Virus record (IMG/VR): IMGVR_UViG_3300032315_000486
Strand: one strand, 5' to 3'
Length of the DNA: 64,000 bases
Source: a virus
Taxonomy: Duplodnaviria > Heunggongvirae > Uroviricota > Caudoviricetes
Shown: positions 1 to 64,000 of the stretch, piece by piece
Position numbering within the stretch: the stretch's first letter is position 1
How the letters are laid out: each line of letters begins with the position of its first letter
Position numbers and translations under genes: made by a program
The notes under the pieces: model-generated
What the model was told of the DNA's origin: nothing
The model's input: the letters and a program-made list of their open reading frames with translations, nothing else
Databases searched by the model: none

Positions 1-127
1 GAACGTCGTTATGCTCTAGGCTACAAAACTTGCCTAGAGCACTCAGAACCTATGAAACAGTTTACAGTAGCTCCTGCGTATAACAAAGGAGCATATCAAC
101 TTATTACTAGAACATCGGTGGCAGACA

Positions 128-646
128 TTGGGCGATAAACAACTTTATGAGCAGCTAGCCGGGTCTTGGGCTAGCCAGTGCGAAGACGTAATTAGGACCT
201 GGACTGGCTATCAAAACTTCTTACTTAGTAAACGTGAGTTAGATTGGTCTACCCGTAGACGTAGTAGCCGAGGTGGCGTATATAAAGAAGGTCCAGGTAT
301 TAGCATTGCTATGAGCTTAGCGTGTATGCCCCGTACTAATCCTTATAGAATGTATGAATATAAGAGTTTTGATGCTGATCCGCTAATTGGAGGGTTCTAT
401 GCAACAGAAGAAAATCTCTCGCTTGGACTGCATGTATGCCATGAAATGGCACATGCGGCTCAATTCTACTCTCACTTTAATCTAGGCATACTGTCAGATA
501 GACCACACGGAAATCTTTTTAAAGATTCTTATAGAAAACTAAGGGTGGCGGTATTAAATCGACACATTCCTGTAAATCAAAAACAATTAAAAGAACAATA
601 CGAAGAAATGTTACTCAGTTTTGTTCGCGGAGGCAATTTACGTTGA
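128..646 (+). CDS. HExxH (HEMAH) motif protein, SprT-like zinc metallopeptidase domain candidate
   Basis: 172-aa ORF; motif LHVCHEMAHAAQF followed by HG..F resembles SprT/WLM zincin core. Confidence 0.4.
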   Translation: MGDKQLYEQLAGSWASQCEDVIRTWTGYQNFLLSKRELDWSTRRRSSRGGVYKEGPGISIAMSLACMPRTNPYRMYEYKSFDADPLIGGFYATEENLSLGLHVCHEMAHAAQFYSHFNLGILSDRPHGNLFKDSYRKLRVAVLNRHIPVNQKQLKEQYEEMLLSFVRGGNLR

Positions 647-855
647 ATGCAATAGGCTTTTTAGGTGCTGCTCTAGTGGTGTTAGGTATTTTGGGATATG
701 TGGGCGTTTTAGTATCCCTATTGGGCGGACTTATAGTTGCAATATCAACATATTCAATGTATAAATTCCATCAAGATATTTCAATATTAGCTTTCTCAAT
801 TAGTTATCAGACTGCTATGATGATGGAAGACGAGGAAGAACACGAGGAAGAATAA
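643..855 (+). CDS. small membrane protein with acidic C-tail
   Basis: 70 aa, two hydrophobic helices, EDEEEHEEE tail; ATGA overlap with upstream and downstream genes. Confidence 0.4.
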   Translation: MNAIGFLGAALVVLGILGYVGVLVSLLGGLIVAISTYSMYKFHQDISILAFSISYQTAMMMEDEEEHEEE

Positions 856-2558
856 TGGATTATCAGTCTTTAAAGAAAATCGTATTATATCACGACAAAC
901 TATATTACGATCTTGGCAAGCCTGTATTAGAAGATTCAGAATATGATGGTTTGTTTGACCAATTGGTTGAAATAGAGAAGCTACAGAATTGGAAAGATTC
1001 TGATAGTCCAACTGTGCGTATCACAGCGTCGACAGGTAAAGTAAAGCATCCTCACCGTCTGTACTCACTCAAAAAAGTGTATGAGCGTACAGATGTAGAT
1101 GCTGCTTTCTCCATTGAGCTACCCAAACTAGACGGTGTTAATCTTAGCATTACTTATGTTAAAGGTAATCTTAATACGATGCTTACTCGTGGCGATGGCG
1201 AGTATGGTGAAAGTGTTATGCACTTGAGCCGTGTGATTAAGGGTGTTCCTATTTCAGTTAACGATGACTTCACATATGTTGGAGAAGCGGTTACAGACAA
1301 TCACGATGTAGAGAACTTCCGCAACTATGTTGCGGGAGCTCTTGGTCTTAAGAGTGCTAAAGAGGCTGAAAGTAGAAACTTACGGTTTATTGTTCATGAC
1401 ATTCTTGGGTGTGAACTATCTTACCTAGGTAGAATGGCCCTAGCCCGCGCTAACGGCTTTGACACTGTAGATGTTGGCGACTATTCTGCTTACCCACAGG
1501 ACGGAATTGTATTCCGCACTGATTCTTATGATGCTGAGCAAGAACTAGGTTATACTGCAAAGTACCCTAGATTTGCTGTAGCTCTAAAAAAGAAAGAACA
1601 TTTCAGTGCCGTTACTTATCTTAAAGATATTCAATGGGCTGTAGGCCGTAGCGGTGTAGTAACTCCTGTAGGTATTGTCGAACCTGTCGTTCTAGATAGC
1701 GCCACAGTTAGTCGCGTAATTCTTCACAATATTGATTTTGTAGAACAAAATGGTTTGCGCCGTGGCGATATGGTTCTTATTGAACGCCGTATCACTCCTC
1801 AGTTCGTAAAAGTAGTTGAGCATTCAAACTATGAACTGTTTACTATTGCAGATGCTAAAGCATCACTAAATATGGATGTATACCGTAAAGGCCCAAAACT
1901 ATACGTAGACGAAGACAATGGTTATCGTCTAGTAGAATACTTTGTAAAGACTCTAGGCATAAAAGGTTTGGGTGAGGCTAGTATTAAGAAACTAGACATT
2001 CAGCACCCCAGTGAGTTGTTTGGTCGTTCTGATTGGGATATTCTAGGTAAGAACGGACAAAAGATTCAAGAAGAGCTAAACCGCCCAAAGGATTACGCTA
2101 GCGTACTAGGTTCTCTAGGTATTCCTAATGTCGGCAAAAATACGGCTAGGCTTATTGTAGATAACATTCCAAAATTTGAAGATCTCAGAAATATCGCTAA
2201 TATCAGTATTAAGGGTATTGGGCCAACTACAGTTGAGAGTATTCTAGCGTGGATTGATGTTAACGAAGACTGGGTACTAGAGCTGCCATACGAGCTAGAA
2301 GATACAAAAGAAAAACAAAACTCTTTTTCAGATACAAAGAAGATAGCTATCAGTGGTAAGTTAGATATGACTAAGAAGGAATTAGCATCTCATCTAGCTA
2401 GACACGGTTTTGTACTGAGTGACACAGTAACTAAAGATTGTCACGCACTTATCTCTTCTGGAGAAGAGTCTACTAAAACTAAACAAGCAGCTCGATTTGG
2501 TATTCCTGTATATAATTACTGGAATAACAGAGCCTCAATCTTAAAAGGATTAATTTAA
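855..2558 (+). CDS. ligA: NAD-dependent DNA ligase
   Basis: 567 aa; adenylation motif KLDGVNL (KxDG), OB/HhH-like and C-terminal BRCT-like region (GKLDMTKKEL...GIPV) typical of LigA. Confidence 0.88.
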   Translation: MDYQSLKKIVLYHDKLYYDLGKPVLEDSEYDGLFDQLVEIEKLQNWKDSDSPTVRITASTGKVKHPHRLYSLKKVYERTDVDAAFSIELPKLDGVNLSITYVKGNLNTMLTRGDGEYGESVMHLSRVIKGVPISVNDDFTYVGEAVTDNHDVENFRNYVAGALGLKSAKEAESRNLRFIVHDILGCELSYLGRMALARANGFDTVDVGDYSAYPQDGIVFRTDSYDAEQELGYTAKYPRFAVALKKKEHFSAVTYLKDIQWAVGRSGVVTPVGIVEPVVLDSATVSRVILHNIDFVEQNGLRRGDMVLIERRITPQFVKVVEHSNYELFTIADAKASLNMDVYRKGPKLYVDEDNGYRLVEYFVKTLGIKGLGEASIKKLDIQHPSELFGRSDWDILGKNGQKIQEELNRPKDYASVLGSLGIPNVGKNTARLIVDNIPKFEDLRNIANISIKGIGPTTVESILAWIDVNEDWVLELPYELEDTKEKQNSFSDTKKIAISGKLDMTKKELASHLARHGFVLSDTVTKDCHALISSGEESTKTKQAARFGIPVYNYWNNRASILKGLI

Positions 2559-2825
2559 TTGAATACTGATAATGTGGTCTATCTCAGTGCTTTTGCTAGG
2601 CACAAGCCTGAACAAAATGTTGTAAACGATCTGTTAAGCTCTGTAGTACAAGATTACAAAGATAAACTTGCTTTTTATAACATAAACGTAGAAGACCCTA
2701 CTATTGCTTTTGATGTGGCTACTATTCAGTATTTACTTCACGGTATGGCTCATCGTAGCCAAGGAGAGACGCATCCTAGTCAAACTATCTTGAATACTCT
2801 AAGAGGTAATATGCTAGGATTCTAA
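2559..2825 (+). CDS. hypothetical protein
   Basis: 88-aa ORF directly abutting ligA stop. Confidence 0.35.
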   Translation: MNTDNVVYLSAFARHKPEQNVVNDLLSSVVQDYKDKLAFYNINVEDPTIAFDVATIQYLLHGMAHRSQGETHPSQTILNTLRGNMLGF

Positions 2826-2984
2826 CTCTCCAAAGGAGAGCTTAAATGGATTCATTAGATCTACTTTATACTTCTACTGCTATGCAGGCAAAGAATAAAG
2901 GTATATTAAATTTCAAAGGAGACCGTGATAAATGGAAACAAAAAAAGAGAAATATACGAAGAACAGATCGGATGAATTTAAAAA

Positions 2985-3233
2985 ATGCAAGTAAAAATAA
3001 CGTGCCACACGTCACAACTTGAATCTTACATAGAATACTATGAAGCTTCTGGTTTCTCTCTTTTAGGAAAAAGTATAGAGGGTGAGGACGCAATCTTAAC
3101 TTTTCAAGGCCAAAGTACTGCACACGCAGCTGAGGCATCATATTGGGATTCCAGTGCTCAAGCATTTATCGAGTTTCAGGATGGAACTACTAGTCCGCTG
3201 TACGTGAGGCGTTCACGCTGGATGGAGGACTAG
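2985..3233 (+). CDS. hypothetical protein
   Basis: 82-aa ORF, no motif recognised. Confidence 0.3.
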   Translation: MQVKITCHTSQLESYIEYYEASGFSLLGKSIEGEDAILTFQGQSTAHAAEASYWDSSAQAFIEFQDGTTSPLYVRRSRWMED

Positions 3234-3280
3234 ACCATCTTTAAATAAATTTTTTGTTGCATCTGGCTCTCGAATCACGT
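3231..3280 (+). promoter_or_regulatory. sigma70-like promoter TTGCAT-N17-TAATGT with CGAATC spacer motif
   Basis: ttgttgcatctggctctcgaatcacgtaatgtatatac; same CGAATC-in-spacer architecture as promoters of the GC-rich cassette array at 59-63.5 kb. Confidence 0.45.
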
Positions 3281-3321
3281 AATGTATATACATACACAAA
3301 AACTTATGGGGTTTTAAAACA

Positions 3322-3642
3322 GTGTCAGAAACTCAACAAAACTACACAACTGAACAAACAAAGCAACTACTATCTCTCTATGAAGAGCTCGGAACAGACG
3401 GCATTGACGATATTGCAGAGCTTATGAAAAAGCCTGTAAGATCAATTAGATCTAAACTAGTTAAAGAGGGCGTATATGTACCCTCTCAAAAACAAGATAA
3501 CAAGAAAAATGGCCCTAGTAAGAAAGAACTTCTTAACACGCTAGAAAGCCTGGTAGGTTTTGACACTACTGGATTTAGTGGCTCAACCAAACAAGTATTG
3601 GCTGATTTAATTGTATATCTAGACAAAAATCACACTAAGTAA
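3322..3642 (+). CDS. small conserved protein, paralog family A (AT-rich copy)
   Basis: 106 aa, GTG start; shares NYT.E..QML.MYAELG.DGI..IAE.LGKPVRS.RSKLV.EGVYV...KKELLN.LESLVGFD with ORFs 60647-60973(-) and 63661->64000(-). Confidence 0.55.
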   Translation: MSETQQNYTTEQTKQLLSLYEELGTDGIDDIAELMKKPVRSIRSKLVKEGVYVPSQKQDNKKNGPSKKELLNTLESLVGFDTTGFSGSTKQVLADLIVYLDKNHTK

Positions 3643-3720
3643 TTAGAGTGACAGGTTAGGCTCTTAGTAAGAAGAATATCATATTAGTCTGCAATGTCAG
3701 AAGACTGTGATGAGCCATTA

Positions 3721-3748
3721 AGAAGAGCGGCGGCGGGGCTGCTTCTTA
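3721..3748 (+). repeat. GC-rich dyad aagaagagcggcggcggggctgcttctt downstream of paralog gene
   Basis: perfect 9-bp arms around GGCGGCGGGG core; resembles the GGGGCGCC core of the cassette-boundary elements at 58-63.6 kb. Confidence 0.4.
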
Positions 3749-3926
3749 AACAAATTCCCTATCAGAAGACGATAGTCTGGCGTCGGGGAGCCTGTTGTGA
3801 GTGGTACAGGTTAACAAAAAAACTCTCTGAGGGCTTGTGAATTTAACCTCAGCACACAACCAAATTTACCGATATAGAGCCGATCGTATATAAGTCCTAG
3901 TGTGCATTAGGCATGGCTTTGTTTAA

Positions 3927-3968
3927 GGCGTGTGGTAGTTAAGTGTCACACGCCTTAAATTTTATCTT
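3927..3968 (+). terminator. rho-independent terminator
   Basis: ggcgtgtg-N12-cacacgcc hairpin followed by ttaaattttatctt. Confidence 0.55.
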
Positions 3969-4007
3969 GCGTCTAAGTTATTTTTATCGTATATTATATT
4001 TATTGAA

Positions 4008-4265
4008 ATGATGGAGATAAATATGTACACAGTTCGCAAACTATTCACTGACGTATATGAAGTAGCTAACTTCGGTGATCGTAAAGATGCAGATGCAGTA
4101 TACACGGTTCGCAAAGCTAAGTGCAGCTGTCCCGCTGCTTGGGGTAAGCGATCATGCAAGCACGTAGGTCTAGTAAATCGTTTTAAAACTCTACGAGAAG
4201 GTGCTTGGTGGTTTGAGATCGTTGACAACGAAGTCATCTCCCACCGGCTACAAGCTTTCGAATGA
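4008..4265 (+). CDS. SWIM-type zinc-finger protein
   Basis: CSCPAAWGKRSCKHV fits CxCxnCxH SWIM signature. Confidence 0.5.
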   Translation: MMEINMYTVRKLFTDVYEVANFGDRKDADAVYTVRKAKCSCPAAWGKRSCKHVGLVNRFKTLREGAWWFEIVDNEVISHRLQAFE

Positions 4266-4315
4266 AATTCGATATTGACTGTAGGTTAAAAATAACTTAT
4301 AGTTAATATAACAAA

Positions 4316-4392
<77 letters not shown>

Positions 4393-4708
4393 ATATATTA
4401 CACGAGGTCTCAGTGACAGAAGAAAAACAAAAGAAGAAGTGGCCTAAAGATTATTATGCTACTGCTTATGAATGCTCCTTGGAGCATCTAAAACACACTA
4501 CTCCAAGTAGAGCACGTAAAGCTGGTATTTTAGGCTGGCGTAATTGGGATGATAAAGCCAACGTACTAGACGCAGTGAAACCTCAGGCTTAGTATGAGGC
4601 TAGATAGCTAGTAGACCTACCCTGAGGGTGTAGACGGGCAATCAAATAAAAATAGTTGTTGACACTCAGTTAACAGCATGCTATATTACTTGTAACAATA
4701 CAGAATAT

Positions 4709-4785
4709 ACTCCGGTAGCTCAATTGGTCAGAGCTGAGTGCTCATAACGCTTAGGTTGGGGGTTCGAGTCCCTCTCGGAGTACCA
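4709..4785 (+). tRNA. tRNA-Met/Ile2 (anticodon CAT), copy 1
   Basis: acceptor actccgg/tcggagt, anticodon loop ctcataa, T-arm gggggttcgagtccctc, CCA. Confidence 0.75.
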
Positions 4786-4801
4786 AAATTATAAACAATA
4801 T

Positions 4802-4878
4802 CCGAGTGTAGCGCAGTCTGGTAGCGCAATTGCTTTGGGAGCAATGGGTCGATGGTTCAAATCCTTCCACTCGGACCA
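4802..4878 (+). tRNA. tRNA-Pro (anticodon TGG)
   Basis: acceptor ccgagtg/cactcgg, anticodon stem attgc/gcaat loop tttggga, T-loop ttcaaat, CCA. Confidence 0.75.
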
Positions 4879-5058
4879 AGTTTTTCATCCCGGAACTGCG
4901 GGTGATAGAATATAGTTTTTGAAGCACTATAACTATATTTGACTATGAATTAACATAGTATTGTAAGTGCTGCAACGGGTATGCTGTCCGTCGGCATACA
5001 CAGAGATAATACTGAGTGCTATGCAGAGGTATAGGGCGGACCAAATAAAAACAATACT

Positions 5059-5141
5059 GCCCCCTTGGTGAAATGGTAGCCGCGCGAGACTTAAAATTTC
5101 GTTCCTACGGAGTGCCGGTTCGAGTCCGGCAGGGGGCACCA
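5059..5141 (+). tRNA. tRNA-Leu (anticodon TAA), type II
   Basis: acceptor gccccct/agggggc, anticodon loop cttaaaa, long variable arm, T-arm ccggttcgagtccgg, CCA. Confidence 0.75.
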
Positions 5142-5159
5142 ACCTAATAGGGTAATCGA

Positions 5160-5366
5160 ATGTCCACCACAGATAAAACTAAATATGTAAGCGGAGGAAC
5201 AGGATTTCTTGGTTTACTAACTATACTATTCATACATCATAAGCTCGTAGGTACTATTGCTTGGAGTTGGTGGTGGGTATTATCGCCTATCTGGATTCCA
5301 GTAGCTATTGCCTTAGTAGCACTCATAATTGCAGCCGCTATCGGCTTTTATTTAAGTAAACGATAA
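5160..5366 (+). CDS. small membrane protein
   Basis: 68 aa, two hydrophobic segments (WSWWWVLSPIWIPVAIALVALIIAAAIGF); sits between tRNA genes. Confidence 0.35.
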   Translation: MSTTDKTKYVSGGTGFLGLLTILFIHHKLVGTIAWSWWWVLSPIWIPVAIALVALIIAAAIGFYLSKR

Positions 5367-5450
5367 GGAAAGATCGTGAAACTGTCAAATCTGACTAACG
5401 GGTGGTTACGTAATAAACTCACGAGACGTCACGGTTAACGTCTCAACATT

Positions 5451-5526
<76 letters not shown>

Positions 5527-5825
5527 TCTATAAGTACCTGTTTGACACTTCGCCGGTCTGGCCGGAAGCAAGAGGCAGGATAAGGGTGCAAGCTCGGGGC
5601 TTACATCGCTGTCACCAGACATATACCGTCTTGTCAACGGATAATGGGCAGGTATTTTTACATGGAATACACAATCACAGATTACAACTATATAGCCAGC
5701 GCCATAGGTAATGGTATATTTAGCGGCCTAAGTCTAGAACAGATTTGGTCGTGCATTGCAATGTGTGAAACGAGAGAACAACTCGATGCTGCTATCTTAG
5801 CGGCCATCCGGTTACAAGAGTTATC

Positions 5826-5899
5826 TAGGGGTTAAGTGTTACGGTAGCACATCAGTCTCCAAAACTGAGAGCCAGGGTTCGACTCCCTGTTCCCCTGCC
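5826..5899 (+). tRNA. tRNA-Trp (anticodon CCA)
   Basis: anticodon stem tcagt/actga perfect, loop ctccaaa; T-arm cagggttcgactccctg; acceptor has two U-U mismatches. Confidence 0.6.
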
Positions 5900-5906
5900 A
5901 TATAAC

Positions 5907-5982
5907 GGGGTATTAGTGATAAAAGGTAGCACATCACACTTGCAATGTGAAAGAAACGGGGCGGTACCGTTATACTCCACCA
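5907..5982 (+). tRNA. tRNA-Ala-like (anticodon TGC) with G3:U70 but non-canonical T-loop
   Basis: acceptor ggggtat/atactcc gives G3:U70; anticodon stem tcaca/tgtga loop cttgcaa; T-stem aacgg/ccgtt but T-loop GGCGGTA; CCA encoded; only Ala decoder in the set. Confidence 0.45.
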
Positions 5983-6135
5983 AAATTCAACAATAAGGCA
6001 GATGCCGTGTGGAAAGATACGCCGTTCAGCATGTACTCGTGCAACTAGAACAACTAGCAGCACAGCTAGAGGCAGAAAATCGCCCGTCCAGGGCTTTGAG
6101 AACTGCCATAATGATAATTGCAAGGGAGATTAAGA

Positions 6136-6504
6136 ATGGTTCTTGAACATAAACACCTTATAGTACGCGCAGAAGTTAACCGCCCACCTACAAGTGAAGA
6201 GTGGGCTGTTGAGTGGGTACGAGATCTAATATCAAAAATAGGCATGAAGGCTCTAGTTGGACCTTTTGCTAAATATCTAGATGTTCCAGGAAATCGCGGA
6301 CTTACTGTGGCCTGCATCATAGAAACATCGCACATAGCGATGCACGTATGGGATGAGCCTAGTCCAGCACTCGTTCAGTTGGACGTATACACTTGTGGTT
6401 CTCTCGATATTAACATTATTTTTGATGAGTTAAAACAGTTTGAGCCTGAAAAGGTAGAATACAAATATCTTGACAGAGAGCATGGATTGAACTTTGTTCA
6501 ATAA
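6136..6504 (+). CDS. S-adenosylmethionine decarboxylase-like pyruvoyl enzyme (SpeH/AdoMetDC class I-like)
   Basis: ETSHIAMHVWDE matches the proenzyme self-cleavage/pyruvoyl signature (E-S, HxxHTWPE) of small AdoMetDC; start uncertain (ORF opens at 6118). Confidence 0.5.
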   Translation: MVLEHKHLIVRAEVNRPPTSEEWAVEWVRDLISKIGMKALVGPFAKYLDVPGNRGLTVACIIETSHIAMHVWDEPSPALVQLDVYTCGSLDINIIFDELKQFEPEKVEYKYLDREHGLNFVQ

Positions 6505-6510
6505 ATGTAT

Positions 6511-6586
6511 TGGGGGATAGTTCAGTTGGCAGAACGCGGGTTTTTGGTACCCGATGTCGGGGGTTCGAGCCCTCCTCCCCCAGCCA
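6511..6586 (+). tRNA. tRNA-Gln (anticodon TTG)
   Basis: acceptor tggggga/tccccca perfect, D gttcagttggcagaac, anticodon stem cgggt/acccg loop ttttggt, T-arm gggggttcgagccctcc, CCA. Confidence 0.8.
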
Positions 6587-6614
6587 TACAAACACTAGCA
6601 TAAGCTAATCCAAG

Positions 6615-7475
6615 GTGTTTGTAGTGAGACTATATTTGACACTAACTAAACAACACGTAGAACAAATGCTGCACGGCAATCCAGACATAGACGAGTGGTT
6701 CTCGGCTATGTCTTTATTATTTCCAAAGTATGGAATAAATGCGCCTGCACGAATAGCTGGATTTGTAGCCCAATGCGGGCACGAATCCCAAAACTTCAAA
6801 ACCTTAGAAGAAAATCTTAACTACTCAGCCGAAGGCCTAAATAAGATATTTCCTAAGTACTTCATAAAAGCTGGAAGAGACGCTCAAGCGTATCACAGAC
6901 AACCAGAAAAGATTGCAAACGTAGTGTACGCTAGCCGTATGGGTAATGGCGACACTGCAAGCGGCGAAGGCTGGAAGTTTAGAGGTCGTGGAGTTATCCA
7001 GCTAACTGGAAAAGATAATTACTCTAGATTTGCTAAGCACATAGGTAAATCACTAGACGAAACCATCGAGTATCTAAAAACAAAACAAGGCGCACTAGAA
7101 AGTGCTTGCTGGTTCTGGGAAACTAACGGGCTAAATGCAATAGCGGATAGTGGTGACATTGTTGCTATGACAAAGCGCATCAATGGTGGAACTATAGGTC
7201 TAGAGGATAGACAAAAGCACTACACACACGCACTAGCAGTTTTAGGCGGAAAAGCTCACGCAGTTAACGATCAGATAACTGATTCAGTAACTCAAACCTT
7301 GAAAAAAGGCGCCAATGGCTCTGCCGTAGCTAAAATGCAAAAAGCTTTAGGAATAAAAGCAGACGGTGACTTTGGTCCTGGCACTGAAACAGCACTTAAA
7401 AAATGGCAAACTGCTAATGGATTAACTGCTGATGGCGTAGCTGGCCCAAAAACTCTTGCTAAGTTGTTAGGATAA
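6615..7475 (+). CDS. endolysin: GH19 (chitinase-like) catalytic domain + C-terminal peptidoglycan-binding domain
   Basis: FVAQCGHESQNF...NLNYS and GRGVIQLTGKDNY typical of GH19 lysozymes; C-terminus KMQKALGIKADGDFGPGTETALKKWQTANGLTADGVAGPKT is a PG_binding_1 repeat. Confidence 0.75.
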   Translation: MFVVRLYLTLTKQHVEQMLHGNPDIDEWFSAMSLLFPKYGINAPARIAGFVAQCGHESQNFKTLEENLNYSAEGLNKIFPKYFIKAGRDAQAYHRQPEKIANVVYASRMGNGDTASGEGWKFRGRGVIQLTGKDNYSRFAKHIGKSLDETIEYLKTKQGALESACWFWETNGLNAIADSGDIVAMTKRINGGTIGLEDRQKHYTHALAVLGGKAHAVNDQITDSVTQTLKKGANGSAVAKMQKALGIKADGDFGPGTETALKKWQTANGLTADGVAGPKTLAKLLG

Positions 7476-7480
7476 CTGTA

Positions 7481-7708
7481 ATGGCCTATAAAACTTACAA
7501 AAGAGAAATCGCTGCCAGTGCATTGATCATACTGTACAGTTTTATAGGCTATACACTTTATACTCTAGCTGATTTAGGACAGACAGATGCTATGGTAGAT
7601 TTAGTTGGTATTCTGGTAATTCCTACCTTTGCTACTGTAGCTGCTGCTTTTGGCATTGACAGCTATTTTAAACAAAATAAACGAGACAAACTAGACGAAC
7701 CAAAGTAA
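7481..7708 (+). CDS. holin-like small membrane protein (2 TM)
   Basis: 75 aa, two TM helices, charged C-tail, immediately downstream of endolysin. Confidence 0.4.
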   Translation: MAYKTYKREIAASALIILYSFIGYTLYTLADLGQTDAMVDLVGILVIPTFATVAAAFGIDSYFKQNKRDKLDEPK

Positions 7709-7757
7709 TATGTTATTTGAACACTCCTGATTTATATGTTATTATTATTTATAAATC

Positions 7758-8327
7758 ATGGAGAATAGCATGGCTACTGCCCATACAGTTATCAATAACT
7801 TTACTCGCAAAGGATTCAAGATGCTTGGACACGGTTGTTATGCAGCTGTGTTTGAAAGCAACACAGATCCAAATCTGGTCTACAAAGTAGGTGCTAGGGT
7901 TACTGATCCGTTCTTGGCATACATCCAAGAACCATCGCTAATTAACAACCCTCACTTTCCTCGTATCTACGAAATCTTTACAGATGAAACTTGGTATTTG
8001 GTAAAGATGGAGAGGCTAGAGCCGACACCGTCACACAAAGTAGAAATGAGTTCAGAACTCAGTTCTGTAGTGCGCGGAGAGTCAAACACTTTACAACACC
8101 TTAAGCCTAGTCACGAGCTGTATAGTATTGCCCATCAAATTAGAGAACTATCAGAGCGTCTTGATGTAAAACTGGATTTACATCCAGGCAATATAATGAT
8201 GCGAGGCACTACTCCCGTTATTACTGATCCTCTATGCGATCACAATATTTATAGTGAATGGGCTTTGGAGAATTGGTTTGGTAAACAGAGGAACAAGGAA
8301 CAGAGAAACACGAGTTGGAGTTATTAA
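7758..8327 (+). CDS. putative protein kinase-like protein
   Basis: LGHGCYAAVFES (Gly-rich loop), VYKV (VAIK-like), LDLHPGNIMM (catalytic-loop-like). Confidence 0.4.
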   Translation: MENSMATAHTVINNFTRKGFKMLGHGCYAAVFESNTDPNLVYKVGARVTDPFLAYIQEPSLINNPHFPRIYEIFTDETWYLVKMERLEPTPSHKVEMSSELSSVVRGESNTLQHLKPSHELYSIAHQIRELSERLDVKLDLHPGNIMMRGTTPVITDPLCDHNIYSEWALENWFGKQRNKEQRNTSWSY

Positions 8328-8481
8328 AACCCCTTGCGTTTTGCTGTGCAAACTCGAAGAGGACACTTGCACAGGCTGTGGACGGTCAGTAGACCAGATA
8401 CGATATTGGAGCACTTATAGTGACGAACAACGAGAACGAATCATCAGAGAAATATTTACCGCTAAATCCGGTAACATCTAG
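8254..8481 (+). CDS. DUF1289-like Cys-rich protein
   Basis: PCVLLCKLEEDTCTGCGRSVDQIRYWSTYSDEQRERI matches C.G.C..DE..C.GCGR....I..W...S..ER pattern; start uncertain (overlaps upstream ORF). Confidence 0.4.
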   Translation: MNGLWRIGLVNRGTRNRETRVGVIKTPCVLLCKLEEDTCTGCGRSVDQIRYWSTYSDEQRERIIREIFTAKSGNI

Positions 8482-8634
8482 ATTTGTTATCAATTACAAA
8501 CGACAGTTAGTTGAGGCAATACAAATGAAAAATTCAGCGCGGGTTCGAGTAGTTCTGAGCGTGTTGGCTGCACTAAACCCCGTTGAGTATAAAGAATATC
8601 TAAATAAAAGAAAGAAGAATGTAGAGAAGTAATC

Positions 8635-9171
8635 ATGGACACTCTAGTACTAAACGCTGATGGTCTACCAGTAAGTCTTCTGCCTGTCAGTGCAGTAAGC
8701 TGGAAAGAAGCCATTCTATATATGTATCACGACAAATGTGATGTGCTAGAGTGGTATGATAATTGGGTAGTTCACAGCGCCAACTGGGAAACTCATGTTC
8801 CAGCAGTAATTATGCTTAAAAGCTACCTACGTAGAAATACAGATGTGCGTTTCAGCAAGGCAAATGTATTTCTTAGAGATAGCTATCGCTGCATGTACTG
8901 TAGTGTGGGTGTAAACAATAATACAGCTACTATGGACCACGTTCTTCCTCTTAGTAAAGGCGGTAAGACTACGTGGGAGAATATCGCTACTGCATGTTCT
9001 CCATGTAATACACGAAAAGAAGATAAGCTGCACATGAAACCACAGTATCAACCATACAAGCCAGGATACTATGAGCTTGTACGTAAACGTAAACAACTAC
9101 CATTCCAACTTCGTCATGATAGCTGGGCTAGGTGGCTAGGATTGGAGGATGAAATTGGGAAAGAGAAGTGA
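8635..9171 (+). CDS. HNH endonuclease
   Basis: CMYCSVGV...DHVLPLSKGGKTTWENIATACSPCNTRK = C..C...DH..P...GG....N....C..CN..K. Confidence 0.75.
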   Translation: MDTLVLNADGLPVSLLPVSAVSWKEAILYMYHDKCDVLEWYDNWVVHSANWETHVPAVIMLKSYLRRNTDVRFSKANVFLRDSYRCMYCSVGVNNNTATMDHVLPLSKGGKTTWENIATACSPCNTRKEDKLHMKPQYQPYKPGYYELVRKRKQLPFQLRHDSWARWLGLEDEIGKEK

Positions 9172-9715
9172 TTATGAGCGTAAACCAAGGGATTTCTACC
9201 CAACCCCGTTGGCAGCAGTTAAACCACTGATCCCGCATCTTCCTGAAAGTTTTACTTTTTGTGAGCCGTGTGCGGGTGATGCTAGATTGATTTATCACAT
9301 TGAAACCCTACATGCAGATGCTAGTTGTATTACGGCATACGATATTGAGCCTCAAGCTGACGACGTTGAAGAGCTAGATGCGCTAGATTTAGATGAAACT
9401 CATGTTGAGCATTGTGATTTTATTATAACAAATCCACCATGGGAGCGCTCGAAAAAGAGCGGATACCTACTTCATGCCATGATTGAGCGGTTCAGTGATC
9501 TTAGACCTACCTGGTTACTTTTTGATGCTGACTGGATGCACACTGAGCAAAGTGCTGATCTTGTTAAGGATCGACTTGTTAAGATTGTTAGTATAGGTCG
9601 TGTGAAATGGATTGAAGATAGCGCTGGAACCGGTAAAGATAACTGCTGCTGGTACCTGTTCGACAAGCCAAATCAGAGTGGAACGGAGTTCCACGGGCGT
9701 TCAAAACAAAAATGA
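9149..9715 (+). CDS. putative N6-adenine (DNA or RNA) methyltransferase
   Basis: DFYPTP..., FCEPCAGDA (motif I-like), IITNPPWE (NPPW motif IV). Confidence 0.55.
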   Translation: MKLGKRSDYERKPRDFYPTPLAAVKPLIPHLPESFTFCEPCAGDARLIYHIETLHADASCITAYDIEPQADDVEELDALDLDETHVEHCDFIITNPPWERSKKSGYLLHAMIERFSDLRPTWLLFDADWMHTEQSADLVKDRLVKIVSIGRVKWIEDSAGTGKDNCCWYLFDKPNQSGTEFHGRSKQK

Positions 9716-9729
9716 TCTTGCGTCTCTCG

Positions 9730-9756
9730 TTGTTTCGTGTTATTGTTATATGTAAC
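9730..9756 (+). promoter_or_regulatory. conserved promoter-like motif TTGTTTCRTGTTATTGTnTATRTAAC (copy 1)
   Basis: ttgtttcgtgttattgttatatgtaac upstream of ORF 9765; near-identical copy at 24704-24729. Confidence 0.35.
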
Positions 9757-9764
9757 AAGGAGAG

Positions 9765-10067
9765 ATGAGCATGACCAAAAATCTTAATGATAACTTCCAA
9801 GGCCGTCTGGTAAGCCCAATGAAACTCGCAGAGGTTTACAGCGCAAACGAGTGGTTCCGAAATGGATACTTGAATGCTTTTAAAGAACAGCCGTATGAGT
9901 ATGATATTCCTTTGCAGTCTGCTGCAACGGCATATGAACGCGGTCGTGCTTTTGCTATCTGGTGTAAGGCTAACAAGATGCCTCGCGCTGTGTGGCGTAA
10001 CGGAGTTACTGCTAAGACTGTACGTGAACGCCTTGTATTAGCTATCTGCCAACGAGCAGTTATTTAA
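9765..10067 (+). CDS. hypothetical protein
   Basis: 100 aa; RBS aaggagag 8 nt upstream of ATG. Confidence 0.45.
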   Translation: MSMTKNLNDNFQGRLVSPMKLAEVYSANEWFRNGYLNAFKEQPYEYDIPLQSAATAYERGRAFAIWCKANKMPRAVWRNGVTAKTVRERLVLAICQRAVI

Positions 10068-10074
10068 AATTTCT

Positions 10075-10115
10075 TCTTGCTCTGCGCTTGAGAATCACTT
10101 ATAGTATAAGAATAG
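10075..10115 (+). promoter_or_regulatory. sigma70-like promoter with A/T UP-element (tttaaaatt-N-cttgctc-N17-tatagt)
   Basis: TTGCTC/17 nt/TATAGT; UP-like tttaaaatttcttc shared with promoters at 17130 and 21735. Confidence 0.5.
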
Positions 10116-10118
10116 AAA

Positions 10119-10280
10119 ATGGCACTCCTAGTTAAAGAACGAAAAGCTCTAGAACAGTTAGAACAAGCATTTGTTCGATACTATGAGCAAATTCTTCATT
10201 TAGATCTAGCGGTTGACCAATCAAAAACTGTAGAAGAACGGCTGTTATTTTTAGCAGTCGAACTAAATACAGTACAATGA
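10119..10280 (+). CDS. hypothetical small protein (53 aa)
   Basis: ORF below the 60-aa track threshold, directly downstream of the promoter; 3' end overlaps tRNA. Confidence 0.3.
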   Translation: MALLVKERKALEQLEQAFVRYYEQILHLDLAVDQSKTVEERLLFLAVELNTVQ

Positions 10281-10350
10281 TTATTGCGGGGTAGAGAAGC
10301 GGCATCTCGTTTGGCTCATAACCAAAAGATCGTGGGTTCGAGTCCCACCC
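10275..10350 (+). tRNA. tRNA-Met (anticodon CAT)-like, copy 2, irregular acceptor
   Basis: anticodon stem tttgg/ccaaa loop ctcataa; D gaga/tctc; T-arm gtgggttcgagtcccac perfect; acceptor pairing imperfect or 8-bp. Confidence 0.55.
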
Positions 10351-10433
10351 AACGCAACCAAAGTTAGGTGCTGCTACTTGAAATGCAGCTAAGTCACCTG
10401 AATACGAAGGTAGAGCCTAAATTAACTTTTCAC

Positions 10434-10462
10434 TTGCTAACAGCTTAGAAAAGAATTATAGT
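10434..10462 (+). promoter_or_regulatory. strong sigma70-like promoter P_A (TTGCTA-N17-TATAGT)
   Basis: cacTTGCTAacagcttagaaaagaatTATAGT; consensus-like, 17-nt spacer. Confidence 0.6.
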
Positions 10463-10479
10463 TAAGTATAAGTTGGATG

Positions 10480-10491
10480 AGTTCAGCAACT
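10480..10491 (+). promoter_or_regulatory. leader dyad AGTTcagcAACT (copy 1)
   Basis: palindromic motif ~18 nt after -10 of P_A; recurs at 10596, 12183, 25903, 27206. Confidence 0.35.
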
Positions 10492-10553
10492 TTCAAAAAA
10501 TTTCTTACCATGAATCAAGAAACTTTCAAGTTCATCCAGATTTAATTTTACAC

Positions 10554-10582
10554 TTGCTAAACGGTTATTTATAAGATACTAT
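10554..10582 (+). promoter_or_regulatory. strong sigma70-like promoter P_B (TTGCTA-N17-TACTAT)
   Basis: cacTTGCTAaacggttatttataagaTACTAT; tandem duplicate of P_A 120 bp downstream. Confidence 0.6.
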
Positions 10583-10589
10583 TAATTAT

Positions 10590-11234
10590 AGGATAAGTTC
10601 AGCAACTTACAGCTCGGTATAGCAACAAGTTTATCCTGAATATTTAAAGCCTGAAAACTACCGTGCGCGGAGTGAGTAGGCATCAGCTTCGGAGTGTGAT
10701 TACCGATATTAGTTTCGGTAATAGGCGGTGTGCCGTGAGGGGAAAACACTCTAACTAATTTCTCCGTCATCTAAGATGGTAAGACGTAGGATTCAGTTTT
10801 TACGAATGGGTGGTTACAGTCCACCCCGGAGATTTGTCCCTTCTCTCCTAGGATTAGGGAACCGCTTGTAGAGTCTACACGTGTACGGCAACACGTTATA
10901 GTTGTTTTTAGTTTAGTCAGCCGATTGATCATCGGCGTTCATATAAACCCTGAAAATGAACCTTGTGACAAACTTTTTCGAGTGACCTGGGATGAACTCC
11001 AGTCAACTACCAGAGTTATGGTGATAGTAACTTTCTGGATATAGGTAGCCTGCATACCTTAAAATAGGGCAGTATATCACCGTTCAGTTCAGAATCTGAC
11101 ACGACGAAACAGTGTCGCCGGATTAGTAACCGGCTCTCAATTTAAACCGTAAACAGGACACTTCAAGCTGTTTTACGTCTCAGACAAGGCAGGCACAATC
11201 ATCCAGAGCCTGTTTACGCTTTAAGTTGAGTATC
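10590..11234 (+). ncRNA. candidate ~650-nt structured non-coding transcript / long tRNA-precursor leader
   Basis: no ORF above ~30 aa on the plus strand; driven by tandem consensus promoters; several perfect hairpins (gggtggttacagtccaccc, gccgattgatcatcggc, gacacgacgaaacagtgtc); ends at tRNA-Gly pair. Confidence 0.35.
10596..10607 (+). promoter_or_regulatory. leader dyad AGTTcagcAACT (copy 2)
   Basis: same motif, same position relative to P_B. Confidence 0.35.
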
Positions 11235-11308
11235 GCGGGTATGGTGTAGTGGCTGCGCCTCAGCCTTCCAAGCTGATGAGACGAGTTCGATCCTCGTTAC
11301 CCGCTCCA
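11235..11308 (+). tRNA. tRNA-Gly (anticodon TCC)
   Basis: acceptor gcgggta/tacccgc perfect, anticodon stem tcagc/gctga loop cttccaa, T-arm acgagttcgatcctcgt, CCA. Confidence 0.8.
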
Positions 11309-11315
11309 AACTAGT

Positions 11316-11390
11316 GCGGATGTAGCTCAGTGGTAGAGCTTCTGCTTGCCAAGCAGAAGGTCGTGGGTTCGAACCCCATCGTCCGCTCCA
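11316..11390 (+). tRNA. tRNA-Gly (anticodon GCC)
   Basis: acceptor gcggatg/cgtccgc, D gctcagtggtagagc, anticodon stem tctgc/gcaga loop ttgccaa, T-arm gtgggttcgaaccccat, CCA. Confidence 0.8.
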
Positions 11391-11394
11391 AGAA

Positions 11395-11815
11395 TAGGAT
11401 AGATTAGAGTGATTGCCTAATGTATCGCTATCGTCATAGCCTTTACGACGTAAATGCGAAGGTCGCTTGTGCAGTGCGAGAATCCTGCATCCCACCAAGG
11501 GAGTGGAAATCCTTCGGCAGGTAGTTGGTAGGTTGGCCTGTTGCGACAACTACACATATGACTTATGTTAAAGTCTCGGAGCACACAAGAGTTCTAGAAT
11601 GATTGTCTAATCAGCAATCTCTTGTATTAGTCAGCTACCTGTTGCAGGTCGATTAAATGCTGGCATGAGAGTACAATACGTGCGGCTCTCATTCTAATTC
11701 CACCTAAACATTAGTGTTTAGCTGCAATTAGGATGGCTACAGCAATAAATCAAGCATTTATTTTTGGTATGAACAAGCAACAAACCCATCCTGTAATATT
11801 GACGGAGGAGACACA
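11395..11815 (+). ncRNA. second ORF-free structured segment (~400 nt) downstream of the tRNA-Gly pair
   Basis: no ORF; hairpins gtagttgg...caactac and tgagag...ctctca; function unknown. Confidence 0.25.
11731..11752 (+). repeat. direct repeat taggatggctacagcaataaat (left copy)
   Basis: 19/22 identical to 12045-12066; the two copies bracket ORF 11819-12046. Confidence 0.4.
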
Positions 11816-11818
11816 CAC

Positions 11819-12046
11819 ATGACAAAAAACGCCTTTGAGATCCGTTCAGATATTCTAGCACTAGCCAAGGATTACATGGACAAGCAGGCCCAGATTAACG
11901 TAGAGTTTACTAAAGCGCTAATCACCGCAGGCACTGCTAATATGCAGGAAATAGCAAAAGCAGTTCAGACCAGTTATTCAATGGACGAACTTCTTAAAAC
12001 AGCCGATAAAATGTATACATTTGTATCGAAGCGAGATAAAGAATAA
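11819..12046 (+). CDS. hypothetical protein (75 aa)
   Basis: ORF with ggaggag RBS; bracketed by 22-bp direct repeats. Confidence 0.4.
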   Translation: MTKNAFEIRSDILALAKDYMDKQAQINVEFTKALITAGTANMQEIAKAVQTSYSMDELLKTADKMYTFVSKRDKE

Positions 12047-12066
12047 TAGCTAATAGGTTGGCTACA
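12045..12066 (+). repeat. direct repeat taggttggctacagcaaaaagt (right copy)
   Basis: partner of 11731-11752. Confidence 0.4.
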
Positions 12067-12125
12067 GCAAAAAGTACATACTTTGTACGTTGCAGGTTCG
12101 AGCCCTGTTCCACGCTCTTTGCGTA
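12050..12125 (+). pseudogene. degenerate tRNA-like remnant (T-arm only recognisable)
   Basis: gcaggttcgagccctgt T-arm as in tRNA-Asn at 12497 but no acceptor pairing, no D-arm, no CCA. Confidence 0.35.
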
Positions 12126-12182
12126 GATAGATCAATTGGATAGATCAACAAACTAAAACCCAACCTGAATACCTATAGAATC

Positions 12183-12192
12183 AGTTCAGCAA
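12183..12192 (+). promoter_or_regulatory. leader dyad AGTTCAGCAA (copy 3, partial)
   Basis: cagttcagcaaaaaat immediately upstream of the degenerate tRNA at 12196. Confidence 0.25.
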
Positions 12193-12195
12193 AAA

Positions 12196-12270
12196 ATTTG
12201 TAAGCTCGCTGGTAGAGCATTTGACTTCTAATCAAACTGAGCCGTTCGATTCGGCACAAAACCCCTGATT
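12196..12270 (+). pseudogene. degenerate tRNA-Arg(TCT)-like element
   Basis: D-arm agctcgctggtagagca, anticodon stem tttga/tcaaa loop cttctaa, T-arm gccgttcgattcggc (4 bp), but acceptor stem does not pair and CCA absent. Confidence 0.35.
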
Positions 12271-12405
12271 CTGAAAAAATATAACTAACTGCATAGTGTT
12301 CAACAGCTCCTCACGCTTGTATCTCGTTATACAAGGTTTTAGGGGGTGAGACCTCGCTAAATAGCAGTCAGACCAGCAAAAGCGTGAGGTTGGTCAATAA
12401 TATAT

Positions 12406-12488
12406 GCGGGTGTGGCGTAATTGGTAGCCGCACTAGATTTAGGTTCTAGCGAGTAATCGTGGGGGTTCGAGTCCCTTCACCCGCACCA
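12406..12488 (+). tRNA. tRNA-Leu (anticodon TAG), type II
   Basis: acceptor gcgggtg/cacccgc perfect, anticodon stem ctaga/tctag loop tttaggt, long variable arm, T-loop ttcgagt, CCA. Confidence 0.8.
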
Positions 12489-12496
12489 AATATTGT

Positions 12497-12572
12497 TTCT
12501 AGTTAGCTCAGTTGGTAGAGCAGCTGACTGTTAATCAGCGGGTCGCAGGTTCGAGCCCTGCACTAGGAGCCA
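12497..12572 (+). tRNA. tRNA-Asn (anticodon GTT)
   Basis: acceptor ttctagt/actagga, D gctcagttggtagagc, anticodon stem gctga/tcagc loop ctgttaa, T-arm gcaggttcgagccctgc, CCA. Confidence 0.8.
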
Positions 12573-12731
12573 AATCTCTAATCTGTGAATTGTCTTGTGT
12601 CTTATTAGAAATAGAACCTACTCCGCGAACAGGTTCGATAAGGTATAGTGAGCGGCACGGCGCTGCATTCATTGCTTTTTCTAATGCGTGACGTACCCTA
12701 AGGAGTAATCCAATACTGCAGGGCCCAAAAT

Positions 12732-12989
12732 ATGCAGAAAATGAAGATGATGTTGTGGCATCTTGACAAGACAATTCTCACATTAGAGGTAATGATGAAT
12801 ATACGACAACAAGCTGATTATGTAATATGGTCTACTCTACAGGGGGACGATTATGCGGTCGCTCTACGGTTTGTAGATCACTGTCAAAAAATGTCAGCAA
12901 TGTATGGAACTCCTATTGAAGAACTTATGCAAATTGTAAATACAAAACTAGCTGCAAATGTTTCAAGAGGTCAATCAGTTGACACTTAA
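12732..12989 (+). CDS. hypothetical protein
   Basis: 85-aa ORF. Confidence 0.3.
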   Translation: MQKMKMMLWHLDKTILTLEVMMNIRQQADYVIWSTLQGDDYAVALRFVDHCQKMSAMYGTPIEELMQIVNTKLAANVSRGQSVDT

Positions 12990-13251
12990 TATTACTGTAG
13001 ATCAGCTAGTTGATTTAGCTAAGCAGGCAGAATATAAAAACCCTATAGATTGGGGCGAACTTCCAGTAGAGGAAGATACTATCTATACTGCTTTTGCTCA
13101 TGCAATGTATAACGCATATATTAGAACTGATCCGGCTACTCGTGACCTAGTATTGCTAGCCAGCCTAATTAAACTTCAAACAGAGAACTTTGCACTGGGT
13201 CAACACCAAAAAATATTGCTCAACTCTATTGCAGCACTACAAGATAAATAA
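12958..13251 (+). CDS. hypothetical protein
   Basis: 97-aa ORF, overlaps previous by 32 nt. Confidence 0.35.
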   Translation: MFQEVNQLTLNITVDQLVDLAKQAEYKNPIDWGELPVEEDTIYTAFAHAMYNAYIRTDPATRDLVLLASLIKLQTENFALGQHQKILLNSIAALQDK

Positions 13252-13252
13252 G

Positions 13253-13341
13253 GATAGGTGGCAGAGTCTGGCTTATTGCACCGGTCTTGAAAACCGACGT
13301 ACCGACAGGTACCGTGAGTTCAAATCTCACCCTATCCGCCA
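13253..13341 (+). tRNA. tRNA-Ser (anticodon TGA), type II
   Basis: acceptor ggatagg/cctatcc perfect, anticodon loop cttgaaa, long variable arm, T-loop ttcaaat, CCA. Confidence 0.75.
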
Positions 13342-13359
13342 ATATGCAAAGGATAATAT

Positions 13360-13920
13360 ATGTCAGAATTAAAAATGCTAATAAATACCCCTTCAGATAT
13401 AAATGAACATCTAGAGGTAATGCACTCCTACGCTAAGAAGTGCGATCATATTACTGAGATGGGTGTACGAGATATAATATCTGCCTGGGCATGGATAGAA
13501 GCACACCCTAGTAAATTAGCGATGTATGATTTTGCTGATCCTCCATCTGATAGGTTAGCTCAAATACAAAATTATGCTGCTGAACACGGCATTGAATTAA
13601 CCTTTACAAAAGCAGATGTTCTAGAAGTAGAAATAGAAGAAACAGATCTATTATTTATTGATACTGCGCATTACTACGATCAACTCAAAAAAGAATTTGA
13701 GCTTCATGCTCCTAAGACTAGAAAATATATTATACTTCACGACACCGAATTTTTTAAGTATTTTGGAGAAGACTCTAAAGGAAACAAATACGATAGCGCA
13801 GGTACTAGGTATCGCGGTCTAGGAGCTGCAGTAGATGAGTTTCTTAGTGAAAATACTAATTGGACTTTAAAAGAACATCGCCCCAATAATTGGGGGCTTT
13901 CTGTTCTAGAAAGAAAATAA
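13360..13920 (+). CDS. class I SAM-dependent methyltransferase-like (CmcI/O-MTase-like) protein
   Basis: ITEMGVRDIIS (motif I-like) and LLFIDTAHYYDQ...YIILHD resembling the ID..H....L...Y..V..G.Y..V.D pattern of CmcI-family MTases. Confidence 0.35.
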   Translation: MSELKMLINTPSDINEHLEVMHSYAKKCDHITEMGVRDIISAWAWIEAHPSKLAMYDFADPPSDRLAQIQNYAAEHGIELTFTKADVLEVEIEETDLLFIDTAHYYDQLKKEFELHAPKTRKYIILHDTEFFKYFGEDSKGNKYDSAGTRYRGLGAAVDEFLSENTNWTLKEHRPNNWGLSVLERK

Positions 13921-14111
13921 CTTATTGCCTAAATCTCCGGTATTTGGTCTAGGACGTAATTGGAAGCACCGCCCTCGTGGTAGTTCTTACGCTCCATCGG
14001 CTGCTAACGTAAATCTGCGAGGCAAGAAATATCGACGCATGGGTTGCGGATGTTGTTTCTGTCTAGATTTTAGAGAAGACGCTGCTCGTAAAGAGCACGT
14101 AAAAGAAATAC

Positions 14112-14202
14112 GGAGCGTTGGCCGAGAGGCTTAAGGCAGCGGTTTGCTAAACCGTCGTACCTGAATAGGGTACCACTGGTTCGAATCCAGTACGCTCCGC
14201 CA
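14112..14202 (+). tRNA. tRNA-Ser (anticodon GCT), type II
   Basis: acceptor ggagcgt/acgctcc perfect, anticodon stem gcggt/accgt loop ttgctaa, long variable arm, T-arm actggttcgaatccagt, CCA. Confidence 0.8.
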
Positions 14203-14210
14203 ATGAAATT

Positions 14211-14286
14211 GGCTTGTTAGTCGAGCGGTCAAGACGCCTGCCTGTCACGCAGGAAATCACGGGTTCGATCCCCGTACAAGTCGCCA
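14211..14286 (+). tRNA. tRNA-Asp (anticodon GTC)
   Basis: acceptor ggcttgt/acaagtc, anticodon stem cctgc/gcagg loop ctgtcac, T-arm cgggttcgatccccg, CCA. Confidence 0.8.
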
Positions 14287-14302
14287 TAAAAGGAAAACAC
14301 AC

Positions 14303-14581
14303 ATGTCACACATTGTATACTTCGGACAAGAAGAAGATAAAACCGACAGTTCATTAGACCGCTGGAATCAGTTGATCTATGATTTGCAAGGTACTTGCAT
14401 CGAGTTAAATTCTTTTCTTGAACGACATAATGCAGAAGACCTAATCGACCATATACCTTTTCTAGAGTATCTAGATAATCACATTTTTCTATGTGACAGT
14501 TGTGGTTGGTGGTGTGAGCTGTCAGAAATGTCTGATGAAGGCGTGTGCAGTGATTGCTGCTATAATGAATACGAAGAATAA
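14303..14581 (+). CDS. zinc-ribbon protein (Cys-rich C-terminus)
   Basis: CDSCGWWCELSEMSDEGVCSDCC; aaggaaaacacacATG RBS. Confidence 0.45.
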   Translation: MSHIVYFGQEEDKTDSSLDRWNQLIYDLQGTCIELNSFLERHNAEDLIDHIPFLEYLDNHIFLCDSCGWWCELSEMSDEGVCSDCCYNEYEE

Positions 14582-14582
14582 T

Positions 14583-14658
14583 GGTTCTATAGCACTACGG
14601 TAGTGCAGCCGTGCCCTAACACGGTCGGAAGCAGGTTCAATTCCTGTTAGGACCACCA
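14583..14658 (+). tRNA. tRNA with non-canonical anticodon arm (8-nt or 6-nt loop; candidate anticodon CCT or CTA)
   Basis: acceptor ggttcta/taggacc, D gcac-tacggta-gtgc, T-arm gcaggttcaattcctgt, CCA; anticodon region gccgtgccctaacacggt folds only as 5-bp stem + 8-nt loop or 6-bp stem + 6-nt loop. Confidence 0.55.
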
Positions 14659-14841
14659 TAATCACCCACCTCTCGGCGATGTGGCGCCAGAGCTAGGCAA
14701 GGGGACGGATATAGGCATAGATAAAACCGCTCCACCAAATAAACTATAACATCAGGAGATACACTTTGTAGATTACTAAACCACCTTAGCCTTGATTAAT
14801 GCTTAAAGATAACGTATTTTAACATAATCAAGGAGATAAAA

Positions 14842-15309
14842 ATGTCTGTAGAACTAAAAATTAAATCTAAACATCTTAGCGTAGAAGCTCAAATCATTCG
14901 TTTTGAAGAACAAAAGCTACTCAAACAGTATCAGTGGTCCCTAGACAAATACACTAAAGCAGGAAACAACGATATGTATCCTCGTTGGAAAGATACCGCT
15001 TTTATGAGTTATTGCTCACTGAACAATCACCGTCGTTGGGACGTTCGTAATGAAAACCGTGCAACATTTCTAGCACGAGCTTACATTTCTGGTGTGCCGT
15101 ACAATTCAGTTGAGAAAAAACGCAAACCAGAAAACGAGCTTAAGTTTAAAACTTATATCTTTCCTCGTGTAGTAGCAATGGCTGCTAAGTATGGTAAAAT
15201 AAAAGTACCGTTAAAGATTTATGACAGAACAAAAGGTGGTTACGTAGATAATCCTGCACTTGCTAGGATTGCTAAAGACGTAACTCAATGGATTGAGACT
15301 ACTGCGTAA
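14842..15309 (+). CDS. hypothetical protein (155 aa)
   Basis: ORF with aaggagataaaaATG RBS. Confidence 0.5.
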   Translation: MSVELKIKSKHLSVEAQIIRFEEQKLLKQYQWSLDKYTKAGNNDMYPRWKDTAFMSYCSLNNHRRWDVRNENRATFLARAYISGVPYNSVEKKRKPENELKFKTYIFPRVVAMAAKYGKIKVPLKIYDRTKGGYVDNPALARIAKDVTQWIETTA

Positions 15310-15735
15310 GCAGTAGCAATCAAAGCCCAGTAGAGCCAGCGTAGCAAATCTACTTAGGATGGATACTGCAACTAATAACGTGTAGCAATACACATTATCA
15401 TGAATGGGTTGGATAGTATCGTTGAGGTCCACAGACCATCCAGTAACTAAATTGTGGATAGTATGCGATATGAATCCAATCACTGCTTACGGTAGTTAGC
15501 TCTGGTAAACTAAGCGTAAGCATTTCGCTCTAGATACCTATGTATAGCAGTCGCAAGACGGGTCACTCAATTCTAGATGTTAGACTCAAAGTGTGAGAGT
15601 CATTTATTATAAACGGCATTTATATCTTTCAAGATGCGGTTGCTAGTTCCGTGCCATAACTAGCCTAACACTCTATACCCAAGCGCGTTTTAGCGCCAAA
15701 ATAGCGGTCTTAAAATAGAGTGTTCCAGATAGATT

Positions 15736-15810
15736 GCGGAATTAGCTCAGTGGTAGAGCGCCTCGTTTACACCGAGGATGTCGGGAGTTCGACCCTCTCA
15801 TTCCGCACCA
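15736..15810 (+). tRNA. tRNA-Val (anticodon TAC)
   Basis: acceptor gcggaat/attccgc perfect, D gctcagtggtagagc, anticodon stem cctcg/cgagg loop tttacac, T-loop ttcgacc, CCA. Confidence 0.8.
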
Positions 15811-15830
15811 AATAAATTAGGAGAAGTACA

Positions 15831-16016
15831 TTGGAATCCCACAAAAGATCAATCGTCAAGTCTATAACTTGGCGAGTCATTGCCACGCTAATTGCAGCCT
15901 GGTGGGTGGGATTTCAGGTAGCTATTATAATGAATATAGTCCAGACTGTAGCGTACTACATACACGAACGTGTGTGGGTGCGTATCAATTGGGGCATGAA
16001 TAAGGGCACTCAGTAA
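15831..16016 (+). CDS. small membrane protein
   Basis: 61 aa, hydrophobic (ITWRVIATLIAAWWVGFQVAIIMNIV). Confidence 0.35.
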   Translation: MESHKRSIVKSITWRVIATLIAAWWVGFQVAIIMNIVQTVAYYIHERVWVRINWGMNKGTQ

Positions 16017-16189
16017 AGAGTCAAGATTGACAGCGCCACAAATCACATAGTGTGCGGTGATAATAAAGACGTTAGTCTGCGGAGTGTGAATCTCCAAGTG
16101 TCTACCAATTATGTCGGTACTCTTCGCGCGAAGATTGAGCTAAGTTAATGTGATAATCTGAAGCCGACAGCAACTAATAGAATCATTAC

Positions 16190-16236
16190 AGCAACTAATA
16201 AAAATGACTGGTTCGATTCCAGTACTCCCCACCACT
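16190..16236 (+). pseudogene. tRNA 3'-half remnant (T-arm + acceptor strand + CCA only)
   Basis: actggttcgattccagt-actcccc-a-cca; no complementary 5' acceptor (ggggagt), D- or anticodon arm upstream. Confidence 0.35.
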
Positions 16237-16535
16237 GGTACATTGGCTGAGGTGCGTAGCTCTTCGGAGTAGAAATCAGCATAACAGTGTATCTTTGACG
16301 GGAAGTATGGCAAGGTGCCGCTAAGAGCAATCTTAGCTTCCCCAATGATTCTGACAATTTTGAGGTAGGGAAAGCGTGCTATGCTAGCTAGATAGTACGG
16401 CAGAGTAATTAACTGCAAACGGAGCATGGGCACCTAAGAGGGTTATTCCTCTTGGCAGATACCGCACCGGCCTCAACTTAATTAATCTTGCTTGATAGTG
16501 TTTGATCTGTTATCTTGTATAAAAGGAGATAAATC

Positions 16536-17135
16536 GTGATCCACGTTCAAGGCAAAATTCCTCGCACAGTGTATGTAGCGTTCAGCGGCGGAGTTGACAG
16601 TGTTGCTGTTGTAGATTTTCTACGCCGCAACCACACCGTAGTTCTAGCGCACATCAACCACGGAAATGAAATTTCCTCGGCGGAGCAGGCTTTTGTAGAG
16701 CAGTTTGCTGAGAATCGTCAACTCCCTTTGCTACTCAAGCAAGGCAACGCTGATAAGCCGGCCGATGAATCTTGGGAAGAACACTGGCGTAATGAGCGTT
16801 ACCGTTTCCTGCATACTATTAACGGCACAGTAATCACTTGCCATCACCTCGACGATTGTGTTGAGACTTGGTTGTGGAATATGTGTAACGGGCGTGACCA
16901 GACTATCGCCTATCGTAATGTTAATGTAATTCGTCCATTCCGTACCACAAGAAAATCTGAATTTGTTGACTGGTATCAACGCAAGCAGCTCGCGTGGTAT
17001 GAAGATCCTACCAATGCTAACCCACAATTCGCTGTTCGCAACTACATCCGTCACGTGATGGTTCCTGCTGCAATGAAGGTTAACCCCGGCATTCACACTA
17101 CAATTCGCAATAAGCTGTTGCAAGAAAAAATTTAA
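16536..17135 (+). CDS. tilS: tRNA(Ile)-lysidine synthetase-like PP-loop ATPase (short TilS-like)
   Basis: GTG start with aaaggagataaatc RBS; PP-loop VAFSGGVDSVAV; CHHLDDCVETWLWNMCNG....IRPF matches the TilS motif HLDDQAET..LRLLRG....IRPLL. Confidence 0.65.
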   Translation: MIHVQGKIPRTVYVAFSGGVDSVAVVDFLRRNHTVVLAHINHGNEISSAEQAFVEQFAENRQLPLLLKQGNADKPADESWEEHWRNERYRFLHTINGTVITCHHLDDCVETWLWNMCNGRDQTIAYRNVNVIRPFRTTRKSEFVDWYQRKQLAWYEDPTNANPQFAVRNYIRHVMVPAAMKVNPGIHTTIRNKLLQEKI

Positions 17136-17170
17136 AATTGTTCTTGCCTATCCGCTGAAAATAACCTATA
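17130..17170 (+). promoter_or_regulatory. sigma70-like promoter with UP element (tttaaaattgttcTTGCCT-N17-TATATT)
   Basis: same tttaaaattgttcttgcc module as at 21735. Confidence 0.5.
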
Positions 17171-17171
17171 T

Positions 17172-17350
17172 TATATTTAACAAGGCAAAAGCCTTTTGGA
17201 GAGAAAAACAATGAACACCTGCATGATTAAGACCGAGCGTTTTTATCACAGCTCCAGTGGAGGGGCAAACTCGTGAAATGATAATTTCACCTGTTTGTTA
17301 GTGTTTGTTTACACCCCCTAGAATCTGAATGGTTTTAGGGGGTTTTTTAT
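17172..17350 (+). ncRNA. candidate small RNA (~180 nt) bounded by promoter and intrinsic terminator
   Basis: only a 20-aa ORF inside; hairpin aaggcaaaagcctt near 5' end; terminator acacccccta-N-tagggggttttttatt at 17323-17350. Confidence 0.35.
17323..17350 (+). terminator. rho-independent terminator
   Basis: cccccta...tagggggtttttta. Confidence 0.5.
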
Positions 17351-17351
17351 T

Positions 17352-17427
17352 GGTCGGGTGCTAGAATTGGTTATAGCGCGGATTGCAAATCCGTTGTATG
17401 TGGGTTCGAGTCCCATCCCTACCTCCA
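17352..17427 (+). tRNA. tRNA-Cys (anticodon GCA)
   Basis: acceptor ggtcggg/ccctacc (one mismatch), anticodon stem gcgga/tccgt loop ttgcaaa, T-arm gtgggttcgagtcccat, CCA. Confidence 0.65.
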
Positions 17428-17443
17428 AATTTAGGAGACTGTT

Positions 17444-17614
17444 ATGATAGCTTGGATTTACACTTACGACCTGGACAAATACATGCACCTGATGCGTGAT
17501 GAAGGATGTGACCCATCGGTAATTTCTCAGACTGACGATAAAAGTCATGTCGAAATGACCCTCAACGTAGCTTCCGAATGGAATATGTTGGGTCTCTGGT
17601 ACGAAATGGGCTAA
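17444..17614 (+). CDS. hypothetical small protein (56 aa)
   Basis: ttaggagactgttATG strong RBS, between two tRNAs. Confidence 0.45.
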   Translation: MIAWIYTYDLDKYMHLMRDEGCDPSVISQTDDKSHVEMTLNVASEWNMLGLWYEMG

Positions 17615-17622
17615 ATAATACG

Positions 17623-17697
17623 GTGTTGTAGCTCAGCTGGTAGAGCAGTAGACTCATATTCTATTGGTCGTAGGTTCAAGTCCTACCAACACCACCA
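17623..17697 (+). tRNA. tRNA-Met/Ile2 (anticodon CAT), copy 3
   Basis: acceptor ggtgttg/caacacc perfect, D gctcagctggtagagc, anticodon stem gtaga/tctat loop ctcatat, T-loop ttcaagt, CCA. Confidence 0.75.
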
Positions 17698-17930
17698 ATT
17701 AACTGTAATAATACGGAACTAACCAATGAAAAACCTGCCTAAAGAAGAAATCCTAGTAGATCTAAAGTTTATGCTAGAACAAAGCTACCTTGTGGCGGTA
17801 AGGGGGAATCATTGAAAGCATCATCGAAGCTGAACTGACAGACGTCTCTCCTGTGGTCTACGTGCTGTAAGAAACTGTTTGCTTGACAGGTTAGTTTCAG
17901 TTATATTGTTTATATGAGATAAAAAAAAAT

Positions 17931-18014
17931 GGGTTGGACGCCGCAAGGTGCGGCAGCGGACTGTAACTCCGTCGCTGAGAAGCACGCTAGGTTCGATTCC
18001 TAGTCAACCCACCA
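17931..18014 (+). tRNA. tRNA-Tyr (anticodon GTA), type II
   Basis: acceptor gggttgg/tcaaccc, anticodon stem gcgga/tccgt loop ctgtaac, long variable arm, T-arm ctaggttcgattcctag, CCA. Confidence 0.75.
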
Positions 18015-18031
18015 TACAACAAGGATTTTAA

Positions 18032-18313
18032 ATGTACTATCTTTACATTGTAAACTCTGTCAGTGATGTGTGCGATGAAGTCCCATATGAGAAACGTGAA
18101 TGGTGGTTATTAGAGCAAAAATCTGCTGACAAGCAGTATCTAATAAATATAGCCTCAGAACGTAAGTCTCCGTATTGGAGACACAAACTCGTATATGCTG
18201 AATACACTCTTAGCGACTTCTTTTACCCGCGTGCAGAAATTAAACGTAGAACAAACGCATCAAAAATGCTTAAAGCCACAGGATATGGAAATGAAACAAA
18301 AACAAGCACCTAA
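18032..18313 (+). CDS. hypothetical protein
   Basis: 93-aa ORF. Confidence 0.4.
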   Translation: MYYLYIVNSVSDVCDEVPYEKREWWLLEQKSADKQYLINIASERKSPYWRHKLVYAEYTLSDFFYPRAEIKRRTNASKMLKATGYGNETKTST

Positions 18314-18473
18314 GCCACGAAATCCTTTCGTGCAACATCTGGTGAAGCGCAAAAGTGGCGCCCACCAAAAACCTTACAAAACTGTTCGCAGAGATGCTAA
18401 GGTGGAAATGAAAAAAGACTACTCCGAAAAACACGACGATGTTTCTCCGAGTAGTCTTTGGATCGGTAGCTGA
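18285..18473 (+). CDS. small basic protein, weak ArfA-like (ribosome-rescue factor) resemblance
   Basis: MEMKQKQAPKPRNPFVQHLVKRKSGAHQKPYKTVRR resembles ArfA core (..NP.FRQRVVK.KKGKGSY.RK); larger ORF opens at 18195. Confidence 0.25.
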   Translation: MEMKQKQAPKPRNPFVQHLVKRKSGAHQKPYKTVRRDAKVEMKKDYSEKHDDVSPSSLWIGS

Positions 18474-18536
18474 GTTGGTTTAGCGATGGACTTTTAATCC
18501 GTGTCAACGTGGGTTCGAACCCCACCCGATTCACCA
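18460..18536 (+). tRNA. tRNA-Lys (anticodon TTT)
   Basis: acceptor ggatcgg/ccgattc, anticodon stem atgga/tccgt loop cttttaa, T-arm gtgggttcgaaccccac, CCA. Confidence 0.75.
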
Positions 18537-18709
18537 TTATTTTGACGTGTCTAGTAGCTGTGGTCAGTTTCTCTCTAATCGAGGTCAAACGTCCTTAATT
18601 CAGCTCTCGACGGCATCGGGATTGATCACCCACCGCCAAGATACGCTAGCAGTGAGATCCTGTAGTTCTAGAGCCTTACAGGAGTTCATACTAGACACTT
18701 CTAAATAAT

Positions 18710-18785
18710 GCCTATGTAGCTCAGTTGGTAGAGCAGTGCGCTGAAGACGCACGTGTCAGCGGTTCAATTCCGTTCATAGGCACCA
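18710..18785 (+). tRNA. tRNA-Phe (anticodon GAA)
   Basis: acceptor gcctatg/cataggc perfect, D gctcagttggtagagc, anticodon stem gtgcg/cgcac loop ctgaaga, T-loop ttcaatt, CCA. Confidence 0.8.
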
Positions 18786-19082
18786 TTACTTTAAATTATG
18801 CGTAAGACGCTCTTCAATAACAGCTATGTTTTGACGATTAACGGCAATAGCTTCTTTGTTTTGTTCGATTAGATAAACTAAATCTTGACGTAGTTTTTCT
18901 CTTGCAAGTTCAGCACCAGTATTAACTGCTTGTTTGTTATCATCTGTTACTACCAAACTAACTTTGGATCGTAACTCTTGAATTTCGCCTTGCATAGTGC
19001 CTATCACTGTTACCACATATATAACACCCGATGACAGTATAGGTAGTAAGGCTAGCAGCCCGTTTTTAAGAAAATCGTTCAT
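18786..19082 (-). CDS. N-terminal TM + coiled-coil protein (i-spanin-like topology)
   Basis: 98 aa; TM LLALLPILSSGVIYVVTVIG then heptad-rich periplasmic segment. Confidence 0.35.
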   Translation of the reverse strand: MNDFLKNGLLALLPILSSGVIYVVTVIGTMQGEIQELRSKVSLVVTDDNKQAVNTGAELAREKLRQDLVYLIEQNKEAIAVNRQNIAVIEERLTHNLK

Positions 19083-19094
19083 AAATAATTCCTT

Positions 19095-19409
19095 TTATAT
19101 TTTAGTGGTGTCCTCAACAGTAGCTGTTTCTTCTTCTTTTTTTCTAGATGCCGATCTAGAACTGGTCAACATAATACCTGACAGTGTTCCTGTTAAGAAT
19201 GTTGCAATAGGTTGGATTAGTTCAAAGAACTTCTGGTCATTAGGCGCTGAAGCATTCATTGGCTGAGTAACGTGTATTAGTGAATACAGCACAGCAAATA
19301 TTATTCCTGTTAGCGTAAATGATAGGCAGATTCCTACTATAAATTTAAGCTTGGCTTCAAGTAAATCTATATAATCTTCTTTTCTTATTTTACTCATTAG
19401 GTGTCTCAC
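19095..19409 (-). CDS. membrane protein
   Basis: 104 aa, two TM segments. Confidence 0.4.
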   Translation of the reverse strand: MRHLMSKIRKEDYIDLLEAKLKFIVGICLSFTLTGIIFAVLYSLIHVTQPMNASAPNDQKFFELIQPIATFLTGTLSGIMLTSSRSASRKKEEETATVEDTTKI

Positions 19410-19677
19410 TCGTGGCCGTTAGGTCACTACTAAATTCTAGAGTCGGAGAAACAGATTCACTGTACACCGATTCTGGTATATCTATAAGATATTTTGTGCA
19501 TAGACCCATTGCTTCACAAGCTGGCGGTTGACATTCTTCAGTCTGCCAGTTAGCAGGGTCCATACATGGATAGCGATACACGTCTTCACCAAATATTATA
19601 AAGTAAAAACATGTCAGTATTAGTATTACAGGTAAAGCTATATACATGATTAGTGATTTCATTTCCTTTCTCCGCAC
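19390..19677 (-). CDS. membrane-anchored/secreted Cys-rich protein
   Basis: N-terminal hydrophobic segment then CMDPANWQTEECQPPACEAMGLC. Confidence 0.4.
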   Translation of the reverse strand: MRRKEMKSLIMYIALPVILILTCFYFIIFGEDVYRYPCMDPANWQTEECQPPACEAMGLCTKYLIDIPESVYSESVSPTLEFSSDLTATSETPNE

Positions 19678-19821
19678 TATTATATTAGCACGATTTTACT
19701 GTAAAGACAACAGAATAGTTTTTAATAACCAAAAATGGTATACTGTTTTTTTGGTTTTGCTCATGAAATGAGCCGTGCCCCTGGGGTTGGGCATGTCAAA
19801 GCAATCATCCCACTGAATTTC

Positions 19822-19907
19822 TGTCGTATACTTCAGTTGGTAGAAGGCTGAGCTGATAACTCAGATGTCACTGGTTCGATCCCAGTTGCGACAACCAATG
19901 ATAACTT
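19822..19907 (+). tRNA. tRNA-Ile (anticodon GAT)
   Basis: acceptor tgtcgta/tgcgaca, D cttcagttggtagaagg, anticodon stem ctgag/ctcag loop ctgataa, T-arm actggttcgatcccagt, CCA. Confidence 0.75.
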
Positions 19908-19944
19908 GCTCTCTTGCTTTAGATGAGCTATTATATATTATAAC

Positions 19945-20021
19945 GTCCCCATAGATTACGATGGCTAGATCATCGCCCTTTCAAGGCGAAGAAACGGGTT
20001 CGACACCCGTTGGGGATACCA
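19945..20021 (+). tRNA. tRNA-Glu (anticodon TTC)
   Basis: acceptor gtcccca/tggggat, anticodon stem tcgcc/ggcga loop ctttcaa, T-arm acgggttcgacacccgt, CCA. Confidence 0.75.
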
Positions 20022-20035
20022 ATAGAAAGCCGACT

Positions 20036-20305
20036 ATGCCTTTAGTTTTAAACGCTCGTAAAAGCGGTATGTTAGTTGACAACAGTGTGTATGTAGGTAG
20101 ACCTTCTGAGTTTGGCAATCCTTTTAAAGTAGGAGTTGACGGTAACAAAGTAGAGGTCATCGAAAAATACGAACAACATGTTCGTTCAAATGCAGAACTG
20201 CTAGCACTAGTCAAGGCAGAGTTGAGAGGGAAGCATCTAATTTGTTGGTGTGCCCCCGATTTTTGCCACGCGGACGTATTGCTTAAAATTGCTAATGAGG
20301 AATAA
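20036..20305 (+). CDS. DUF4326-family protein
   Basis: C-terminal KHLICWCAPDFCHADVLL motif typical of DUF4326; the 19961 start in the ORF track overlaps tRNA-Glu, so the ATG at 20036 is preferred. Confidence 0.5.
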   Translation: MPLVLNARKSGMLVDNSVYVGRPSEFGNPFKVGVDGNKVEVIEKYEQHVRSNAELLALVKAELRGKHLICWCAPDFCHADVLLKIANEE

Positions 20306-20306
20306 A

Positions 20307-20843
20307 ATGGATTATAACAAATATATACTCCCTGTTAAATATCTAGTATTCCTTGATATTGATGGGGTTTTTACTTCGGCCCGTGTGCAGTACGCAAGTG
20401 CTAATCCACACGACTTATGGAATAAGTTCGACCCTATTGCTATTGAGTTTATGAATAGGATTCATGATCGAGTTGACGGTGTTTACTTCATGCTGATCTC
20501 TACCTGGAAAGACCACCTAGTTACGGATGATGTAATGCTAGAGTATTGGATTACGTCCAGTTTTAGAAATGCAGGTTTCCGTGGAGAATTTAATCGTCCT
20601 TGGAAGACTAACCATCAGAACATCTATAATAACAGAGAAACTCGTGCTCACGAGATTAGAGACTTCATCAAGGGCAGAGATTTAAAAGACTATATCATCT
20701 TTGACGATTCTGACTATGAGTTTGATAAAATTCTAGGTAAGCGTCGCCACATTAAAACTGACAGTGAGAATGGCTTACTGTTTAAACACATGAGAAATGC
20801 TATGAGCATCATCGGAGAATGGGAGCCAAAAAATGGAACCTGA
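20307..20843 (+). CDS. HAD-superfamily hydrolase-like protein
   Basis: motif I LVFLDIDGVF (DxDG) near N-terminus; later STWKD and FDDSDYEF acidic motif. Confidence 0.45.
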   Translation: MDYNKYILPVKYLVFLDIDGVFTSARVQYASANPHDLWNKFDPIAIEFMNRIHDRVDGVYFMLISTWKDHLVTDDVMLEYWITSSFRNAGFRGEFNRPWKTNHQNIYNNRETRAHEIRDFIKGRDLKDYIIFDDSDYEFDKILGKRRHIKTDSENGLLFKHMRNAMSIIGEWEPKNGT

Positions 20844-21486
20844 AACAGTATGGAATAAATCAGATCACAATAGTTGGATGCGAAGCGCACTTATAGATGC
20901 TATGCGCTCTGGAAAACCTCTACCAAGCCGCGATATTGTAGGCTCTCGCTTTAAAGATGGAGACTTTGTACGTCTTAAGAATGGTACTTCTCCTATGAGA
21001 GTGGTTGAGGCTAAAGGCTATGCAATTCGTTGTGAGTATATGTCTAGCGGCAAGCAAATGGCATTTAGAAGCCAAGACGACTTTGTTATATACGAAGCCG
21101 ACACTGCAAAAGAATTAAATGAAATCACAGTAAAAAAGGAAACTGAAATGACTGTTAAACTATATAAAACCGTAGACGGCAATCGTTATGGCGAATACAA
21201 AGCTAACGATGGCGACAAAATCCTCCTGTTGATGCAGGACTCAAATACCTATGAAGCCTTCACCCCAGACGCAATCAAGCGTGTTATGGCTTTCACTTTC
21301 GACGTAATGTTCAATGGCCAAGATAAGGTTTACTCTTATCTAGGTACTGAAGGCGAAGTTGCTGTAGGCGACTTGCTGCTAACTGACGAAATGAGCATCG
21401 CTCGCGTTGTAGCTGTCGGTACCGAAAGCGAAACTGCTACCAAGCGTTTCAAAGGTGTTAAACTAGCCGCTGTGCGTCTAGGCTAA
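20833..21486 (+). CDS. hypothetical protein (217 aa)
   Basis: ORF overlapping upstream stop by 11 nt. Confidence 0.5.
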   Translation: MEPETVWNKSDHNSWMRSALIDAMRSGKPLPSRDIVGSRFKDGDFVRLKNGTSPMRVVEAKGYAIRCEYMSSGKQMAFRSQDDFVIYEADTAKELNEITVKKETEMTVKLYKTVDGNRYGEYKANDGDKILLLMQDSNTYEAFTPDAIKRVMAFTFDVMFNGQDKVYSYLGTEGEVAVGDLLLTDEMSIARVVAVGTESETATKRFKGVKLAAVRLG

Positions 21487-21493
21487 TACCGCT

Positions 21494-21568
21494 GCCCCAG
21501 TAGCTCAGCGACAGAGCAGCGCTTTAGTAAAGCGAAGGTCCGCGGTTTGATCCCGTGCTGGGGCACCA
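21494..21568 (+). tRNA. tRNA-Thr? (anticodon AGT, A34)
   Basis: acceptor gccccag/ctggggc perfect, D gctcagcgacagagc, anticodon stem gcgct/agcga (27:43 mismatch) loop ttagtaa, T-loop tttgatc, CCA. Confidence 0.6.
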
Positions 21569-21574
21569 TATAAC

Positions 21575-21649
21575 GTCTCTATAGCTCAATGGATAGAGCA
21601 CCGCGCTACGAACGCGATGATGTGGGTTCGACTCCTACTAGGGACTCCA
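21575..21649 (+). tRNA. tRNA-Arg (anticodon ACG)
   Basis: acceptor gtctcta/tagggac, D gctcaatggatagagc, anticodon stem ccgcg/cgcga loop ctacgaa, T-arm gtgggttcgactcctac, CCA. Confidence 0.75.
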
Positions 21650-21655
21650 ATATAT

Positions 21656-21731
21656 TCTGACATAGTGTTAGCGGACAGCACGTCTGATTGTGGATCAGAT
21701 AGGAGTGGTTCGAATCCACTTGTCAGGACCA
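21656..21731 (+). tRNA. tRNA-His (anticodon GTG)
   Basis: acceptor tctgaca/tgtcagg, D gtgt-tagcggaca-gcac, anticodon stem tctga/tcaga loop ttgtgga, T-arm agtggttcgaatccact, CCA; no encoded G-1. Confidence 0.7.
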
Positions 21732-21734
21732 AAT

Positions 21735-21775
21735 TTAAAATTGTTCTTGCCATCGCGTTTATCTTAGTGTATATT
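21735..21775 (+). promoter_or_regulatory. sigma70-like promoter with UP element (tttaaaattgttcTTGCCA-N17-TATATT)
   Basis: drives the Dps-like gene. Confidence 0.5.
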
Positions 21776-21809
21776 ATTATTAACGCTAGAGAGCGTAGGA
21801 GAAATAAAT

Positions 21810-22256
21810 ATGGAACAAGACAATGAAAATCTTATTGACCAACTGAAGGTAGCTCTTGCTACAGCTTTCACTTTTTACATGAAAGCACACAACTATCACA
21901 TCAACGTAGAGTGCAGAAACTTTTCTGAAGTTCATGAGTTTTTTGGTGAGATCTACGAAGAAGTTCACGGGTATACAGACAGTATCGCAGAGCTGATTCG
22001 CACGTTAGGCACCTACAGCCCATTCTCGTATTCTAGGTTCATAGAACTATCTAATATCTCAGAAGAGACTACAGTACCTACTGTAGATATTATGTTCCAG
22101 AATCTGTGTTCGGACAACGAAACACTACTTGCAACTCTATACAGCACTCGCAAAGCTGCTGAAGATGTTGGAAACTATGGCATAACTAATCATCTAGAAG
22201 AGCTGATTACTGCCACACAAAAAAGACACTGGATGCTAAAAGCACATAAAATGTGA
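21810..22256 (+). CDS. Dps-like ferritin-fold DNA-binding protein
   Basis: YMKAHNYHINVECRNFSEVHEFFGEIYEEVHGYTDSIAELIRTLG resembles the Dps ferroxidase-site region (H.W..G..F..LH..F.E.Y......D.IAERI..LG). Confidence 0.55.
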   Translation: MEQDNENLIDQLKVALATAFTFYMKAHNYHINVECRNFSEVHEFFGEIYEEVHGYTDSIAELIRTLGTYSPFSYSRFIELSNISEETTVPTVDIMFQNLCSDNETLLATLYSTRKAAEDVGNYGITNHLEELITATQKRHWMLKAHKM

Positions 22257-22356
22257 TAAGCGTCGGTTTGTTTCAGCATAAAATTTATCTATCACATTGA
22301 ACAAGCGGAAGACGGGAGTCTCCGCAACAAACCAGAAATCTTTGAAAGGAAACTAA

Positions 22357-23778
22357 ATGAACACTTTTGCTAACGCAGTCCTAAATGACAGCATCACTCC
22401 TCGTACCGCTAATGGTATGCGTGCACACGCTACCACTTCTAGTGCAGTACTCGATCTATTCGGTATGATCGGCTCGGCTCGTGGCAAAGATGTGTCACAG
22501 CATTTCATGGCTGCTATCGGCGAGAACGAAGAACTTGCCGTTCGCACTCTGCTTTGGGCTCGTGACATCCGTGGAGGTGCTGGTGAGCGCCAGACATTCC
22601 GTAATCTGCTAGCTGCCTTAGAGCGCGCTAATGCTTCTCTTGCTGGCCGTATCATGCACAAAGTTCCAGAGCTTGGTCGCTGGGACGACTTGTTCACTTA
22701 CGCTGAACACTTCAACCGTACTGCTGCTATGGAGATGATTCGTCAAGCCCTTGCGGACAATAATGGTCTGTGTGCAAAGTGGATGCCTCGTAAGGGTCCA
22801 GTTGCTGTTGAGTTGACTCGGTTCCTTGGCCTATCGCCTAAAGCTTATCGTAAGCTGATAGTTGGCCTGACTCAGGTTGTTGAAACTCAAATGTGTGCTA
22901 AGACTTGGACTGAGATTAATTTCTCACACGTTCCTAGCGTTGCTAGCGCTCGCTACCAGAAGGCATTTGGTCGTAACGCCTCCGAAGCGTATACTCGTTA
23001 TATTCAGGAGCTTCAGAAGCCGCAGGCTGAGCGTGATCCTAAGGTCAAAATCAACGCAAGTGCAGTTTACCCACATGACGTTGTAAAAAGCGTCGCTAAT
23101 GGTAATGCTGCTGTAGCCAACGAACAGTGGAATGCTCTTCCAAACTACGTTGGCGATGCAATGGTATTCCCCATGGTTGACGTTTCTGGTTCGATGGGTA
23201 GCCTAGCATACTCTCGTCCTGGCCACGTTCAGCCAATCGAAGTTGCCGTTGCTCTGGGTCTATACCTTAGTGCCAAGAACTCCGGTCCTTTCAAAGACCT
23301 GTTCCAGACTTTCTCTGGTCGTCCGACTATGGTAAAGCTGACTGGTTCTTTGAGTGATCGTATTCGTACCATGAGCACTGCTCATTGGGAAATGAATACT
23401 AATCTGCACGCTGCTTTTGATCAGATTCTGCAAGTTGCTGTAAACGGTAACGCAGATCCTGCAGATATGCCTCAGATTCTTCTGATCCTTAGCGATATGC
23501 AGTTTGACCGTTGCACTCGCTATGACGACAGTGCGCTGCAGATGATTGCTCGCAAGTACGAGCAGGCTGGATATGCGATGCCAAAGATCGTGTTCTGGAA
23601 TCTGAACTCTGGCTACGGTAACGTACCTGTTCAGTTCGATAGTCGCGGTACTGCACACGTCTCTGGTTTTAGCCCAGCAATCATGAATAGCGTTCTGGCA
23701 AACGATCTTGAAGACTTCACGCCTTACAATGTAATGCTGAAGACTCTGATGGACGATCGCTATGCTTTCGCTGCATGA
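22357..23778 (+). CDS. Ro60/Rsr-like TROVE + vWA (MIDAS) domain protein (DUF2828-like)
   Basis: N-terminal LDLFGMIGSARGKD and LLWARDIRGGAGERQTFRNLL resemble TROVE motifs (FLCFGSEGG.., LLYARDERG.G.G.R..FR); MIDAS DVSGSMG plus downstream LILSDMQFD. Confidence 0.5.
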   Translation: MNTFANAVLNDSITPRTANGMRAHATTSSAVLDLFGMIGSARGKDVSQHFMAAIGENEELAVRTLLWARDIRGGAGERQTFRNLLAALERANASLAGRIMHKVPELGRWDDLFTYAEHFNRTAAMEMIRQALADNNGLCAKWMPRKGPVAVELTRFLGLSPKAYRKLIVGLTQVVETQMCAKTWTEINFSHVPSVASARYQKAFGRNASEAYTRYIQELQKPQAERDPKVKINASAVYPHDVVKSVANGNAAVANEQWNALPNYVGDAMVFPMVDVSGSMGSLAYSRPGHVQPIEVAVALGLYLSAKNSGPFKDLFQTFSGRPTMVKLTGSLSDRIRTMSTAHWEMNTNLHAAFDQILQVAVNGNADPADMPQILLILSDMQFDRCTRYDDSALQMIARKYEQAGYAMPKIVFWNLNSGYGNVPVQFDSRGTAHVSGFSPAIMNSVLANDLEDFTPYNVMLKTLMDDRYAFAA

Positions 23779-23905
23779 GAGGTTCGGCCACTGGCTGCAA
23801 CAACGATTAATGTCTACGCCCCGACAAGGGCGTAGACGACCCCAACCAAACAAAGATTTAATCTTAACTCGCATCCTTCTTAAAATTTTAGCCCAGGAGT
23901 AATAG

Positions 23906-24181
23906 ATGGCAAAAGGTAAAAAATCGTCCGGTAAGAACTACACATCGTCAGGTCTTCACCGCAATGTAGCTCGCAAGATGACCAATGCTCTACGTAGTGA
24001 GTATCTGGCTTCTGGTGATCGGCTAGCTAACCAGCTTAATGCTTTTCGGTCAGGTAAGCGTGTAGTGCTAACTATCGAGAACCCAAACAAGGAAGAACGC
24101 AATAAGCCGTTCATCCGTGTAGAAGCCTCTACGGTATGGAAGAACCGTTCTGCTGATGGTTTCGTTATTAAAGGAGCATAA
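23906..24181 (+). CDS. small basic hypothetical protein
   Basis: 91 aa, Lys/Arg-rich N-terminus; aggagtaatagATG RBS. Confidence 0.45.
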   Translation: MAKGKKSSGKNYTSSGLHRNVARKMTNALRSEYLASGDRLANQLNAFRSGKRVVLTIENPNKEERNKPFIRVEASTVWKNRSADGFVIKGA

Positions 24182-24690
24182 TGTTAAGAGTATGTAAAAT
24201 ACACCCATCAGCCTACCTACCTAAGTTGGCTACTGCAGGTTCAGCCTGCTTCGATGTACACGCATCGCTAATACCCGGCACTACCGTTAAGTGTTATTGC
24301 TATGGAGAAACTGCCCCTAGCGATCTTGTAGTAAACGCTTTTAGTTCTATCACTATTCCCGCAGGGGCTCGTACACTCGTCCCTCTAAACCTTGTTCTGG
24401 ATATTCCTCTAGGCTACAGTGTGCGATTTCACCCACGTAGTGGGATTAGCCTTAAGCAAGGTCTAACACTGTTCAACTGTGAGGGTGTTATTGATAGTGA
24501 TTACGTAGATCCGTGCTTCGTGACGCTCTACAATATTTCAGGTGTTGATCAGATTGTGTGCGACGGAGATCGCATTGCCCAAGGGGAATTGGTTGTGACA
24601 CTCGAATACACCATTGAAGAGACAGATACCGCTCCCGTTCAGAAAACTGATCGAGCTGGTGGTTTTGGGTCTACTGGCGTTAAATCGTAA
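24181..24690 (+). CDS. dut: dUTP diphosphatase
   Basis: ATAGSACFDVHA (motif I AGSAG.DL), PRSG (motif II), NCEGVIDSDYVD (motif III G.IDSDYRG), RIAQ (motif IV). Confidence 0.85.
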   Translation: MLRVCKIHPSAYLPKLATAGSACFDVHASLIPGTTVKCYCYGETAPSDLVVNAFSSITIPAGARTLVPLNLVLDIPLGYSVRFHPRSGISLKQGLTLFNCEGVIDSDYVDPCFVTLYNISGVDQIVCDGDRIAQGELVVTLEYTIEETDTAPVQKTDRAGGFGSTGVKS

Positions 24691-24703
24691 CTTGCTCAAC
24701 AGC

Positions 24704-24729
24704 TTGTTTCATGTTATTGTGTATATAAC
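24704..24729 (+). promoter_or_regulatory. conserved promoter-like motif TTGTTTCRTGTTATTGTnTATRTAAC (copy 2)
   Basis: ttgtttcatgttattgtgtatataac; near-identical to 9730-9756. Confidence 0.35.
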
Positions 24730-25116
24730 ATGAAAGGGATGAACATGATTATTATTGCAGACGATAAAACTCTGTATGACCTGGCTGCGTTCGCCGCAGT
24801 CAGGCTTCATCTTATTGACGAGGACCTAGAGGTCGATATTGAGATTAAACCTGGTCTAGCAGATCTGATGCACGGGTATATGATTGGTGACGAGGATGTG
24901 TACCTGGTACGAGTAGCTTCAGTAGACCCCGTCACTGTTTTTCACGAAATGGTACACATTGACCAGTATGTTACTGGCCGCCTTGTGCGCGCTCATGGTA
25001 AAGCTTACTGGCGTGGTCAGGAGATCTCTGATGATGTTCCGTACTTGGAGCGTCCTTGGGAGATTGAAGCTGAGCAAATGGCTCTTGAAATGGCTGAATG
25101 GTGGGATATACAATGA
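24730..25116 (+). CDS. HExxH (HEMVH) motif protein, SprT-like metallopeptidase domain candidate
   Basis: VFHEMVHIDQY...HG..W; second HExxH protein in the window. Confidence 0.35.
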   Translation: MKGMNMIIIADDKTLYDLAAFAAVRLHLIDEDLEVDIEIKPGLADLMHGYMIGDEDVYLVRVASVDPVTVFHEMVHIDQYVTGRLVRAHGKAYWRGQEISDDVPYLERPWEIEAEQMALEMAEWWDIQ

Positions 25117-25493
25117 GAGTATTAGTTTGTGGGGGTCGAGATTATGGGAAGAACCCAGACGGCTCGATCAACGACATAGAAATGGATTTTCTATTCAACT
25201 TTCTTACTGAATTACTACTAAAACACCCCGATATGTTAGTGATTCAAGGAGAGGCACGAGGTGCCGATAGATTGGCCAAGAACTGGGCAGAATTTATAAA
25301 TGTTCCAGTAGTTTCTTTTCCAGCGGATTGGGTTCGTTACGGACGTAACGCAGGGCCAGTAAGAAACCTGCAAATGGTTCAAGAAGGTAAGCCAGACCTA
25401 GTAGTTGCTTTTAGGGGTGGAGCTGGCACTAGAGATATGATTAAACAAGCAATGCAACATAATATAGAGGTACAAACACCATGTTTAAAGTAG
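25113..25493 (+). CDS. DUF2493 / SLOG-family (DprA/LOG-like Rossmann) protein
   Basis: MRVLVCGGRDYG....IQGEARGADRLAKNWA....AGPVRN....DLVVAFRGGAGT matches DUF2493 signature. Confidence 0.5.
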   Translation: MRVLVCGGRDYGKNPDGSINDIEMDFLFNFLTELLLKHPDMLVIQGEARGADRLAKNWAEFINVPVVSFPADWVRYGRNAGPVRNLQMVQEGKPDLVVAFRGGAGTRDMIKQAMQHNIEVQTPCLK

Positions 25494-25849
25494 GCGACAA
25501 ATTTTACACAGTAAGAGAAGAACTGACAGGCCTTGGCCGTAAGAAGATTTCTATGACAGACGAGAACGGTATTGAGTGGTATCGGCACGACAAGCCTGTT
25601 CGTATTTATATTATCGAAGAATGGTCTATTGTAGGTAGAGGCGAGTTCAGCCTTGAGGGAGAGCAAGTGCCGTGTGAGTGGTTTACTACTGGGCCAGTAC
25701 TGTACTGCTCAGGCCCAGAAGCAGAAACTGATGTATTTCCAGAAGAAGATTTTCAACAGTGGATTGATTCTGGAAAGTACTATTTCGCAACAGCAGAAGC
25801 TGCACAAGCCCACATTGACGCAACTATGCTAGAAGAGAAAGGTGTTTAA
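25481..25849 (+). CDS. hypothetical protein (122 aa)
   Basis: ORF, no motif. Confidence 0.45.
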   Translation: MFKVGDKFYTVREELTGLGRKKISMTDENGIEWYRHDKPVRIYIIEEWSIVGRGEFSLEGEQVPCEWFTTGPVLYCSGPEAETDVFPEEDFQQWIDSGKYYFATAEAAQAHIDATMLEEKGV

Positions 25850-25877
25850 ATTAATTAACTTTTAGCTTGCCAGCCTG

Positions 25878-25905
25878 CTTGTTAGGTGCTATATTATATG
25901 TATAG
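25878..25905 (+). promoter_or_regulatory. sigma70-like promoter TTGTTA-N16-TATAGT upstream of natV
   Basis: cttgttaggtgctatattatatgtatagt. Confidence 0.45.
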
Positions 25906-25919
25906 TTCAGAGAGAACTA
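25903..25919 (+). promoter_or_regulatory. leader dyad TAGTTCagagagGAACTA (copy 4)
   Basis: perfect 6-bp inverted repeat at predicted TSS of natV. Confidence 0.4.
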
Positions 25920-25946
25920 TATTAACTGTAAAAGGAGTTTTTACAA

Positions 25947-27020
25947 ATGCGTGATGCACTAGTATTTATCGGTCGGTTCCAGCCGTTTCACAATGGACAC
26001 AAAGCAGTTATTGATGCTGCACTTGAGCAAGCTAAAGAGGTAGTTGTAGTAGTCGGCTCTAGCTTTGCTGCTCGAAATATACGAAATCCATTTACGTTCC
26101 AAGAACGCAAGGCTATGATTGAAGTCTGTTTCAACAAACCACAGCACTTTGCTTATGAGGGTGCTCAAGGTCGAGTGAAGACGTCTCGCGTAAAAGTTGT
26201 TCCAGTCTCTGACTTCCCGTATGACGACAATAAATGGGTCAATGCAATTCAACGTATTGTTGATGTGACTGTTCCTGATGCACAAGATGTTGGTCTGATT
26301 GGTCACTCAAAAGACAGCACTAGTTACTACCTGAACATCTTCCCTCGCTGGAAGAACCATATTGAAGTTGATGATGTTGGTGGTATTAATGCTACTGACA
26401 TTCGTAAGCTGATGTTTGAAGGTAACGACGCTGGTACAAGCTCGCACTTTATTTCTACAATGATGCCTAAAGAAGCTCACGGAAAGATGTGTGACGTTAT
26501 CAATCAGAATGCCAAGATCGGCGGTGCATGGGACACTATTTGCAAAGAATACCAAATGGTACGAAAATACAAAGAAGCGTGGAAGGCCGCTCCGTTCCCT
26601 CCTACTTTCATGACTGTTGACGCTGTTGTTATTCAAAGCGGTCATATTCTTCTTGTAAAGCGTGGCGACATGCCTGGCAAAGGTCAATGGGCACTGCCAG
26701 GTGGTTTCTTGAACCAAGACGAAACTATGCTTGACGGGGCTATTCGTGAACTGAAAGAAGAAACCAAGATCAAAGTTCCTGCTCCGGTTTTGAAAGGTTC
26801 TATCAAAGCTTCCAAGACTTTTGACGCTCCTAACCGTTCTACTCGTGGCCGTACTATCACTCAAGCATTCTTGATTGACCTTGGTGTTGGCGAGCTTCCA
26901 AAGGTTAAAGGTTCTGATGATGCTGAAAAAGCATTCTGGGTTCCTTTCAAGGATGTGAAGCAAGAGAAGATGTTTGAAGACCACTTCCACATCATCGACA
27001 ACTTTATCAACATTGGATAA
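25947..27020 (+). CDS. natV: bifunctional NMN adenylyltransferase / Nudix ADP-ribose pyrophosphatase (NatV-type)
   Basis: N-terminal FIGRFQPFHNGH (nucleotidyltransferase HxGH); C-terminal Nudix box GGFLNQDETMLDGAIRELKEETKI. Confidence 0.8.
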   Translation: MRDALVFIGRFQPFHNGHKAVIDAALEQAKEVVVVVGSSFAARNIRNPFTFQERKAMIEVCFNKPQHFAYEGAQGRVKTSRVKVVPVSDFPYDDNKWVNAIQRIVDVTVPDAQDVGLIGHSKDSTSYYLNIFPRWKNHIEVDDVGGINATDIRKLMFEGNDAGTSSHFISTMMPKEAHGKMCDVINQNAKIGGAWDTICKEYQMVRKYKEAWKAAPFPPTFMTVDAVVIQSGHILLVKRGDMPGKGQWALPGGFLNQDETMLDGAIRELKEETKIKVPAPVLKGSIKASKTFDAPNRSTRGRTITQAFLIDLGVGELPKVKGSDDAEKAFWVPFKDVKQEKMFEDHFHIIDNFINIG

Positions 27021-27023
27021 CAG

Positions 27024-27200
27024 ATGGTTAAAGTAATTTCAGTGGGTGCTTTACAGGTTACCTGTCACAAGTGTAAATCTGTATTAGAGTACACTCACAG
27101 TGATATAAAAGAGTACCATGACTATGACTATGGTGGAGGTCATGATATTTACCGTGGGTTTAACTGCCCAATTTGTAATACGCTACTAACGCCAAAATAA
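27024..27200 (+). CDS. zinc-ribbon small protein (58 aa)
   Basis: CHKC...CPIC pairs; below track threshold. Confidence 0.35.
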   Translation: MVKVISVGALQVTCHKCKSVLEYTHSDIKEYHDYDYGGGHDIYRGFNCPICNTLLTPK

Positions 27201-27205
27201 AAGTC

Positions 27206-27222
27206 CAGTTCAGAGAGAACTG
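27206..27222 (+). promoter_or_regulatory. leader dyad CAGTTCagagagGAACTG (copy 5)
   Basis: perfect 6-bp inverted repeat 25 nt upstream of nadV ATG. Confidence 0.4.
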
Positions 27223-27247
27223 GCATTAACTTTAGAGGAGTTCTAAA

Positions 27248-28678
27248 ATGAAAACAGTACTACATCTTATCTCAGCTATCCTTCGTACCGATAGCTACAA
27301 ATTTTCTCAGTGGGTTCAGTATCCAGCAGGTACTACTCACATTTCTTCGTACATTGAAAGCCGCGGTGGCGAAGATGAGAGTGTGTTCTTTGGTCTGCAA
27401 GCGTTTATGAAAGACTATATGACCACGCCTATCACAATGGCGGACGTAGATCGTGCAGAACGTATTGTTCTAGCACACGGTCTACCTTTCAACCGCGAAG
27501 GTTGGGAAATTATCGTAAACGAATATAACGGTATGTTGCCAGTGCTGGTAGAAGCAGTACCAGAAGGTACGGTTATGCCAACCCATAACGTACAGGTTCA
27601 GGTAGTTAATACAGACCCGCGCCTGTGGTGGTTGACTTCGTACTTGGAAACAGCTATGCTTCGTGGTGTGTGGTATCCTTCTACTGTGGCGACGAAGTCG
27701 CGCAAGATGAAGAAAATCATCAAGCGTGCTCTTGAAGAAACATCTGACGTTTCAGTAGAAGCTCAGATCAATTTCAAGCTCCATGACTTTGGTGCTCGTG
27801 GCGCATCGTCTAGTGAAACTGCGATGCTCGGCGGCATGGCTCACCTAGTAAACTTTATGGGTACTGATACTGCCGAAGCTCTTGTAGGTGTTATGGAATA
27901 CTACAACACTGATGAGGTTGTTGGGTTTAGCATCCCAGCTAGTGAACATAGCACTATCACTTCTTGGGGTCGTGCACATGAAACTGATGCTTATGACAAC
28001 ATGATCGACCAGTTCGCAGGTGAAGGCAAGCTGTATGCTTGCGTATCTGATAGCTTCGACATCTATCACGCAGCTGGCCATCTATGGGGTGAAGTTCTTC
28101 GTGAGAAGATAATCAATTCAGGCGGCACCTTGGTGGTACGTCCTGATAGTGGTGATCCCGAAACTGTACCTGTAGAGATTGTCAAAATCCTTGCTAGCAA
28201 GTTTGGAACTACTACAAACTCGAAAGGGTTTAAGGTTCTGCACCCAAGCGTTAGAGTTATTCAAGGCGATGGTATCAACGAACACTCGCTACCTAAGATT
28301 CTAGAAAATCTGAAAACGGCAGGGTTCTCGGCAGAAAACATCACATTCGGTATGGGCGGCGGGTTGCTACAAGCTTGGAACCGTGATACTCTCAAGTATG
28401 CAATGAAGGCATCAGCTATTCGTGTTAATGAGAGTGATTGGGTTGGATTCTCAAAAGACCCAGTAACTGATCACGGTAAGCGTTCTAAAGAAGGCCGTAT
28501 TGCTCTAGTCAAAGAAGCTGGATTTGGTATTGCTCCATACATCCGCACCGTTCCAGCAGACTATTTCTGGGAGCGTCCAAGCGCAGAAAACCTGTTGCAG
28601 CCCGTGTTCATGAACGGCGTTATACTCGTTGAAGATACGTTTGAAAACATTCGTGAACGTGCAAAGGAAGGTGTGTGA
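27248..28678 (+). CDS. nadV: nicotinamide phosphoribosyltransferase (NadV-type NAMPT)
   Basis: 476 aa; TDSYKFSQW, HDFGARG, GTD....EHST blocks characteristic of NAMPT/NadV. Confidence 0.85.
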   Translation: MKTVLHLISAILRTDSYKFSQWVQYPAGTTHISSYIESRGGEDESVFFGLQAFMKDYMTTPITMADVDRAERIVLAHGLPFNREGWEIIVNEYNGMLPVLVEAVPEGTVMPTHNVQVQVVNTDPRLWWLTSYLETAMLRGVWYPSTVATKSRKMKKIIKRALEETSDVSVEAQINFKLHDFGARGASSSETAMLGGMAHLVNFMGTDTAEALVGVMEYYNTDEVVGFSIPASEHSTITSWGRAHETDAYDNMIDQFAGEGKLYACVSDSFDIYHAAGHLWGEVLREKIINSGGTLVVRPDSGDPETVPVEIVKILASKFGTTTNSKGFKVLHPSVRVIQGDGINEHSLPKILENLKTAGFSAENITFGMGGGLLQAWNRDTLKYAMKASAIRVNESDWVGFSKDPVTDHGKRSKEGRIALVKEAGFGIAPYIRTVPADYFWERPSAENLLQPVFMNGVILVEDTFENIRERAKEGV

Positions 28679-28814
28679 TGAATCGTAGTGATGAAGCACG
28701 TCTAATGGCAGAAGCATGGCGCCTAAACGACGAGCGCAACAAGCGACGAGCAGCAGAAGCAGCTGAGGCAAAGAAGTGCTACACACCAATCGACGACCCA
28801 AATCAAGAGTAAAT

Positions 28815-28848
28815 GAACAGGCGGTGGAAACACTGCCTGTTTTCTTTT
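28815..28848 (+). terminator. rho-independent terminator
   Basis: acaggcggtg-gaaa-cactgcctgt hairpin then tttcttttg. Confidence 0.55.
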
Positions 28849-28899
28849 GCTCAGTTCCTTTTCTTTGTGTTATAAATAATTATAAAGAAGGAGAGAGAG

Positions 28900-29721
28900 A
28901 TGAGCGACTGGAACAGCTTTGTTGATTCACTGACAGACGATACCACGCCTATCCCTCTGAAGGCGTCGGCAGAAAAGCGTTATCCGTGCGGCCAGTGTGC
29001 TGGCACGGGCTTGTACAGTGGTGTGCGTGTGCATCAGGACAAGCGTGAGTGCTTTGCTTGCCGCGGTAAAGGTTATTTCAAAACCGACCCTCGCAAGCTG
29101 GAGAAGGCTCGTCAACAGCGCGCTAAGAAAAAGCAAGATGCCGTCGAAGCTGCACAGCAGTTGAACCGCGAGACTGCTATCTATGCTCAAGTGTTTGCTA
29201 TGGTCGGTTGGAATGATCTGGCTCGGTCCTTGGCTGAGCAGCACAACGCAGGTAAGGCTTGGAGCGAAAAACAGGTAGCTGCTATTCAGGCTATGCTGGT
29301 TCGCATGGAAGAGCGTCGCGCCCAACGTGAAGCCGAGGCTAAAGAGGTCAATCTTCAGTCGATCATTGATATGTTTGATTATGCTCGGGAGAAAGGCTAC
29401 AAGCGTCCTGTGTACCGTGCTGAAGGCTTGAAGATTTCTCTGGCTCCGGCTACTGGTAATAATGCAGGTGCTCTGTATGTCAAGACTGAGAATGACGAGT
29501 ACATCGGTAAGGTTGCAGACGGTCGTTTCTTTGGTACTCGCGAAGCTACTGACGAACATAAGACGGCTCTCAGTGTGATTGCAGAGAACCCGCGTGAAGC
29601 AGCTGTTCGTTATGGTCGTCGTACTGGTTCGTGTGCTTGCTGTGGTCGTGTACTTTCTAATAAACAAAGCATTGATCTTGGGATTGGCCCAATCTGTGCA
29701 GAAAAATGGGGATTTATATAA
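28900..29721 (+). CDS. Cys-cluster protein (N-terminal C4 zinc ribbon, coiled-coil, C-terminal GSCACCGR...GIGPICAEKWG)
   Basis: CGQCAGTG...CFACRGKG; long Ala/Glu/Arg-rich helix; terminal Cys cluster. Confidence 0.5.
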   Translation: MSDWNSFVDSLTDDTTPIPLKASAEKRYPCGQCAGTGLYSGVRVHQDKRECFACRGKGYFKTDPRKLEKARQQRAKKKQDAVEAAQQLNRETAIYAQVFAMVGWNDLARSLAEQHNAGKAWSEKQVAAIQAMLVRMEERRAQREAEAKEVNLQSIIDMFDYAREKGYKRPVYRAEGLKISLAPATGNNAGALYVKTENDEYIGKVADGRFFGTREATDEHKTALSVIAENPREAAVRYGRRTGSCACCGRVLSNKQSIDLGIGPICAEKWGFI

Positions 29722-30275
29722 AAATGTCAGGAAATATTTGGCTAGTAAGCGACACACACTTTAACCATTCTAACATTCTCAAGTTTACCGACTCTGAGTC
29801 TGGTGAGCTTATTCGTCCGGGGTTTTCGTGCGTAGAAGAAATGAACGAGGTTATGATTCATCGTTGGAATACGATGATTAAGCCGGGAGACAAGGTTTAT
29901 CACCTTGGCGACGTAGTTATGGGCAACGACCAAGAAGATTGGATGAAGCGCCATTGGCCCCGTCTAATGGGTCAAAAGCGTCTCGTTGTGGGAAACCACG
30001 ATAATATCAAGATGCTTGCCAGCGGTGGCTGGTTTGCTAAAGTTGAAATGTGGCGGGTATTTAGCGAGTTTGGTATTATCCTAAGCCACGTTCCACTGCA
30101 TGAGAGTAGCCTGTATCGTGGTGGGGGCGAAGGCAAGCAGATGCTTAACGTGCATGGGCATATTCACCAGAACCTAAGTCCGAAAGGACCATACCACTGC
30201 GTTTGTGTTGAGCAAACTGATTACTACCCTGTCAATATCGAAGATCTAGCTGCAATCGCAAGGAAAATGCAATGA
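29706..30275 (+). CDS. calcineurin-like metallophosphoesterase
   Basis: LVSDTHFNH (D.H), YHLGDVV (GD), VVGNHDN (GNHD), HGHIH. Confidence 0.75.
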   Translation: MGIYIKMSGNIWLVSDTHFNHSNILKFTDSESGELIRPGFSCVEEMNEVMIHRWNTMIKPGDKVYHLGDVVMGNDQEDWMKRHWPRLMGQKRLVVGNHDNIKMLASGGWFAKVEMWRVFSEFGIILSHVPLHESSLYRGGGEGKQMLNVHGHIHQNLSPKGPYHCVCVEQTDYYPVNIEDLAAIARKMQ

Positions 30276-30418
30276 GACTAATCTATGCACTAACTACAGT
30301 AGTGTTTGCTGTAGCAAGTTATCAAGTATTTACTGACGGTTTTAGTCAGCCTTGGGTATCCGCCGCTCTAGGTTGGGGTCTTTCATGGTTTGCAATATCT
30401 GCTATTAAAGGAGACTGA
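30272..30418 (+). CDS. small membrane protein (48 aa)
   Basis: hydrophobic ORF filling the gap; below track threshold. Confidence 0.3.
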   Translation: MRLIYALTTVVFAVASYQVFTDGFSQPWVSAALGWGLSWFAISAIKGD

Positions 30419-30419
30419 C

Positions 30420-30797
30420 ATGTCTTGGAATAATGTAATTCCTAACGATGTACTGCATGAATGGATGGCTAAGAATCCCATCCCTGAGCGCAAACCGATT
30501 GAAAATCCACGCGTGGACATCCCAGAACATCTAGTTACTGACTGCTTGATTCGTTACGACTTTGAAGGTCATTACGGAGTTACCGCAGCGCACGAGGACC
30601 ACCCAGCTTTTGCAGAAGTGCGTCGACTACTTAAATCACGTGGGTACATTGAAATTCCGCCTTACGCTTGTTGGAATGGTGATCGAGTTCTAAAACGCTT
30701 TCGATTTAACGGATTTCAGCTAGAACCTGGAGATACGTTTTATTGTGCTGCTGCTTGGGCTAATAAAATTTCTTTTGAGAAGAGAAAATCGCTATGA
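30420..30797 (+). CDS. hypothetical protein
   Basis: aaaggagactgacATG RBS; track ORF opens at 30390. Confidence 0.45.
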   Translation: MSWNNVIPNDVLHEWMAKNPIPERKPIENPRVDIPEHLVTDCLIRYDFEGHYGVTAAHEDHPAFAEVRRLLKSRGYIEIPPYACWNGDRVLKRFRFNGFQLEPGDTFYCAAAWANKISFEKRKSL

Positions 30798-31159
30798 TAG
30801 AGCTATATGAGTTTGTAGTTGCAGATTATTTTGCAACAGGAGAAGGACGTACTGTATGTATGCTAGTTACTCGCGCCTATCCTAAAAGTAGCGATTATGT
30901 AAAAGAGAGTCACTTTGACGAATACGGAAAATGGCACTACGAACCAGAGACTAGGAACACACCTGCTGAACGAGCGCGGCGAGAGTTCGAAGATCTATTC
31001 GGAGCATACATGACTACAGGTGCAGAGGTAGTAGATCGTAAAACATTCTTGTCTCGTTTTGACAATATGATACCGCCTGCACTAAAACATATGTTGGCTC
31101 ATGCTGATCAACCTGGTAATATGAGTTTCTCGCAAGAATTTCATGTTAATTTTTCATAA
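30794..31159 (+). CDS. hypothetical protein (121 aa)
   Basis: ATGA overlap with upstream gene. Confidence 0.45.
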   Translation: MIELYEFVVADYFATGEGRTVCMLVTRAYPKSSDYVKESHFDEYGKWHYEPETRNTPAERARREFEDLFGAYMTTGAEVVDRKTFLSRFDNMIPPALKHMLAHADQPGNMSFSQEFHVNFS

Positions 31160-31170
31160 GGCACGATTAA

Positions 31171-31326
31171 ATGACAGTACTACTAATTTTAGCAGTTGTA
31201 GTATATGCTGTATACTGGTTCGCTCGTAGAGCGGCAGGCGGTACAGCAAGCTACACATACGAACAATATGTCGATGAACACGGCAACACAATTGAACAAG
31301 TAAAAGAAAACGAAGGAAATAACTAA
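31171..31326 (+). CDS. small membrane protein (51 aa)
   Basis: MTVLLILAVVVYAVYWFARR...; below track threshold. Confidence 0.35.
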   Translation: MTVLLILAVVVYAVYWFARRAAGGTASYTYEQYVDEHGNTIEQVKENEGNN

Positions 31327-31327
31327 C

Positions 31328-32701
31328 ATGAACGAACAAGAATTTATCTCTATGCTTAAAAAGATTGCTAAGCGCACAGCCCTAGGTGTAGCAGGCCTAT
31401 TCGTAGCAACGTCCACTTGGTTCACTACCAGTGAAGGCTATATCTACTACGTACAGAATAAGCTGACTGGTAATACCGAAGTGTATTCCGAGCCGGGCCT
31501 ACACTTGAAGATGCCGATGTTTACTAACATCTATGAGTACAAGCGAGTAGCTACAATTGATATGTCGGCTGATGCTGCAACTGAGTTTACTCGTGATCTA
31601 GATGCGATCGGTGTTACTTTTGCTGATACGTATGGCGCAGATGTTCCGATGACATTCCGCTTCCGTCTTCCAATTGACGAGAACAACTTCCGCAAGTTGC
31701 ACCAAGAATTTCGTAGCTTTGAGAACCTAGTTGATGCGCTTCTTGTAAGCAATGCTCGTAACGTCGCTGTAGTTACCGCAACTCAGTATACTGGCGAAGA
31801 GTTTATTCAAGGCGGTGTTAACTCTTACAAGGCTCAGATGGAAGATCAGCTTCGTAATGGTTTGTATGTTACTAAGCGTGAACAGGTAGAAGTCAAAGAT
31901 AGCGGTTATGCACCGGTAAGCTCTACCAACTCTGATTCCCGCAAGGTAGAAGAGACTACTCGTCTGGTTATGAAGAACGTAATTCAGATTGATAGCGCAT
32001 CTGGACTACCTAAACGTCTTGAGAACCCAATGGAGCAGTATGGTATTGAGGTTAGCCAGGTTAGTGTTGCCGCCGATCCAATTCCTGATGAACAACTTAA
32101 TGTGCTGTTGCAAGAAAAGCGTAAGCTGGTTGGTAAGAAAATCTCTGCTCAACAACAGATCGAAACCGCTCAGGCCGAAGCCGAGGCTGCAAAGCAAGAG
32201 CGCGAGATCCAGAAGCAGCGTGACATCCAGGATGCACAGAAGCAGAAAGAACTTGCTATCATCGGCGAGCAGCAGCAGACTGAAGTCGAACGTCAGCGCG
32301 CACAAAAAGAAACTGTGCAGCGTGAGAAAGAGAAGGCTCTAGCTGTTATCGACAAGCAGCGTGAACTCGAGATCGCTCAGGCGAACCGCGGGATTCAGGA
32401 AGCTGCTGCAGAAGCTGCTCGATTCGAAGCGGATGCTATTCGGGCCAAAGGTCTTGCAGAAGCAGAAGTTGAACGTGCAAAGCTGAACGCAAAGCAATCT
32501 GCTGCCGACATCTACATGGCAGAGATTCAGCGTGACATTGCTCAGGTCATGTATCCTGCTCTTAAGGATGTAAAAATCGACATGCCCGACTTCTACTCAG
32601 GAGCAACTGCAAGTGGGGCGGCCCCAACCAGTCTAGACGTATATACTACTCTAGGCGCGTTGAAAGAGCTTAAGGACCGTCAGGAACAGCCTGTAAAATA
32701 A
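31328..32701 (+). CDS. SPFH/band-7 (stomatin/flotillin/HflC-like) membrane protein with long coiled coil
   Basis: N-terminal TM, SPFH-like core (PMFTNIYEYKRVATIDMSAD...), then ~150-aa QAEAEAAKQEREIQKQRD... coiled coil. Confidence 0.55.
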   Translation: MNEQEFISMLKKIAKRTALGVAGLFVATSTWFTTSEGYIYYVQNKLTGNTEVYSEPGLHLKMPMFTNIYEYKRVATIDMSADAATEFTRDLDAIGVTFADTYGADVPMTFRFRLPIDENNFRKLHQEFRSFENLVDALLVSNARNVAVVTATQYTGEEFIQGGVNSYKAQMEDQLRNGLYVTKREQVEVKDSGYAPVSSTNSDSRKVEETTRLVMKNVIQIDSASGLPKRLENPMEQYGIEVSQVSVAADPIPDEQLNVLLQEKRKLVGKKISAQQQIETAQAEAEAAKQEREIQKQRDIQDAQKQKELAIIGEQQQTEVERQRAQKETVQREKEKALAVIDKQRELEIAQANRGIQEAAAEAARFEADAIRAKGLAEAEVERAKLNAKQSAADIYMAEIQRDIAQVMYPALKDVKIDMPDFYSGATASGAAPTSLDVYTTLGALKELKDRQEQPVK

Positions 32702-32788
32702 TTAGTAGGGCAGGGAGCAATCTCTGCCCTTTTTCATTTGCACGCCTGCTTTAATTTTGTTATATTGGTTTATAAGAGGAGAATCAAT

Positions 32789-32941
32789 ATGCGAACTGTT
32801 GAAGAAATTAAACGCGACATTCAAGCACTTCGTCAAGAGATTAAGTATGCTCAGGTTGATGGGCAAGAACTAGAAGTTGAACTTCTGATGGTAGACCTAG
32901 ATGAACTCCAAGAGGAATTGTGGGCTTCACAAAGTGCATAA
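32789..32941 (+). CDS. small coiled-coil protein (50 aa)
   Basis: aagaggagaatcaatATG RBS. Confidence 0.35.
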   Translation: MRTVEEIKRDIQALRQEIKYAQVDGQELEVELLMVDLDELQEELWASQSA

Positions 32942-33229
32942 ACTAGGGCGTATCATAACTGTAGAAATCTCCCTAGGAGGAAGGTATAACTCAGAACTTG
33001 GTCTGCTGTTAACTATGGGAGCAGGCCAACATAATGGTCAACTAGACAGTAGTTGGACAGTGACATCTTTTGATAGTGTACCTCACCATTTCATGAGTAA
33101 AGACGAAGGTAATGTGGCTTTTCTAGTTAGTTTTTTAGCACATCTGATGAATAAAGCAGACGTTACCAAGATAAGTGATCTGGTAAATAAGCCAGTGCTC
33201 TGTGAGTTTAAAGAAGGCGAGTTAATATC

Positions 33230-33772
33230 ATGGAACTTGTGGGACCAGACAGTATAGCCGTGCATCTGCATGGGCGGTATTTTAGTATGAATCTACACCG
33301 TGCTTGGCTGGGTGAAGATACTGCTATCGTTCCTCTATGGAATCTTAGTGGGCAGCTAGTTGGGTATCAACAGTATAGACCTAACGCTTCAAAAGAAGCT
33401 AAAAACGATCCTCGTGAGGGTAGATACTTTACTCGCTTAGCCAGAGACCGAGTAGGCGTTTGGGGATTAGAGAGCTGGCAGTTCAGCGACACGCTATTCC
33501 TGTGTGAAGGTGTGTTTGATGCTTGTAAGGTTACTTGGCTAGGTTACAGCGCACTAGCAGTTTTCAGCACTGAGGTTAATGATACTACAGCTAATTGGCT
33601 TAGTGTTTTGAGAAGCCATAGACGAGTTGTAGCACTTTGTGACGGAGATCACGTAGGGCTACGTCTAGCTAAATATGCTCATGACCACATTCAGATCTCG
33701 CCTTGGCATGATGTAGGTGATGCGCCACTTGGCTATGTTAACGACCTTTGCCAGCGGTTCAACGAAGATTGA
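33230..33772 (+). CDS. TOPRIM-domain protein
   Basis: LCEGVFDACKV...VALCDGDHVG fits Toprim E....D.D acidic signature. Confidence 0.4.
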   Translation: MELVGPDSIAVHLHGRYFSMNLHRAWLGEDTAIVPLWNLSGQLVGYQQYRPNASKEAKNDPREGRYFTRLARDRVGVWGLESWQFSDTLFLCEGVFDACKVTWLGYSALAVFSTEVNDTTANWLSVLRSHRRVVALCDGDHVGLRLAKYAHDHIQISPWHDVGDAPLGYVNDLCQRFNED

Positions 33773-33824
33773 ACTTGCTGGCAGGTTTGTTTATTGCTAT
33801 ATTTATTTATAAGAGGAAATTTAT

Positions 33825-34025
33825 ATGTTATTCACTGTTGACCAAATTAATAAGATCCACACACTACTACAAGAATACCCTACCGCTACTCACGTTTCTA
33901 TTATTGACAAGGCCAATGAATCAGGAATTGGTCCCAATACAGAAGCAAAGTTTTTGGTCTGGAAGTTCCCTAAAAAATCTGAAATACTTGGAACCGTTAA
34001 CATAACTGATGTAGGAACATGGTAA
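33825..34025 (+). CDS. hypothetical protein
   Basis: aagaggaaatttatATG RBS. Confidence 0.4.
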   Translation: MLFTVDQINKIHTLLQEYPTATHVSIIDKANESGIGPNTEAKFLVWKFPKKSEILGTVNITDVGTW

Positions 34026-34228
34026 TGAACACTTGGGCTGAACGTATTCGTCAACACGCAACCTGTCATTATACCGAAGATGGCTGGGATATTCTAGTAG
34101 AGTGCTGGACTGATGAGTACATCAACGAAATCATCGGCGACTGTAAAACCTACGAGGATGCAGTCGTTCAGTGCTCGGAAGTATTGAGTGTTATGGACGA
34201 CTTTCGAAGAGAGATTCAACTTGCATAA
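34019..34228 (+). CDS. hypothetical protein
   Basis: ORF overlapping previous stop. Confidence 0.4.
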   Translation: MVMNTWAERIRQHATCHYTEDGWDILVECWTDEYINEIIGDCKTYEDAVVQCSEVLSVMDDFRREIQLA

Positions 34229-34273
34229 TTGCTTGGTTATACGCTATATTAGTGTGTAAGCAAGGAGAAAACT

Positions 34274-34585
34274 GTGTCTAAGCAAAGATTTGACATGACT
34301 GCTATTATTTATGATAAGCGTGGTCGTGTTCTTAGCATCGGTAAGAATAGTTATGTAAAAACCCATCCGCTTCAGCATCATCATGCGTGCAAAGTGGGTC
34401 TGCCTGATAAACAGTTTCTTCACGCAGAGATTCATGCAATTGCACGTTGTCGTCAGCTTGATCGAGCGCATCGTATTGTAGTTACTAGATTTGGCTCTCA
34501 TGGAGAGCCTAAAAACGCTAAACCCTGTCCTGTATGTGAGAGTGCTATTCGAGCAGCAGGTATTAAATATGTAGAACATACTTGA
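34274..34585 (+). CDS. small cytidine/deoxycytidylate-type zinc deaminase-fold protein (103 aa)
   Basis: HAEIHAI (H[AC]E zinc ligand/proton shuttle) and PCPVCESAI (PCxxC); GTG start with caaggagaaaact RBS. Confidence 0.55.
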   Translation: MSKQRFDMTAIIYDKRGRVLSIGKNSYVKTHPLQHHHACKVGLPDKQFLHAEIHAIARCRQLDRAHRIVVTRFGSHGEPKNAKPCPVCESAIRAAGIKYVEHT

Positions 34586-34593
34586 GGATATAA

Positions 34594-34824
34594 ATGAATC
34601 GTCTACTGGACCTACTCAAAACTGAACGAGTTATCGTTACCTTTACTAAGAAGGATGGTTCTCGTCGTGAAATGCTATGCACTCAGCGTAGCGATTTGAT
34701 TGATTCACTAACATATAGCCGCTCACAAGGACCAGAAGGCATTGCTTGTGTGTGGGATTTGGAGAAAGAAGCGTGGCGCAGTTTCAAGCACGATAGCGTC
34801 ATTGACTATAGGAAAGCAGAATGA
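34594..34824 (+). CDS. hypothetical protein
   Basis: 76-aa ORF. Confidence 0.45.
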   Translation: MNRLLDLLKTERVIVTFTKKDGSRREMLCTQRSDLIDSLTYSRSQGPEGIACVWDLEKEAWRSFKHDSVIDYRKAE

Positions 34825-34991
34825 CAGAATATGTATATAAAGTACTGACTGAAGACGAAGAAGTTTATTGGGTTAATGACCCTCATGAGATTACCCAGTC
34901 GTTTGGTACAGTTGCAGAAGTAGTTAAGTATAGAGTAGTCGACCCAGAAGATATTACTGATCCTATCAATGGAGAATACTACTATGACTAA
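34821..34991 (+). CDS. hypothetical small acidic protein (56 aa)
   Basis: ATGA-coupled ORF below track threshold. Confidence 0.3.
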   Translation: MTEYVYKVLTEDEEVYWVNDPHEITQSFGTVAEVVKYRVVDPEDITDPINGEYYYD

Positions 34992-35640
34992 ACAACTAAC
35001 TCGTCTAGTCGGAGACATTCATGGTCTGTTCAACGACTATAAGGCTTATGCAGTTGACAAGTTTGAAGGTCCGCACATTCAAGTAGGTGATTTTGGTGTA
35101 GGCTTTGGTCAAAGCGATTATTGGCATGAAAGCGTAGACGGTTATATGTGTGCTAGTAATGGACGTTTCATTCGTGGAAATCATGACAATCCTGCTGTGT
35201 GTAAAACATTCCAGAGCTGGATTCCAGACGGTCGTGTAGAGAATGATGTGATGTTCGTTGGTGGGGCCTGGTCTATTGACAACCCACAGGCTCCTCCTGG
35301 CTGGTATAAACGTCAGAAGAACGTAGACTGGTGGGAAGATGAAGAGTGCTCAGACGATCAGTTTGCACAGATGTTGGACACCTATAGCACCGTCAAACCC
35401 CGTGTAATGATTACTCACGACTGCCCCCATAATATTGCAGATGAGATGTTTTGGAAAACAGGGCTTCTAAAAGGTCCGCGATATAATACTCGTACTGGCG
35501 ACTTCCTACAACGCCTATTTGAGATCCATCAACCAGAAGAATGGTATTTTGGACACTGGCATCACACCGTGCACCACAAGTACGGACGCACTATGTTTCG
35601 GTGTATTGGAATTTTAGAATATGTGGATGTAGAGCTATAA
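34984..35640 (+). CDS. calcineurin-like metallophosphoesterase (second copy)
   Basis: VGDIHG, QVGDFGVG, RGNHDNP, ITHDCP, GHWHH. Confidence 0.6.
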   Translation: MTKQLTRLVGDIHGLFNDYKAYAVDKFEGPHIQVGDFGVGFGQSDYWHESVDGYMCASNGRFIRGNHDNPAVCKTFQSWIPDGRVENDVMFVGGAWSIDNPQAPPGWYKRQKNVDWWEDEECSDDQFAQMLDTYSTVKPRVMITHDCPHNIADEMFWKTGLLKGPRYNTRTGDFLQRLFEIHQPEEWYFGHWHHTVHHKYGRTMFRCIGILEYVDVEL

Positions 35641-35641
35641 C

Positions 35642-35920
35642 ATGACAGAAACTTTTGCAGAATCATATGCTCGCGCTCGCAGGCATGTAGCTTGGGAGCG
35701 CGAGAACCTTAAGCCTAAAACGAAGTTTTATTGGCCTTGGACCGAAGCTTCAGCACAATGGTGTAAGGATCAAGACAACTTTAAAAGCCATTTTGCTTTT
35801 TGGGATGAATGGACTGGTGGTCGATACGAACGGGTAGAAAACCCTGACCAATCTAAAGTCAAGGATCGTTTTAGCGTGTGCAGGACAAATGCAGTAACTG
35901 GAGAATGGGAAGCGCTATGA
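35642..35920 (+). CDS. hypothetical protein
   Basis: 92-aa ORF. Confidence 0.45.
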   Translation: MTETFAESYARARRHVAWERENLKPKTKFYWPWTEASAQWCKDQDNFKSHFAFWDEWTGGRYERVENPDQSKVKDRFSVCRTNAVTGEWEAL

Positions 35921-36201
35921 CAAAACGTTATGCTACTTTTACTACTGTATCTGTGTTCAAACACCGATACGTAGTTGAAATGAAAGAAGGCGATACTCTA
36001 GAGAACCTAGCAGATCTAGTCACATGCGATGATCTGGAAGAGTTTTCACAGAAACATGTAGACGAACTTATTGTTGATTCTTATATCGTCTCTGAAGAAG
36101 AAATGCTCAAACTGTTTAGGCAAGATAACGCCTACTTGAATAGTTGGAGCGATGAATATGTACTGAAGTGGGTTAAACGGTTAGAGGAAAAATATAAATG
36201 A
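35917..36201 (+). CDS. hypothetical protein
   Basis: ATGA overlap start preferred over 35878. Confidence 0.45.
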   Translation: MTKRYATFTTVSVFKHRYVVEMKEGDTLENLADLVTCDDLEEFSQKHVDELIVDSYIVSEEEMLKLFRQDNAYLNSWSDEYVLKWVKRLEEKYK

Positions 36202-36773
36202 CTTGTATTGTAGGTCTAGCACACGGAGGCGACGTATACATTGGATCAGATTCGCTAGGCTCTGGTAATGGTGTAAAGCAAGTATATTGCACGCCGAAAC
36301 TACTCGTACTAGACGTTTTTGAAAAGAAAGAACTTAGCCTAACTAAAATTAGCATGGGTATTGGATATACTACATCTTATAGGATGGGCGATATTCTTAG
36401 ATATAACTTTACTCCGCCGCCAATCGAATCTGATGAAGACGAAAATGAGTATCTGGTTAAAGATTTTATTCCAGAGCTTATAAAGTGTTTTGATGAACAT
36501 TCTTTTGCAAAGACAAAAGAAGGTAACAAGAGCGGAGGAAACTTTCTAGTGGGCTTGCGTGGTAGACTATTCCACGTGCAAGAGGATTTCTCAGTGCTTG
36601 AGCCTAGTTGCGATTATACTGCTGTAGGTAGTGGACAGGAATTTGCTATGGGGGCTATGTTTGCATACGCTAATAGCGCTTCAAAGCCAGAAACCTGTGT
36701 AATAGGTTCCATCAGGGCTGCAATCAAGTTCTCTACTACTGTAGGTGGATCTCCAGACTGCATTAAGATTTGA
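36198..36773 (+). CDS. Ntn-hydrolase (proteasome beta / HslV-like) peptidase candidate
   Basis: N-terminal MTCIVGLAHGGDVYIGSDS: Thr1 after Met and GSD motif typical of HslV/20S beta subunits. Confidence 0.45.
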   Translation: MTCIVGLAHGGDVYIGSDSLGSGNGVKQVYCTPKLLVLDVFEKKELSLTKISMGIGYTTSYRMGDILRYNFTPPPIESDEDENEYLVKDFIPELIKCFDEHSFAKTKEGNKSGGNFLVGLRGRLFHVQEDFSVLEPSCDYTAVGSGQEFAMGAMFAYANSASKPETCVIGSIRAAIKFSTTVGGSPDCIKI

Positions 36774-36899
36774 TTTGACAACGGGCTGAATTATGAGTAT
36801 AATAGTATCTGTAATAGCGGGATTAGTTATTTTGGCAATCTTCGCTGGATTTTATTTGACTGTGGTCTACATAGTCTACGCAATTATAACAGGTGGAAA

Positions 36900-37634
36900 A
36901 TGAAAGTATATATCGGCCCTTATCGCCAATGGTTTGGTCCTTATCAACTAGCTGAAAAGCTAATGTTCTGGGTTCCCAAAGAAAAGGATGAGTACGGATT
37001 TCCCCGTACTGCGGACCGAGTACACAAGTTTGGAGAGTGGTTGGCTCACGGAAGCATTGCCCCCGATCCTGAAGTTGGGGAGATATACGATATGATGGAT
37101 TATCGTCCAAACACTATAATCTATCGCTTTCTGCTTTGGCTTGACAAGTTCAAAGAGCGTAAGATTAAGGTACGTATTGACCGTTGGGACACCTGGTCAA
37201 TGGACAACACTCTCTCATACATTGCGCTGCCTATGCTCAAACAACTTAAAGAGAATAAGCACGGAGCACCTAGTGTTGATGATGAAGATGTACCAGAACA
37301 TCTTCGTAGTACTGCTGCTCGCGCTCTTACTTCTGAAGAAAAGAACATGCACGCACCAGATGAGCACCACTTCGCTCGTTGGGATTGGGTTCTAGACGAA
37401 ATGATTCACGCCTTTGAAACTAAGGCAGGAACGCTACAAGATTGGGAAGATCAGTTTAGAAGCGGTAGCTCTCGTTTTCGATTTAAAAAGATTAGCGAAG
37501 ATGGAACCAGTGAAATGGTTAGAGATGAAGAAGACACTTACAAAATCGACTGGGATGGGCAAAAGGCTTATGCCGCTCGTATCCAAAACGGATTTCGACT
37601 ATTTGGAAAATACTATCAGGGGCTTTGGGATTAA
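36900..37634 (+). CDS. hypothetical protein (244 aa)
   Basis: ORF with ggtggaaaATG RBS. Confidence 0.5.
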   Translation: MKVYIGPYRQWFGPYQLAEKLMFWVPKEKDEYGFPRTADRVHKFGEWLAHGSIAPDPEVGEIYDMMDYRPNTIIYRFLLWLDKFKERKIKVRIDRWDTWSMDNTLSYIALPMLKQLKENKHGAPSVDDEDVPEHLRSTAARALTSEEKNMHAPDEHHFARWDWVLDEMIHAFETKAGTLQDWEDQFRSGSSRFRFKKISEDGTSEMVRDEEDTYKIDWDGQKAYAARIQNGFRLFGKYYQGLWD

Positions 37635-37636
37635 CG

Positions 37637-37948
37637 ATGCGTGAAACTACTAGTAATCTACTAGCTATCATATCTGAGCTAGGGCAGGATATGCAAAAAG
37701 AACAAGACTCTTATGAAGCCGAGAATGACGCTTGGTGGAATGGGCTTACTCTGCAAGAACGTGAAGATGCGTTTTACGCTGTAGTAAAGCGTATCTATAA
37801 AGGTGAAATCATAGACAAAGGAACTTACCGATACATTCTATATGATGTATTTGGTTTTGATGGGTCTATGTATATGCGTGGTATGGACTGCGGTTATATG
37901 ACTCTGCATAATGCTATAGTTAATGCAGATACAGGAGAACAAGTTTGA
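37637..37948 (+). CDS. hypothetical protein
   Basis: ORF (track start 37625 is TTG). Confidence 0.4.
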   Translation: MRETTSNLLAIISELGQDMQKEQDSYEAENDAWWNGLTLQEREDAFYAVVKRIYKGEIIDKGTYRYILYDVFGFDGSMYMRGMDCGYMTLHNAIVNADTGEQV

Positions 37949-38154
37949 GCAGATATGCAATTCGTCGTAATGGTGAGCTAGTGCGTCATGTAGTTTTTGA
38001 GGCTAGCAACGATAACTATGCAAACTCTAGTGTGGTGATGGTAGCTTACGATTCTATTAAGAGTGCCCAAGAACTACTTCAGATTTGGCCAGATGCACAG
38101 ATTTTTGATTTAAAAAATAATTTGCATGTTGTGTACGAATCGGGTATAGTATAA
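37945..38154 (+). CDS. hypothetical protein
   Basis: ORF overlapping previous stop. Confidence 0.4.
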   Translation: MSRYAIRRNGELVRHVVFEASNDNYANSSVVMVAYDSIKSAQELLQIWPDAQIFDLKNNLHVVYESGIV

Positions 38155-38310
38155 TGTATCGAGTAACGTTAATTAACACACAAACTAACCAACCGCATGA
38201 GGTTGGTGGTACTCCTGTTATAGTACCTACCGAAAATCCAGATTTTACCTCTGAGCAGCTTCTCAGAAATAGAGATACAAAACTATTCAGAGTTCATATA
38301 GAAAAAGAGT

Positions 38311-38508
38311 GTGAAGATGACTCGTAAAGAATGGCTAAGCAAAAAGCACCGCGAATTGGACTATCAGGTAAGTCAATTAGAAGCTGAACGAAACTTGAAT
38401 CGTGACGTAGTACATAAATCACTTCTGGTAGACTTAAAAAAGCAAAGACTAGCTGTGAGAACTGAAATTCTATCTTTAGAGGCTAATGAACAATCTAGCG
38501 TCAACTAA
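38311..38508 (+). CDS. small coiled-coil protein
   Basis: 65-aa ORF. Confidence 0.4.
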   Translation: MKMTRKEWLSKKHRELDYQVSQLEAERNLNRDVVHKSLLVDLKKQRLAVRTEILSLEANEQSSVN

Positions 38509-38810
38509 GTTGTTCATGAAATGAACTAGGGCTTGTAGGTTTGACGACCTACTAAAATACGCCAGACTGATACTCTGGAGATTTGGGCATAGCTCGACCA
38601 ACTTGGGGTCTCCCATGTAGTATAAGGGTTCCGCCTAGTGTGGAAACGAAAAAGGGTTTATATTAGTAGGCACAACCCAGAAACCCTAAAATACCTATTA
38701 AGATCGTCTGTTAGATGCCTAACCACACAAATATAATCTATACTGTAGGCGAAAAGAGCGACGGCTCCTGATAATGCCTCCACATTATCTAGCCTTTTCT
38801 TGGAGGAGAA

Positions 38811-39437
38811 ATGACTTATGAAGAATACATACTATCTAATGTAATAGATAAAAAAGTAGATAATTATGAGCTTCTGATAGAGGCTATGCTACAAACATCT
38901 GTGGCACCTAGTACTTACCTAGAAAATAAATTAACTAAACAAAAAGTTAGTGTTGGACTCACGAAAATCTTCGGAGAGAAGGCACACAAAGACAAGAATA
39001 CATCTTTTAATTTTTATTTTCTAAAACAGTACAGGGAAGAAATTTTAGGAATAGAAGAAGACACAATAAAGACATGCTCTGCTTGCAACAGAGAGTTACC
39101 AATAACGGAGTTTTACTCTAATGGGTATCAACCTAGTGGTAAGAAAAAGTATAAATCAAAATGCAAAAACTGCCAAATAGTGCAAAACGATTCTAGAAAA
39201 GAAGATATAATATTAAAAGTAGTCGGGTCTTACTCATGTAATATATGTGGGTATAGTAAATGTAAACAGGCTCTAGAGTTTCACCATGTGGACCCGCAGA
39301 TTAAAGAATACAAAATATCTGATCTAAGTACGCATAAAGAAGATATTATAGTACTAGAGTTAGAAAAGTGTATTTTAGTATGTGCCAACTGCCATAGAGA
39401 AATACACTATGGATTGCATCCAGAATATATAATTTAA
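38811..39437 (+). CDS. HNH homing-type endonuclease (very AT-rich, free-standing)
   Basis: CSAC..(n)..CKNC zinc ribbon, then CNICGYSK....EFHHVDPQIK.....LVCANCHREIH (HNH core); ~300-nt ORF-free flanks on both sides. Confidence 0.7.
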   Translation: MTYEEYILSNVIDKKVDNYELLIEAMLQTSVAPSTYLENKLTKQKVSVGLTKIFGEKAHKDKNTSFNFYFLKQYREEILGIEEDTIKTCSACNRELPITEFYSNGYQPSGKKKYKSKCKNCQIVQNDSRKEDIILKVVGSYSCNICGYSKCKQALEFHHVDPQIKEYKISDLSTHKEDIIVLELEKCILVCANCHREIHYGLHPEYII

Positions 39438-39760
39438 GTGCTCCGTTTGTAGCAAGTTGTGAAGATGGAATGGACACGGCTCTCGGATGCCGTTACCTCC
39501 ACCAACCATATTAATTATGGGGGTAAAAGGGATCGACATACGTTGTAGCAATGCGTGAGGAGCCAGTGAGCAAGCGACTGTAACCGCAAGAAAATCAATA
39601 AGTGCAAATGAAAATTCAGCACCTGTTAAATTAGCTCTAGTAGCTTAATTTAAGTGGGTATGGGTTCCACCTAGAAACAGAACGGGCCCACCTTATAAAC
39701 TTATCAGACAAAGTAATATTAATATTGCTTAGATCGGATAGTGTATGCTATATTAAGGAT

Positions 39761-39934
39761 ATGATGATTACAAGAACATATAGTGTGGATGATATATTTC
39801 AAGACATTGAGGACGATGAAGACCTCTGCCTTATGGTAATTCCACAAGAAGTATTAGACGTCACTGGTTGGGTTCCCGGCGATACTCTATCCGTCTCAGT
39901 AGAGAATCATTCTATTGTGATTACGAAAGTGTAA
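39761..39934 (+). CDS. SpoVT/AbrB (MazE-like) swapped-hairpin DNA-binding domain protein
   Basis: LMVIPQEVLDVTGWVPGDTLSVSVENHSIVITK matches the AbrB/MazE fold consensus; track ORF opens at 39725. Confidence 0.45.
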   Translation: MMITRTYSVDDIFQDIEDDEDLCLMVIPQEVLDVTGWVPGDTLSVSVENHSIVITKV

Positions 39935-39970
39935 TGCTAAAAACCCGAACTAAAACAATTGGAGTAAATA

Positions 39971-40327
39971 ATGAATAAACTACTAATCGCAGCTACCGCA
40001 GTACTAGCCATCAGCGCAGGCTCAGCAATGGCTGCAGATCTAACTGATAAACTAGCTTGGAACACCGAGCTTACCACTACTTATGACGTATCAAATGAAT
40101 TATTCGGCACTGATTTTGAAACTGGACTAGCCTTCCAAGCTACCGCAGATCTATCGGCTTACGGCACGCTGTATGCAGATGTTAAAGCCGGTGAGTTTAC
40201 TGGTTCTGAGTTTGGCGTAGTGTACGCACCATCGCAGCTCAAGTATCTAACTGCTACTACTTACATGACTCTAGACAACAACTTTGAAAAAGAACAGGCT
40301 TTTGTTGAACTGTCTGTAAAGTTCTAA
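39971..40327 (+). CDS. secreted/periplasmic protein with cleavable signal peptide
   Basis: MNKLLIAATAVLAISAGSAMA|AD (AxA site); beta-rich mature part; followed by terminator. Confidence 0.55.
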   Translation: MNKLLIAATAVLAISAGSAMAADLTDKLAWNTELTTTYDVSNELFGTDFETGLAFQATADLSAYGTLYADVKAGEFTGSEFGVVYAPSQLKYLTATTYMTLDNNFEKEQAFVELSVKF

Positions 40328-40333
40328 TTTATA

Positions 40334-40361
40334 GGGGCTGCCTTCGGGCAGCTCCTTTTTA
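40334..40361 (+). terminator. rho-independent terminator
   Basis: ggggctgcc-ttcg-ggcagctcc + ttttt. Confidence 0.65.
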
Positions 40362-41009
40362 GTGAGAAGGTTACTGGAAGATTTTGATTCGTGGGAGCTA
40401 TACCCGCAACACAGAAAGTGGTTTGATAAACTACACCTGTCTATGTTTTTAGGATACTGTTGTGGTCCTAGCGGAGTAGCACCAAAAGCGTCAGCTAAAT
40501 ATATAGTGAGACCCACATATAACCTAGCAGGAATGAGTGTAGGAGCTAAGATTGTTTACATACAGTCTGGAGATTATACTAAAGTTCCTCCAGGATATTT
40601 CTGGTGCGAATTATTTACAGGCGATCATGTGAGTGTAAACTACACTCTTGATAATGGAGTACATAACCCCGTAGTCTCTTGGTTAGGTGAAAAATCGGAA
40701 GATGGTATAAGATTTTCAAGATGGTCTCGCACTGACAAACTAATTGAGCTACCAGAACCGTTTAGAAGTATGTCAGACGTTGCAGATATAAACGCAGAAT
40801 TTATAGACGGAAAGCTAATAGAGGTTCATTTTAGAGAATCTCCCGACCCAGATTATGATGAGTTCATACCAGTCTGGGAAGATAATGAAGAAATTGTATA
40901 CAGATACATACAGCAAGGCTACACATTCATAGAGAATGAAGACGATGCCAATGGATTTTTGGACGTAAAGAGAAAAGGATTTTTAATAAATGACCAAAAT
41001 CGTATATAA
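40362..41009 (+). CDS. hypothetical protein (215 aa)
   Basis: ORF, no motif recognised. Confidence 0.45.
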   Translation: MRRLLEDFDSWELYPQHRKWFDKLHLSMFLGYCCGPSGVAPKASAKYIVRPTYNLAGMSVGAKIVYIQSGDYTKVPPGYFWCELFTGDHVSVNYTLDNGVHNPVVSWLGEKSEDGIRFSRWSRTDKLIELPEPFRSMSDVADINAEFIDGKLIEVHFRESPDPDYDEFIPVWEDNEEIVYRYIQQGYTFIENEDDANGFLDVKRKGFLINDQNRI

Positions 41010-41089
41010 CAATATGCCACTATTTCACTGCCTAGCCCAATGGTTATCGGACGGTCGGCTACTATCCATAATCAGTAGACTCTATACCT

Positions 41090-41512
41090 ATGTCTGACAC
41101 TGTAGGATTTACTTGCTCTACTTTTGACTTGTTACATGCTGGCCATATAGCAATGTTGAGAGAAGCAAAGAGTCAATGTGATTGGCTTATAGCAGGGTTG
41201 CAAGTAGACCCTTCTGTAGACCGAAATAATAAAAATAAACCTGTTCAGACACTGGTCGAACGGTATATTCAGCTTTCAGCAGTTAAGTATGTAGACGAGA
41301 TCATAGTATATCACACAGAGCAAGATCTAGAAGATATACTCAGTCTCTTTCCAATAAACGTTCGAGTACTAGGAGAAGAGTATAAGGATAAAGATTTTAC
41401 TGGAAAAGACATATGCAAGAAGCGTGACATAAGTCTCTACTTCAACACTAGAGACCATAGATTTAGTTCTAGCGGATTACGCGCTAGAGTATCGGAAATG
41501 GAAACAAAATGA
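41090..41512 (+). CDS. cytidylyltransferase-like nucleotidyltransferase (TagD/RfaE-domain-II-like)
   Basis: CSTFDLLHAGHIAML = G.FD..H.GH signature of CTP_transf_like family. Confidence 0.6.
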   Translation: MSDTVGFTCSTFDLLHAGHIAMLREAKSQCDWLIAGLQVDPSVDRNNKNKPVQTLVERYIQLSAVKYVDEIIVYHTEQDLEDILSLFPINVRVLGEEYKDKDFTGKDICKKRDISLYFNTRDHRFSSSGLRARVSEMETK

Positions 41513-42315
41513 AAATAGCTATTGTAGGCGTTGGATTTGTTGGCAATGCAGTTGCAGCAGCATTCCAAACTAATAAACTTTTACTAGTTGACCCAAAGCT
41601 GGGAGTAGACATATCTGCTGTAGTAGATTTTGAGCCTAATGTTAGTTTTGTGTGTACTCCTACTCCATCATCAGAAGATGGTCAGGCAAGTACTAAAATA
41701 ACTCTAGAGGCAATTCAATACCTACTTCAGAATACATACGGTCTTGTAGTAGTAAAAAGTACTGTTCCTCCCAGCTTTGCAGCGCAATTTGCTAAGAGCG
41801 AACGCGTAGTGTTCAATCCTGAGTTCTTAACTGAGCGTAACGCTGTAGCCGACATGATCGGAGCCAGTACCGTTATTTTAGGCGGTACTGAGTATGCCAC
41901 TGATTTAATAGAGGAATACTATCGTAAGTACTCTATATGCTTTGCATATCGGTATCAGCATGTTAGTGGTGAAGAAGCCTGCTGGGTTAAATATATTACC
42001 AACACAATGCTTGCAATGAAAGTTGCATACCTAAACGAACTGTATAACTATTTTGATGATAAGCAAAGCTGGCATCATGTAGTCAACTCACTACAAACTG
42101 ATGCTCGTCTTGGAACAAGCCATTGGTTAGTGCCAGGACTAGATGGTAAAAGAGGATTTGGCGGAGCCTGCTTCCCAAAAGATTCAAAAGCCCTCTTGCA
42201 TGAAGCTCCTGATTTGTCTATACTTAAAACTGTGATAGAAAGTAATAATTACCTTAGATCACTTTATGAACCTGAATCTCGTGAACTCGAACAAAACATC
42301 AAATTTAAGGAATAA
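41509..42315 (+). CDS. nucleotide-sugar dehydrogenase (UDP-glucose/GDP-mannose 6-dehydrogenase family), short form
   Basis: MKIAIVGVGFVGNAVA (Rossmann), FNPEFLTERNAVAD (NPEFL.EG.A), catalytic Cys block GGACFPKD. Confidence 0.6.
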   Translation: MKIAIVGVGFVGNAVAAAFQTNKLLLVDPKLGVDISAVVDFEPNVSFVCTPTPSSEDGQASTKITLEAIQYLLQNTYGLVVVKSTVPPSFAAQFAKSERVVFNPEFLTERNAVADMIGASTVILGGTEYATDLIEEYYRKYSICFAYRYQHVSGEEACWVKYITNTMLAMKVAYLNELYNYFDDKQSWHHVVNSLQTDARLGTSHWLVPGLDGKRGFGGACFPKDSKALLHEAPDLSILKTVIESNNYLRSLYEPESRELEQNIKFKE

Positions 42316-42320
42316 TACAC

Positions 42321-42590
42321 TTGTTTAACGTAAATCTGTATCGTGAACCTCATGGCCTACAAGACACTATCGAGGTAGAAGTGCTGAAACAAGAAGATGA
42401 GCGCTTCCTCAAGCGCAACCGTATCCAGGTGGATATGATTGATAAAATCTTTGGAATCGTACTTCTAGCCCGTCTAGAAGATGGTCGTGAAGTTAATATG
42501 CAGAAAGGCACTATGAGCGTTCGTGATGCCTTCTCCGCTCTCGTTGCATCTTGCCGGGAGCTGGTAAATAAACCAGCATTGGTACACTAA
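42321..42590 (+). CDS. hypothetical protein
   Basis: 89-aa ORF (non-ATG start in track). Confidence 0.35.
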   Translation: MFNVNLYREPHGLQDTIEVEVLKQEDERFLKRNRIQVDMIDKIFGIVLLARLEDGREVNMQKGTMSVRDAFSALVASCRELVNKPALVH

Positions 42591-42591
42591 T

Positions 42592-42894
42592 ATGCTTAAA
42601 TACCTTGCAGCCTTCCTGCTAGTAATGCCTACAATCGGCTATGCTCTTACAACAGAAGAAGGTTGCAAGGTACTAGCTGAACATGCAGAAATCATCGCAG
42701 TAGCCAAAGAGTTTGGACTAGAGCATGATAATGCTATTGATTGGGTCGCTGATCTACCCTATGTAGAACCGTGGTCCGGTATGCTGGCCTCTACTGTAGA
42801 GTACATGTATACAGAAGCAGATGGACTACCCCCAGAACAATTAGGCGTTAGCACTTTCATAGCTTGCGTCGGAGCAATAGGATCACTACAATGA
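42592..42894 (+). CDS. small secreted protein
   Basis: signal-like MLKYLAAFLLVMPTIGYALT. Confidence 0.4.
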   Translation: MLKYLAAFLLVMPTIGYALTTEEGCKVLAEHAEIIAVAKEFGLEHDNAIDWVADLPYVEPWSGMLASTVEYMYTEADGLPPEQLGVSTFIACVGAIGSLQ

Positions 42895-43076
42895 AAAATA
42901 TTGAAGAAGTTACCATCGGTTTTTATGATAATGGGTTTGTGCTAAGCTTCTCATATCGGGATGATCGTGATGATTATCAAACAAAACGTATGGTATTTAT
43001 GAATATCGCAGAAGTGCATAATTATCTAGACCAATTAGTAGCAGCACATAATAAGCATGGCAATACTAGCATTTGA
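42891..43076 (+). CDS. hypothetical protein
   Basis: ATGA-coupled ORF. Confidence 0.35.
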   Translation: MKNIEEVTIGFYDNGFVLSFSYRDDRDDYQTKRMVFMNIAEVHNYLDQLVAAHNKHGNTSI

Positions 43077-43761
43077 CGTTGACGGAACCATAACAAACGC
43101 TAGACGACCAATCGACCCTCTTATGCTAGATCTGATGCTAGACATATGTGCTAAAGAAGCAGTCTGGTTAATTACTGGAAGCGACGAACCAAAGTGTCGT
43201 GAGCAAGTAGGTAAGCTATTTAATGCTGCAGATCGTGTATATTGCTGTGCAGGAGCAGAGCTGTGGTTTGGTCCTGTGCGGTTTAAAGCTGACCAATGGA
43301 ATCCTCCAGTACAACTAATTCTTGATCTACACTCTGCACTTCAGCGCAGCGGGTACCCGGAACAAACAGGAAACCACGTAGAGATAAGAACTGGTATGGT
43401 AAATCTGTCTATCCCTGGCAGAAATGCTACTCAAGCACAACGAGAGAGTTTCACTGCTTGGGATGAGAAAACAGGCGTTCGTCGCCGTATCGCAGACGAA
43501 ATAAACCGTAAATACCCACTAGCACACGCAACACTAGGTGGAAAAACTGGTATTGATGTTACAGAGCGTGGTAAGGGTAAGCACGTGGTTCTAGCAGACA
43601 GAGATGATGATGTGTGGTTTTGGGGCGACGAATGTCGCGCAGGCGGTAACGATTACACTCTAGCACAAGAACTTTCACTTCGGCCCAAAGATCGTGTGTT
43701 TCACACTACCGGGTGGCAGGATACTTATCATCAATTAAAAGAGATATTGGATATTAAATGA
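43057..43761 (+). CDS. HAD-IIB phosphatase/phosphomutase, eukaryotic-type phosphomannomutase-like
   Basis: FDVDGTIT (motif I), GGKTGIDVTERGKGK, WFWGDECRAGGNDY (FGD..GGNDYE). Confidence 0.5.
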   Translation: MAILAFDVDGTITNARRPIDPLMLDLMLDICAKEAVWLITGSDEPKCREQVGKLFNAADRVYCCAGAELWFGPVRFKADQWNPPVQLILDLHSALQRSGYPEQTGNHVEIRTGMVNLSIPGRNATQAQRESFTAWDEKTGVRRRIADEINRKYPLAHATLGGKTGIDVTERGKGKHVVLADRDDDVWFWGDECRAGGNDYTLAQELSLRPKDRVFHTTGWQDTYHQLKEILDIK

Positions 43762-44333
43762 TTAACGAGAAACTAATTCTCACTGACTGCGACGGAGTTT
43801 TGCTACATTGGGAGTGGTCGTTTGATCGCTGGATGTCAAATCACGGATATGTGAAACATTCTGAAGGCGCATACGACATTGACAAGTGCTATAACATTAA
43901 CCGTACAAAAGCCGAAGAACTCGTCAAGATGTTTAACGAAACTGTGTTTGTGACTAACCTACCTCCGTATCGTGATGCTATCAAATATGTTCGCAAGCTG
44001 CACGAAGAGCACGGTTATGTATTTCATGTAATTACTAGCATCGGTGATGAACCAGAAATCGTAGAAGGGCGTGTAAGGAACTTACATAACGTGTTTGGTG
44101 TAAGCCCTTTCTACCGTATCACTTGTCTAGACCCTTCTGTATCTAAAGCATCTGTACTCAAACAGTATGCAGGCAGTGGTTGTGTTTGGATAGAAGATCA
44201 TCTAAGCAACTTCCATCTTGGCAATGATCTAGGTCTTAACAGTATTCTAGTAGATCAGCACTACAATCGGACATTCGATACAGACTCTCGTGTACGCACT
44301 TGGCGAGAGATATACAAAGAAATTACTAGCTAA
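43758..44333 (+). CDS. HAD-like hydrolase (nucleotidase-like)
   Basis: LTDCDGVLL motif I; WIEDH late motif. Confidence 0.45.
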   Translation: MINEKLILTDCDGVLLHWEWSFDRWMSNHGYVKHSEGAYDIDKCYNINRTKAEELVKMFNETVFVTNLPPYRDAIKYVRKLHEEHGYVFHVITSIGDEPEIVEGRVRNLHNVFGVSPFYRITCLDPSVSKASVLKQYAGSGCVWIEDHLSNFHLGNDLGLNSILVDQHYNRTFDTDSRVRTWREIYKEITS

Positions 44334-44661
44334 GATTGCCAGCCTTGAGCTGGCAATTCTCATATGGAGCGCACAGATGGATTGGGATATGGTTATGAGT
44401 GGTACAGAAGAATATAGTTGTGAGACACTAACAGCTGATGGGTATAAACGAACGCTACAAAATCCTGAAACCGTGTATCGTGCAATGCAGTTAGGATCAA
44501 TAGCTAAACCAGGTATAGTTGACATTATCAAGCTGTATCCAGAGCATTTCGGCAAACTAACACGCTTTGCAGAGCGTCAAAGCATACCCCTAGAAGAACT
44601 CTTCGATTGGGTTAGCGACTATATCACTTGGTCTGAATCAGAAGATTTTATAGACCGATAA
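44290..44661 (+). CDS. hypothetical protein
   Basis: 123-aa ORF overlapping upstream gene by 44 nt. Confidence 0.35.
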   Translation: MYALGERYTKKLLAKIASLELAILIWSAQMDWDMVMSGTEEYSCETLTADGYKRTLQNPETVYRAMQLGSIAKPGIVDIIKLYPEHFGKLTRFAERQSIPLEELFDWVSDYITWSESEDFIDR

Positions 44662-44683
44662 AACTAAGACAGTATAGGTACGA

Positions 44684-44861
44684 ATGACAATAACTATTGG
44701 ATTATGGGCCATACCCGCTGCAATAACTGTTATTATATGGCTGTGGGCTTACTTACAAGATAGAAAAGACCCAGTGCTAGGACAGCTTTGGGCATTTGCA
44801 GCGGCAGGAGCTACTGTCGCTAGTTGGATTTTTTATGCGCTATTGTGGATAGTGCTTTAAG
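44684..44861 (+). CDS. small membrane protein (59 aa)
   Basis: two hydrophobic helices; below track threshold. Confidence 0.35.
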
Positions 44862-44923
44862 TGTGTGCTTGCTTGTCAGGCACACATTTTGTATTATAGG
44901 TAATACAAACAAAGGAATAACCA

Positions 44924-45301
44924 ATGCTAGAAATGGCCATCGTAACTTGCCTAGCCCTTAATATTTATCACGAAGCTCGTGGTGAAAGCATTGATGCACA
45001 AATGTTAGTAGCAGAAGTAACGCTCAATCGTGCTCAAGAAGAGCATAAAACTGTGTGCGAGGTAGTGTGGGAAGACGATCAATTCAGTTGGACCAACGAC
45101 GGAAAGAGTGATCGCCCAAAAGATCTAGACGCATATGCACAGTCTGTTATCCTAGCTAATCAAGCTCTTACTGATCCACACTCGCTACTCGGTAGCGGAG
45201 CTAATCACTATCACAAAGCTTCCATTCACCCATCATGGGCAAAGCATATGACCCGTCTCGGTCAATATGGTAAACACATTTTTTACACGGATAAACTATG
45301 A
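44924..45301 (+). CDS. SleB-like cell-wall hydrolase domain protein
   Basis: NIYHEARGES.....VAEVTLNR matches Hydrolase_2 (SleB) core. Confidence 0.5.
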   Translation: MLEMAIVTCLALNIYHEARGESIDAQMLVAEVTLNRAQEEHKTVCEVVWEDDQFSWTNDGKSDRPKDLDAYAQSVILANQALTDPHSLLGSGANHYHKASIHPSWAKHMTRLGQYGKHIFYTDKL

Positions 45302-45774
45302 CAAGAATTTATTTAGACTGTGACGGAGTTCTAGCTGACTTTGACGATGGGTTTCGTCAGCAATTTGGTATGGACCCTAGAAAATATGAAGAAAAGTATG
45401 GCAGTAATACTTTCTGGCATAACATCCGTACTTCTGGTAATTTCTACCAAAACCTTCCGCTCATGCCTGACGCTCGTGAATTGTTTGAGGCGGTCGAACA
45501 TCTACGCCCAATCATTCTAACAGGGTGCCCGTTTGGCGGCTGGGCTGAACTTCAGAAGATGCGCTGGAGGGACAAACACTTTCCAGGTATTCCAATGGTC
45601 ACTTGCATGAGCAAGAACAAGCGTGACTACTGCAAGCCTGGGGACTTCCTCATTGACGACTATCTAAAATATCGTGACCTGTGGACAGAGGCTAAAGGTA
45701 ATTTCATACACCACACTAGCGCAGCTGACTCTATTCGTCAACTAAAAGATTGGGGAATCTTATATGACCATTGA
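45298..45774 (+). CDS. 5'(3')-deoxyribonucleotidase (NT5C family, HAD)
   Basis: YLDCDGVLADFD = DMDGVLADF signature of NT5C; ILTGCP; LIDDY. Confidence 0.65.
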   Translation: MTRIYLDCDGVLADFDDGFRQQFGMDPRKYEEKYGSNTFWHNIRTSGNFYQNLPLMPDARELFEAVEHLRPIILTGCPFGGWAELQKMRWRDKHFPGIPMVTCMSKNKRDYCKPGDFLIDDYLKYRDLWTEAKGNFIHHTSAADSIRQLKDWGILYDH

Positions 45775-45952
45775 TGAAGTAGCACAAATCTACGAACGAC
45801 AGTTCGGCGGGCGGTTTCCGTGTGAAAACGATGAAACTGAAGATACATTTACTGTTATGACAGCAAACGATCTATATCAGTTTGCACACGCTGTAGTAAG
45901 AGAGCATCTAGCTAAGCAATTGGAGAAGGCCTATGGACCCACTAACACCTAA
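45764..45952 (+). CDS. hypothetical protein
   Basis: 62-aa ORF. Confidence 0.4.
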   Translation: MTIDEVAQIYERQFGGRFPCENDETEDTFTVMTANDLYQFAHAVVREHLAKQLEKAYGPTNT

Positions 45953-46151
45953 ATTTACTGGTCGCCGCAGGCACCGTGTGCAAAAATTAGGTTGGTTTCG
46001 GCCTAAATATGTGTTAGTATTACAATATGAACTCGAAGGTTTTGTTCCAGAGTTCTATGGCGGACAAGTAGACGGGTCAATTAAACGTTGGTGGGTAGAT
46101 GCCCGCCCAGAGTGGGAAATGCAACATGACGAAGGTGAATCAGCTTCTTGA
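45933..46151 (+). CDS. hypothetical protein
   Basis: 72-aa ORF. Confidence 0.4.
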   Translation: MDPLTPKFTGRRRHRVQKLGWFRPKYVLVLQYELEGFVPEFYGGQVDGSIKRWWVDARPEWEMQHDEGESAS

Positions 46152-46500
46152 GAAAGCTCTCTCCACTCAAAGTGAAGAGGAAGCAATCTCATGTTTGCGC
46201 TTGGCTCGTAAACGACATACAGGCGAGGCAGTAGATGTAAAACCTACGGCAGCACAGCAAAGTAAAGAACTTTACTGGCGTGAAGTGGCTGAAAAGTATC
46301 TTCGTATGGCTCAGGGTTATGACAATCAAGCTGCGATACACAGGCGTCTGGCCTCTGAGTATCTGGACAAATATCTCGACGAATCCAAACGCAGCCAGAA
46401 GCTCCAAAGTGAGAATAGCGGACTAAGAATTAATGTAGCTCTCTGGAGAGTGTTGTCCGCAGTCCTCTTTGGATTAATGATAGTAGCAGTGCTCATATGA
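46099..46500 (+). CDS. membrane-anchored protein (C-terminal TM)
   Basis: 133 aa; C-terminal LSAVLFGLMIVAVLI. Confidence 0.4.
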   Translation: MPAQSGKCNMTKVNQLLEKALSTQSEEEAISCLRLARKRHTGEAVDVKPTAAQQSKELYWREVAEKYLRMAQGYDNQAAIHRRLASEYLDKYLDESKRSQKLQSENSGLRINVALWRVLSAVLFGLMIVAVLI

Positions 46501-46859
46501 CATACACTCTTTTCTTAGACGACATCAGATTTCCAGAAGATGTCAAGTACCCCTATGGACACTACTCTAACGTAATTGTATGTCGTAGTTTTGATGATGC
46601 AGTTTGGACAGTAAAACATCATGGCGCTCCCCGCTTTATTAGCTTTGATCATGATCTGGCAGATGTACACTATATTATTGGTGACGGAGAAAAGACTGGC
46701 TACACTTTTGCTAAGTGGTTTTGTGATTGGGTTATTGATAATGACGTTGATCTTGGGTCTCGTTTCAATTTTCATGTTCATAGTATGAACCCTGTAGGTG
46801 CTGAAAACATCCGGTCGTACATGAGAAACTTCCTAGATAGGTATAAATATGTTTCGTAA
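46497..46859 (+). CDS. hypothetical protein (120 aa)
   Basis: ORF; LFLDDIRFPED N-terminus. Confidence 0.45.
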   Translation: MTYTLFLDDIRFPEDVKYPYGHYSNVIVCRSFDDAVWTVKHHGAPRFISFDHDLADVHYIIGDGEKTGYTFAKWFCDWVIDNDVDLGSRFNFHVHSMNPVGAENIRSYMRNFLDRYKYVS

Positions 46860-47181
46860 AATCGTATGCGCTCTAGGCTTTCATCGTTGGTACACTGTAG
46901 ACGCGACGAACTGCTTTGCAACCACCTACAACGATATGCCGCGTTGGGAGCCTCGTCATCACATGGTGTGGTATCAGCAATGTTCATGCTGTGGAAAACG
47001 TCGAGCGAAAGATACAGTTAAACAAGATTCCATAAGCGGTCATGAGCGTCACAACGGAGTTGAATTGGCGAGAGTCAATTGGGTAGAGAACGGTGTTATG
47101 TATTTAGGATCTAAAGGCTCATTCAAAGTACCTCCAGTACGGCGTAAACCACGACTAACAGTAATTAAAGGAAAAGAATAA
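46849..47181 (+). CDS. Cys-containing hypothetical protein
   Basis: 110 aa; CSCCGKRR. Confidence 0.45.
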   Translation: MFRKIVCALGFHRWYTVDATNCFATTYNDMPRWEPRHHMVWYQQCSCCGKRRAKDTVKQDSISGHERHNGVELARVNWVENGVMYLGSKGSFKVPPVRRKPRLTVIKGKE

Positions 47182-47669
47182 TGGCAACAGTAATTAAAGC
47201 TCCAGAACCACACGAATTAGACGATCGTGTAACCGTGTTCCTAGGTGGTTCTATTGACATGGGGGCTGCAGAACTCTGGCAAGACCGACTAGTTAAAGAT
47301 CTAGAAGACTATGACAATCTAGTTCTACTAAATCCTCGTCGTGATGATTGGGATTCATCTTGGACGCAAGACCCAACTCCAGGCACTCAGTTCTATGAGC
47401 AAGTAGACTGGGAACTACGTTGGCAAGACCAAGCTGATCTAATCGTTTACTACTTCGCTGCAGATTCTAAAGCGCCAATCACTCTTCTAGAAATGGGCCT
47501 ATTTTCAGGCGATCATGTTCTAGTCTGCTGCCCTCCGTCATTCTATCGCTATGGTAATGTGAAGATGGTGTGTAGGCGTTATGGAATTGACATGGTAGAG
47601 AGCTACGAGGATATGGTTTCTCATCTTCGTGCAGCCATAGATGCGGAGCCTGACAATGCAGACATTTAA
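47181..47669 (+). CDS. nucleoside 2-deoxyribosyltransferase-like (NDT/Rcl fold) protein, AT-rich copy
   Basis: VFLGGSIDMG...WQDRLV...NPRRDDW...QVDWELRWQDQADLIVYYF....TLLEMGL matches the NDT-like flavodoxin-fold pattern. Confidence 0.5.
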   Translation: MATVIKAPEPHELDDRVTVFLGGSIDMGAAELWQDRLVKDLEDYDNLVLLNPRRDDWDSSWTQDPTPGTQFYEQVDWELRWQDQADLIVYYFAADSKAPITLLEMGLFSGDHVLVCCPPSFYRYGNVKMVCRRYGIDMVESYEDMVSHLRAAIDAEPDNADI

Positions 47670-48057
47670 GATTAATCGCAACTCTTGGCACTATCGACTA
47701 AACCGTTCTTGCTGGAATGAGAACGAGCACTATATGGAACCTTGGGAACGTAAACACTCTAACTTTTGCGCCTACTGGCGTGCTACTGTATTTCGCATGA
47801 TAGGCGTTGCACTTGTGAGCCTGTTTCTAATTAGTCTAGGTGCTATGCTTGCTGCCGCCGTTGTGTCAAACCCTGCCGCAGCTGGATACACTATTGTAGG
47901 TGTTGTAGGATTCTTTGCAACAATCATTGGCCTTGCTATAGGTCACGAATACCTGCAAGGTTACAAGGAAAAGAACCCTGAACCAAAAACTCTAGTCGGT
48001 AAGCAGTATACAGCATATAAGAGCAAAATCTGCCCGACAGTGGAGTTTGGCCAGTGA
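47656..48057 (+). CDS. membrane protein
   Basis: 133 aa with two TM helices. Confidence 0.45.
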   Translation: MQTFKINRNSWHYRLNRSCWNENEHYMEPWERKHSNFCAYWRATVFRMIGVALVSLFLISLGAMLAAAVVSNPAAAGYTIVGVVGFFATIIGLAIGHEYLQGYKEKNPEPKTLVGKQYTAYKSKICPTVEFGQ

Positions 48058-48239
48058 AATATCTAATTGTATCTCCAGATGGCTCACTACGAATTACAGA
48101 AGACCCTGTTGGGGATTTTGAACAAGGCAAGCTGAGCAAAAACGATAAGATTCATACTGTCGGACCAGAACAACGAATTAAGATCGGTCTAGACAGCTAT
48201 AAGGTTACAAGGAGTATCAACCCTCATGACGACCGATAA
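48054..48239 (+). CDS. hypothetical protein
   Basis: 61-aa ORF. Confidence 0.4.
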   Translation: MKYLIVSPDGSLRITEDPVGDFEQGKLSKNDKIHTVGPEQRIKIGLDSYKVTRSINPHDDR

Positions 48240-48540
48240 TTTTGAACGGTGGTTCAACGAGCTAGAAGGATACTCAACTCGCTCTGAACGTTTCTGGGAA
48301 GACCTAGAGTGTAGTGACCCGCAACGAGTTAAGGATTGGCTTCGTGCTGCGTATAATCAAGGCGCTAGGGACGCTCAACAGATTAATGTGTTTGAGCAAC
48401 TATTTCCTAGCCCAACTAAAGCTCCTGTGTTTGTTCAGCCTAAACGCACCTGCTCTCGTTGTGGAATAAGCCTAGAAGGTGTAATGGGTTATGTGTGTAG
48501 CGATAGCCATTGCCCAACTTTCATAAAACCTACTTGTTAA
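48226..48540 (+). CDS. hypothetical protein with C-terminal Cys cluster
   Basis: CSRCG...CSDSHC. Confidence 0.4.
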   Translation: MTTDNFERWFNELEGYSTRSERFWEDLECSDPQRVKDWLRAAYNQGARDAQQINVFEQLFPSPTKAPVFVQPKRTCSRCGISLEGVMGYVCSDSHCPTFIKPTC

Positions 48541-48551
48541 GGAGTGAATAA

Positions 48552-48725
48552 ATGACTAAGAATGTTCGCGTTGAGAACGCAGATACCTCTAGCTATGTTG
48601 TCGTTGTAGAAGTTTGGGATGTTGCAACACAGAAATGTGTAGAGACACGTAGACTTCCAAATCCGGCAGATCTAGGAACATTTTCTATTTGGAAAGGTCG
48701 ATACCTAGTAGTTAAGGAAGAGTAG
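48552..48725 (+). CDS. hypothetical small protein (57 aa)
   Basis: ggagtgaataaATG RBS. Confidence 0.35.
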   Translation: MTKNVRVENADTSSYVVVVEVWDVATQKCVETRRLPNPADLGTFSIWKGRYLVVKEE

Positions 48726-48775
48726 CGCTTGCTGCTCTTCTTTTCATATGCTATTATCTTATAAAGGAGATAATA

Positions 48776-49009
48776 ATGAAAAACTATACAGACGAAGTTG
48801 TTGCGGCTTGTATTTCCAATCTACTAGCCAGACTGGATGAAGTATATGGCGAAGGTATGCACTGGTACGGTCAAACACCGGATTGGTATGTGTGTGCAGC
48901 TATGGTATCGTGCGACATTGAAGATACAAACGGTGAAGCCTCCCGATATATTTTAAAAGAAGCAGAAGAGCGTAAAGAAAATGATTCTAGTGATTCTACA
49001 CACAGCTGA
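48776..49009 (+). CDS. hypothetical protein
   Basis: aaaggagataataATG RBS. Confidence 0.45.
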   Translation: MKNYTDEVVAACISNLLARLDEVYGEGMHWYGQTPDWYVCAAMVSCDIEDTNGEASRYILKEAEERKENDSSDSTHS

Positions 49010-49178
49010 ACGTACTGAGTATGATTACAACGGTCGCATTATTGAAGAGAAGGGTACTGTATTAGTGTCACACGGCATTGACTGCGAAACTGGTAAAACA
49101 GTCATTCTACCTTGTGAACGTTGGAGCAATTTCAGGCACCACTGTGTGCAATATGAAGGGGAGTGGTATTTACGATGA
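48981..49178 (+). CDS. hypothetical protein
   Basis: 65-aa ORF. Confidence 0.35.
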   Translation: MILVILHTAERTEYDYNGRIIEEKGTVLVSHGIDCETGKTVILPCERWSNFRHHCVQYEGEWYLR

Positions 49179-49329
49179 GGTATCATATAGCAGTAGCGTA
49201 TTCTTCAAATGAACTCGTCATTCTAGTTAACGACTATATTAAAAATGGTTGGCGGCCTTATGGTGGAGTAGCTTTCACAGCAGAGGGTGGGCGAGAAAAG
49301 TGGGCACAAACGATGGTGAAAGATGATTA
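49165..49329 (+). CDS. hypothetical small protein (54 aa)
   Basis: ORF filling gap. Confidence 0.3.
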
Positions 49330-49523
49330 AGGTAACAGTAGCGACTATTCCAGATTTCGACTTTGAGGTTATAGATGTAGTAATTCGCATCGAAGATGAT
49401 CGTGGTACTAGTAACTGCTGGTCTCGCGGTTTTGATGATGATGAGTGGGAAGCAGCAGAACAATATGCTCGTGATCTGGCTAAAGCATTAGGTTGTGAGT
49501 ATGTAGGCGAGGTTGAAGAATGA
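49323..49523 (+). CDS. hypothetical protein
   Basis: 66-aa ORF. Confidence 0.4.
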   Translation: MIKVTVATIPDFDFEVIDVVIRIEDDRGTSNCWSRGFDDDEWEAAEQYARDLAKALGCEYVGEVEE

Positions 49524-49672
49524 CTGTAGCACAACTAATTGAGTTACTAAAAAAGATGCCTCAAGATGCCGTTGTATTTCGTGATGGCGGAGATTATGCT
49601 GATGATTGGCGACGCATCCACTCAGTAAACAATCTAAACTCCTGGGGAACACAAGGAGTACTAATAGAATGA
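49520..49672 (+). CDS. hypothetical small protein (50 aa)
   Basis: ATGA-coupled. Confidence 0.3.
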   Translation: MTVAQLIELLKKMPQDAVVFRDGGDYADDWRRIHSVNNLNSWGTQGVLIE

Positions 49673-49980
49673 AGATTGATCCTGATTGGAAAAAGTACTC
49701 TAAGATAGTTCCTTGCATGACATGTAAAGGTACTGGGGTTGTTGAGCGGTCCGAGTGTACATCTTACCACAAAGCAGACTATGATTACTGGAATGAGCTA
49801 TGTGCTAGATGTGATGGTGATGGTAGGCTTGTTCAGGTAGAGTATTCATTTCGTGTAGAGTTCACTACTCCAGACAGTAAATACCAGTTTGCTGATGCGC
49901 ACCAAGATTACATGCACACAGCCGTAGAAAAGCTAGATGGTCGTAAGACTTCAGACGTTTACGAGATAGGCAGACGATGA
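49669..49980 (+). CDS. DnaJ-type CxxCxGxG zinc-finger protein
   Basis: CMTCKGTGVV and CARCDGDGRL repeats. Confidence 0.45.
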   Translation: MKIDPDWKKYSKIVPCMTCKGTGVVERSECTSYHKADYDYWNELCARCDGDGRLVQVEYSFRVEFTTPDSKYQFADAHQDYMHTAVEKLDGRKTSDVYEIGRR

Positions 49981-50195
49981 TTAATTTTTATCAGGCTTGG
50001 AAAGAAGATAAAGAGAGCAATCCTAAGATCCGTCGAGGCAAGGTCGGCACGGAGTGCCGCATTTGCGGAAAGTATGTAGGCGGCTTGAAAAGCCACGTAG
50101 AAGACGCACACGGTCGTGGAATGTGGTCTCGGTACTTAGCAGCAGAAGAACGTGAACGTCAGCTAGTCAAGCAAAGGTTTTTGGAGCTGTTATGA
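49977..50195 (+). CDS. small zinc-finger protein
   Basis: CRICGKYVGGLKSHVEDAHG (C2H2-like). Confidence 0.4.
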   Translation: MINFYQAWKEDKESNPKIRRGKVGTECRICGKYVGGLKSHVEDAHGRGMWSRYLAAEERERQLVKQRFLELL

Positions 50196-50377
50196 TGGAT
50201 GATAAAGACTACGACACCCTAAACGGCAAGTACATCGGCTCTGAGTATGGCGATATGCGCCGAGAGCGTAAACAGCTGATGGAACGCATGATTTTTAGAA
50301 ATGATGCTACAGTTAAGCCTCGTATTCGTGAATTAACCTTACAAATGCTGGAGTACATGCGATGCCGTGCCACGTAA
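50192..50377 (+). CDS. hypothetical protein
   Basis: 61-aa ORF. Confidence 0.4.
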   Translation: MMDDKDYDTLNGKYIGSEYGDMRRERKQLMERMIFRNDATVKPRIRELTLQMLEYMRCRAT

Positions 50378-50616
50378 CATTTGACTTCTTATCAGACCAT
50401 AACGGCGAGTACTGGTACAAGTGTGATACTTGCGGAGCTCGTGATTGGTTTGGTAGATCAGCAAGCCCTCGCAGCGATAATCCTCTAGAAGGTTGTCAAG
50501 CTAAAGACCTGCAAGACATGACACGAGAGCAGTTGATGGGTCAGGTGATGCGATATCGCAGACGTCTAGACCGGATTGAAGATTGGCTAGAAACGTTTCC
50601 AGGAAAGAAGCCATAA
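50362..50616 (+). CDS. hypothetical protein
   Basis: 84-aa ORF; CDTCGARD. Confidence 0.45.
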   Translation: MPCHVTFDFLSDHNGEYWYKCDTCGARDWFGRSASPRSDNPLEGCQAKDLQDMTREQLMGQVMRYRRRLDRIEDWLETFPGKKP

Positions 50617-50850
50617 ATGAAGCTACACTTTAAAGATACAGAAATCTCTTTCACTCCTATGATGCGCCAAGAGATTGACTACTGGCTGAGTCGAGGATAC
50701 AAGATTTTTACTCACCGAGGAATTAACTGGATGCGAGTTCTTCATGCTGACGGCCATCGCATAATGATTATGGCTCCAGATGAAGAACTAGAACGTATCG
50801 ACACTCGTAGATTTGAACGTGTCGGTATGGTAACGAGGATGAAACAATGA
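50617..50850 (+). CDS. hypothetical protein
   Basis: 77-aa ORF. Confidence 0.45.
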   Translation: MKLHFKDTEISFTPMMRQEIDYWLSRGYKIFTHRGINWMRVLHADGHRIMIMAPDEELERIDTRRFERVGMVTRMKQ

Positions 50851-51251
50851 AGTTTTTTACATGGGCAAAAGATGGAGGTCCAGAATCTCCAGTAGATGCC
50901 TTCTTCCTATTTGAGATTAAGAGTGTGTGCAGCGTAGCCTTTCTACGTTTTAATCCTGGAAGCCGTGAAGCGTCTCACACTCATGCGTTCAACGCTTGGA
51001 CTTGGTTTATTAGCGGAGAGCTGCTAGAAGAACATCTAGACGATGATGGCTGGATTAAGTACAAGTTTTACAAGCGTTCACTACTTCCCAAGGTCACACG
51101 CCGCAGTAGAAACCATAGAGTGCTAGCAGATCGCACATCTTGGTGTTTTACTGTTCGTGGGCCTTGGGCTAAAACTTGGACAGAAGATACAGACACCCAT
51201 CGTATTACGCTAACGCACGGGCGTAAGATTGTAGAGAGAGTTGAGAAATGA
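50847..51251 (+). CDS. hypothetical protein (134 aa)
   Basis: ORF. Confidence 0.45.
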   Translation: MKFFTWAKDGGPESPVDAFFLFEIKSVCSVAFLRFNPGSREASHTHAFNAWTWFISGELLEEHLDDDGWIKYKFYKRSLLPKVTRRSRNHRVLADRTSWCFTVRGPWAKTWTEDTDTHRITLTHGRKIVERVEK

Positions 51252-51610
51252 AACTATACATCGCAATTCTTGACGAATTTCCAGACTACATGACGCCAAC
51301 TCTTGTAGCTCATGCTATGTTAGGAGCACATCTAAACTTCATGGCTGACATTGAAATACTAAATATTTTCGATGAAGAGCAAACTGAAAACTTAAAAAAC
51401 TACGAACGGTGGATTTCTCAGTCGTTCAAGAAGTGTGTAGTGCGAGTCAACCAACGAGAGTTTGACAAGATTGCAGCTCTACCTAACGTATATCTAGCGC
51501 ATGAAAGCACAGTTCTTGAAGGCCGTAAATCGTGTGCAGTTGTTTGCCCACGCGAAGAACTGCCTAACGTACTCAAATTCGCAAAACTATGGAAACCAAA
51601 GCATGAGTGA
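51248..51610 (+). CDS. hypothetical protein (120 aa)
   Basis: ORF. Confidence 0.45.
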   Translation: MKLYIAILDEFPDYMTPTLVAHAMLGAHLNFMADIEILNIFDEEQTENLKNYERWISQSFKKCVVRVNQREFDKIAALPNVYLAHESTVLEGRKSCAVVCPREELPNVLKFAKLWKPKHE

Positions 51611-51833
51611 ACCAGCCCTTGAAGCAATTCGACTAGCCTTAAAGACTTGCGAGACAGGTGATGTACCTGATCTCGCTCAAGGCATACTTGCCGTTCTGCG
51701 GATGGAAGGATTTGATGTAATCAAACAGGCTCCTAAAGGATGGAGACAGAGCATCTACCAAACTATGGCTGAATGCGACTGTCCTCGTATGGACCTTTGT
51801 GAAGCTGTGGGACAGTGTTGGTTAGATGATTAG
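51603..51833 (+). CDS. hypothetical protein
   Basis: ATGA-coupled start preferred over 51501. Confidence 0.4.
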   Translation: MSEPALEAIRLALKTCETGDVPDLAQGILAVLRMEGFDVIKQAPKGWRQSIYQTMAECDCPRMDLCEAVGQCWLDD

Positions 51834-52005
51834 GTGGTATGATTGGGCAGTAGCTGTATTTGTAGCTGATTGGATTGTAGCTTCAGCAATTGCATCTGTA
51901 ACAGCAGCAGTGTGGTGGCAATCAGCGCTGAGTGTAGCTTGTGTGTATATGCTTTTTGTGTTATGGGATGATTGGTGTCAATGGAGACTGGAACGTGAAC
52001 GATAA
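51829..52005 (+). CDS. small Trp-rich membrane protein (58 aa)
   Basis: MIRWYDWAVAVFVADWIVASAIASVTAAVWWQSAL...; below track threshold. Confidence 0.3.
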   Translation: MRWYDWAVAVFVADWIVASAIASVTAAVWWQSALSVACVYMLFVLWDDWCQWRLERER

Positions 52006-52231
52006 AGATAAAGAATTTGTAGACGAGGTTAATGATGTGGCATATGCACACATCAATCATGTTCTCAAGCGTGTCGCGAACAACAAGATGAGCACCGCCG
52101 AGTTTGTTGGTAAGGCTTATGCATACATGGTAGCTGCGGAAGCCTTAGGATACCCACTACGTTCAATGTATCGCAAGTCTCGTCGAGTAGGAACTGAGTT
52201 GAGAGATCGGAGTGAAAAAGATGACGTCTAA
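51991..52231 (+). CDS. hypothetical protein
   Basis: GTG start downstream of membrane ORF; track ORF opens at 51941. Confidence 0.3.
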
Positions 52232-52385
52232 CATTGGGCTTTATGATGTGACGATGGTCGCGTTGGGAGCAGTAGCGCTCTGGGCAGTTACTGGTTACAT
52301 CTTTACTAGTATCATTCTGTCCGCCTGCTTTTACTTTGCGGGCATGGTCTTAGGCGAGTGGATTGTAGATAGGATTACACGATGA
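52220..52385 (+). CDS. small membrane protein (54 aa)
   Basis: hydrophobic ORF; below track threshold. Confidence 0.35.
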
Positions 52386-52630
52386 GCGAATCTCGCGACG
52401 AAGTCGCACGGGTGGTAACGCAGGTAGCTGAAGGAGGACTGCCACATCCCCGCAATCTAGATGCTGCATTGGATGCGATATTTGAGAGCATCAATAACGA
52501 ACAACTTCGACACTTTAGAGATATTAAATCAGCGCTCATAGACCTACTCGGAGCACTAGACGACGAAGATAATGAGAGAGTAGCCTGGGCTATGCAAGAA
52601 GCCCTAAATAGTCTAGGAGATATTGAATGA
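52382..52630 (+). CDS. hypothetical protein
   Basis: 82-aa ORF. Confidence 0.45.
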   Translation: MSESRDEVARVVTQVAEGGLPHPRNLDAALDAIFESINNEQLRHFRDIKSALIDLLGALDDEDNERVAWAMQEALNSLGDIE

Positions 52631-52887
52631 TTGAAGAAGAGATGATCGGATGGTTGGTCCGTAAAATCAACGCACTAGGTCCAACGTTTGTAGTTCAATT
52701 CGTTGACAGCTCTCGTGACAGCCTAGTGAAATATCACGACAGCCTAGGACGTATGATTCGTAACGAGTTCAAGATGTGGGACAACGATTGGAAGCCTCTC
52801 ATTGTCAACGGAGTTGACCACAGTCCAGAACATCCAGATCAGCGATCACAACGAGTTATCGAACAAACATGGGAACGCCTACAATGA
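52627..52887 (+). CDS. hypothetical protein
   Basis: 86-aa ORF. Confidence 0.45.
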   Translation: MIEEEMIGWLVRKINALGPTFVVQFVDSSRDSLVKYHDSLGRMIRNEFKMWDNDWKPLIVNGVDHSPEHPDQRSQRVIEQTWERLQ

Positions 52888-53426
52888 TTATAGCCTTCGC
52901 AGGGTTTAAAGGAAGCGGAAAGAGCGAAGCCGTCGCAACACTTGAACAGTTAGGTTTCGTAGATGTGAAGATGGCAGCACCGCTAAAACAGATGCTGAGA
53001 ATTATGTATCAGTATTGCGGTCTAACACACGACGAAGTGGAACGTCGTCTAGAAGGGGATCTAAAAGAGCAGCCAGATGAATGGTTGATCGGTCAAACAC
53101 CGCGCCATGCAATGCAACAGCTGGGTACTGAGTGGCGAAACTCGATCCATCCAAACCTCTGGATACCAATGTGGCAGCGTCGAGTGAGAATGCTCAAACC
53201 AAACTCGGTCTGCTGTAGTGATGTGCGCTTTCCTCACGAAGTGGACGCACTTCGTGCGGTAGGGGGCCGGCTCATCTGGATTGACCGTCCTGGAACTAAG
53301 AGTGATGGACACGCTAGCGAGCAAGATATTCGGCATCTAGCTGATAGCGTCATCACTAATGATCACGACCTAAACACATTAAGAAGCGCGGTACGCCGCA
53401 TAGCCTTGGAGCCTCAACTTGATTGA
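52884..53426 (+). CDS. deoxynucleoside monophosphate kinase (T4 gp1-like)
   Basis: P-loop AFAGFKGSGKSEAV; AAPLKQML; C-terminal RLIWIDRPG...DGHASEQDI....DSVITNDHDLNTL resembles T4 gene 1 (TVIHVVRPG..DTHITE...DLVITNDGSLEEL). Confidence 0.55.
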   Translation: MIIAFAGFKGSGKSEAVATLEQLGFVDVKMAAPLKQMLRIMYQYCGLTHDEVERRLEGDLKEQPDEWLIGQTPRHAMQQLGTEWRNSIHPNLWIPMWQRRVRMLKPNSVCCSDVRFPHEVDALRAVGGRLIWIDRPGTKSDGHASEQDIRHLADSVITNDHDLNTLRSAVRRIALEPQLD

Positions 53427-53952
53427 AATCGTAGCCTTACTTATCATTGCCATTCTAGGAATTGCATCAGTTGAATGGGACAACTCGTTTGGAGCTTTTG
53501 TAACATTTGTTGGAACTCTAGCTGTTGTTCAGTGGTGGTTTGCACTTCCAGTGTGGGCAACGTTAGTTGCAAACCCGCTGCTCATTGTGGCAGCCTTAGT
53601 CCTCTATGTGATCATTGGACTCTCATACTCAACTCTCATTCGCTTTCCTCGTTGGATTAATGCGTGCGGCCCTCAAATCTCTAGCCTGTGGGACGACTAT
53701 GTGAAGGCAAATCCAACCGACTATTCCCACGAAGAGTTTCGTCAGTCGTATCGTTTCCGGGAGTATACAGCCTCATGGAACGGTGACCGAATTGCTAGCT
53801 GGGCCATCATGTGGCCGTGGGGTCTAGCATGGGATCTGATTAATCGTCCTATCCGCGCTGTATATCGTCACATCTACCGAGCGTTTGAAGGTATCCTAGC
53901 ACGAGTAGAACGTCGTGCAATTGAACAAGCATCTACCAAAAAGGGCCCGTAA
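53419..53952 (+). CDS. polytopic membrane protein
   Basis: 177 aa, 3-4 TM helices. Confidence 0.5.
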   Translation: MIEIVALLIIAILGIASVEWDNSFGAFVTFVGTLAVVQWWFALPVWATLVANPLLIVAALVLYVIIGLSYSTLIRFPRWINACGPQISSLWDDYVKANPTDYSHEEFRQSYRFREYTASWNGDRIASWAIMWPWGLAWDLINRPIRAVYRHIYRAFEGILARVERRAIEQASTKKGP

Positions 53953-53970
53953 TGGGCCCTTTTTTATTTA
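53936..53970. terminator. bidirectional rho-independent terminator
   Basis: aaaaa-gggccc-gtaat-gggccc-ttttttattt between convergent gene sets. Confidence 0.8.
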
Positions 53971-54974
53971 GCTGGTATGAGTATGCGAGAGAACTGTTCA
54001 TAACACGATTTCCATGTCCAACGCGTAGAACTATCATAAGCATCCTGCCTGCTCAGTTTCATTGCTTCAACCACAGCTTCATGTAGATCATCACTTAAGT
54101 ACCCATTAACTCCTTGAGTTAATATGTCTATAGGCCCAGTAACAGGATATGCAGCTACAGGAGTTCCACAAGCCAGCGCCTCAATGTTTACAACTCCAAA
54201 TGTATCAGATCGAGAAGGAAATACGAACACTGATGCTCGTCTATACCAGTCACCAAGCTCGTGCCCTGTTCGCTTTCCAGCAAAAAGAACATCTGGATAC
54301 CGAGCCTTCAAAGCCTCCAGATATGGTCCATCACCTACTAGCACCTTTTGAGTGCCTGGAATGTCAAGACTGCAAAAGTCGTCCAGACCTTTTTCATGGC
54401 TCACACGGCTCACGCACAACACAATCTTAGTAGACCCAGCCTCTCCCGTGTATGGATAGAACGTGGCAGTATCAACTCCGCGTGTCCATGAGTGAACTGG
54501 CTGAGTGAATCCGTGACCGCGCAGCTCTCGAACCATTGATTCAGTTGTGGTTAAAACCGCAGTAGCATCACGATAAGCCCAACGCATCAGCCGCCAACCC
54601 CGCTCAACACTGATCCAAGGCCAACGAGCATTGACAAACTCAGGAAATTTGGTATGGCATGATGCTGAGAACGGGATGCGCAGTCTGCGACAAGTTCTAG
54701 CAAATGCAATTCCAAGTGGGCCTTCTAGAGTTGCAATGTGAATGTGATCCCAGCGTTGACGCTTGAGCAGTCTACGAATGTGCAGAGGATTTGGGATTCC
54801 TACCGTAACCTCAGGATACTGAGGAAGCGAGAACCGGACAGTACAGCGTCCAGGATGATAAACGTGTACCACATCTCCATGGTTTCTAGCTTCACGAACG
54901 AGGTTCGTTAGGGTTGTGACCACTCCATTAGTTTGCGGATGCCAAGCATCAGTTATCAGAAGTATTCGTGCCAT
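53964..54974 (-). CDS. glycosyltransferase family 4 (GT-B fold)
   Basis: MARILLITDAWHPQTNGV N-terminus; EX7E motif region FVFPSRSDTFGVVNIEALACGTPVAAYPV. Confidence 0.7.
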   Translation of the reverse strand: MARILLITDAWHPQTNGVVTTLTNLVREARNHGDVVHVYHPGRCTVRFSLPQYPEVTVGIPNPLHIRRLLKRQRWDHIHIATLEGPLGIAFARTCRRLRIPFSASCHTKFPEFVNARWPWISVERGWRLMRWAYRDATAVLTTTESMVRELRGHGFTQPVHSWTRGVDTATFYPYTGEAGSTKIVLCVSRVSHEKGLDDFCSLDIPGTQKVLVGDGPYLEALKARYPDVLFAGKRTGHELGDWYRRASVFVFPSRSDTFGVVNIEALACGTPVAAYPVTGPIDILTQGVNGYLSDDLHEAVVEAMKLSRQDAYDSSTRWTWKSCYEQFSRILIPAK

Positions 54975-55707
54975 CTAACCTAAACTCTATGATTTCAAAC
55001 CGACCGTCTGAGTGTTCTACAAGGGCAGTTGCGCTTTCAACCCAATCACCGCAATTCATGTATGCAACCCCATCAATCTGCTTGATCACAGCTGTGTGAA
55101 TGTGTCCGCAGATGATCCCGTCATAGCCTTCACGTTTGCAATATGCAGAAACGTGAGTTTCAAAGTGTGTGATGAATGATACAGCTTGTTTTGTAGTCTG
55201 TTTGAGCCAGTTGCTCAAACTCCAGTATTCTAGACCAAACCAACCTCTCACTCGGTTAAATTGAATGTTCGCGACGATGGCCGCGTTGTATGCCACATCA
55301 CCGATGTGCATCAGCCAACGTTTGTCAACCATCAGCGAGTCAAAGAAGTCTCCATGAATCACCAGCAGCCGCTGTCCGCTCACAGAGTGATAGTCACAAC
55401 GATCTACCAGACGGATGTTGCCAACTTCAATGTCGAATTGAGTGAACTTGCGAAACACCTCATCGTGGTTTCCGGTCGTGTATGTGACCTCAGTTCCTCT
55501 TTTCGCTGCGGTAAGGATACGACGTATCACATTCGCATGGCTTTGAGGAAACCACCACCGACGGCTAAGTTGCCAGCCGTCGACAATGTCTCCAACCAGA
55601 AACAGTCGATCGCATGTGTGCTGCTTTAGAAACGCACACAGCGCGTCTGCTTGACAACCGCGAGCTCCTAGGTGAATGTCCGATATGAAAATGCTGGTGT
55701 AATGCAT
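54949..55707 (-). CDS. LpxH-like calcineurin-type metallophosphoesterase
   Basis: FISDIHLG, LVGDIVDGW, TGNHDE; overall layout as UDP-2,3-diacylglucosamine hydrolase family. Confidence 0.65.
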   Translation of the reverse strand: MHYTSIFISDIHLGARGCQADALCAFLKQHTCDRLFLVGDIVDGWQLSRRWWFPQSHANVIRRILTAAKRGTEVTYTTGNHDEVFRKFTQFDIEVGNIRLVDRCDYHSVSGQRLLVIHGDFFDSLMVDKRWLMHIGDVAYNAAIVANIQFNRVRGWFGLEYWSLSNWLKQTTKQAVSFITHFETHVSAYCKREGYDGIICGHIHTAVIKQIDGVAYMNCGDWVESATALVEHSDGRFEIIEFRLDGTNTSDN

Positions 55708-56510
55708 TATGCGCTAAACACGACCCCAACATAATTTGCAGAGGCCTGGGAGGCTCCACCCCAGAAATATGTGGTGACCGGTTCACTAGCTTGGAACGCT
55801 GAGATACCATATCCACCAGTGGTAAGAGCAGGTCCTGGAGTGTCGCCGTCAAGACGAGCTCCCGGCTGGATTCCCCAAACTCCGTCATCACGAGAGAAGA
55901 ATGAGGTTGTATGATAACCGTTGGCAGTAGGATCTTGAGCCGATGAAAACTGAAATCCACTAGTTTCATTGCTGCCATCTAGGATGATGTCTCCAGTGTT
56001 AGATATGATGATCGGACGATATTGACGGAACAGTCCATCACCAGTTTGAGGTGAGAACATGGTGGCTGGTGTGGTAACAGGTCGAGCAGAAGGAACGACA
56101 GTTCCCCCAGAGTCTATCGTAGCGCCTGTCCAAGCCCAAACTAGGATCCCACGGAATTGAGTTCCATCCCAGAATGCCATAGCGCTCCAAGGTAATCCGC
56201 TAGCAGCAGCCGTCCCAGTTAGAGTTCCCAGATCACGAACCCCGAGAGGACCGCTAGCACGGTAACGGAAGTTACCTGCGCCAGGAATGGTCTGAACTCC
56301 TGTCATTGACTCACTCATGAGTGTGGGGACGGGAACTGCCCACGCTGAATATCCACGTAGCTCTACAGCTGTGACAGCCGCAGCCACGGCAGTGGCGTTG
56401 GCAGTGACCGAGGAGAGCGTTCTAGCCAGCGAACGTAGTTCGCCCAAAACTGTCCCACCTCCTCCAGGCACCCAAGAGTTAACTCCGAAGGTGTCGAAAG
56501 GTGATATCAT
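55707..56510 (-). CDS. Gly/Thr/Ala-rich protein (possible fibre/surface protein)
   Basis: 267 aa, low complexity. Confidence 0.45.
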   Translation of the reverse strand: MISPFDTFGVNSWVPGGGGTVLGELRSLARTLSSVTANATAVAAAVTAVELRGYSAWAVPVPTLMSESMTGVQTIPGAGNFRYRASGPLGVRDLGTLTGTAAASGLPWSAMAFWDGTQFRGILVWAWTGATIDSGGTVVPSARPVTTPATMFSPQTGDGLFRQYRPIIISNTGDIILDGSNETSGFQFSSAQDPTANGYHTTSFFSRDDGVWGIQPGARLDGDTPGPALTTGGYGISAFQASEPVTTYFWGGASQASANYVGVVFSA

Positions 56511-56749
56511 CCTAGAGTAACCTCACTTGGGAAGCTGGAACGAACCCAAACCACATTTCCACTAGCAGTTGGGAATATGTCAGTTAAAGCTCCGCGGTCT
56601 CCTTGGTTAGCCTCATAGACAAATCCGGCCGCAGGTGATACGTTAGTTCCTAGTCCTACGAAAACTGCACCCGATCCAGTGATCTGAAAAGCTACAGTTG
56701 AGTTGGCTGAGGCTACACGCCAGTCAGCATTTGTTGTAATTGTATACAT
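56507..56749 (-). CDS. small Gly/Ala/Val-rich beta-type protein
   Basis: 80 aa, aaaggagaaaatcgaATG RBS; first gene of minus operon. Confidence 0.45.
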   Translation of the reverse strand: MYTITTNADWRVASANSTVAFQITGSGAVFVGLGTNVSPAAGFVYEANQGDRGALTDIFPTASGNVVWVRSSFPSEVTLG

Positions 56750-56769
56750 TCGATTTTCTCCTTTGATTT

Positions 56770-56798
56770 AGAATACCACGGTCACCAGCTGAGGTCAA
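56770..56798 (-). promoter_or_regulatory. sigma70-like promoter of minus operon (TTGACC-N17-TATTCT)
   Basis: reverse complement of ggtcaa(56793-98)/agaata(56770-75). Confidence 0.5.
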
Positions 56799-56820
56799 GC
56801 ATAATCGTCTAAAAAGTGCA

Positions 56821-56833
56821 GCAACGGAGTTGC
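56821..56833. promoter_or_regulatory. operator-like palindrome GCAAC-gga-GTTGC (site O1)
   Basis: just upstream of the -35 of the minus-operon promoter; same family as O2-O5. Confidence 0.4.
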
Positions 56834-57247
56834 GCTGGGGGCAGGGCATTAAAGAATATTTTTAAAATGGTCGTCAACCATTGTTTTTGACAACTTTGCT
56901 ACTAGACTTTTTATTCATTTAGGTGTACGATTGAGAGGTAGACAAAAGAGCAGGGAGAACGAGATAGGCAATGGAATTGCCGTGCGTACTAAGATCACGC
57001 AGTGAAACGGCGGGGCCAGCAGCAGGCTACGAGCGTTAGCGAGCGCTGCTGACAGCATCACGAAGTGAATTAGTGGTGATCGAAGCGGATATTTGAGTCG
57101 TACTTACGTTTAAATCACTGTGTTAGATTGTTTAAACGTATTTTAACCTGTTTACGTCGTATTCTAGTTTATAGTATTATTATTCAGGCACATTCAGGCC
57201 TGCCAAGAATTGGCACAGGCGGCAAGTGATACTATCCCAGCCTGCGT

Positions 57248-57262
57248 TGCAACGTAGTTGCA
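57248..57262. promoter_or_regulatory. operator-like palindrome TGCAAC-gta-GTTGCA (O2)
   Basis: perfect 6-bp inverted repeat. Confidence 0.45.
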
Positions 57263-57306
57263 TTGGGTTGTACTGGCCTGCCATGAAATGGCTCGGGGTT
57301 GATTCC

Positions 57307-57332
57307 GTTGCATTGGTTGCAACGAAGTTGCA
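57307..57332. promoter_or_regulatory. overlapping palindromes CGTTGCA-ttggt-TGCAACG and TGCAAC-gaa-GTTGCA (O3)
   Basis: two dyads sharing the TGCAAC arm. Confidence 0.45.
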
Positions 57333-57368
57333 CTGGTGGTCCATGAAATGGCTCGGGGCCCTTACATC

Positions 57369-57385
57369 GTGCAAAGTATTTGCAC
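57369..57385. promoter_or_regulatory. operator-like palindrome GTGCAAA-gta-TTTGCAC (O4)
   Basis: perfect 7-bp inverted repeat. Confidence 0.45.
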
Positions 57386-57694
57386 TGGTGGGCCATGAAA
57401 TGGCTCGGGGTTTTTAGGTTTTCCTACTAGGATTCCGTCTATTTTTTAGACTCTCTTCGGATCCAGGACTCTGTCTAGTGATTATTTTTCAAATAAGAGA
57501 GATTTTAGTCTAGTAACGTATACTATCGGTAGCCGACCGCGCCAGAAATTCATAAAAACAGGTTGGTACCAGTGGTCTTGCCAAATAATCATTTAAAAAG
57601 TAGGATTCCTCAAAAATATTTCAAAAAACAACCGTTAATTGCTTGACCCCTGCCCGTCAGACCCGTGAAACTACGTTTCATACCGAATATGGCG

Positions 57695-57709
57695 TTGCAC
57701 GAAGTGCAA
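57695..57709. promoter_or_regulatory. operator-like palindrome TTGCAC-gaa-GTGCAA (O5)
   Basis: perfect 6-bp inverted repeat adjacent to terminator. Confidence 0.45.
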
Positions 57710-57745
57710 AAGGCCCCTAGGAGTGATCCTAGGGGCCTTTTTAGT
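57707..57745. terminator. bidirectional rho-independent terminator
   Basis: aaaa-ggcccctagga-gtga-tcctaggggcc-ttttt, 11-bp perfect stem. Confidence 0.75.
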
Positions 57746-57826
57746 ATGATTCGGTAGCCTGTGGCGTACCCAGGACCTTGTTTCAATCATTCACTAGTCA
57801 AAATCCTACCACACGCATCAAAATTC

Positions 57827-58158
57827 TACTTGCCGTTTGCCTACTGGTGCTTCGCACCCACCCACATCACGAAGTGATGCACCGTTGCAGGACTTTGAAA
57901 CGTAGTTTCGAATCGCACGAACCCCGCCACGCGCTTTGATTTTGTACTTGCCATTTGCCTACTGGTGCACGCACACACTTGCAATTAAACAGCAGCTGGA
58001 CCGAATCCCGCGTTTAAAATTTACTTTGTACTTGCCAAATGCCTACTGGCGCAGGGCCGCGCACACAGACTGACCGTCAACACGGACCTAATCGAAATTG
58101 CACTCGACGGCCGCATGGTCGAAAGTCTACTTTCTACTTGGCGCAAGCTGCGCTTGCC
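57827..58158 (+). repeat. iteron-like direct repeats TACTTGCCnTTTGCCTACTGGyGC (3 good copies + 1 degenerate)
   Basis: copies at 57827-57850, 57945-57968, 58029-58052, degenerate 58134-58158; spacing 118/84/105 bp. Confidence 0.55.
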
Positions 58159-58212
58159 AGCTATGCCTGCGGTTGCGGCGAAATCGCGTGGTGGTTGTGG
58201 TGGAAAAGATGA

Positions 58213-58270
58213 ATGAAATCAATTGCTTGGGAGGCCGGGCGCCCCGACTGTTAACCTGTTGAAATCCAAT
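58213..58270. repeat. cassette-boundary dyad element R1 (degenerate)
   Basis: aatcaattgcttgg...ggccgggcgccccg...ctgttaacctgttgaaatcc. Confidence 0.4.
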
Positions 58271-58509
58271 GGTTATTTTTCATTTGCATCAGTGCTGAGA
58301 ATCATGTATAACGTATGAGTAGGCAGTAAAGAGAAGCCTAGCCGATGCCGCGATAGACTGCACCGCTTACACTGTTCATGACAGGCGGCTTGCACGGATG
58401 ATACGGGTTGGTCAGATGAAGCGGGGTAGAGATGCGCATCCCCTGCCAATCGAATAGGCTTCTCCTTAGTGCCTACCAATAAACTCTTTGATTTCAGTAA
58501 CTTGGAATC

Positions 58510-58555
58510 AGAGGCGCCCCGCCCTGTATGTCCTTGAACATACAGGGTTTTTTAG
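58510..58555 (+). terminator. rho-independent terminator oriented for plus-strand transcription (R0)
   Basis: ggcgccccg then ccctgtatgt-ccttga-acatacaggg hairpin + tttttt. Confidence 0.7.
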
Positions 58556-58773
58556 TGCGCCTCGAATTGTGGGACTAAAGCCCATTCAACATTAGACAGC
58601 TCAGTCAACTCGCCATCTTCAATGCCGAGCATTTTCCAATTGCTGTAAGCGTCCCAGTCCTTTTTATCAATGGCCCCGCCTTCCCAGAGTTTACGGAATT
58701 CAGCATTGATTTGCGGAAGTGTGCCTTGTATAAAACAAGGCACTTCATCCTCCGTATAGATCAGCACATACAT
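58552..58773 (-). CDS. hypothetical acidic protein (73 aa)
   Basis: last gene of a tricistronic minus unit. Confidence 0.45.
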   Translation of the reverse strand: MYVLIYTEDEVPCFIQGTLPQINAEFRKLWEGGAIDKKDWDAYSNWKMLGIEDGELTELSNVEWALVPQFEAH

Positions 58774-58784
58774 TTTATTTCCTT

Positions 58785-59015
58785 TCAGAAAACAGATTGA
58801 GGATGGCCGAACAACACAACCAGAAGGTCATAGCCGTCGAGCAGATCAGCCAGAGCGGCAACGCGGTCAACCTCGTCCCATTCAGCGTATTCGACTTCGC
58901 CAGCGAGTGACACCCAAGCGGCACTGGTCATGAGATTGGGATCAACATCGGTTTCAACTTCGGTGAGCATATAATGGTCACCGCCATCACGCCAGACTAC
59001 AGTGTAGTTTTTCAT
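58785..59015 (-). CDS. hypothetical acidic protein (76 aa)
   Basis: ORF. Confidence 0.45.
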   Translation of the reverse strand: MKNYTVVWRDGGDHYMLTEVETDVDPNLMTSAAWVSLAGEVEYAEWDEVDRVAALADLLDGYDLLVVLFGHPQSVF

Positions 59016-59026
59016 GTCTTTTCCTT

Positions 59027-59149
59027 TCAGAGGATTGTGAGTGATTCGACAGTGGATTCATCTTCTGCCAAATGGTAACCAAAGTCAAGCAGAATTTGCA
59101 TAGTCAAATGATTCAGGTAGTCGATGTATTCTTCGTAGGTCAGGTCCAT
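59027..59149 (-). CDS. hypothetical small protein (40 aa)
   Basis: ATG 8 nt after ggaaaaacaaa RBS-like and correctly spaced from promoter Pm1. Confidence 0.3.
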   Translation of the reverse strand: MDLTYEEYIDYLNHLTMQILLDFGYHLAEDESTVESLTIL

Positions 59150-59172
59150 TTTGTTTTTCCTTTCGATGATTA

Positions 59173-59201
59173 TGTATAGGCTGATTCGTTACGCGTTGCA
59201 A
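59173..59201 (-). promoter_or_regulatory. cassette promoter Pm1 (TTGCAA-N17-TATACA, CGAATC in spacer)
   Basis: minus strand ttgcaacgcgtaacgaatcagcctataca. Confidence 0.55.
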
Positions 59202-59221
59202 GCCCTAAATTACTGCGTAAT

Positions 59222-59270
59222 ATCAATGAGTTACGACCCGGGGCGCCGGGGTGGTTAACCCCTTGTTATT
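59222..59270. repeat. cassette-boundary dyad element R2
   Basis: caatgagttacgacccggggcgccggggtggttaaccccttgttatt. Confidence 0.6.
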
Positions 59271-59466
59271 ATTCAGTTTCTTCCTCTGGGATGTCTTCAA
59301 CCTCGATTAGTTTCGCATCTAAATTATGCGAATCAAAGGTTTGCTCTTCCGAATCTTCCCAATCACCATTGCGGACCATAGCCCTAGCCTCTTCTTCTGA
59401 TTCGGCTTCAAGCCAGACTGTTTGCCGCCCGCTGAACGGCATTGAAAAGGTGTAAAGTTTGCTCAT
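59269..59466 (-). CDS. hypothetical acidic protein (65 aa)
   Basis: start MSKLYTF after gggagatcaaagc RBS; track ORF opens at 59505. Confidence 0.45.
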   Translation of the reverse strand: MSKLYTFSMPFSGRQTVWLEAESEEEARAMVRNGDWEDSEEQTFDSHNLDAKLIEVEDIPEEETE

Positions 59467-59546
59467 GCTTTGATCTCCCTGATCAGTTGTTTCAGGCGCG
59501 CCCAACGGCTACGCTTGGGCTTGCTCAGTCGAACTTTAATCCTCAT
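59463..59546 (-). CDS. 27-aa basic peptide (MRIKVRLSKPKRSRWARLKQLIREIKA), translationally coupled on both sides
   Basis: TAAAATG overlap with upstream stop and ATGA overlap with downstream start. Confidence 0.25.
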   Translation of the reverse strand: MRIKVRLSKPKRSRWARLKQLIREIKA

Positions 59547-59547
59547 T

Positions 59548-59775
59548 TTAGCAGCTCCCGATTTCAAGAATGTCAGAGTTAAATTGCGGTTGCAGAGTAT
59601 TTACCACATCTTCCCAAGTGGTAAATGATCCTCCAGCAGGATCACCATCACACCAAACACTATCATCAGATTCATCATCGCAGACAACGCTGAAATTAGA
59701 ATCCTCTTCCAAAGTGCCATAGCACTCCACGTCCCGACCTTGGTAGTGGACGATGTATACATGATTTGCTTCCAT
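59548..59775 (-). CDS. hypothetical Cys/Asp-rich protein (75 aa)
   Basis: aaaaggagaaacaaagATG RBS. Confidence 0.5.
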   Translation of the reverse strand: MEANHVYIVHYQGRDVECYGTLEEDSNFSVVCDDESDDSVWCDGDPAGGSFTTWEDVVNTLQPQFNSDILEIGSC

Positions 59776-59799
59776 CTTTGTTTCTCCTTTTGATGATTA

Positions 59800-59829
59800 A
59801 CTATAGCCCGAATCATGAGGACAGTGCAA
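59800..59829 (-). promoter_or_regulatory. cassette promoter Pm2 (TTGCAC-N18-TATAGT, GATTCG in spacer)
   Basis: minus strand ttgcactgtcctcatgattcgggctatagt. Confidence 0.5.
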
Positions 59830-59848
59830 GCACAAAGTTTCTGTGTGT

Positions 59849-59900
59849 TCTCAACGGGTTATGCTGCGGGGCGCCGGGGTGGTTAACCCCTTGTTATTAT
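59849..59900. repeat. cassette-boundary dyad element R3
   Basis: caacgggttatgctgcggggcgccggggtggttaaccccttgttatt. Confidence 0.55.
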
Positions 59901-60319
59901 AATTCTTCAACAGGTAGATATTCCCATTTAAAAGACCTAGAACCAGAAATTTCTAGCAGAGGAGATTCTGTCTTTTTATTGTATTTCAGAAAAGACTTGA
60001 CCTCCTTGAGCACGTGTTTGGCTTGTAGGAAAGTAATTGCAAAAACCTCAGTTTGCCCGCTATTCATTTTAAACCCTTGGCCGGTCTTAGGGTCTTGAAA
60101 GTTACCTGATACAACCACCTCGTATGCTTTGCCGCCTTTCTTTTCTGCAAGCATATGTGCAAGCACTTCAGCATCGGAATCTTCAATCTCAATGCTAGCC
60201 ATGCGAATGCGATCAGACTTTAGAAACCCGATTTGTTTTGCTCGGGACGTAACACTTCCGCGAGTTACACCGATTTTGGTAATTCCAAAACCTTCGTAAG
60301 TGACAGCATAGAGTTTCAT
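59897..60319 (-). CDS. GIY-YIG/T5orf172-like domain protein candidate (140 aa)
   Basis: start MKLYAVTYEGFGITKIGVT (..LY....G..KIGvT); promoter-consistent ATG at 60319 rather than 60373. Confidence 0.4.
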   Translation of the reverse strand: MKLYAVTYEGFGITKIGVTRGSVTSRAKQIGFLKSDRIRMASIEIEDSDAEVLAHMLAEKKGGKAYEVVVSGNFQDPKTGQGFKMNSGQTEVFAITFLQAKHVLKEVKSFLKYNKKTESPLLEISGSRSFKWEYLPVEEL

Positions 60320-60344
60320 GGTTGCTTCCTTTTCTGTTACCTTG

Positions 60345-60373
60345 TTTATAGCTGCTAAACTATAAGTCGTCAA
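60345..60373 (-). promoter_or_regulatory. cassette promoter Pm3 (TTGACG-N17-TATAAA)
   Basis: minus strand ttgacgacttatagtttagcagctataaa. Confidence 0.5.
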
Positions 60374-60393
60374 TATCGTTTAAAGACGATAGA

Positions 60394-60446
60394 AATCAAT
60401 GAGTTAGCTGCCCGGCCGCCCCACCCGCTAACCTGTTGAAATCATT
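60394..60446. repeat. cassette-boundary dyad element R4
   Basis: aatcaatgagttagctgcccggccgccccacccgctaacctgttgaaatcatt. Confidence 0.6.
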
Positions 60447-60471
60447 ACACATTTTCCGTGTCTTTCGTGCA

Positions 60472-60504
60472 ACAAAAAAGCCCCCGCATTGCTGCGAGGG
60501 CTTT
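60472..60504 (-). terminator. rho-independent terminator (minus orientation)
   Basis: minus strand gccctcgcagcaatgcgggggc + ttttttgtt. Confidence 0.55.
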
Positions 60505-60646
60505 AAGCGTGCATACTGTCTAGCACGATCAACCGGCGGGTGACGCAACCGACACGGATTTGTTTTGACCATTTAACGTCGGGTCTGGAGTCTTATCTGA
60601 ACCGAGACGATAGTTGGGTGTGACATTTCTGCCACACCCGTTAGGC

Positions 60647-60973
60647 TCAGGCGGCTTTCACCGCCTGCGCCAGAGCGATCACAGAGGCGATTGCCTCTTT
60701 AGTCGCACCCAGCAAACCGTCAACGGGAAAATCGACCAGCGACTCCAGTTCGTTGAGCAGTTCCTTTTTGGTCGGGCCTTCGACCTTGGCAGCCTTCGGA
60801 GCCTTCGGCTCGGCCACATAGGCACCCTCGCGGACCAGCTTGGACCGGACGGACCGGACAGGCTTGCCCAAGGTTTCGGCAATCTTTTCGATGCCGTCAT
60901 TGCCCAACTCGGCATACATCTGCAACATTTGCTCGACCATCGACTCGGTGTAGTTCACTTTTGCTTCAGCCAT
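60647..60973 (-). CDS. small conserved protein, paralog family A (GC-rich copy 1)
   Basis: MAEAKVNYTESMVEQMLQMYAELGNDGIEKIAETLGKPVRSVRSKLVREGAYV...KKELLNELESLVDF; start chosen from ggagaaaatcATG. Confidence 0.55.
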   Translation of the reverse strand: MAEAKVNYTESMVEQMLQMYAELGNDGIEKIAETLGKPVRSVRSKLVREGAYVAEPKAPKAAKVEGPTKKELLNELESLVDFPVDGLLGATKEAIASVIALAQAVKAA

Positions 60974-61004
60974 GATTTTCTCCTCAGATGGGCTGTTTCG
61001 CTTT

Positions 61005-61033
61005 CCGTTCAATATATATAGACGATTCGCGGG
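61005..61033 (-). promoter_or_regulatory. cassette promoter Pm4 (TTGCTG-N17-TATATA, CGAATC in spacer)
   Basis: minus strand ttgctgcctgcccgcgaatcgtctatata. Confidence 0.5.
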
Positions 61034-61103
61034 CAGGCAGCAAGAGTAATTTTTCGCTTGACACGCACAAAATGGGGTCTTGAAGTGACTAAATTATGCA
61101 ATG

Positions 61104-61162
61104 AAATCAATGGGTTAGCCGCCGGGGCGCCGCCCCAGCTATCTCATTGAAATAGCTGGGTT
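61104..61162. repeat. cassette-boundary dyad element R5
   Basis: aatcaatgggttagccgccggggcgccgccccagctatctcattgaaatagctgggtttttt. Confidence 0.6.
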
Positions 61163-61167
61163 TTTTG

Positions 61168-61371
61168 TTACAGTTCGTCAACGAGAGTTTCGTCGTCACC
61201 CTCCCAAGCGGCGTTCATCAGACACGAGTCTGCGCCTTCTTCTGGAGTCATGCCGCACTCATAGGAGTCACGGCTAAGCCAGTCGGGCAGCATCATACTG
61301 TCAAGCCCGCCAGTCCGCTTGACGAGAATGCGATCAACCTGCGTCATCCATTCTTCATAGGTTATAGTCAT
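61168..61371 (-). CDS. hypothetical acidic protein (67 aa)
   Basis: ggagg RBS; ATGA overlap with upstream gene. Confidence 0.45.
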   Translation of the reverse strand: MTITYEEWMTQVDRILVKRTGGLDSMMLPDWLSRDSYECGMTPEEGADSCLMNAAWEGDDETLVDEL

Positions 61372-61559
61372 TCAAAGTGTCCTCCAAATCGAGTGTGGCC
61401 GATAGCTACAGGAATTTCGTGCGTGGGATATCCATCAGCTTTGAGTTGTGAAGCCAGGGTTTCATCAGAACGAGTCAAGCCTTTCGGCCATGTTTTGGGA
61501 AATCCATACCGCCAGCCGCTTGGCGGGTCATACCAGTCAGGGACGAAAACTTTAGTCAT
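61368..61559 (-). CDS. hypothetical protein (63 aa)
   Basis: start MTKVFVPDWYD after caggaggttgct RBS; track ORF opens at 61634. Confidence 0.45.
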   Translation of the reverse strand: MTKVFVPDWYDPPSGWRYGFPKTWPKGLTRSDETLASQLKADGYPTHEIPVAIGHTRFGGHFE

Positions 61560-61580
61560 AGCAACCTCCTGTGATGATCG

Positions 61581-61609
61581 TATATAACGTGATTCGTTAG
61601 TGCGGACAA
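61581..61609 (-). promoter_or_regulatory. cassette promoter Pm5 (TTGTCC-N17-TATATA, CGAATC in spacer)
   Basis: minus strand ttgtccgcactaacgaatcacgttatata. Confidence 0.5.
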
Positions 61610-61628
61610 TAGGCAAATTTGTGTGCGT

Positions 61629-61680
61629 TATCAATGAGTTAGAATCGGCAGCGCCCCGCCCGCTAAGTGCTTGATTTAGT
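61629..61680. repeat. cassette-boundary dyad element R6
   Basis: atcaatgagttagaatcggcagcgccccgcccgctaagtgcttgatttag. Confidence 0.55.
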
Positions 61681-61710
61681 TGAGAAAAATGAGGGGCCGA
61701 AGCCCCTCAC

Positions 61711-62433
61711 TTAGGCGTTGACAACCTGCGGCAACTGTGCCTTGCCGTCGATGCCGAGTCGGGTGTTGATTTTCTTCCACACCGCGCCAGCCAGTTCGGC
61801 AGGGGACTTGACAACAGGCATTCGTTTCTTGCGCGACAGCGTCCGCACCAGCAAATCCGATTCGATTTCCACGTCGGACCAAGCGATATGCCGCTCTACA
61901 AATTCCGCTTGACAAAATTCGTATTTGTAAGCGGACTCGGCAGAGGTCGAAACGAATCGGCCAGACGCGCTGGCAGCGGCGACCGTGCCATAATGACGCG
62001 GCACCGATTCGCCCCAGAAATCCCAAATGTCCATCAGTTCCACGCGCTTGTCAAGCCACCGCGTAACCGTGCCGCCCGTCAAGACAGAGACGGTTTCAGG
62101 CAAGTATTTGAAATCAAAGGCAGAATTGTAGGCCGCGCAGATCACTCGATGGCCTGCCACCTGAAATTCGCCAATTTGGCGGTTATACTCCGCGCGAACG
62201 TCCAGCACATCCGCAGGCTGAATCAGCTTGCCATATGCGTCGTCAAAGTAGTGGCCCAGCTTTTCAGCGAAGAAAGGCACATCATGGCGGAACGCCTCGC
62301 GAATCACATACGACCCGCGACCATATTCGCGGCCACGCTTGTCAATGGTTTTCCATGCCACATCAAACGCGATGCGTTTTTTCATGGTGGTTTCAATGTC
62401 AGTCACGACGAACAGGGTGGGCTTATGGGTCAT
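61711..62433 (-). CDS. DEDDh 3'-5' exonuclease (DnaQ-like fold)
   Basis: Exo I LFVVTDIETT (D.E), Exo II ICAAYNSAFDFKYL, Exo III HIAWSDVEIESDL (H....D); start at 62433 consistent with promoter/RBS. Confidence 0.6.
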   Translation of the reverse strand: MTHKPTLFVVTDIETTMKKRIAFDVAWKTIDKRGREYGRGSYVIREAFRHDVPFFAEKLGHYFDDAYGKLIQPADVLDVRAEYNRQIGEFQVAGHRVICAAYNSAFDFKYLPETVSVLTGGTVTRWLDKRVELMDIWDFWGESVPRHYGTVAAASASGRFVSTSAESAYKYEFCQAEFVERHIAWSDVEIESDLLVRTLSRKKRMPVVKSPAELAGAVWKKINTRLGIDGKAQLPQVVNA

Positions 62434-62470
62434 GGCAGGTTTCCTTCGTTGTCTGCGCTTCCTTATGATC

Positions 62471-62499
62471 TTTATACGGTGATTCGCAGGGGGATGCAA
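62471..62499 (-). promoter_or_regulatory. cassette promoter Pm6 (TTGCAT-N17-TATAAA, CGAATC in spacer)
   Basis: minus strand ttgcatccccctgcgaatcaccgtataaa. Confidence 0.5.
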
Positions 62500-62517
62500 C
62501 AACTAAAAAACGCAGCA

Positions 62518-62580
62518 AAATCAAGGGGTTAGCGGCGGGGGCGCCGGGGTGGTTAACCCCTTGTTATTCAATGATTTCTG
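62518..62580. repeat. cassette-boundary dyad element R7
   Basis: aatcaaggggttagcggcgggggcgccggggtggttaaccccttgttattcaatgatttc. Confidence 0.6.
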
Positions 62581-62749
62581 TCCACACCGAAATCTTCTGG
62601 CAAGCCTCATCATATAAGCTATTGTTCACGCCTTCGATATAGAGGTCGATAGCACCCGCCCCTTGGGCAATTACTTCCTCAGGAATTTCCTCGATCCATT
62701 CTGTATCAGTTCCGGCATATCCCATGCTATAACCCATTTTAATCTTCAT
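62564..62749 (-). CDS. hypothetical acidic protein (61 aa)
   Basis: last gene of tricistronic unit. Confidence 0.4.
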   Translation of the reverse strand: MKIKMGYSMGYAGTDTEWIEEIPEEVIAQGAGAIDLYIEGVNNSLYDEACQKISVWTEIIE

Positions 62750-63039
62750 TAGTATTCTCCACTCGGCAAGATGTTTTGATATACAGGACCATTTTCCGCG
62801 ATTTTAATATCCTCATACGGGCCGACGATAACGCGGTTCAGTTCCATTTTAGCGCATTCCAGAGCGCCAACCATTTCATTGACCACGGCGTATTTCAGCC
62901 CTTTAGTGCGGATATAATTGGCGATGAATGTGGAAACCACGAAGTTCAATTCACCCGCATTTTCAGGAATCCAATCAATTCCAACATCTTGCATATCAAG
63001 ATGAATATCTTCGCGCTGTTGTTCGGGGATATACGGCAT
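62749..63039 (-). CDS. hypothetical protein (96 aa)
   Basis: ORF coupled to upstream NDT-like gene. Confidence 0.45.
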   Translation of the reverse strand: MPYIPEQQREDIHLDMQDVGIDWIPENAGELNFVVSTFIANYIRTKGLKYAVVNEMVGALECAKMELNRVIVGPYEDIKIAENGPVYQNILPSGEY

Positions 63040-63040
63040 T

Positions 63041-63487
63041 TTAAGCGACCTTTCTCAGGGTTTCAACATTGCGACCACGGCGGCCAATTTCGGAGGCAAT
63101 GGCGTGATACGCGCCTTTCACCAGATTGTCAGTATCAAGCCAAGTCCAGAGGTGGTGATGCGTAAATGCCACATCCGAAATTGCATTCGGCTTGATAGAG
63201 CGGCAGCTACCGACAGCATACACCGGCTTGCCCATACCGTAGGCCATACCGATTTCAACCAGAGCGCCGCGCTGTTCTTCCGATTGATCCTCAGAGTAGA
63301 GCAGCACGAAGTCCGAGTCGCGCACATCTTCGTAGCACATTTGCCACAGTTGGTCTTTGTGATTGGTGACAATCGGATCATTCTGGTTCAAGTCGATCCA
63401 GCGAGCCTGAACAGGCAGACCCAGCGTGTCACGCAACATTTTGAATTTGTCAGCGTGCCAGATTTTGCCAGCGGTGTAGAATTTCAT
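63041..63487 (-). CDS. nucleoside 2-deoxyribosyltransferase-like (NDT/Rcl fold) protein, GC-rich copy
   Basis: MKFYTAGKIW....SDFVLLYSEDQSEEQRGALVEIGMAYGMGKPVYAV matches NDT-like pattern; aaaaggaacctgccATG RBS. Confidence 0.5.
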   Translation of the reverse strand: MKFYTAGKIWHADKFKMLRDTLGLPVQARWIDLNQNDPIVTNHKDQLWQMCYEDVRDSDFVLLYSEDQSEEQRGALVEIGMAYGMGKPVYAVGSCRSIKPNAISDVAFTHHHLWTWLDTDNLVKGAYHAIASEIGRRGRNVETLRKVA

Positions 63488-63519
63488 GGCAGGTTCCTTT
63501 TCTCTCTTGCCGATGATTA

Positions 63520-63548
63520 TGTATAGGCCGATTCGTTGGGCATTACAA
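63520..63548 (-). promoter_or_regulatory. cassette promoter Pm7 (TTGTAA-N17-TATACA, CGAATC in spacer)
   Basis: minus strand ttgtaatgcccaacgaatcggcctataca. Confidence 0.55.
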
Positions 63549-63565
63549 CAGAAAAGAATCGTTGT

Positions 63566-63620
63566 GAATCAATGGGTTAGCCGCGGGGGCGCCCCGCCCC
63601 GTAAGTTGTTGAAATCATTC
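63566..63620. repeat. cassette-boundary dyad element R8
   Basis: aatcaatgggttagccgcgggggcgccccgccccgtaagttgttgaaatcattc. Confidence 0.6.
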
Positions 63621-63660
63621 AGAAAAATGTGGGGGAACCTGTGCGGTTCCCCCTTGACGG

Positions 63661-64000
63661 TCAGGCCGATTCGGTTTCATCCTCATCGGCGGGCGCTTCG
63701 TCCTGCGACTCAGCCAGCGCGATAACGTGCGCGATGGCTTCCTTCGTGGCACCCATCAGTCCCGACACGTCGAAGCCAACCAGCGACTCGAGCTGATTCA
63801 GAAGTTCCTTCTTCGTCGGACCTTCTTCCTTCTTCGCCTTGGGCTTTTCAGCCGCGGCGACGTAAACGCCTTCGCGCACCAGCTTCGAGCGGACCGAACG
63901 GACGGGCTTGCCGAGAGTCTCAGCAATCGTATCCAGACCTTCGTTGCCGAGGTCCGCATACATTTGGAGCATGGTTTCCACCATAGCTTCCGTGTAGTTC
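63661..64000 (-). CDS. small conserved protein, paralog family A (GC-rich copy 2), 5' end beyond window
   Basis: ...NYTEAMVETMLQMYADLGNEGLDTIAETLGKPVRSVRSKLVREGVYV...KKELLNQLESLVGFD; alignment with 60647 copy shows N-terminus continues past 64000. Confidence 0.5.
   Translation of the reverse strand, partial: NYTEAMVETMLQMYADLGNEGLDTIAETLGKPVRSVRSKLVREGVYVAAAEKPKAKKEEGPTKKELLNQLESLVGFDVSGLMGATKEAIAHVIALAESQDEAPADEDETESA

Follow-up and report, generated by a model that had tools for sequence, protein, structure and literature searches.

The question raised by this locus is whether a TilS protein reduced to its catalytic domain, and encoded by a phage, can act as a lysidine synthetase in the decoding of AUA codons. 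By the current view TilS is essential and confined to bacteria, and its hallmark is its appended domains; they read the body of the tRNA up to 60–70 Å from the active site, and through this distal reading tRNA-Ile2 is modified whereas tRNA-Met is not. How enzymes without the C-terminal domain CTD2 tell tRNA-Ile2 from tRNA-Met is left open in a 2025 paper (PMC11947777). The locus lies in a 64,000-nucleotide stretch of DNA from a virus of the Caudoviricetes (IMG/VR record IMGVR_UViG_3300032315_000486), referred to here as the window. By megablast the window had no match to any phage record, and its ligase is only ~32% identical to those of T5-like Vibrio and Enterobacter phages. A first-pass annotation had read the locus as a phage supplying its own tRNA-Ile2 modification to favour AUA decoding. 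That reading proved essentially right, being supported by the coupling of the gene family to Ile2-type CAT tRNAs and by the AUA-rich loci in which it occurs.

Table 1. Positions of the mini-TilS gene, its flanking elements and the relevant tRNA genes in the window.
Feature	Position	Strand	Remarks
tRNA(CAU), best tRNA-Ile2 candidate, probable TilS substrate	4709..4785	+	
Initiator-like tRNA(CAU), no TilS substrate candidate	10285..10360	+	
Conserved non-coding leader 5' of TilS	16017..16535	+	tRNA 3'-half-like motif at 16203-16241
Shine-Dalgarno-like AAGGAG	16523..16528	+	7 nt 5' of GTG start; read from the sequence
mini-TilS gene (N-domain-only TilS-family PP-loop ATPase), 199 aa	16536..17135	+	GTG start
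PP-loop SGGVDS (ATP pyrophosphatase motif), residues 17-22	16584..16601	+	
HHLDDCVET motif, residues 103-111	16842..16868	+	
Intrinsic terminator-like hairpin	17313..17343	+	13-bp stem and T-run, to 17350; closes the TilS unit
tRNA(CAU), probably elongator tRNA-Met	17622..17697	+	487 nt 3' of TilS
tRNA-Ile(GAU), completes the phage AUN-box tRNA set	19822..19897	+	

The GTG start of the mini-TilS gene is supported by the N-terminus of the family, MIxIQGKIPR, which is conserved from residue 1. The TAA stop codon (17133–17135) is followed by non-coding DNA and the terminator. On the 5' side, the leader is ~90% identical in the relatives L002, L003, L004 and L008. A tRNA remnant directly 5' of the gene was considered and rejected: there is just a 3'-half-like motif, for which neither ARAGORN nor Rfam made a call, and the predicted fold of the leader is no more stable than usual. 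A tRNA-Cys gene, unrelated to the TilS finding, is also present at 17352–17427, within the interval 16536–17697.

The ORF was confirmed to encode the catalytic N-domain of TilS and nothing more. The protein scored 110.5 bits (E=9e-32) with the NCBIfam equivalog model of the TilS N-domain (TIGR02432, cutoff 93.6) over model positions 2–189 of 189, and Pfam PF01171 matched with E=1.9e-30. Searched against the PDB, the family profile found three solved TilS proteins as its sole matches at E<=1e-5 (1wy5, 1ni5 and 3a2k), with the alignment confined to their N-domains. The AF2 model (pLDDT 94.6) superposes on A. aeolicus TilS with bound ATP, Mg and lysine (2e89) at TM 0.85 and an rmsd of 2.0 Å, and TilS structures took ranks 1–5 of the fold search (2e21, 1wy5 and 2e89 at TM 0.82–0.85). 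The SGGVDS and HLDD..ET motifs reported in the first-pass annotation are indeed present. The former aligns with the SGGVDS of A. aeolicus TilS, and the latter has the counterparts HHLNDLLET, QHLDDQCET and HHGDDQVET in the three solved proteins. Beyond the PP-loop, the remaining TilS motifs, i.e., R..RY, HHLxD..ET, RP, ED.xN and RN.IRH, are all present, invariant or nearly so, and align to all three solved proteins. Among 50 family members at ~50% identity, 31 columns are invariant, including the PP-loop (S17, G18, G19, D21 and S22), R85, R88, H103, D107, E110, R133-P134, D157, N160, R168-N169 and R172, which line up with positions that the three crystallised TilS proteins all conserve; L105 and D106 are invariant in the family as well. 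At the level of sequence, such columns are evidence for selection on catalysis. The loop from the ET helix to the RP motif is 4–8 residues shorter than in the solved proteins (4 residues shorter than in A. aeolicus TilS), a change which could alter amine binding.

The long C-terminal tRNA-binding domains are missing, as had been noticed at the outset. Pfam gave no match besides PF01171, with CTD1 (PF09179) and CTD2 (PF11734) both absent, although the same search finds both domains in a full-length bacterial TilS. A probe made from the C-terminal domains of a bacterial TilS had no match in the window and none in 86 related loci, whereas an N-terminal probe matched in 85 of 85, and the full-length equivalog model NF007942 (cutoff 606) gave 56 bits. 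That a full-length tilS has been split or frameshifted was rejected on the non-coding DNA and terminator after the stop together with the negative C-terminal probe. A conserved neighbour providing the missing domain in trans was likewise rejected: two neighbour families (~193 aa and 87 aa), present in 13–14 of 42 lineages, have no TilS-domain match and are both absent from the window. According to the 2025 TilS papers, every TilS carries at least one appended domain; in its architecture the short TilS is thus a new variant of a known enzyme. The family to which it belongs is large and almost wholly viral, with 474 cluster representatives at E<=1e-30, at least 572 viral carriers among IMG/VR contigs, and ~4 carrier contigs, all MAGs, among 185,579 species genomes.

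Three CAT-anticodon tRNA genes are present in the window, and no tRNA with a UAU anticodon was found there. The number agrees with the first-pass annotation, but two of its positions needed correction (10275 to 10285, and 17623 to 17622), and the three genes, which it had offered together as the Ile2 context, are not equivalent: by rules derived from bacteria, tRNA 4709 is the best Ile2 candidate, tRNA 10285 is initiator-like and tRNA 17622 is likelier to be Met. tRNA 4709 has C4-G69, C5-G68, G27.U43, U12-A23, A38 and A73, and has C4-G69, G29-C41 and A38 in common with the tRNA-Ile(GAU) of the phage itself. It agrees in the D-loop, and is identical in the T-stem, with L009_9575, a tRNA of a class that lies 97–350 nt 5' of TilS in relatives. 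By UPGMA it groups with the ileX-like tRNAs of L011, in a method that fails to split Met from Ile2, given that it puts metT and ileX of E. coli in one cluster. By position tRNA 4709 belongs to a group of rare-codon tRNAs, Arg(UCU) and Leu(UAA). It lies 11.7 kb from the TilS gene, whose nearest tRNAs are the Cys and the probable elongator Met.

That second tRNA, 17622, is probably an elongator Met and possibly an Ile2, judging from the following features. Its GGUGUUG acceptor strand (G4-C69) is common to L010_18619 and L028_18630, which adjoin initiator genes 8 kb from TilS, and in its close orthologs in L002 and L008 the 27-43 pair is G27-C43 and the variable loop, GGGUC, resembles that of metT. 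It carries U38 where E. coli ileX and every CAT tRNA adjoining TilS have A38. Against Met stand its 71–76% identity to E. coli ileX and its ileX-like body. tRNA 10285 has A11-U24, G12-C23, G30-C40 and G31-C39, i.e., discriminators defined by Silva 2006, and is 79% identical to E. coli metZ. BLAST searches of E. coli genomes and of annotated phages with the CAT tRNAs returned generic tRNA-body matches with mixed or wrong labels, of no help in classifying them.

Across relatives, short TilS genes are coupled to tRNAs of this kind. Of 11 lineages, 9 had the CAT anticodon in the nearest tRNA (binomial P ~1e-6), with further CAT neighbours on the opposite side of the gene in L088 (+5 nt) and L090 (+33 nt). 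In all, where a tRNA lay no more than 1 kb from the gene, the nearest was CAT in 11 of 13 lineages (14% expected), an adjacency statistic that is inflated by the common ancestry of the lineages. The CAT neighbour lies upstream or downstream of the TilS gene, often 5–33 nt away, and several phages have two different CAT tRNAs adjoining it; in 19 of 42 lineages there is no tRNA within 10 kb. The TilS-adjacent CAT tRNAs carry G3/A3, C4-G69/C5-G68 or C29-G41, all of them published Ile indicators, and several have ileX-like anticodon arms. By these sequence features, the CAT tRNAs adjoining short TilS in relatives are Ile2-like.

The codon usage of the carriers was compared as well. AUA occurs at 13–14 per 1000 codons in the window and at a median of 17.6 per 1000 in 39 TilS-bearing lineages, and the figure for E. 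coli is 4.9 per 1000 (PMC12514573). Even so, AUA is less frequent in the window than its base composition would predict (232 observed vs 349 expected). An extreme case is the Pseudomonas jumbo phage PA5oct, with AUA at 58 per 1000 and 57% of Ile codons, and two of the "tRNA-Met" genes of this phage are ileX-like.

We consider it probable that the gene encodes a minimal lysidine synthetase, and that the phage carries both a tRNA-Ile2 and its modifying enzyme for AUA decoding. By analogy with the established mechanism of bacterial TilS, this N-domain-only protein would be catalytically active: having bound a phage-encoded tRNA(CAU) at its anticodon stem-loop, it would use ATP to adenylate C34 at C2 and then let lysine displace the adenylate to form lysidine, which would switch the tRNA from Met/AUG to Ile/AUA. 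We infer that the amine is lysine, that recognition is through the anticodon arm alone, in a protein without CTD1 and CTD2, by which bacterial enzymes read the tRNA body, and that the substrate among the window tRNAs is most likely the product of the 4709 gene. With tRNA-Ile2 and enzyme both supplied by the phage, translation of AUA-containing genes would not be held back by the amount of host TilS or by its species-specific tRNA recognition. Work on the B. cenocepacia enzyme speaks against this reading: deletion of CTD2 leaves only weak activity, and point mutants of CTD1 keep 7–70% of activity (PMC11947777).

Bacterial TilS is a homodimer. An N-domain protein might work only in partnership with the host, be it in a heterodimer with host TilS formed at the N-domain dimer interface or through some other host factor, and so retarget or boost host lysidinylation toward the phage tRNA. 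We regard such dependence as unlikely, even though no known TilS catalyses efficiently without its appended domains (2025 papers) and neither the C-terminal probe nor the neighbour families revealed a phage-encoded substitute domain. The invariant catalytic motifs indicate that the phage protein itself would do the chemistry, and because the short-TilS loci span GC 30–48%, so that the phages evidently have very different hosts, it is unlikely that one interface has been conserved with host TilS proteins so diverse.

It is similarly improbable that the same PP-loop adenylation chemistry serves a different product or target, i.e., another amine on C34, another cytidine or tRNA, or a relaxed specificity that includes Met tRNAs. 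The score above a TilS-specific equivalog-domain cutoff and the retention of all columns conserved across solved TilS proteins speak against it, as does a coupling specific to CAT-anticodon Ile2-like tRNAs; the AUA-rich coding, moreover, implies a direct need for lysidine. Such a shift would nevertheless be in keeping with the missing recognition domains, the shortened ET–RP loop, the pairs of different CAT tRNAs adjoining the gene in several phages and the acceptance of 5-aminovaleramide by E. coli TilS in vitro (PMC13602947).

Being truncated relative to every characterised TilS, the protein could also be what is left of a bacterial tilS that was captured and is now decaying, or a decoy without catalysis, which would bind tRNA-Ile2 or inhibit the TilS of the host. 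This is very unlikely: the family ORF measured 190–213 aa in 85 of 85 cases examined, the best 120 and the best 150 database matches are nearly all about 180–240 aa, the representatives are diverse, and the model is confident and compact. A length so kept, together with invariant columns that take in the whole PP-loop, would not be maintained in a decaying fragment.

Grouping with QueC or another PP-loop family, the outcome that the first-pass annotation had set against its own reading, was not found. Membership in QueC, TtcA/TtuA, LarE or the PAPS reductases is so improbable as to be negligible, since the matches that hint at it, i.e., QueC (PF06508, 13.2 bits vs a cutoff of 22, residues 14–63 only), TtcA (14.6 bits vs 272), LarE (20.4 bits, far under its curated cutoff), TtuA (E=0.01, though the second structural neighbour) and the 'QueC-like' phrog_1550 (E=5.8e-6, limited to residues 11–93), are weak, whereas the TilS N-domain model exceeds its own cutoff and the fold ranking favours TilS. 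By fold, QueC (2pg3) ranks 40th at TM 0.44, and phage QueC models reach TM<=0.5; PAPS-reductase membership was ruled out by the curated cutoffs and the fold ranking. The three-Cys Fe-S motif of TtcA/TtuA was not found among the conserved family columns, in which C108 is near-invariant, C102 is less so and there is no third Cys. A second PP-loop-like tblastn match at ~61.2–61.4 kb (E=0.13) was discarded, there being no plausible ORF at that place.

The best match to mini-TilS in both sequence and structure is the Type II TilS of A. aeolicus (317 aa; 1WY5, 2E21, 2E89), with E=2.4e-19 for the single protein and 7.8e-30 for the family profile. The two proteins have the PP-loop, HHLxD..ET, RP, ED.xN and RN.IRH in common; Type II TilS, however, continues into CTD1, presumed to read the anticodon stem, and mini-TilS ends at about A. 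aeolicus residue 228. Type I enzymes, i.e., E. coli MesJ/TilS (1NI5) and the G. kaustophilus TilS-tRNA complex (3A2K), have a homologous N-domain (E=1.8e-11 and 2.1e-9) and carry both CTD1 and CTD2, neither of which mini-TilS has. The 'TilS' proteins of the Pseudomonas jumbo phages MIJ3 and PA5oct (~203 aa) belong to the same short family, with 41% identity over 92% of the query, and likewise co-occur with three CAT tRNAs. In a 2019 paper this protein was described as a putative TilS of unknown function, with speculation on the upkeep of host viability; the missing domains were not remarked on and the ileX-like tRNAs were left as tRNA-Met. Longer viral homologs are also TilS-like PP-loop proteins, but ORF84 of the Ralstonia jumbo phage RsoM2USA (349 aa) and the protein of the giant virus Dasosvirus (696 aa) keep appended regions, at Type II-like length or more, and fall outside the ~200-aa family. 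A phage tRNA(CAU) with k2C34 has been seen in a T4-like vibriophage (PMC13191261), where the same goal is served, i.e., a phage-supplied AUA-reading tRNA that needs lysidine; in that type the phage brings the tRNA only and needs the host enzyme, whereas the present phage has an enzyme gene too. Archaeal TiaS, the agmatidine synthetase, achieves an analogous outcome by modifying C34 of tRNA-Ile2 for AUA (PMC12069591), with an unrelated fold and mechanism and no sequence relationship to mini-TilS.

A bolder form of the favoured reading, which we put forward tentatively and think less likely than not, is that short TilS and the adjoining tRNA(CAU) form a self-contained, host-independent AUA cassette, in which recognition is confined to the anticodon stem-loop, the enzyme has co-evolved with the phage tRNA-Ile2, and the acceptor stems of the phage tRNAs would have drifted away from the determinants of host TilS. 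If so, the family would be a natural 'Type III' TilS, would answer how tRNA-Ile2 is discriminated from tRNA-Met without a distal domain, and, with its tRNA, would make a compact orthogonal pair of use in reassigning codons.

For the family as a whole, many phage "tRNA-Met" annotations adjoining short TilS are probably tRNA-Ile2. If the family acts as favoured here, it would explain how AT-rich jumbo phages like PA5oct use AUA for most isoleucines, which PA5oct does in a host that almost never uses this codon. A virus-restricted family of catalytic domains, often encoded 5–33 nt from the presumed tRNA, would be a natural minimal discrimination system, and would show that phages can carry both a tRNA and the enzyme that switches its identity for a single codon.

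The lysidine synthetase (TilS) gene of the phage has AAGGAG 7 nt 5' of its start codon, and its product carries the two motifs that the first-pass annotation had reported in this 199-aa ORF, the PP-loop SGGVDS (residues 17-22) and HHLDDCVET (residues 103-111). TIGR02432, the curated equivalog model of the TilS N-domain, matched end to end at 110.5 bits (cutoff 93.6), Pfam PF01171 matched at E=1.9e-30, and a PDB sequence search returned only the three solved TilS proteins, each time over the N-domain. The structure that AlphaFold2 predicted from 50 members of the family was confident (pLDDT 94.6) and superposed well (TM 0.85, rmsd 2.0 Å) on the A. aeolicus TilS structure that contains ATP, Mg and lysine.

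Aligned to A. aeolicus TilS (317 aa), the protein stops near residue 228. Pfam detected in it neither PF09179 (the substrate-binding domain CTD1) nor PF11734 (TilS_C, CTD2), and the full-length model NF007942 gave 56 bits where its cutoff is 606; as a positive control, a 468-aa bacterial TilS from Lysinibacillus showed all three Pfam domains. With the Lysinibacillus N-domain as probe the gene was found in 85/85 related loci, and the C-terminal 244 residues of the same bacterial protein matched nothing across the window and the related loci, ~1.3 Mb in all for the latter (best E 0.88), so the long C-terminal domains are absent, as first noted. Nor was a conserved neighbor gene found in the related loci that could supply the missing domain in trans. 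We consider it most likely that the short enzyme works by known TilS chemistry, recognising the anticodon arm only: C34 would be adenylated at C2 in an ATP-dependent step, lysine would attack the adenylated base, and the minimal enzyme would read the anticodon arm alone of the co-encoded tRNA. Against an autonomous enzyme of this kind counts the behavior of Type I TilS, which is weakly active without CTD2 and less active with CTD1 substitutions (PMC11947777). That the protein depends on host TilS or on some further factor is unlikely. A second caveat is the loop that joins the ET helix to the RP motif, which has 4-8 residues fewer than in the solved TilS enzymes. Use of a different amine or target is as unlikely as dependence on the host. 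In family members with only ~50% mutual identity, 31 columns are invariant, including the PP-loop, R85, R88, H103, D107, E110, R133-P134, D157, N160, R168-N169 and R172, and each of these residues aligns with one conserved across all three crystallised TilS enzymes. This alignment pattern indicates selection for catalysis and not decay, which makes a dead remnant or decoy, for all the truncation, very improbable. Membership in another PP-loop family is less credible still: TtuA follows TilS in the fold ranking, QueC comes 40th and scores 13.2 bits (cutoff 22), and TtcA, LarE, MnmA and PAPS reductase all score far under threshold, so the grouping with QueC that the first-pass annotation had named as refuting its reading was not seen.

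Short TilS has a fixed architecture and is restricted almost wholly to viruses. The best 120 matches among 5.8 billion proteins were all 196-243 aa with PF01171 only; among 1.84 billion cluster representatives, the family profile matched 474 with E<=1e-30, of which the top 150 are almost all 180-240 aa, and all 85 fetched TilS ORFs had 190-213 aa. In IMG/VR, at least 572 viral contigs carry the gene, many of 100-342 kb. Across 185,579 prokaryotic species (one genome each) only ~4 close relatives were found, all on MAG contigs from unrelated phyla, two of which carry phage-like tRNA banks. Phage "TilS" annotation as such is already known, and the short gene of MIJ3/PA5oct was reported in 2019 as a putative TilS whose function was unknown, its truncation unmentioned (PMC6892783). 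In the literature searched, a class of N-domain-only TilS that is large, conserved and essentially viral appears undescribed, as does its contradiction of the current two-type description of TilS; how Type II TilS discriminates tRNA-Ile2 from tRNA-Met is left open there (PMC11947777, PMC12514573). Coupling to Ile2-type tRNA genes routinely mislabelled tRNA-Met likewise appears undescribed.

The gene lies in a bank of 27-30 tRNA genes at 4.3-22 kb (ARAGORN, Rfam) of a large virulent-type phage that also encodes a dUTPase. Megablast against phage records found no close cultured relative, and near-identical genes occur on metagenomic contigs of 60-171 kb. The interval 16536-17697 additionally holds an unrelated tRNA-Cys.

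Features of the window around TilS and its tRNA bank
Feature	Coordinates	Strand	Remarks
NAD-dependent DNA ligase	855-2558		
CAT tRNA 4709	4709-4785		ARAGORN/Rfam
Weak tRNA-like gene	5907-5979		Rfam only, 40.9 bits
CAT tRNA 10285	10285-10360		ARAGORN/Rfam
Weak tRNA-like gene	12195-12265		Rfam only, 37.8 bits; Arg(UCU) by relaxed ARAGORN
tRNA, 6-nt anticodon loop	14583-14658		CCCUAA; unassignable by ARAGORN
DUF2061 membrane protein	15831-16016		61 aa, between tRNA-Val and TilS
TilS leader	16017-16535		520 nt, non-coding, ~90% conserved in all close relatives
tRNA 3'-half-like element	16203-16241		in leader
TilS ORF	16536-17135	+	199 aa, GTG start
Strong terminator	17313-17343		inside 16536-17697
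CAT tRNA 17622	17622-17697		ARAGORN/Rfam
Ro60/TROVE-like RNA-binding protein	22357-23778		phrog_850, end of tRNA bank
tRNA-like structure	22667-22754		relaxed ARAGORN, within Ro60-like gene
tRNA-like structure	23781-23851	-	relaxed ARAGORN, just past Ro60-like gene
NMNAT/Nudix	25947-27020		
NAMPT	27248-28678		

The leader element is a perfect T-arm (ACUGG-UUCGAUU-CCAGU) followed by ACUCCCC-A-CCA, with no recognisable 5' half and no call by ARAGORN or Rfam; the predicted fold of the leader is not unusually stable. The gap between tRNA-Val and TilS is a variable moron slot, holding a 181-aa methyltransferase (PF13578; 8923-9468) in the close relative L002. The tRNA with the 6-nt loop and CUA-anticodon tRNAs of relatives called 'Pyl' (L002:3487-3557, L010:17423-17497) may be suppressor or recoding tRNAs, and the two weak tRNA-like genes may be degenerate or unusual tRNAs, the L002/L008 ortholog of the second reading 'Asn(AUU)'. 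The L002 ortholog of the Ro60-like protein matches PF11443/PF25043, and the tRNA-like structures at this gene might be a Y-RNA-like, tRNA-mimicking partner. NMNAT/Nudix and NAMPT form an NAD+ salvage pair and, together with the NAD-dependent ligase, fit a pattern reported for large phages that supply NAD+ themselves.

Grouping of the 85 loci at 80% identity gave 42 lineages. In 11 a tRNA lies within 1 kb of TilS, and in 9 of these 11 the nearest has a CAT anticodon, compared with a 14% share of CAT among all tRNAs in TilS loci (binomial P ~1e-6, the lineages being phylogenetically non-independent). The CAT tRNA ends 16-58 nt before the TilS start codon in L009/L010, L014, L019, L020, L058 and L060, and starts 5 nt (L088) or 33 nt (L090) past the stop on two MAG contigs; adjacency on either side argues for repeated selection over a single inherited arrangement. 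Since 19 lineages lack any tRNA in the 10 kb around TilS, the coupling is frequent, not universal. By a structure-aware parse, TilS-adjacent CAT tRNAs have G3-C70 or A3-U70, often C4-G69/C5-G68 and mostly C29-G41; G3/A3 and C4-G69/C5-G68 are indicators of tRNA-Ile(CAT) versus Met/fMet (Silva et al. 2006, PMC1635315). Those of L088 and L090 (acceptor GGGCC, arm CUCGA-CUCAUAA-UCGAU) and of L011 (+740 nt, 81% identity to E. coli ileX) are plainly ileX-like. The 113-kb viral contig L011 also carries, in its tRNA bank, a tmRNA-like gene (14841-15252) with tag peptide ANDNIAPKDYALVA.

AUA makes up 13-14 per 1000 codons in the window (21-24% of Ile codons), and the medians of 39 TilS-bearing lineages are 17.6 per 1000, 27% of Ile codons and 38% GC; E. 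coli, G. kaustophilus and B. cenocepacia use 4.9, 2.9 and 0.6 per 1000 (PMC12514573). No UAU-anticodon tRNA occurs in the window or any related locus, so AUA reading by phage tRNAs needs C34 modification, and lysidine has been detected experimentally on a T4-like vibriophage tRNA(CAU) (PMC13191261). PA5oct, the sole cultured system (~33% GC versus 66% in its host), is an extreme case of AUA demand: in 4,305 annotated codons, AUA reaches 58 per 1000 and accounts for 57% of those for Ile. Its 12 tRNAs nearly all read A-ending codons and include no tRNA-Ile(GAU); two of its three "tRNA-Met" genes (267558-267631 and 268039-268112 in GenBank) share the anticodon arm of ileX, CGCGA-CUCAUAA-UCGCU, and are 81% identical to it overall; features of their acceptor and anticodon arm class them as tRNA-Ile2 of the ileX type, and the third is initiator-like. 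The same features mark the GenBank 'tRNA-Met' of Salmonella phage Mooltan (Kuttervirus), which points to systematic mis-annotation of tRNA-Ile2 in phage records.

All three CAT tRNAs first proposed in the window were recovered, the original coordinates being accurate to within 10 nt. By its sequence tRNA 10285 is initiator-like (A11-U24, G12-C23, G30-C40, G31-C39; 79% identity to metZ). It has U1-A72 instead of the C1xA72 mismatch, two G.A mismatches (5-68, 6-67) and an additional base 3' of the T-stem; this odd acceptor stem is kept in distantly related phages (L060:9118, L014:13421, L002:2928) and is therefore probably functional rather than decayed. Overall similarity did not decide between Met and Ile2 for tRNAs 4709 and 17622, because the E. 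coli Met and Ile2 tRNAs cluster together. The best tRNA-Ile2 candidate is 4709, with C4-G69, C5-G68, G27.U43, U12-A23, A38 and A73. Three of its features, C4-G69, G29-C41 and A38, recur in the tRNA-Ile(GAU) that the phage itself encodes, and it has an AAUUGGU D-loop and the T-stem of L009_9575, a tRNA class that relatives carry 97-350 nt 5' of TilS and, like 4709, in the Arg(UCU)-Leu(UAA) group of rare-codon tRNAs. tRNA 17622 is probably an elongator Met. Its body is ileX-like and positions 27 and 43 form G27.U43, but in its close orthologs (L002, L008) this pair is G27-C43 and the variable loop, GGGUC, resembles that of metT. It also has G4-C69 and U38. Its GGUGNUG acceptor recurs in L010 and L028, in tRNAs that neighbor initiator genes and lie 8 kb away from TilS; the TilS-adjacent CAT tRNAs of those phages are separate genes. 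Alternatively, both could be TilS substrates, as with the two Ile2 copies of PA5oct. That 4709 is Ile2 and 17622 elongator Met is nonetheless the reading we hold to be fairly probable. The proposal that the phage supplies its own Ile2 modification for AUA decoding is thus supported by the CAT tRNA coupling and AUA usage, its likely substrate being corrected to 4709, and with these two assignments the phage would possess a complete AUN set of four tRNAs.

What the first reader, a model, noticed from the sequence alone, without database searches (positions are those of the whole stretch)
21810..23778. Ro60/Rsr-like TROVE-vWA protein and Dps-like protein at the end of the tRNA array; degenerate tRNA-like elements as Y-RNA candidates
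ORF 22357-23778 combines TROVE-like N-terminal motifs (LDLFGMIGSARG, LLWARDIRGGAGER) with a vWA MIDAS motif (DVSGSMG), the architecture of Ro60/Rsr (DUF2828-like). In bacteria Rsr works with tRNA-like Y RNAs, recalled from established knowledge. This window carries several non-canonical tRNA-like elements: 5907-5982 (with G3:U70), 12050-12125, 12196-12270 and the 16190-16236 3' half. These could be Y-RNA-like partners rather than dead tRNAs. A Dps-like ferritin-fold gene sits immediately upstream under its own promoter.
Basis: partly seen in the sequence, partly recalled or inferred. Interest (0 to 1): 0.7.

Follow-up and report, generated by a model that had tools for sequence, protein, structure and literature searches.

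The report
Phage Ro60-like protein with partner RNAs
This phage encodes a ring-shaped Ro60-like RNA-binding protein and at least six small structured RNAs that share one conserved "handle". The same protein-plus-RNA pairing recurs in very different phages, pointing to a widespread, undescribed viral RNA-protein particle that imitates parts of tRNA.

Summary

Three short RNAs join them: 10473-10539, 10589-10638 and 11729-11793. All six share one module: a 7-bp stem joining the two ends, a 3-nt linker, CAGCAA, and a 3' G.

Element 12054-12167 is a YrlA-type permuted tRNA mimic; 17 of its 29 pairs covary.

The module tracks the protein gene:
- 80 viral loci chosen only by the protein carry 198 modules on the gene strand against 3 opposite.
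- All nine cultured phages examined, from Proteobacteria, Firmicutes and Actinobacteria hosts, have it next to or near the gene.
- 11 of 30 loci found through the RNA alone have the gene 13-466 nt upstream.

Most likely this is a divergent Ro60/Y-RNA particle acting on tRNA. Binding is untested.

The Ro60 likeness was already noted for a Felix O1-type relative, with Y RNAs only guessed at. The RNA family appears new, and its handle matches the Dictyostelium Class I RNA motif.

The parts
22357..23778 (+). Ro60-like ring + vWA protein (Pfam DUF2828 + DUF7788; phrog_850 'RNA-binding protein')
21810..22256 (+). Distant Dps/ferritin-fold protein directly upstream, probably co-transcribed with the Ro-like gene
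   Evidence: PF00210 at 76.2 bits; phrog_3636; NCBIfam Dps models at 35-55 bits, below cut-offs. Promoter-like site at 21747-21775. Dps-like genes also lie near the homologous gene in S13 and RSP15.
12054..12167 (+). Long Y-like RNA 1. Layout: terminal 8-bp stem, CUA-CAGCAA handle, 5' hairpin, then a permuted tRNA elbow (T arm, closed acceptor-like hairpin, D arm). YrlA-type.
   Evidence: Rfam YrlA at 30 bits. In 23 distinct homologues 96.2% of cells pair and 17 of 29 pairs change on both sides; 0 of 500 shuffles reach this. Model R1 scores it 121 bits.
12176..12273 (+). Long Y-like RNA 2. Layout: terminal stem, GUU-CAGCAA handle, then a normal-order tRNA-like body with a 5-bp acceptor and a 4-bp T stem. 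The anticodon triplet varies between relatives.
   Evidence: Rfam tRNA at 37.8 bits; ARAGORN does not call it. In 12 distinct homologues 100% of cells pair and 7 of 16 pairs change on both sides. Caught by the strict module scan.
16178..16353 (+). Long Y-like RNA 3. Layout: 10-bp terminal stem, UUA-CAGCAA handle, T arm, acceptor-like strands ACUCCCC/GGGAAGU separated by an inserted hairpin, and further hairpins.
   Evidence: MFE -57.1 kcal/mol, z -4.1. Caught by the strict scan. Homologues in L152, L147, L139, L002 and L129 show compensatory changes in the terminal stem and T arm.
11729..11793 (+). Short Y-like RNA (65 nt): UAGGAUGG-CUA-CAGCAA ... CCAUCCUG, with an anticodon-arm-like inner hairpin
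   Evidence: Strict scan; R1 at 22 bits; conserved in 10 or more related contigs; inner hairpin found.
10473..10539 (+). Short Y-like RNA (67 nt): UUGGAUGA-GUU-CAGCAA ... UCAUCCAG
   Evidence: Strict scan; conserved in L152, L147, L124, L139, L133 and L156. A promoter-like site at 10434-10462 ends 10 nt upstream.
10589..10638 (+). Short Y-like RNA (50 nt): UAGGAUAA-GUU-CAGCAA ... UUAUCCUG
   Evidence: Strict scan; conserved in L133, L156 and L168. L168 carries a compensatory A-U to G-C change in the stem.
22265..22333 (+). Possible degenerate module in the leader of the Ro-like gene: 8-bp stem, 1-nt linker, CAGCAUAA. Low confidence.
   Evidence: MFE z -3.3. The intergenic region is 95% identical to L002, against 83% for the protein. 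R1 gives only 12 bits. The geometry differs, so the strict scan did not catch it.
20250..20843 (+). HAD_SAK_2 protein (HAD domain of 'Swiss army knife' RNA-repair proteins); neighbourhood context
   Evidence: PF18143 at 55.2 bits. It is conserved next to the Dps and Ro-like genes in L001-L003.
4316..21731 (+). tRNA array (27 tRNAs) in which the Y-like RNAs are embedded, on the same strand
   Evidence: ARAGORN and Rfam

Best explanation
The window encodes a divergent Ro60/Y-RNA ribonucleoprotein system.

Shown:
- The 473-aa DUF2828/DUF7788 protein has the Ro60 architecture, a helical ring closed by a vWA domain with an intact MIDAS site.
- The phage encodes at least six small structured RNAs on the same strand inside its tRNA operon.
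- Each RNA has a terminal 7-bp stem joining its 5' and 3' ends, followed on the 5' side by a 3-nt linker and the invariant CAGCAA, and on the 3' side by a G.
- This module co-occurs with DUF2828 genes across unrelated phages, usually within 500 nt and always on the gene's strand.

Inferred:
- The stem-plus-CAGCAA handle is the binding site for the Ro-like ring. It would play the part of the stem plus CGAA/GNCGAA motif of canonical Y RNAs.
- The RNAs are cut out of the tRNA operon transcript when the flanking tRNAs are processed.
- The variable body displays a tRNA part: an anticodon arm in many short relatives, a T/D elbow in permuted order in the long YrlA-type RNAs, or a whole tRNA-like body.
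- That body tethers or decoys tRNA-recognising enzymes, such as an exoribonuclease like PNPase, RNA-repair enzymes or host anticodon nucleases.
- The particle would then serve tRNA/RNA surveillance, repair or counter-defence during infection.
For: Fold:
- AF2 model has pLDDT 92.8 and pTM 0.91.
- The best, though non-significant, profile hits in the PDB are all TROVE/Ro60 entries.
- The MIDAS residues and many Arg/Lys of the helical part are invariant or nearly so.

RNA structure:
- Element 1: 17 of 29 pairs change on both sides and 96% of cells pair, against 21-38% when partners are slid.
- Element 2: 100% paired.
- Twenty short elements from nine phages: the terminal stem is 98.3% paired, against 57.6% with swapped partners. 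The distance from the 5' end to CAGCAA is 11 nt in 19 of 20.

Linkage of RNA and gene:
- 80 IMG/VR loci chosen by protein alone: 198 modules on the gene strand, 3 on the other; 71 of 80 loci are positive; 115 modules lie within 500 nt upstream.
- Nine neighbourhoods (229 kb): 35 modules, all on the gene strand, against 2.8 expected.
- Of 30 loci retrieved by the RNA pattern alone, 11 have the gene ending 13-466 nt upstream.
- None of 119 background viral loci has the gene.
- R1 scores: Felix O1 41.2 bits, RSP15 35.8, S13 33.6, nt-1 29.5; background at most 17.6.

tRNA mimicry:
- YrlA-like permuted elbow.
- 51 of 112 short elements carry an anticodon-arm-like hairpin, against 1.9 expected.

Context:
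- HAD_SAK_2 lies nearby in the window.
- RtcB, an RNA ligase and a phosphoesterase lie downstream of the gene in A511.

Literature:
- The TROVE Ro60 of Thermus phage phiLo binds two adjacent phage Yrl RNAs and host PNPase (PMC12135203).
- Bas63 gp130 is Ro60-like and counters the Ppl defence system (PMC11482910).
Against: - No binding or expression data exist for any member of this RNA family.
- No TROVE profile match appears even at E<=10. The helical part is shorter than in Ro60, and a closed ring with a cavity was not inspected.
- In this window the best RNAs lie 6-12 kb upstream of the gene, beyond the 4-kb criterion used for YrlA.
- Element 1 reaches only 30 bits against the YrlA threshold of 69 and lacks the GNCGAA motif.
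- The D arm and the 3' AACAAAC of element 1 were part of the search pattern, so their invariance carries no information.
- Most double changes in element 2 reflect a single split between two subtypes.
- The functional step (tether, decoy or repair) is inference only.
Confidence: 0.7

Rival explanations
1. The module RNAs are real but independent of the protein. They would be spacer, processing or insulator elements, or free-standing sRNAs, of phage tRNA operons. They sit near DUF2828 genes only because both live in tRNA arrays.
For: - In the window, S13, Felix O1 and RSP15 the elements lie between tRNAs.
- In the window the gene and the best RNAs are 6-12 kb apart.
- No binding data exist.
Against: - In Crossroads and the Staphylococcus phage the three RNAs abut the gene with no tRNA array around them.
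- In the 80 protein-selected loci 115 of 198 modules lie within 500 nt upstream of the gene.
- The T5 tRNA region, which carries many stable RNAs and no DUF2828 gene in the 30 kb examined, has no module on the tRNA strand.
Confidence: 0.15
2. The repeats act at the DNA level, for example as promoters or terminators, homing-endonuclease or recombination sites, or a mobile miniature element that spreads in tRNA arrays.
For: - Several copies occur per genome with nearly identical 5' ends.
- HNH and homing endonuclease genes are common in these arrays.
Against: - Strand bias is absolute: 198 against 3, and 35 against 0.
- Stems keep pairing through compensatory changes and use G-U pairs, which only matter in RNA.
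- The interiors fold into tRNA-like arms with canonical T and D loops.
Confidence: 0.05
3. The tRNA-like elements are decaying or aberrant tRNA genes, and the protein is a vWA/MIDAS protein-interaction factor unrelated to RNA.
For: - Element 2 passes the Rfam tRNA threshold.
- 5907-5979 and 14583-14658 are odd tRNAs.
Against: - Covariation shows selection for structure.
- The arm order of element 1 is permuted, which cannot arise by simple decay.
Confidence: 0.05

Closest known systems
Ro60 (TROVE2) / bacterial Rsr with Y RNAs, including the TROVE Ro60 of Thermus phage phiLo with Yrl1/Yrl2 (PDB 1YVP, 2NVO, 9L5Y)
   Same: - Helical ring plus C-terminal vWA domain with MIDAS.
[quoted passage not shown]
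- Several Y RNAs per genome.
- An RNA-repair neighbourhood: RtcB in A511, as in the Salmonella rsr-yrlBA-rtcBA operon (recalled from established knowledge).
   Different: - No TROVE sequence-profile match, and only 11-16% identity in the structural alignments.
- The protein is about 60 residues shorter than Xenopus Ro60.
- The RNA motif is (U)UA-CAGCAA at a fixed 3-nt distance from a 7-bp stem, instead of GNCGAA/CGAA.
- The RNAs are embedded in tRNA arrays and number up to six or more per genome.
YrlA (Rfam RF02553), the tRNA-mimicking bacterial Y RNA (Chen et al. 2014, PMC4201824)
   Same: Element 12054-12167 and its relatives in Felix O1, RSP15, nt-1 and Crossroads share with YrlA:
- a permuted tRNA-like domain (T arm, closed acceptor-like hairpin, D arm);
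- an enclosing terminal stem.
   Different: - The scores are 21-39 bits against a threshold of 69.
- The protein-binding motif is different.
- The partner protein belongs to another Pfam family.
Dictyostelium Class I RNAs (Rfam RF01414; Kjellin et al. 2021, PMC7919456)
   Same: - About 60 nt, with a short stem joining the 5' and 3' ends.
- The motif CCUUACAGCAA follows directly after the 5' strand, the interior is variable and A/U-rich, and the 3' end reads CUG.
- The phage short elements read N-7 bp-UUA/CUA/UAA-CAGCAA ... 7 nt-G.
- RF01414 is the Rfam family hit for six phage elements at 16-22 bits.
   Different: - All scores lie below the threshold of 41.5, and the window's own short elements gave no hit at E<=10.
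- Class I RNAs are eukaryotic, have a DUSE promoter, and are reported as unique to dictyostelids.
- Their only named partner is the RRM protein Rnp1A.
- Whether Dictyostelium has a DUF2828 protein could not be tested here.
Bas63 (Felixounavirus) gp130, from the PhageMaP preprint PMC11482910
   Same: - It is described there as structurally Ro60-like and as lying directly upstream of the tRNA genes. This is the arrangement of the Felix O1 homologue ORF86.
- The authors speculate that some annotated tRNAs are Y RNAs.
- They report that the gene counters the Ppl defence system.
   Different: - No RNA partner was identified there.
- That gp130 is the DUF2828 orthologue is my inference from genus and synteny, not a test.

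Membership tests
Ro60 / TROVE-vWA proteins | Sequence-profile match to the TROVE domain (Pfam PF05731) | tested here: not met
   No TROVE hit at E<=0.01 or at E<=10. A family profile searched against PDB sequences ranks TROVE/Ro60 entries first, but only at E 0.09-0.24.
Ro60 / TROVE-vWA proteins | Fold: alpha-helical repeat ring followed by a vWA domain | tested here: met
Ro60 / TROVE-vWA proteins | MIDAS motif DxSxS...T...D in the vWA domain | tested here: met
   D275, S277, S279, T348 and D380 are invariant in 134 sequences.
Ro60 / TROVE-vWA proteins | Y-RNA genes next to the gene on the same strand | tested here: met
   Met for the family. In this window the clear RNAs lie 6-12 kb upstream on the same strand, and only a degenerate copy at 22265-22333 abuts the gene.
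Ro60 / TROVE-vWA proteins | Binds Y RNA and misfolded RNA | not testable with these tools
   Needs RIP/CLIP, EMSA or a structure.
Pfam DUF2828 (PF11443) + DUF7788 (PF25043); PHROG 850 | Profile scores above the curated cut-offs | tested here: met
   73.7 bits against a cut-off of 29, and 162.7 against 27.1. phrog_850 matches at E 1.4e-144 over the full length.
YrlA (Rfam RF02553) | Score at or above the gathering threshold (69 bits) | tested here: not met
   30 bits for 12081-12154, covering model positions 20-89 only. Relatives score 21.6 bits (Crossroads) and 38.9 bits (L198).
YrlA (Rfam RF02553) | Permuted tRNA-like domain (T arm, closed acceptor-like hairpin, D arm) inside a stem formed by the 5' and 3' ends | tested here: met
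   The cmscan alignment shows the layout. The terminal stem, T arm and hairpin covary. The D arm could not be assessed because it was part of the search pattern.
YrlA (Rfam RF02553) | GNCGAAN0-1G motif near the 5' end (Chen et al. 2014) | tested here: not met
   The sequence reads CUACAGCAAAAAG at that place.
Dictyostelium Class I RNA (Rfam RF01414) | Score at or above the gathering threshold (41.5 bits) | tested here: not met
   Phage short elements score 16.2-22.4 bits. The window's short elements gave no hit at E<=10.
Dictyostelium Class I RNA (Rfam RF01414) | About 60 nt, terminal stem, motif CCUUACAGCAA directly after the 5' strand, 3' CUG | tested here: met
   Twenty phage short elements measure 52-81 nt. 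They have a 7-bp stem, a 3-nt linker, CAGCAA, and a final G that in most follows C-U (...CUG). The motif description comes from PMC7919456. This is a match of design, not proof of homology.
Dps (DNA-binding ferritin-like proteins) | Ferritin-like four-helix domain; Dps equivalog score | tested here: inconclusive
   PF00210 is met at 76.2 bits. NCBIfam Dps models score 35-55 bits against cut-offs of 114-300. Ferroxidase residues were not examined.
tRNA (for element 12176-12273) | Cloverleaf with a 7-bp acceptor stem and a usable 3' end | tested here: not met
   The Rfam tRNA match (37.8 bits) covers model positions 3-68 only, and ARAGORN does not call it. The acceptor has 5 bp and the T stem 4 bp. 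The ends are extended into the module stem.

The most novel reading that the evidence does not exclude
The phage stem-UUA-CAGCAA RNAs and the Class I RNAs of dictyostelid amoebae are the same kind of RNA: ligands of DUF2828-type Ro60 paralogues. Pfam DUF2828 is, to my recollection, a family of eukaryotes and viruses; here I only saw it cited in plant papers and in mimivirus-like scaffolds. If this reading is right, the Class I RNAs would gain a protein partner and a Y-RNA-like role. They are abundant, of unknown mechanism, and thought unique to Dictyostelia. The system would then span phages, possibly giant viruses, and eukaryotes.
Probability: 0.25. Interest if true: 0.9.

Novelty: new variant of a known kind. 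Interest (0 to 1): 0.8.

Why it matters
DUF2828/DUF7788 proteins are very common in phages: 710 phage records and about 6000 clusters at 50% identity. One relative has been reported to counter a bacterial defence system. No RNA partner has been described for any of them.

A defined RNA handle gives three things:
- A precise binding hypothesis that can be tested directly.
- An annotation rule for hundreds of unannotated or mis-annotated 'tRNA' loci in phage genomes.
- A view of phage tRNA arrays as also encoding tRNA-part mimics, which bears on the contest between phages and host tRNA-cleaving defences.

The match to the Dictyostelium Class I RNA motif makes an old open question, what those RNAs bind and do, testable.

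Tried and rejected
Searches that gave nothing useful:
- A phmmer search of the protein against PDB sequences gave nothing meaningful.
- Megablast of the locus against phage genomes gave no match.
- A 14-mer scan of viral contigs returned only chance matches. Those loci were reused as 1.07 Mb of background.
- Searching the literature for the 9-mer returned only primers and barcodes.

Analyses that proved unreliable:
- A loose 'any 7-bp stem + CAGCAA' scan is unspecific, at 10 hits per 100 kb in background. It was replaced by the fixed-geometry scan.
- MAFFT shifted the T arm of element 2 by one column, so that arm was left out of the count.
- MAFFT also split the 3' strands of the short elements, so no short-module covariance model was built. 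The pairs were counted by position instead.
- R1 hits at 11250-11356 and 21505-21620 are artefacts of adjacent tRNA pairs.

Candidates rejected or left uncertain:
- 5907-5979 is rejected as a Y-RNA candidate because it has no module.
- 8842-9036 is a strict-scan hit inside an ORF and is judged chance.
- 22265-22333 is kept only as a low-confidence variant.

Resources not available:
- The afdb50 fold library was not available.
- Avesson et al. 2011 is not held.
- As a result the Dictyostelium protein link could not be tested.

Control with a gap:
- T5 served as a control for its 30-kb tRNA region only. The rest of its genome was not checked for DUF2828.
Full report
**1. Observation**

ORF 22357-23778 (+, 473 aa) and ORF 21810-22256 (+, 148 aa) exist as stated, and the quoted peptide motifs are in the translation.
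- The large ORF matches Pfam DUF7788 (162.7 bits) and DUF2828 (73.7 bits). The small ORF matches Ferritin PF00210 (76.2 bits).
- PHROGs files the large ORF under phrog_850 'RNA-binding protein' at full length, E 1.4e-144.
- NCBIfam Dps models match the small ORF only below their cut-offs. It is a distant Dps/ferritin.
- A promoter-like site lies at 21747-21775, but such sites are no more frequent here than in shuffles.
- The window carries 27 tRNAs at 4316-21731, all on the + strand. It looks like a large phage. An identical copy of the protein and close relatives sit on metagenome contigs of up to 166 kb with the same gene order.

**2. The protein**

The family is very large.
- At least 7999 database proteins match at E<1e-5.
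- There are 6042 clusters at 50% identity.
- 710 phage records hold a match. They come from Escherichia/Salmonella (Felix O1-like), Mycobacterium, Vibrio, Listeria, Staphylococcus, Campylobacter, Enterococcus, Bacillus and others.
- Depositors call it 'RNA-binding protein', 'Ro-like RNA binding protein', 'DUF2828 protein' or 'vWFA protein'.

Sequence methods do not reach Ro60.
- Pfam shows no TROVE hit even at E<=10.
- A 134-sequence profile searched against PDB sequences ranks TROVE/Ro60 entries first, but only at E 0.09-0.24.

Structure does reach Ro60.
- An AlphaFold model built on the 134-sequence alignment has pLDDT 92.8 and pTM 0.91.
- The MIDAS residues D275, S277, S279, T348 and D380 are invariant. 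So is the motif region R69-R78 with several Arg/Lys.

I conclude that this is a Ro60-fold paralogue outside the TROVE sequence family. This has been noted before for relatives:
- SEA-PHAGES annotations call them Ro-like.
- The PhageMaP preprint describes Bas63 gp130 as Ro60-like, shows that it counters the Ppl defence, and guesses that some neighbouring tRNA genes are Y RNAs (PMC11482910).

**3. The RNAs in the window**

*Element 1 (12054-12167)*
- Rfam in E-value mode gave a sub-threshold YrlA hit at 12081-12154: 30 bits against a threshold of 69.
- The alignment shows the YrlA layout: T arm, closed hairpin, D arm.
- Its flanks pair, AGGUUGG with CCAACCU.
- A pattern taken from its 3' half retrieved about 30 true homologues from viral and metagenome contigs, 23 of them distinct.
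- On their alignment the proposed structure is 96.2% paired, and 17 of 29 pairs change on both sides. The structure comprises an 8-bp terminal stem, a 5' hairpin, the T arm, an acceptor-like hairpin and the D arm.
- No shuffle of 500 reaches this, and slid partners pair at only 21-38%.
- The D arm and the AACAAAC tract were in the search pattern, so they say nothing either way.

*Element 2 (12176-12273)*
- It is a normal-order tRNA-like body that passes the Rfam tRNA threshold at 37.8 bits, but ARAGORN does not call it.
- It has a 5-bp acceptor and a 4-bp T stem, and it is enclosed by AGAAUCAG/CUGAUUCU.
- Twelve distinct homologues fall into two subtypes. They are 100% paired in the terminal stem, D arm and anticodon arm, with 7 of 16 pairs changed on both sides.
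- The anticodon triplet varies (UCU, GCG, AUU, UGU, UCC) while the rest of the loop stays fixed.

*Other elements*
It folds with z -4.1 and is conserved, with compensatory changes in its terminal stem and T arm.
- Three short elements (10473-10539, 10589-10638 and 11729-11793) are also conserved in relatives.
- 5907-5979 is an odd tRNA without the shared module.

**4. The shared module**

All six elements begin with one nucleotide, then a 7-nt stem strand, a 3-nt linker and CAGCAA. All end with the complementary 7 nt followed by G. Examples are UAGGUUGG-CUA-CAGCAA ... CCAACCUG and UAGGAUGG-CUA-CAGCAA ... CCAUCCUG.

The same module lies on the strand of the DUF2828 gene in every cultured phage neighbourhood I fetched:
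- Cronobacter S13 (T4-like) has five or more. Two are annotated as 121- and 113-nt 'tRNAs' lying 0.5 kb downstream of the gene. In those the module replaces the anticodon arm of an otherwise normal tRNA.
- Felix O1 has three short elements and one long YrlA-type element, 0.3-1.2 kb downstream.
- Vibrio phage nt-1 has the module as well.
- Listeria A511 has three directly upstream of the gene, with RtcB, an RNA ligase and a phosphoesterase downstream.
- Mycobacteriophage Crossroads has three directly downstream, between two terminator-like hairpins.
- Ralstonia RSP15 has six.
- A Staphylococcus phage has three directly downstream, and a Campylobacter phage has two directly upstream.

Across 20 short elements from these nine phages (counting the window's own phage) the stem is 98.3% paired, against 57.6% with swapped partners. 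Each position shows two to four pair types. CAGCAA starts 11 nt from the 5' end in 19 of 20.

**5. Is the association more than chance?**

- A loose scan is unspecific, so I fixed the geometry.
- In 229 kb of neighbourhoods there are 35 hits, all on the gene strand. Background is 13 hits on both strands of 1.07 Mb of unrelated viral loci, which gives 2.8 expected.
- None of those background loci encodes DUF2828.
- The T5 tRNA region has many annotated stable RNAs and no DUF2828 gene within the 30 kb examined. It has no module on the tRNA strand.
- Model R1, built from element 1, scores Felix O1 at 41.2 bits, RSP15 at 35.8 and 27.1, S13 at 33.6, nt-1 at 29.5 and Crossroads at 23.1. Nothing in the background exceeds 17.6.
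- Two independent selections agree.
  - RNA first: of the 30 loci found by the RNA pattern alone, 11 carry a DUF2828 gene ending 13-466 nt upstream on the same strand.
  - Protein first: in 80 IMG/VR loci picked only by encoding a relative of 51-71% identity, with flanks of 5 kb or less, there are 198 modules on the gene strand and 3 on the other.
  - In that protein-first set 71 of 80 loci are positive, and 115 modules lie within 500 nt upstream.
  - Lengths there are bimodal at 51-71 nt and 86-195 nt.

**6. What the RNA bodies look like**

- The long forms carry a tRNA elbow in permuted order (YrlA-type) or a whole tRNA-like body.
- Of 112 distinct short elements, 51 contain an anticodon-arm-like hairpin: a stem of at least 5 bp and a 7-nt loop with U at position 2 and a purine at position 6. 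Shuffled interiors give 1.9.
- The 'anticodons' are diverse: UGU, UUU, GCA, GAA, GUU, GGA, GUC and others.

**7. Mechanism**

*Shown:*
- a Ro60-fold protein;
- a family of structured RNAs with a fixed handle;
- very tight genomic linkage between the two.

*Inferred by analogy:*
- The handle is the docking site for the ring, and the tRNA-like bodies recruit or decoy tRNA-recognising enzymes. Two analogies support this. Canonical Ro60 binds the stem-plus-motif of Y RNAs (Chen et al. 2014, PMC4201824). The phiLo Ro60 binds two adjacent Yrl RNAs carrying a CGAA motif and recruits host PNPase (PMC12135203).
- The RNA-repair genes nearby and the reported anti-Ppl phenotype of Bas63 gp130 fit a role in RNA surveillance, repair or counter-defence. 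These genes are HAD_SAK_2 in the window, and RtcB, ligases and phosphoesterases in A511 and RSP15.
- Overexpressing the LeBron homologue is moderately toxic to M. smegmatis (PMC13148394).

I put 0.7 on the particle itself, meaning that the protein binds these RNAs. I put less, about 0.4, on any specific downstream function.

**8. Comparison with known families**

- This works like a Ro60/Y-RNA system, but it fails the sequence tests for TROVE, for YrlA (30 bits against 69, and no GNCGAA motif) and for tRNA.
- Unexpectedly, the Rfam family that matches the short phage elements is Dicty_Class_I_RNA (RF01414). Two elements each in Crossroads, Felix O1 and the Staphylococcus phage score 16-22 bits, against a threshold of 41.5.
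- The Rfam consensus for that family is a terminal stem, then CCUUACAGCAA, a variable A/U-rich interior, and a 3' CUG. This is the same design (PMC7919456).
- Class I RNAs are reported as unique to dictyostelids and have no known mechanism.
- Whether Dictyostelium has a DUF2828 protein could not be tested: the library was unavailable and the key paper is not held. I keep this as the most novel reading not excluded.

**9. Verdict**

The Ro60 likeness of the protein is already known. The RNA family, its handle and its near-universal linkage to DUF2828 genes appear to be undescribed: there is no Rfam family above threshold and no paper in the library. It is best classed as a new variant of the Ro60/Y-RNA kind.

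Noticed in passing
window 39404-39692 (+): Rfam finds a permuted (two-piece) tmRNA: RF04321 at 81.7 bits for 39440-39648, and alpha_tmRNA at 59.9 bits. ARAGORN did not report a tmRNA.
   Followed up: no
window 14583-14658 (+); L002 2393-2467: ARAGORN calls a tRNA of undetermined identity with a 6-nt anticodon loop, CCCUAA (Rfam tRNA 45.9 bits). The syntenic tRNA in the related contig has a CUA anticodon and is called 'Pyl', which suggests an amber-suppressor-type tRNA in this phage group.
   Followed up: partly
window 5907-5979 (+): A tRNA-like element (Rfam 40.9 bits, anticodon loop CUUGCAA) has an aberrant T arm and folds no better than shuffles (z -0.6). It has no CAGCAA module, so it is probably a degenerate tRNA rather than a Y-like RNA.
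   Followed up: partly
window 12224-12230 (anticodon loop of element 12176-12273) and homologues in L002, L124, L140, L149: The three 'anticodon' positions change between otherwise 92-96% identical copies (UCU, GCG, AUU, UGU, UCC), while the flanking loop bases CU..AA stay fixed.
   Followed up: partly
L159 (Cronobacter phage S13) 21896-22016 and 22026-22138: Two features annotated 'tRNA-Ser' (121 nt) and 'tRNA-OTHER' (113 nt) look chimeric. They have a normal acceptor stem plus (A/G)CCA, D arm and T arm. The anticodon arm is replaced by a hairpin CGCAAACU-GAYA-AGUUUGU followed by AUU-CAGCA. That is the module in the opposite circular permutation.
   Followed up: partly
L168-L247 (80 IMG/VR loci) and window 11729-11793: Nearly half of the short module RNAs hold an anticodon-arm-like hairpin with diverse 'anticodons': 51 of 112 against 1.9 expected. 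This suggests mimicry of particular tRNA anticodon arms.
   Followed up: partly
L163 9534-9595 and 9677-9737; L160 10717-10783 and 10884-10941; L166 6533-6595 and 6610-6669: Short phage elements give repeated weak hits to the Rfam Dictyostelium Class I RNA family (16-22 bits, threshold 41.5). They share the stem + UUACAGCAA + 3' CUG design.
   Followed up: partly
L165 (phage T5) 10285-13950, minus strand: The T5 tRNA region carries seven annotated stable RNAs of unknown function (RNAI, III, IV, 1, 2, 2H, 3). Some are tRNA-like with terminal stems, but none has the CAGCAA module.
   Followed up: partly
window 16166-16199 (+): The 13-mer ACAGCAACUAAUA occurs twice, 21 nt apart. The second copy is the handle of element 16178-16353; the first may be the remnant of another module.
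   Followed up: no
window 10356-11234 and 11391-11818 (+): Two stretches inside the tRNA array have no + strand ORF of 60 aa or more. Each holds short module RNAs and further unexplained sequence. A promoter-like site at 10434-10462 sits just before element 10473.
   Followed up: no
L002 14031-20071 (relative of the window): Downstream of the Ro-like gene the related contig carries an NMN transporter, an AAA_28 ATPase, an NMNAT-NUDIX gene and a NAMPT gene. Together these form an NAD+ salvage cluster.
   Followed up: no
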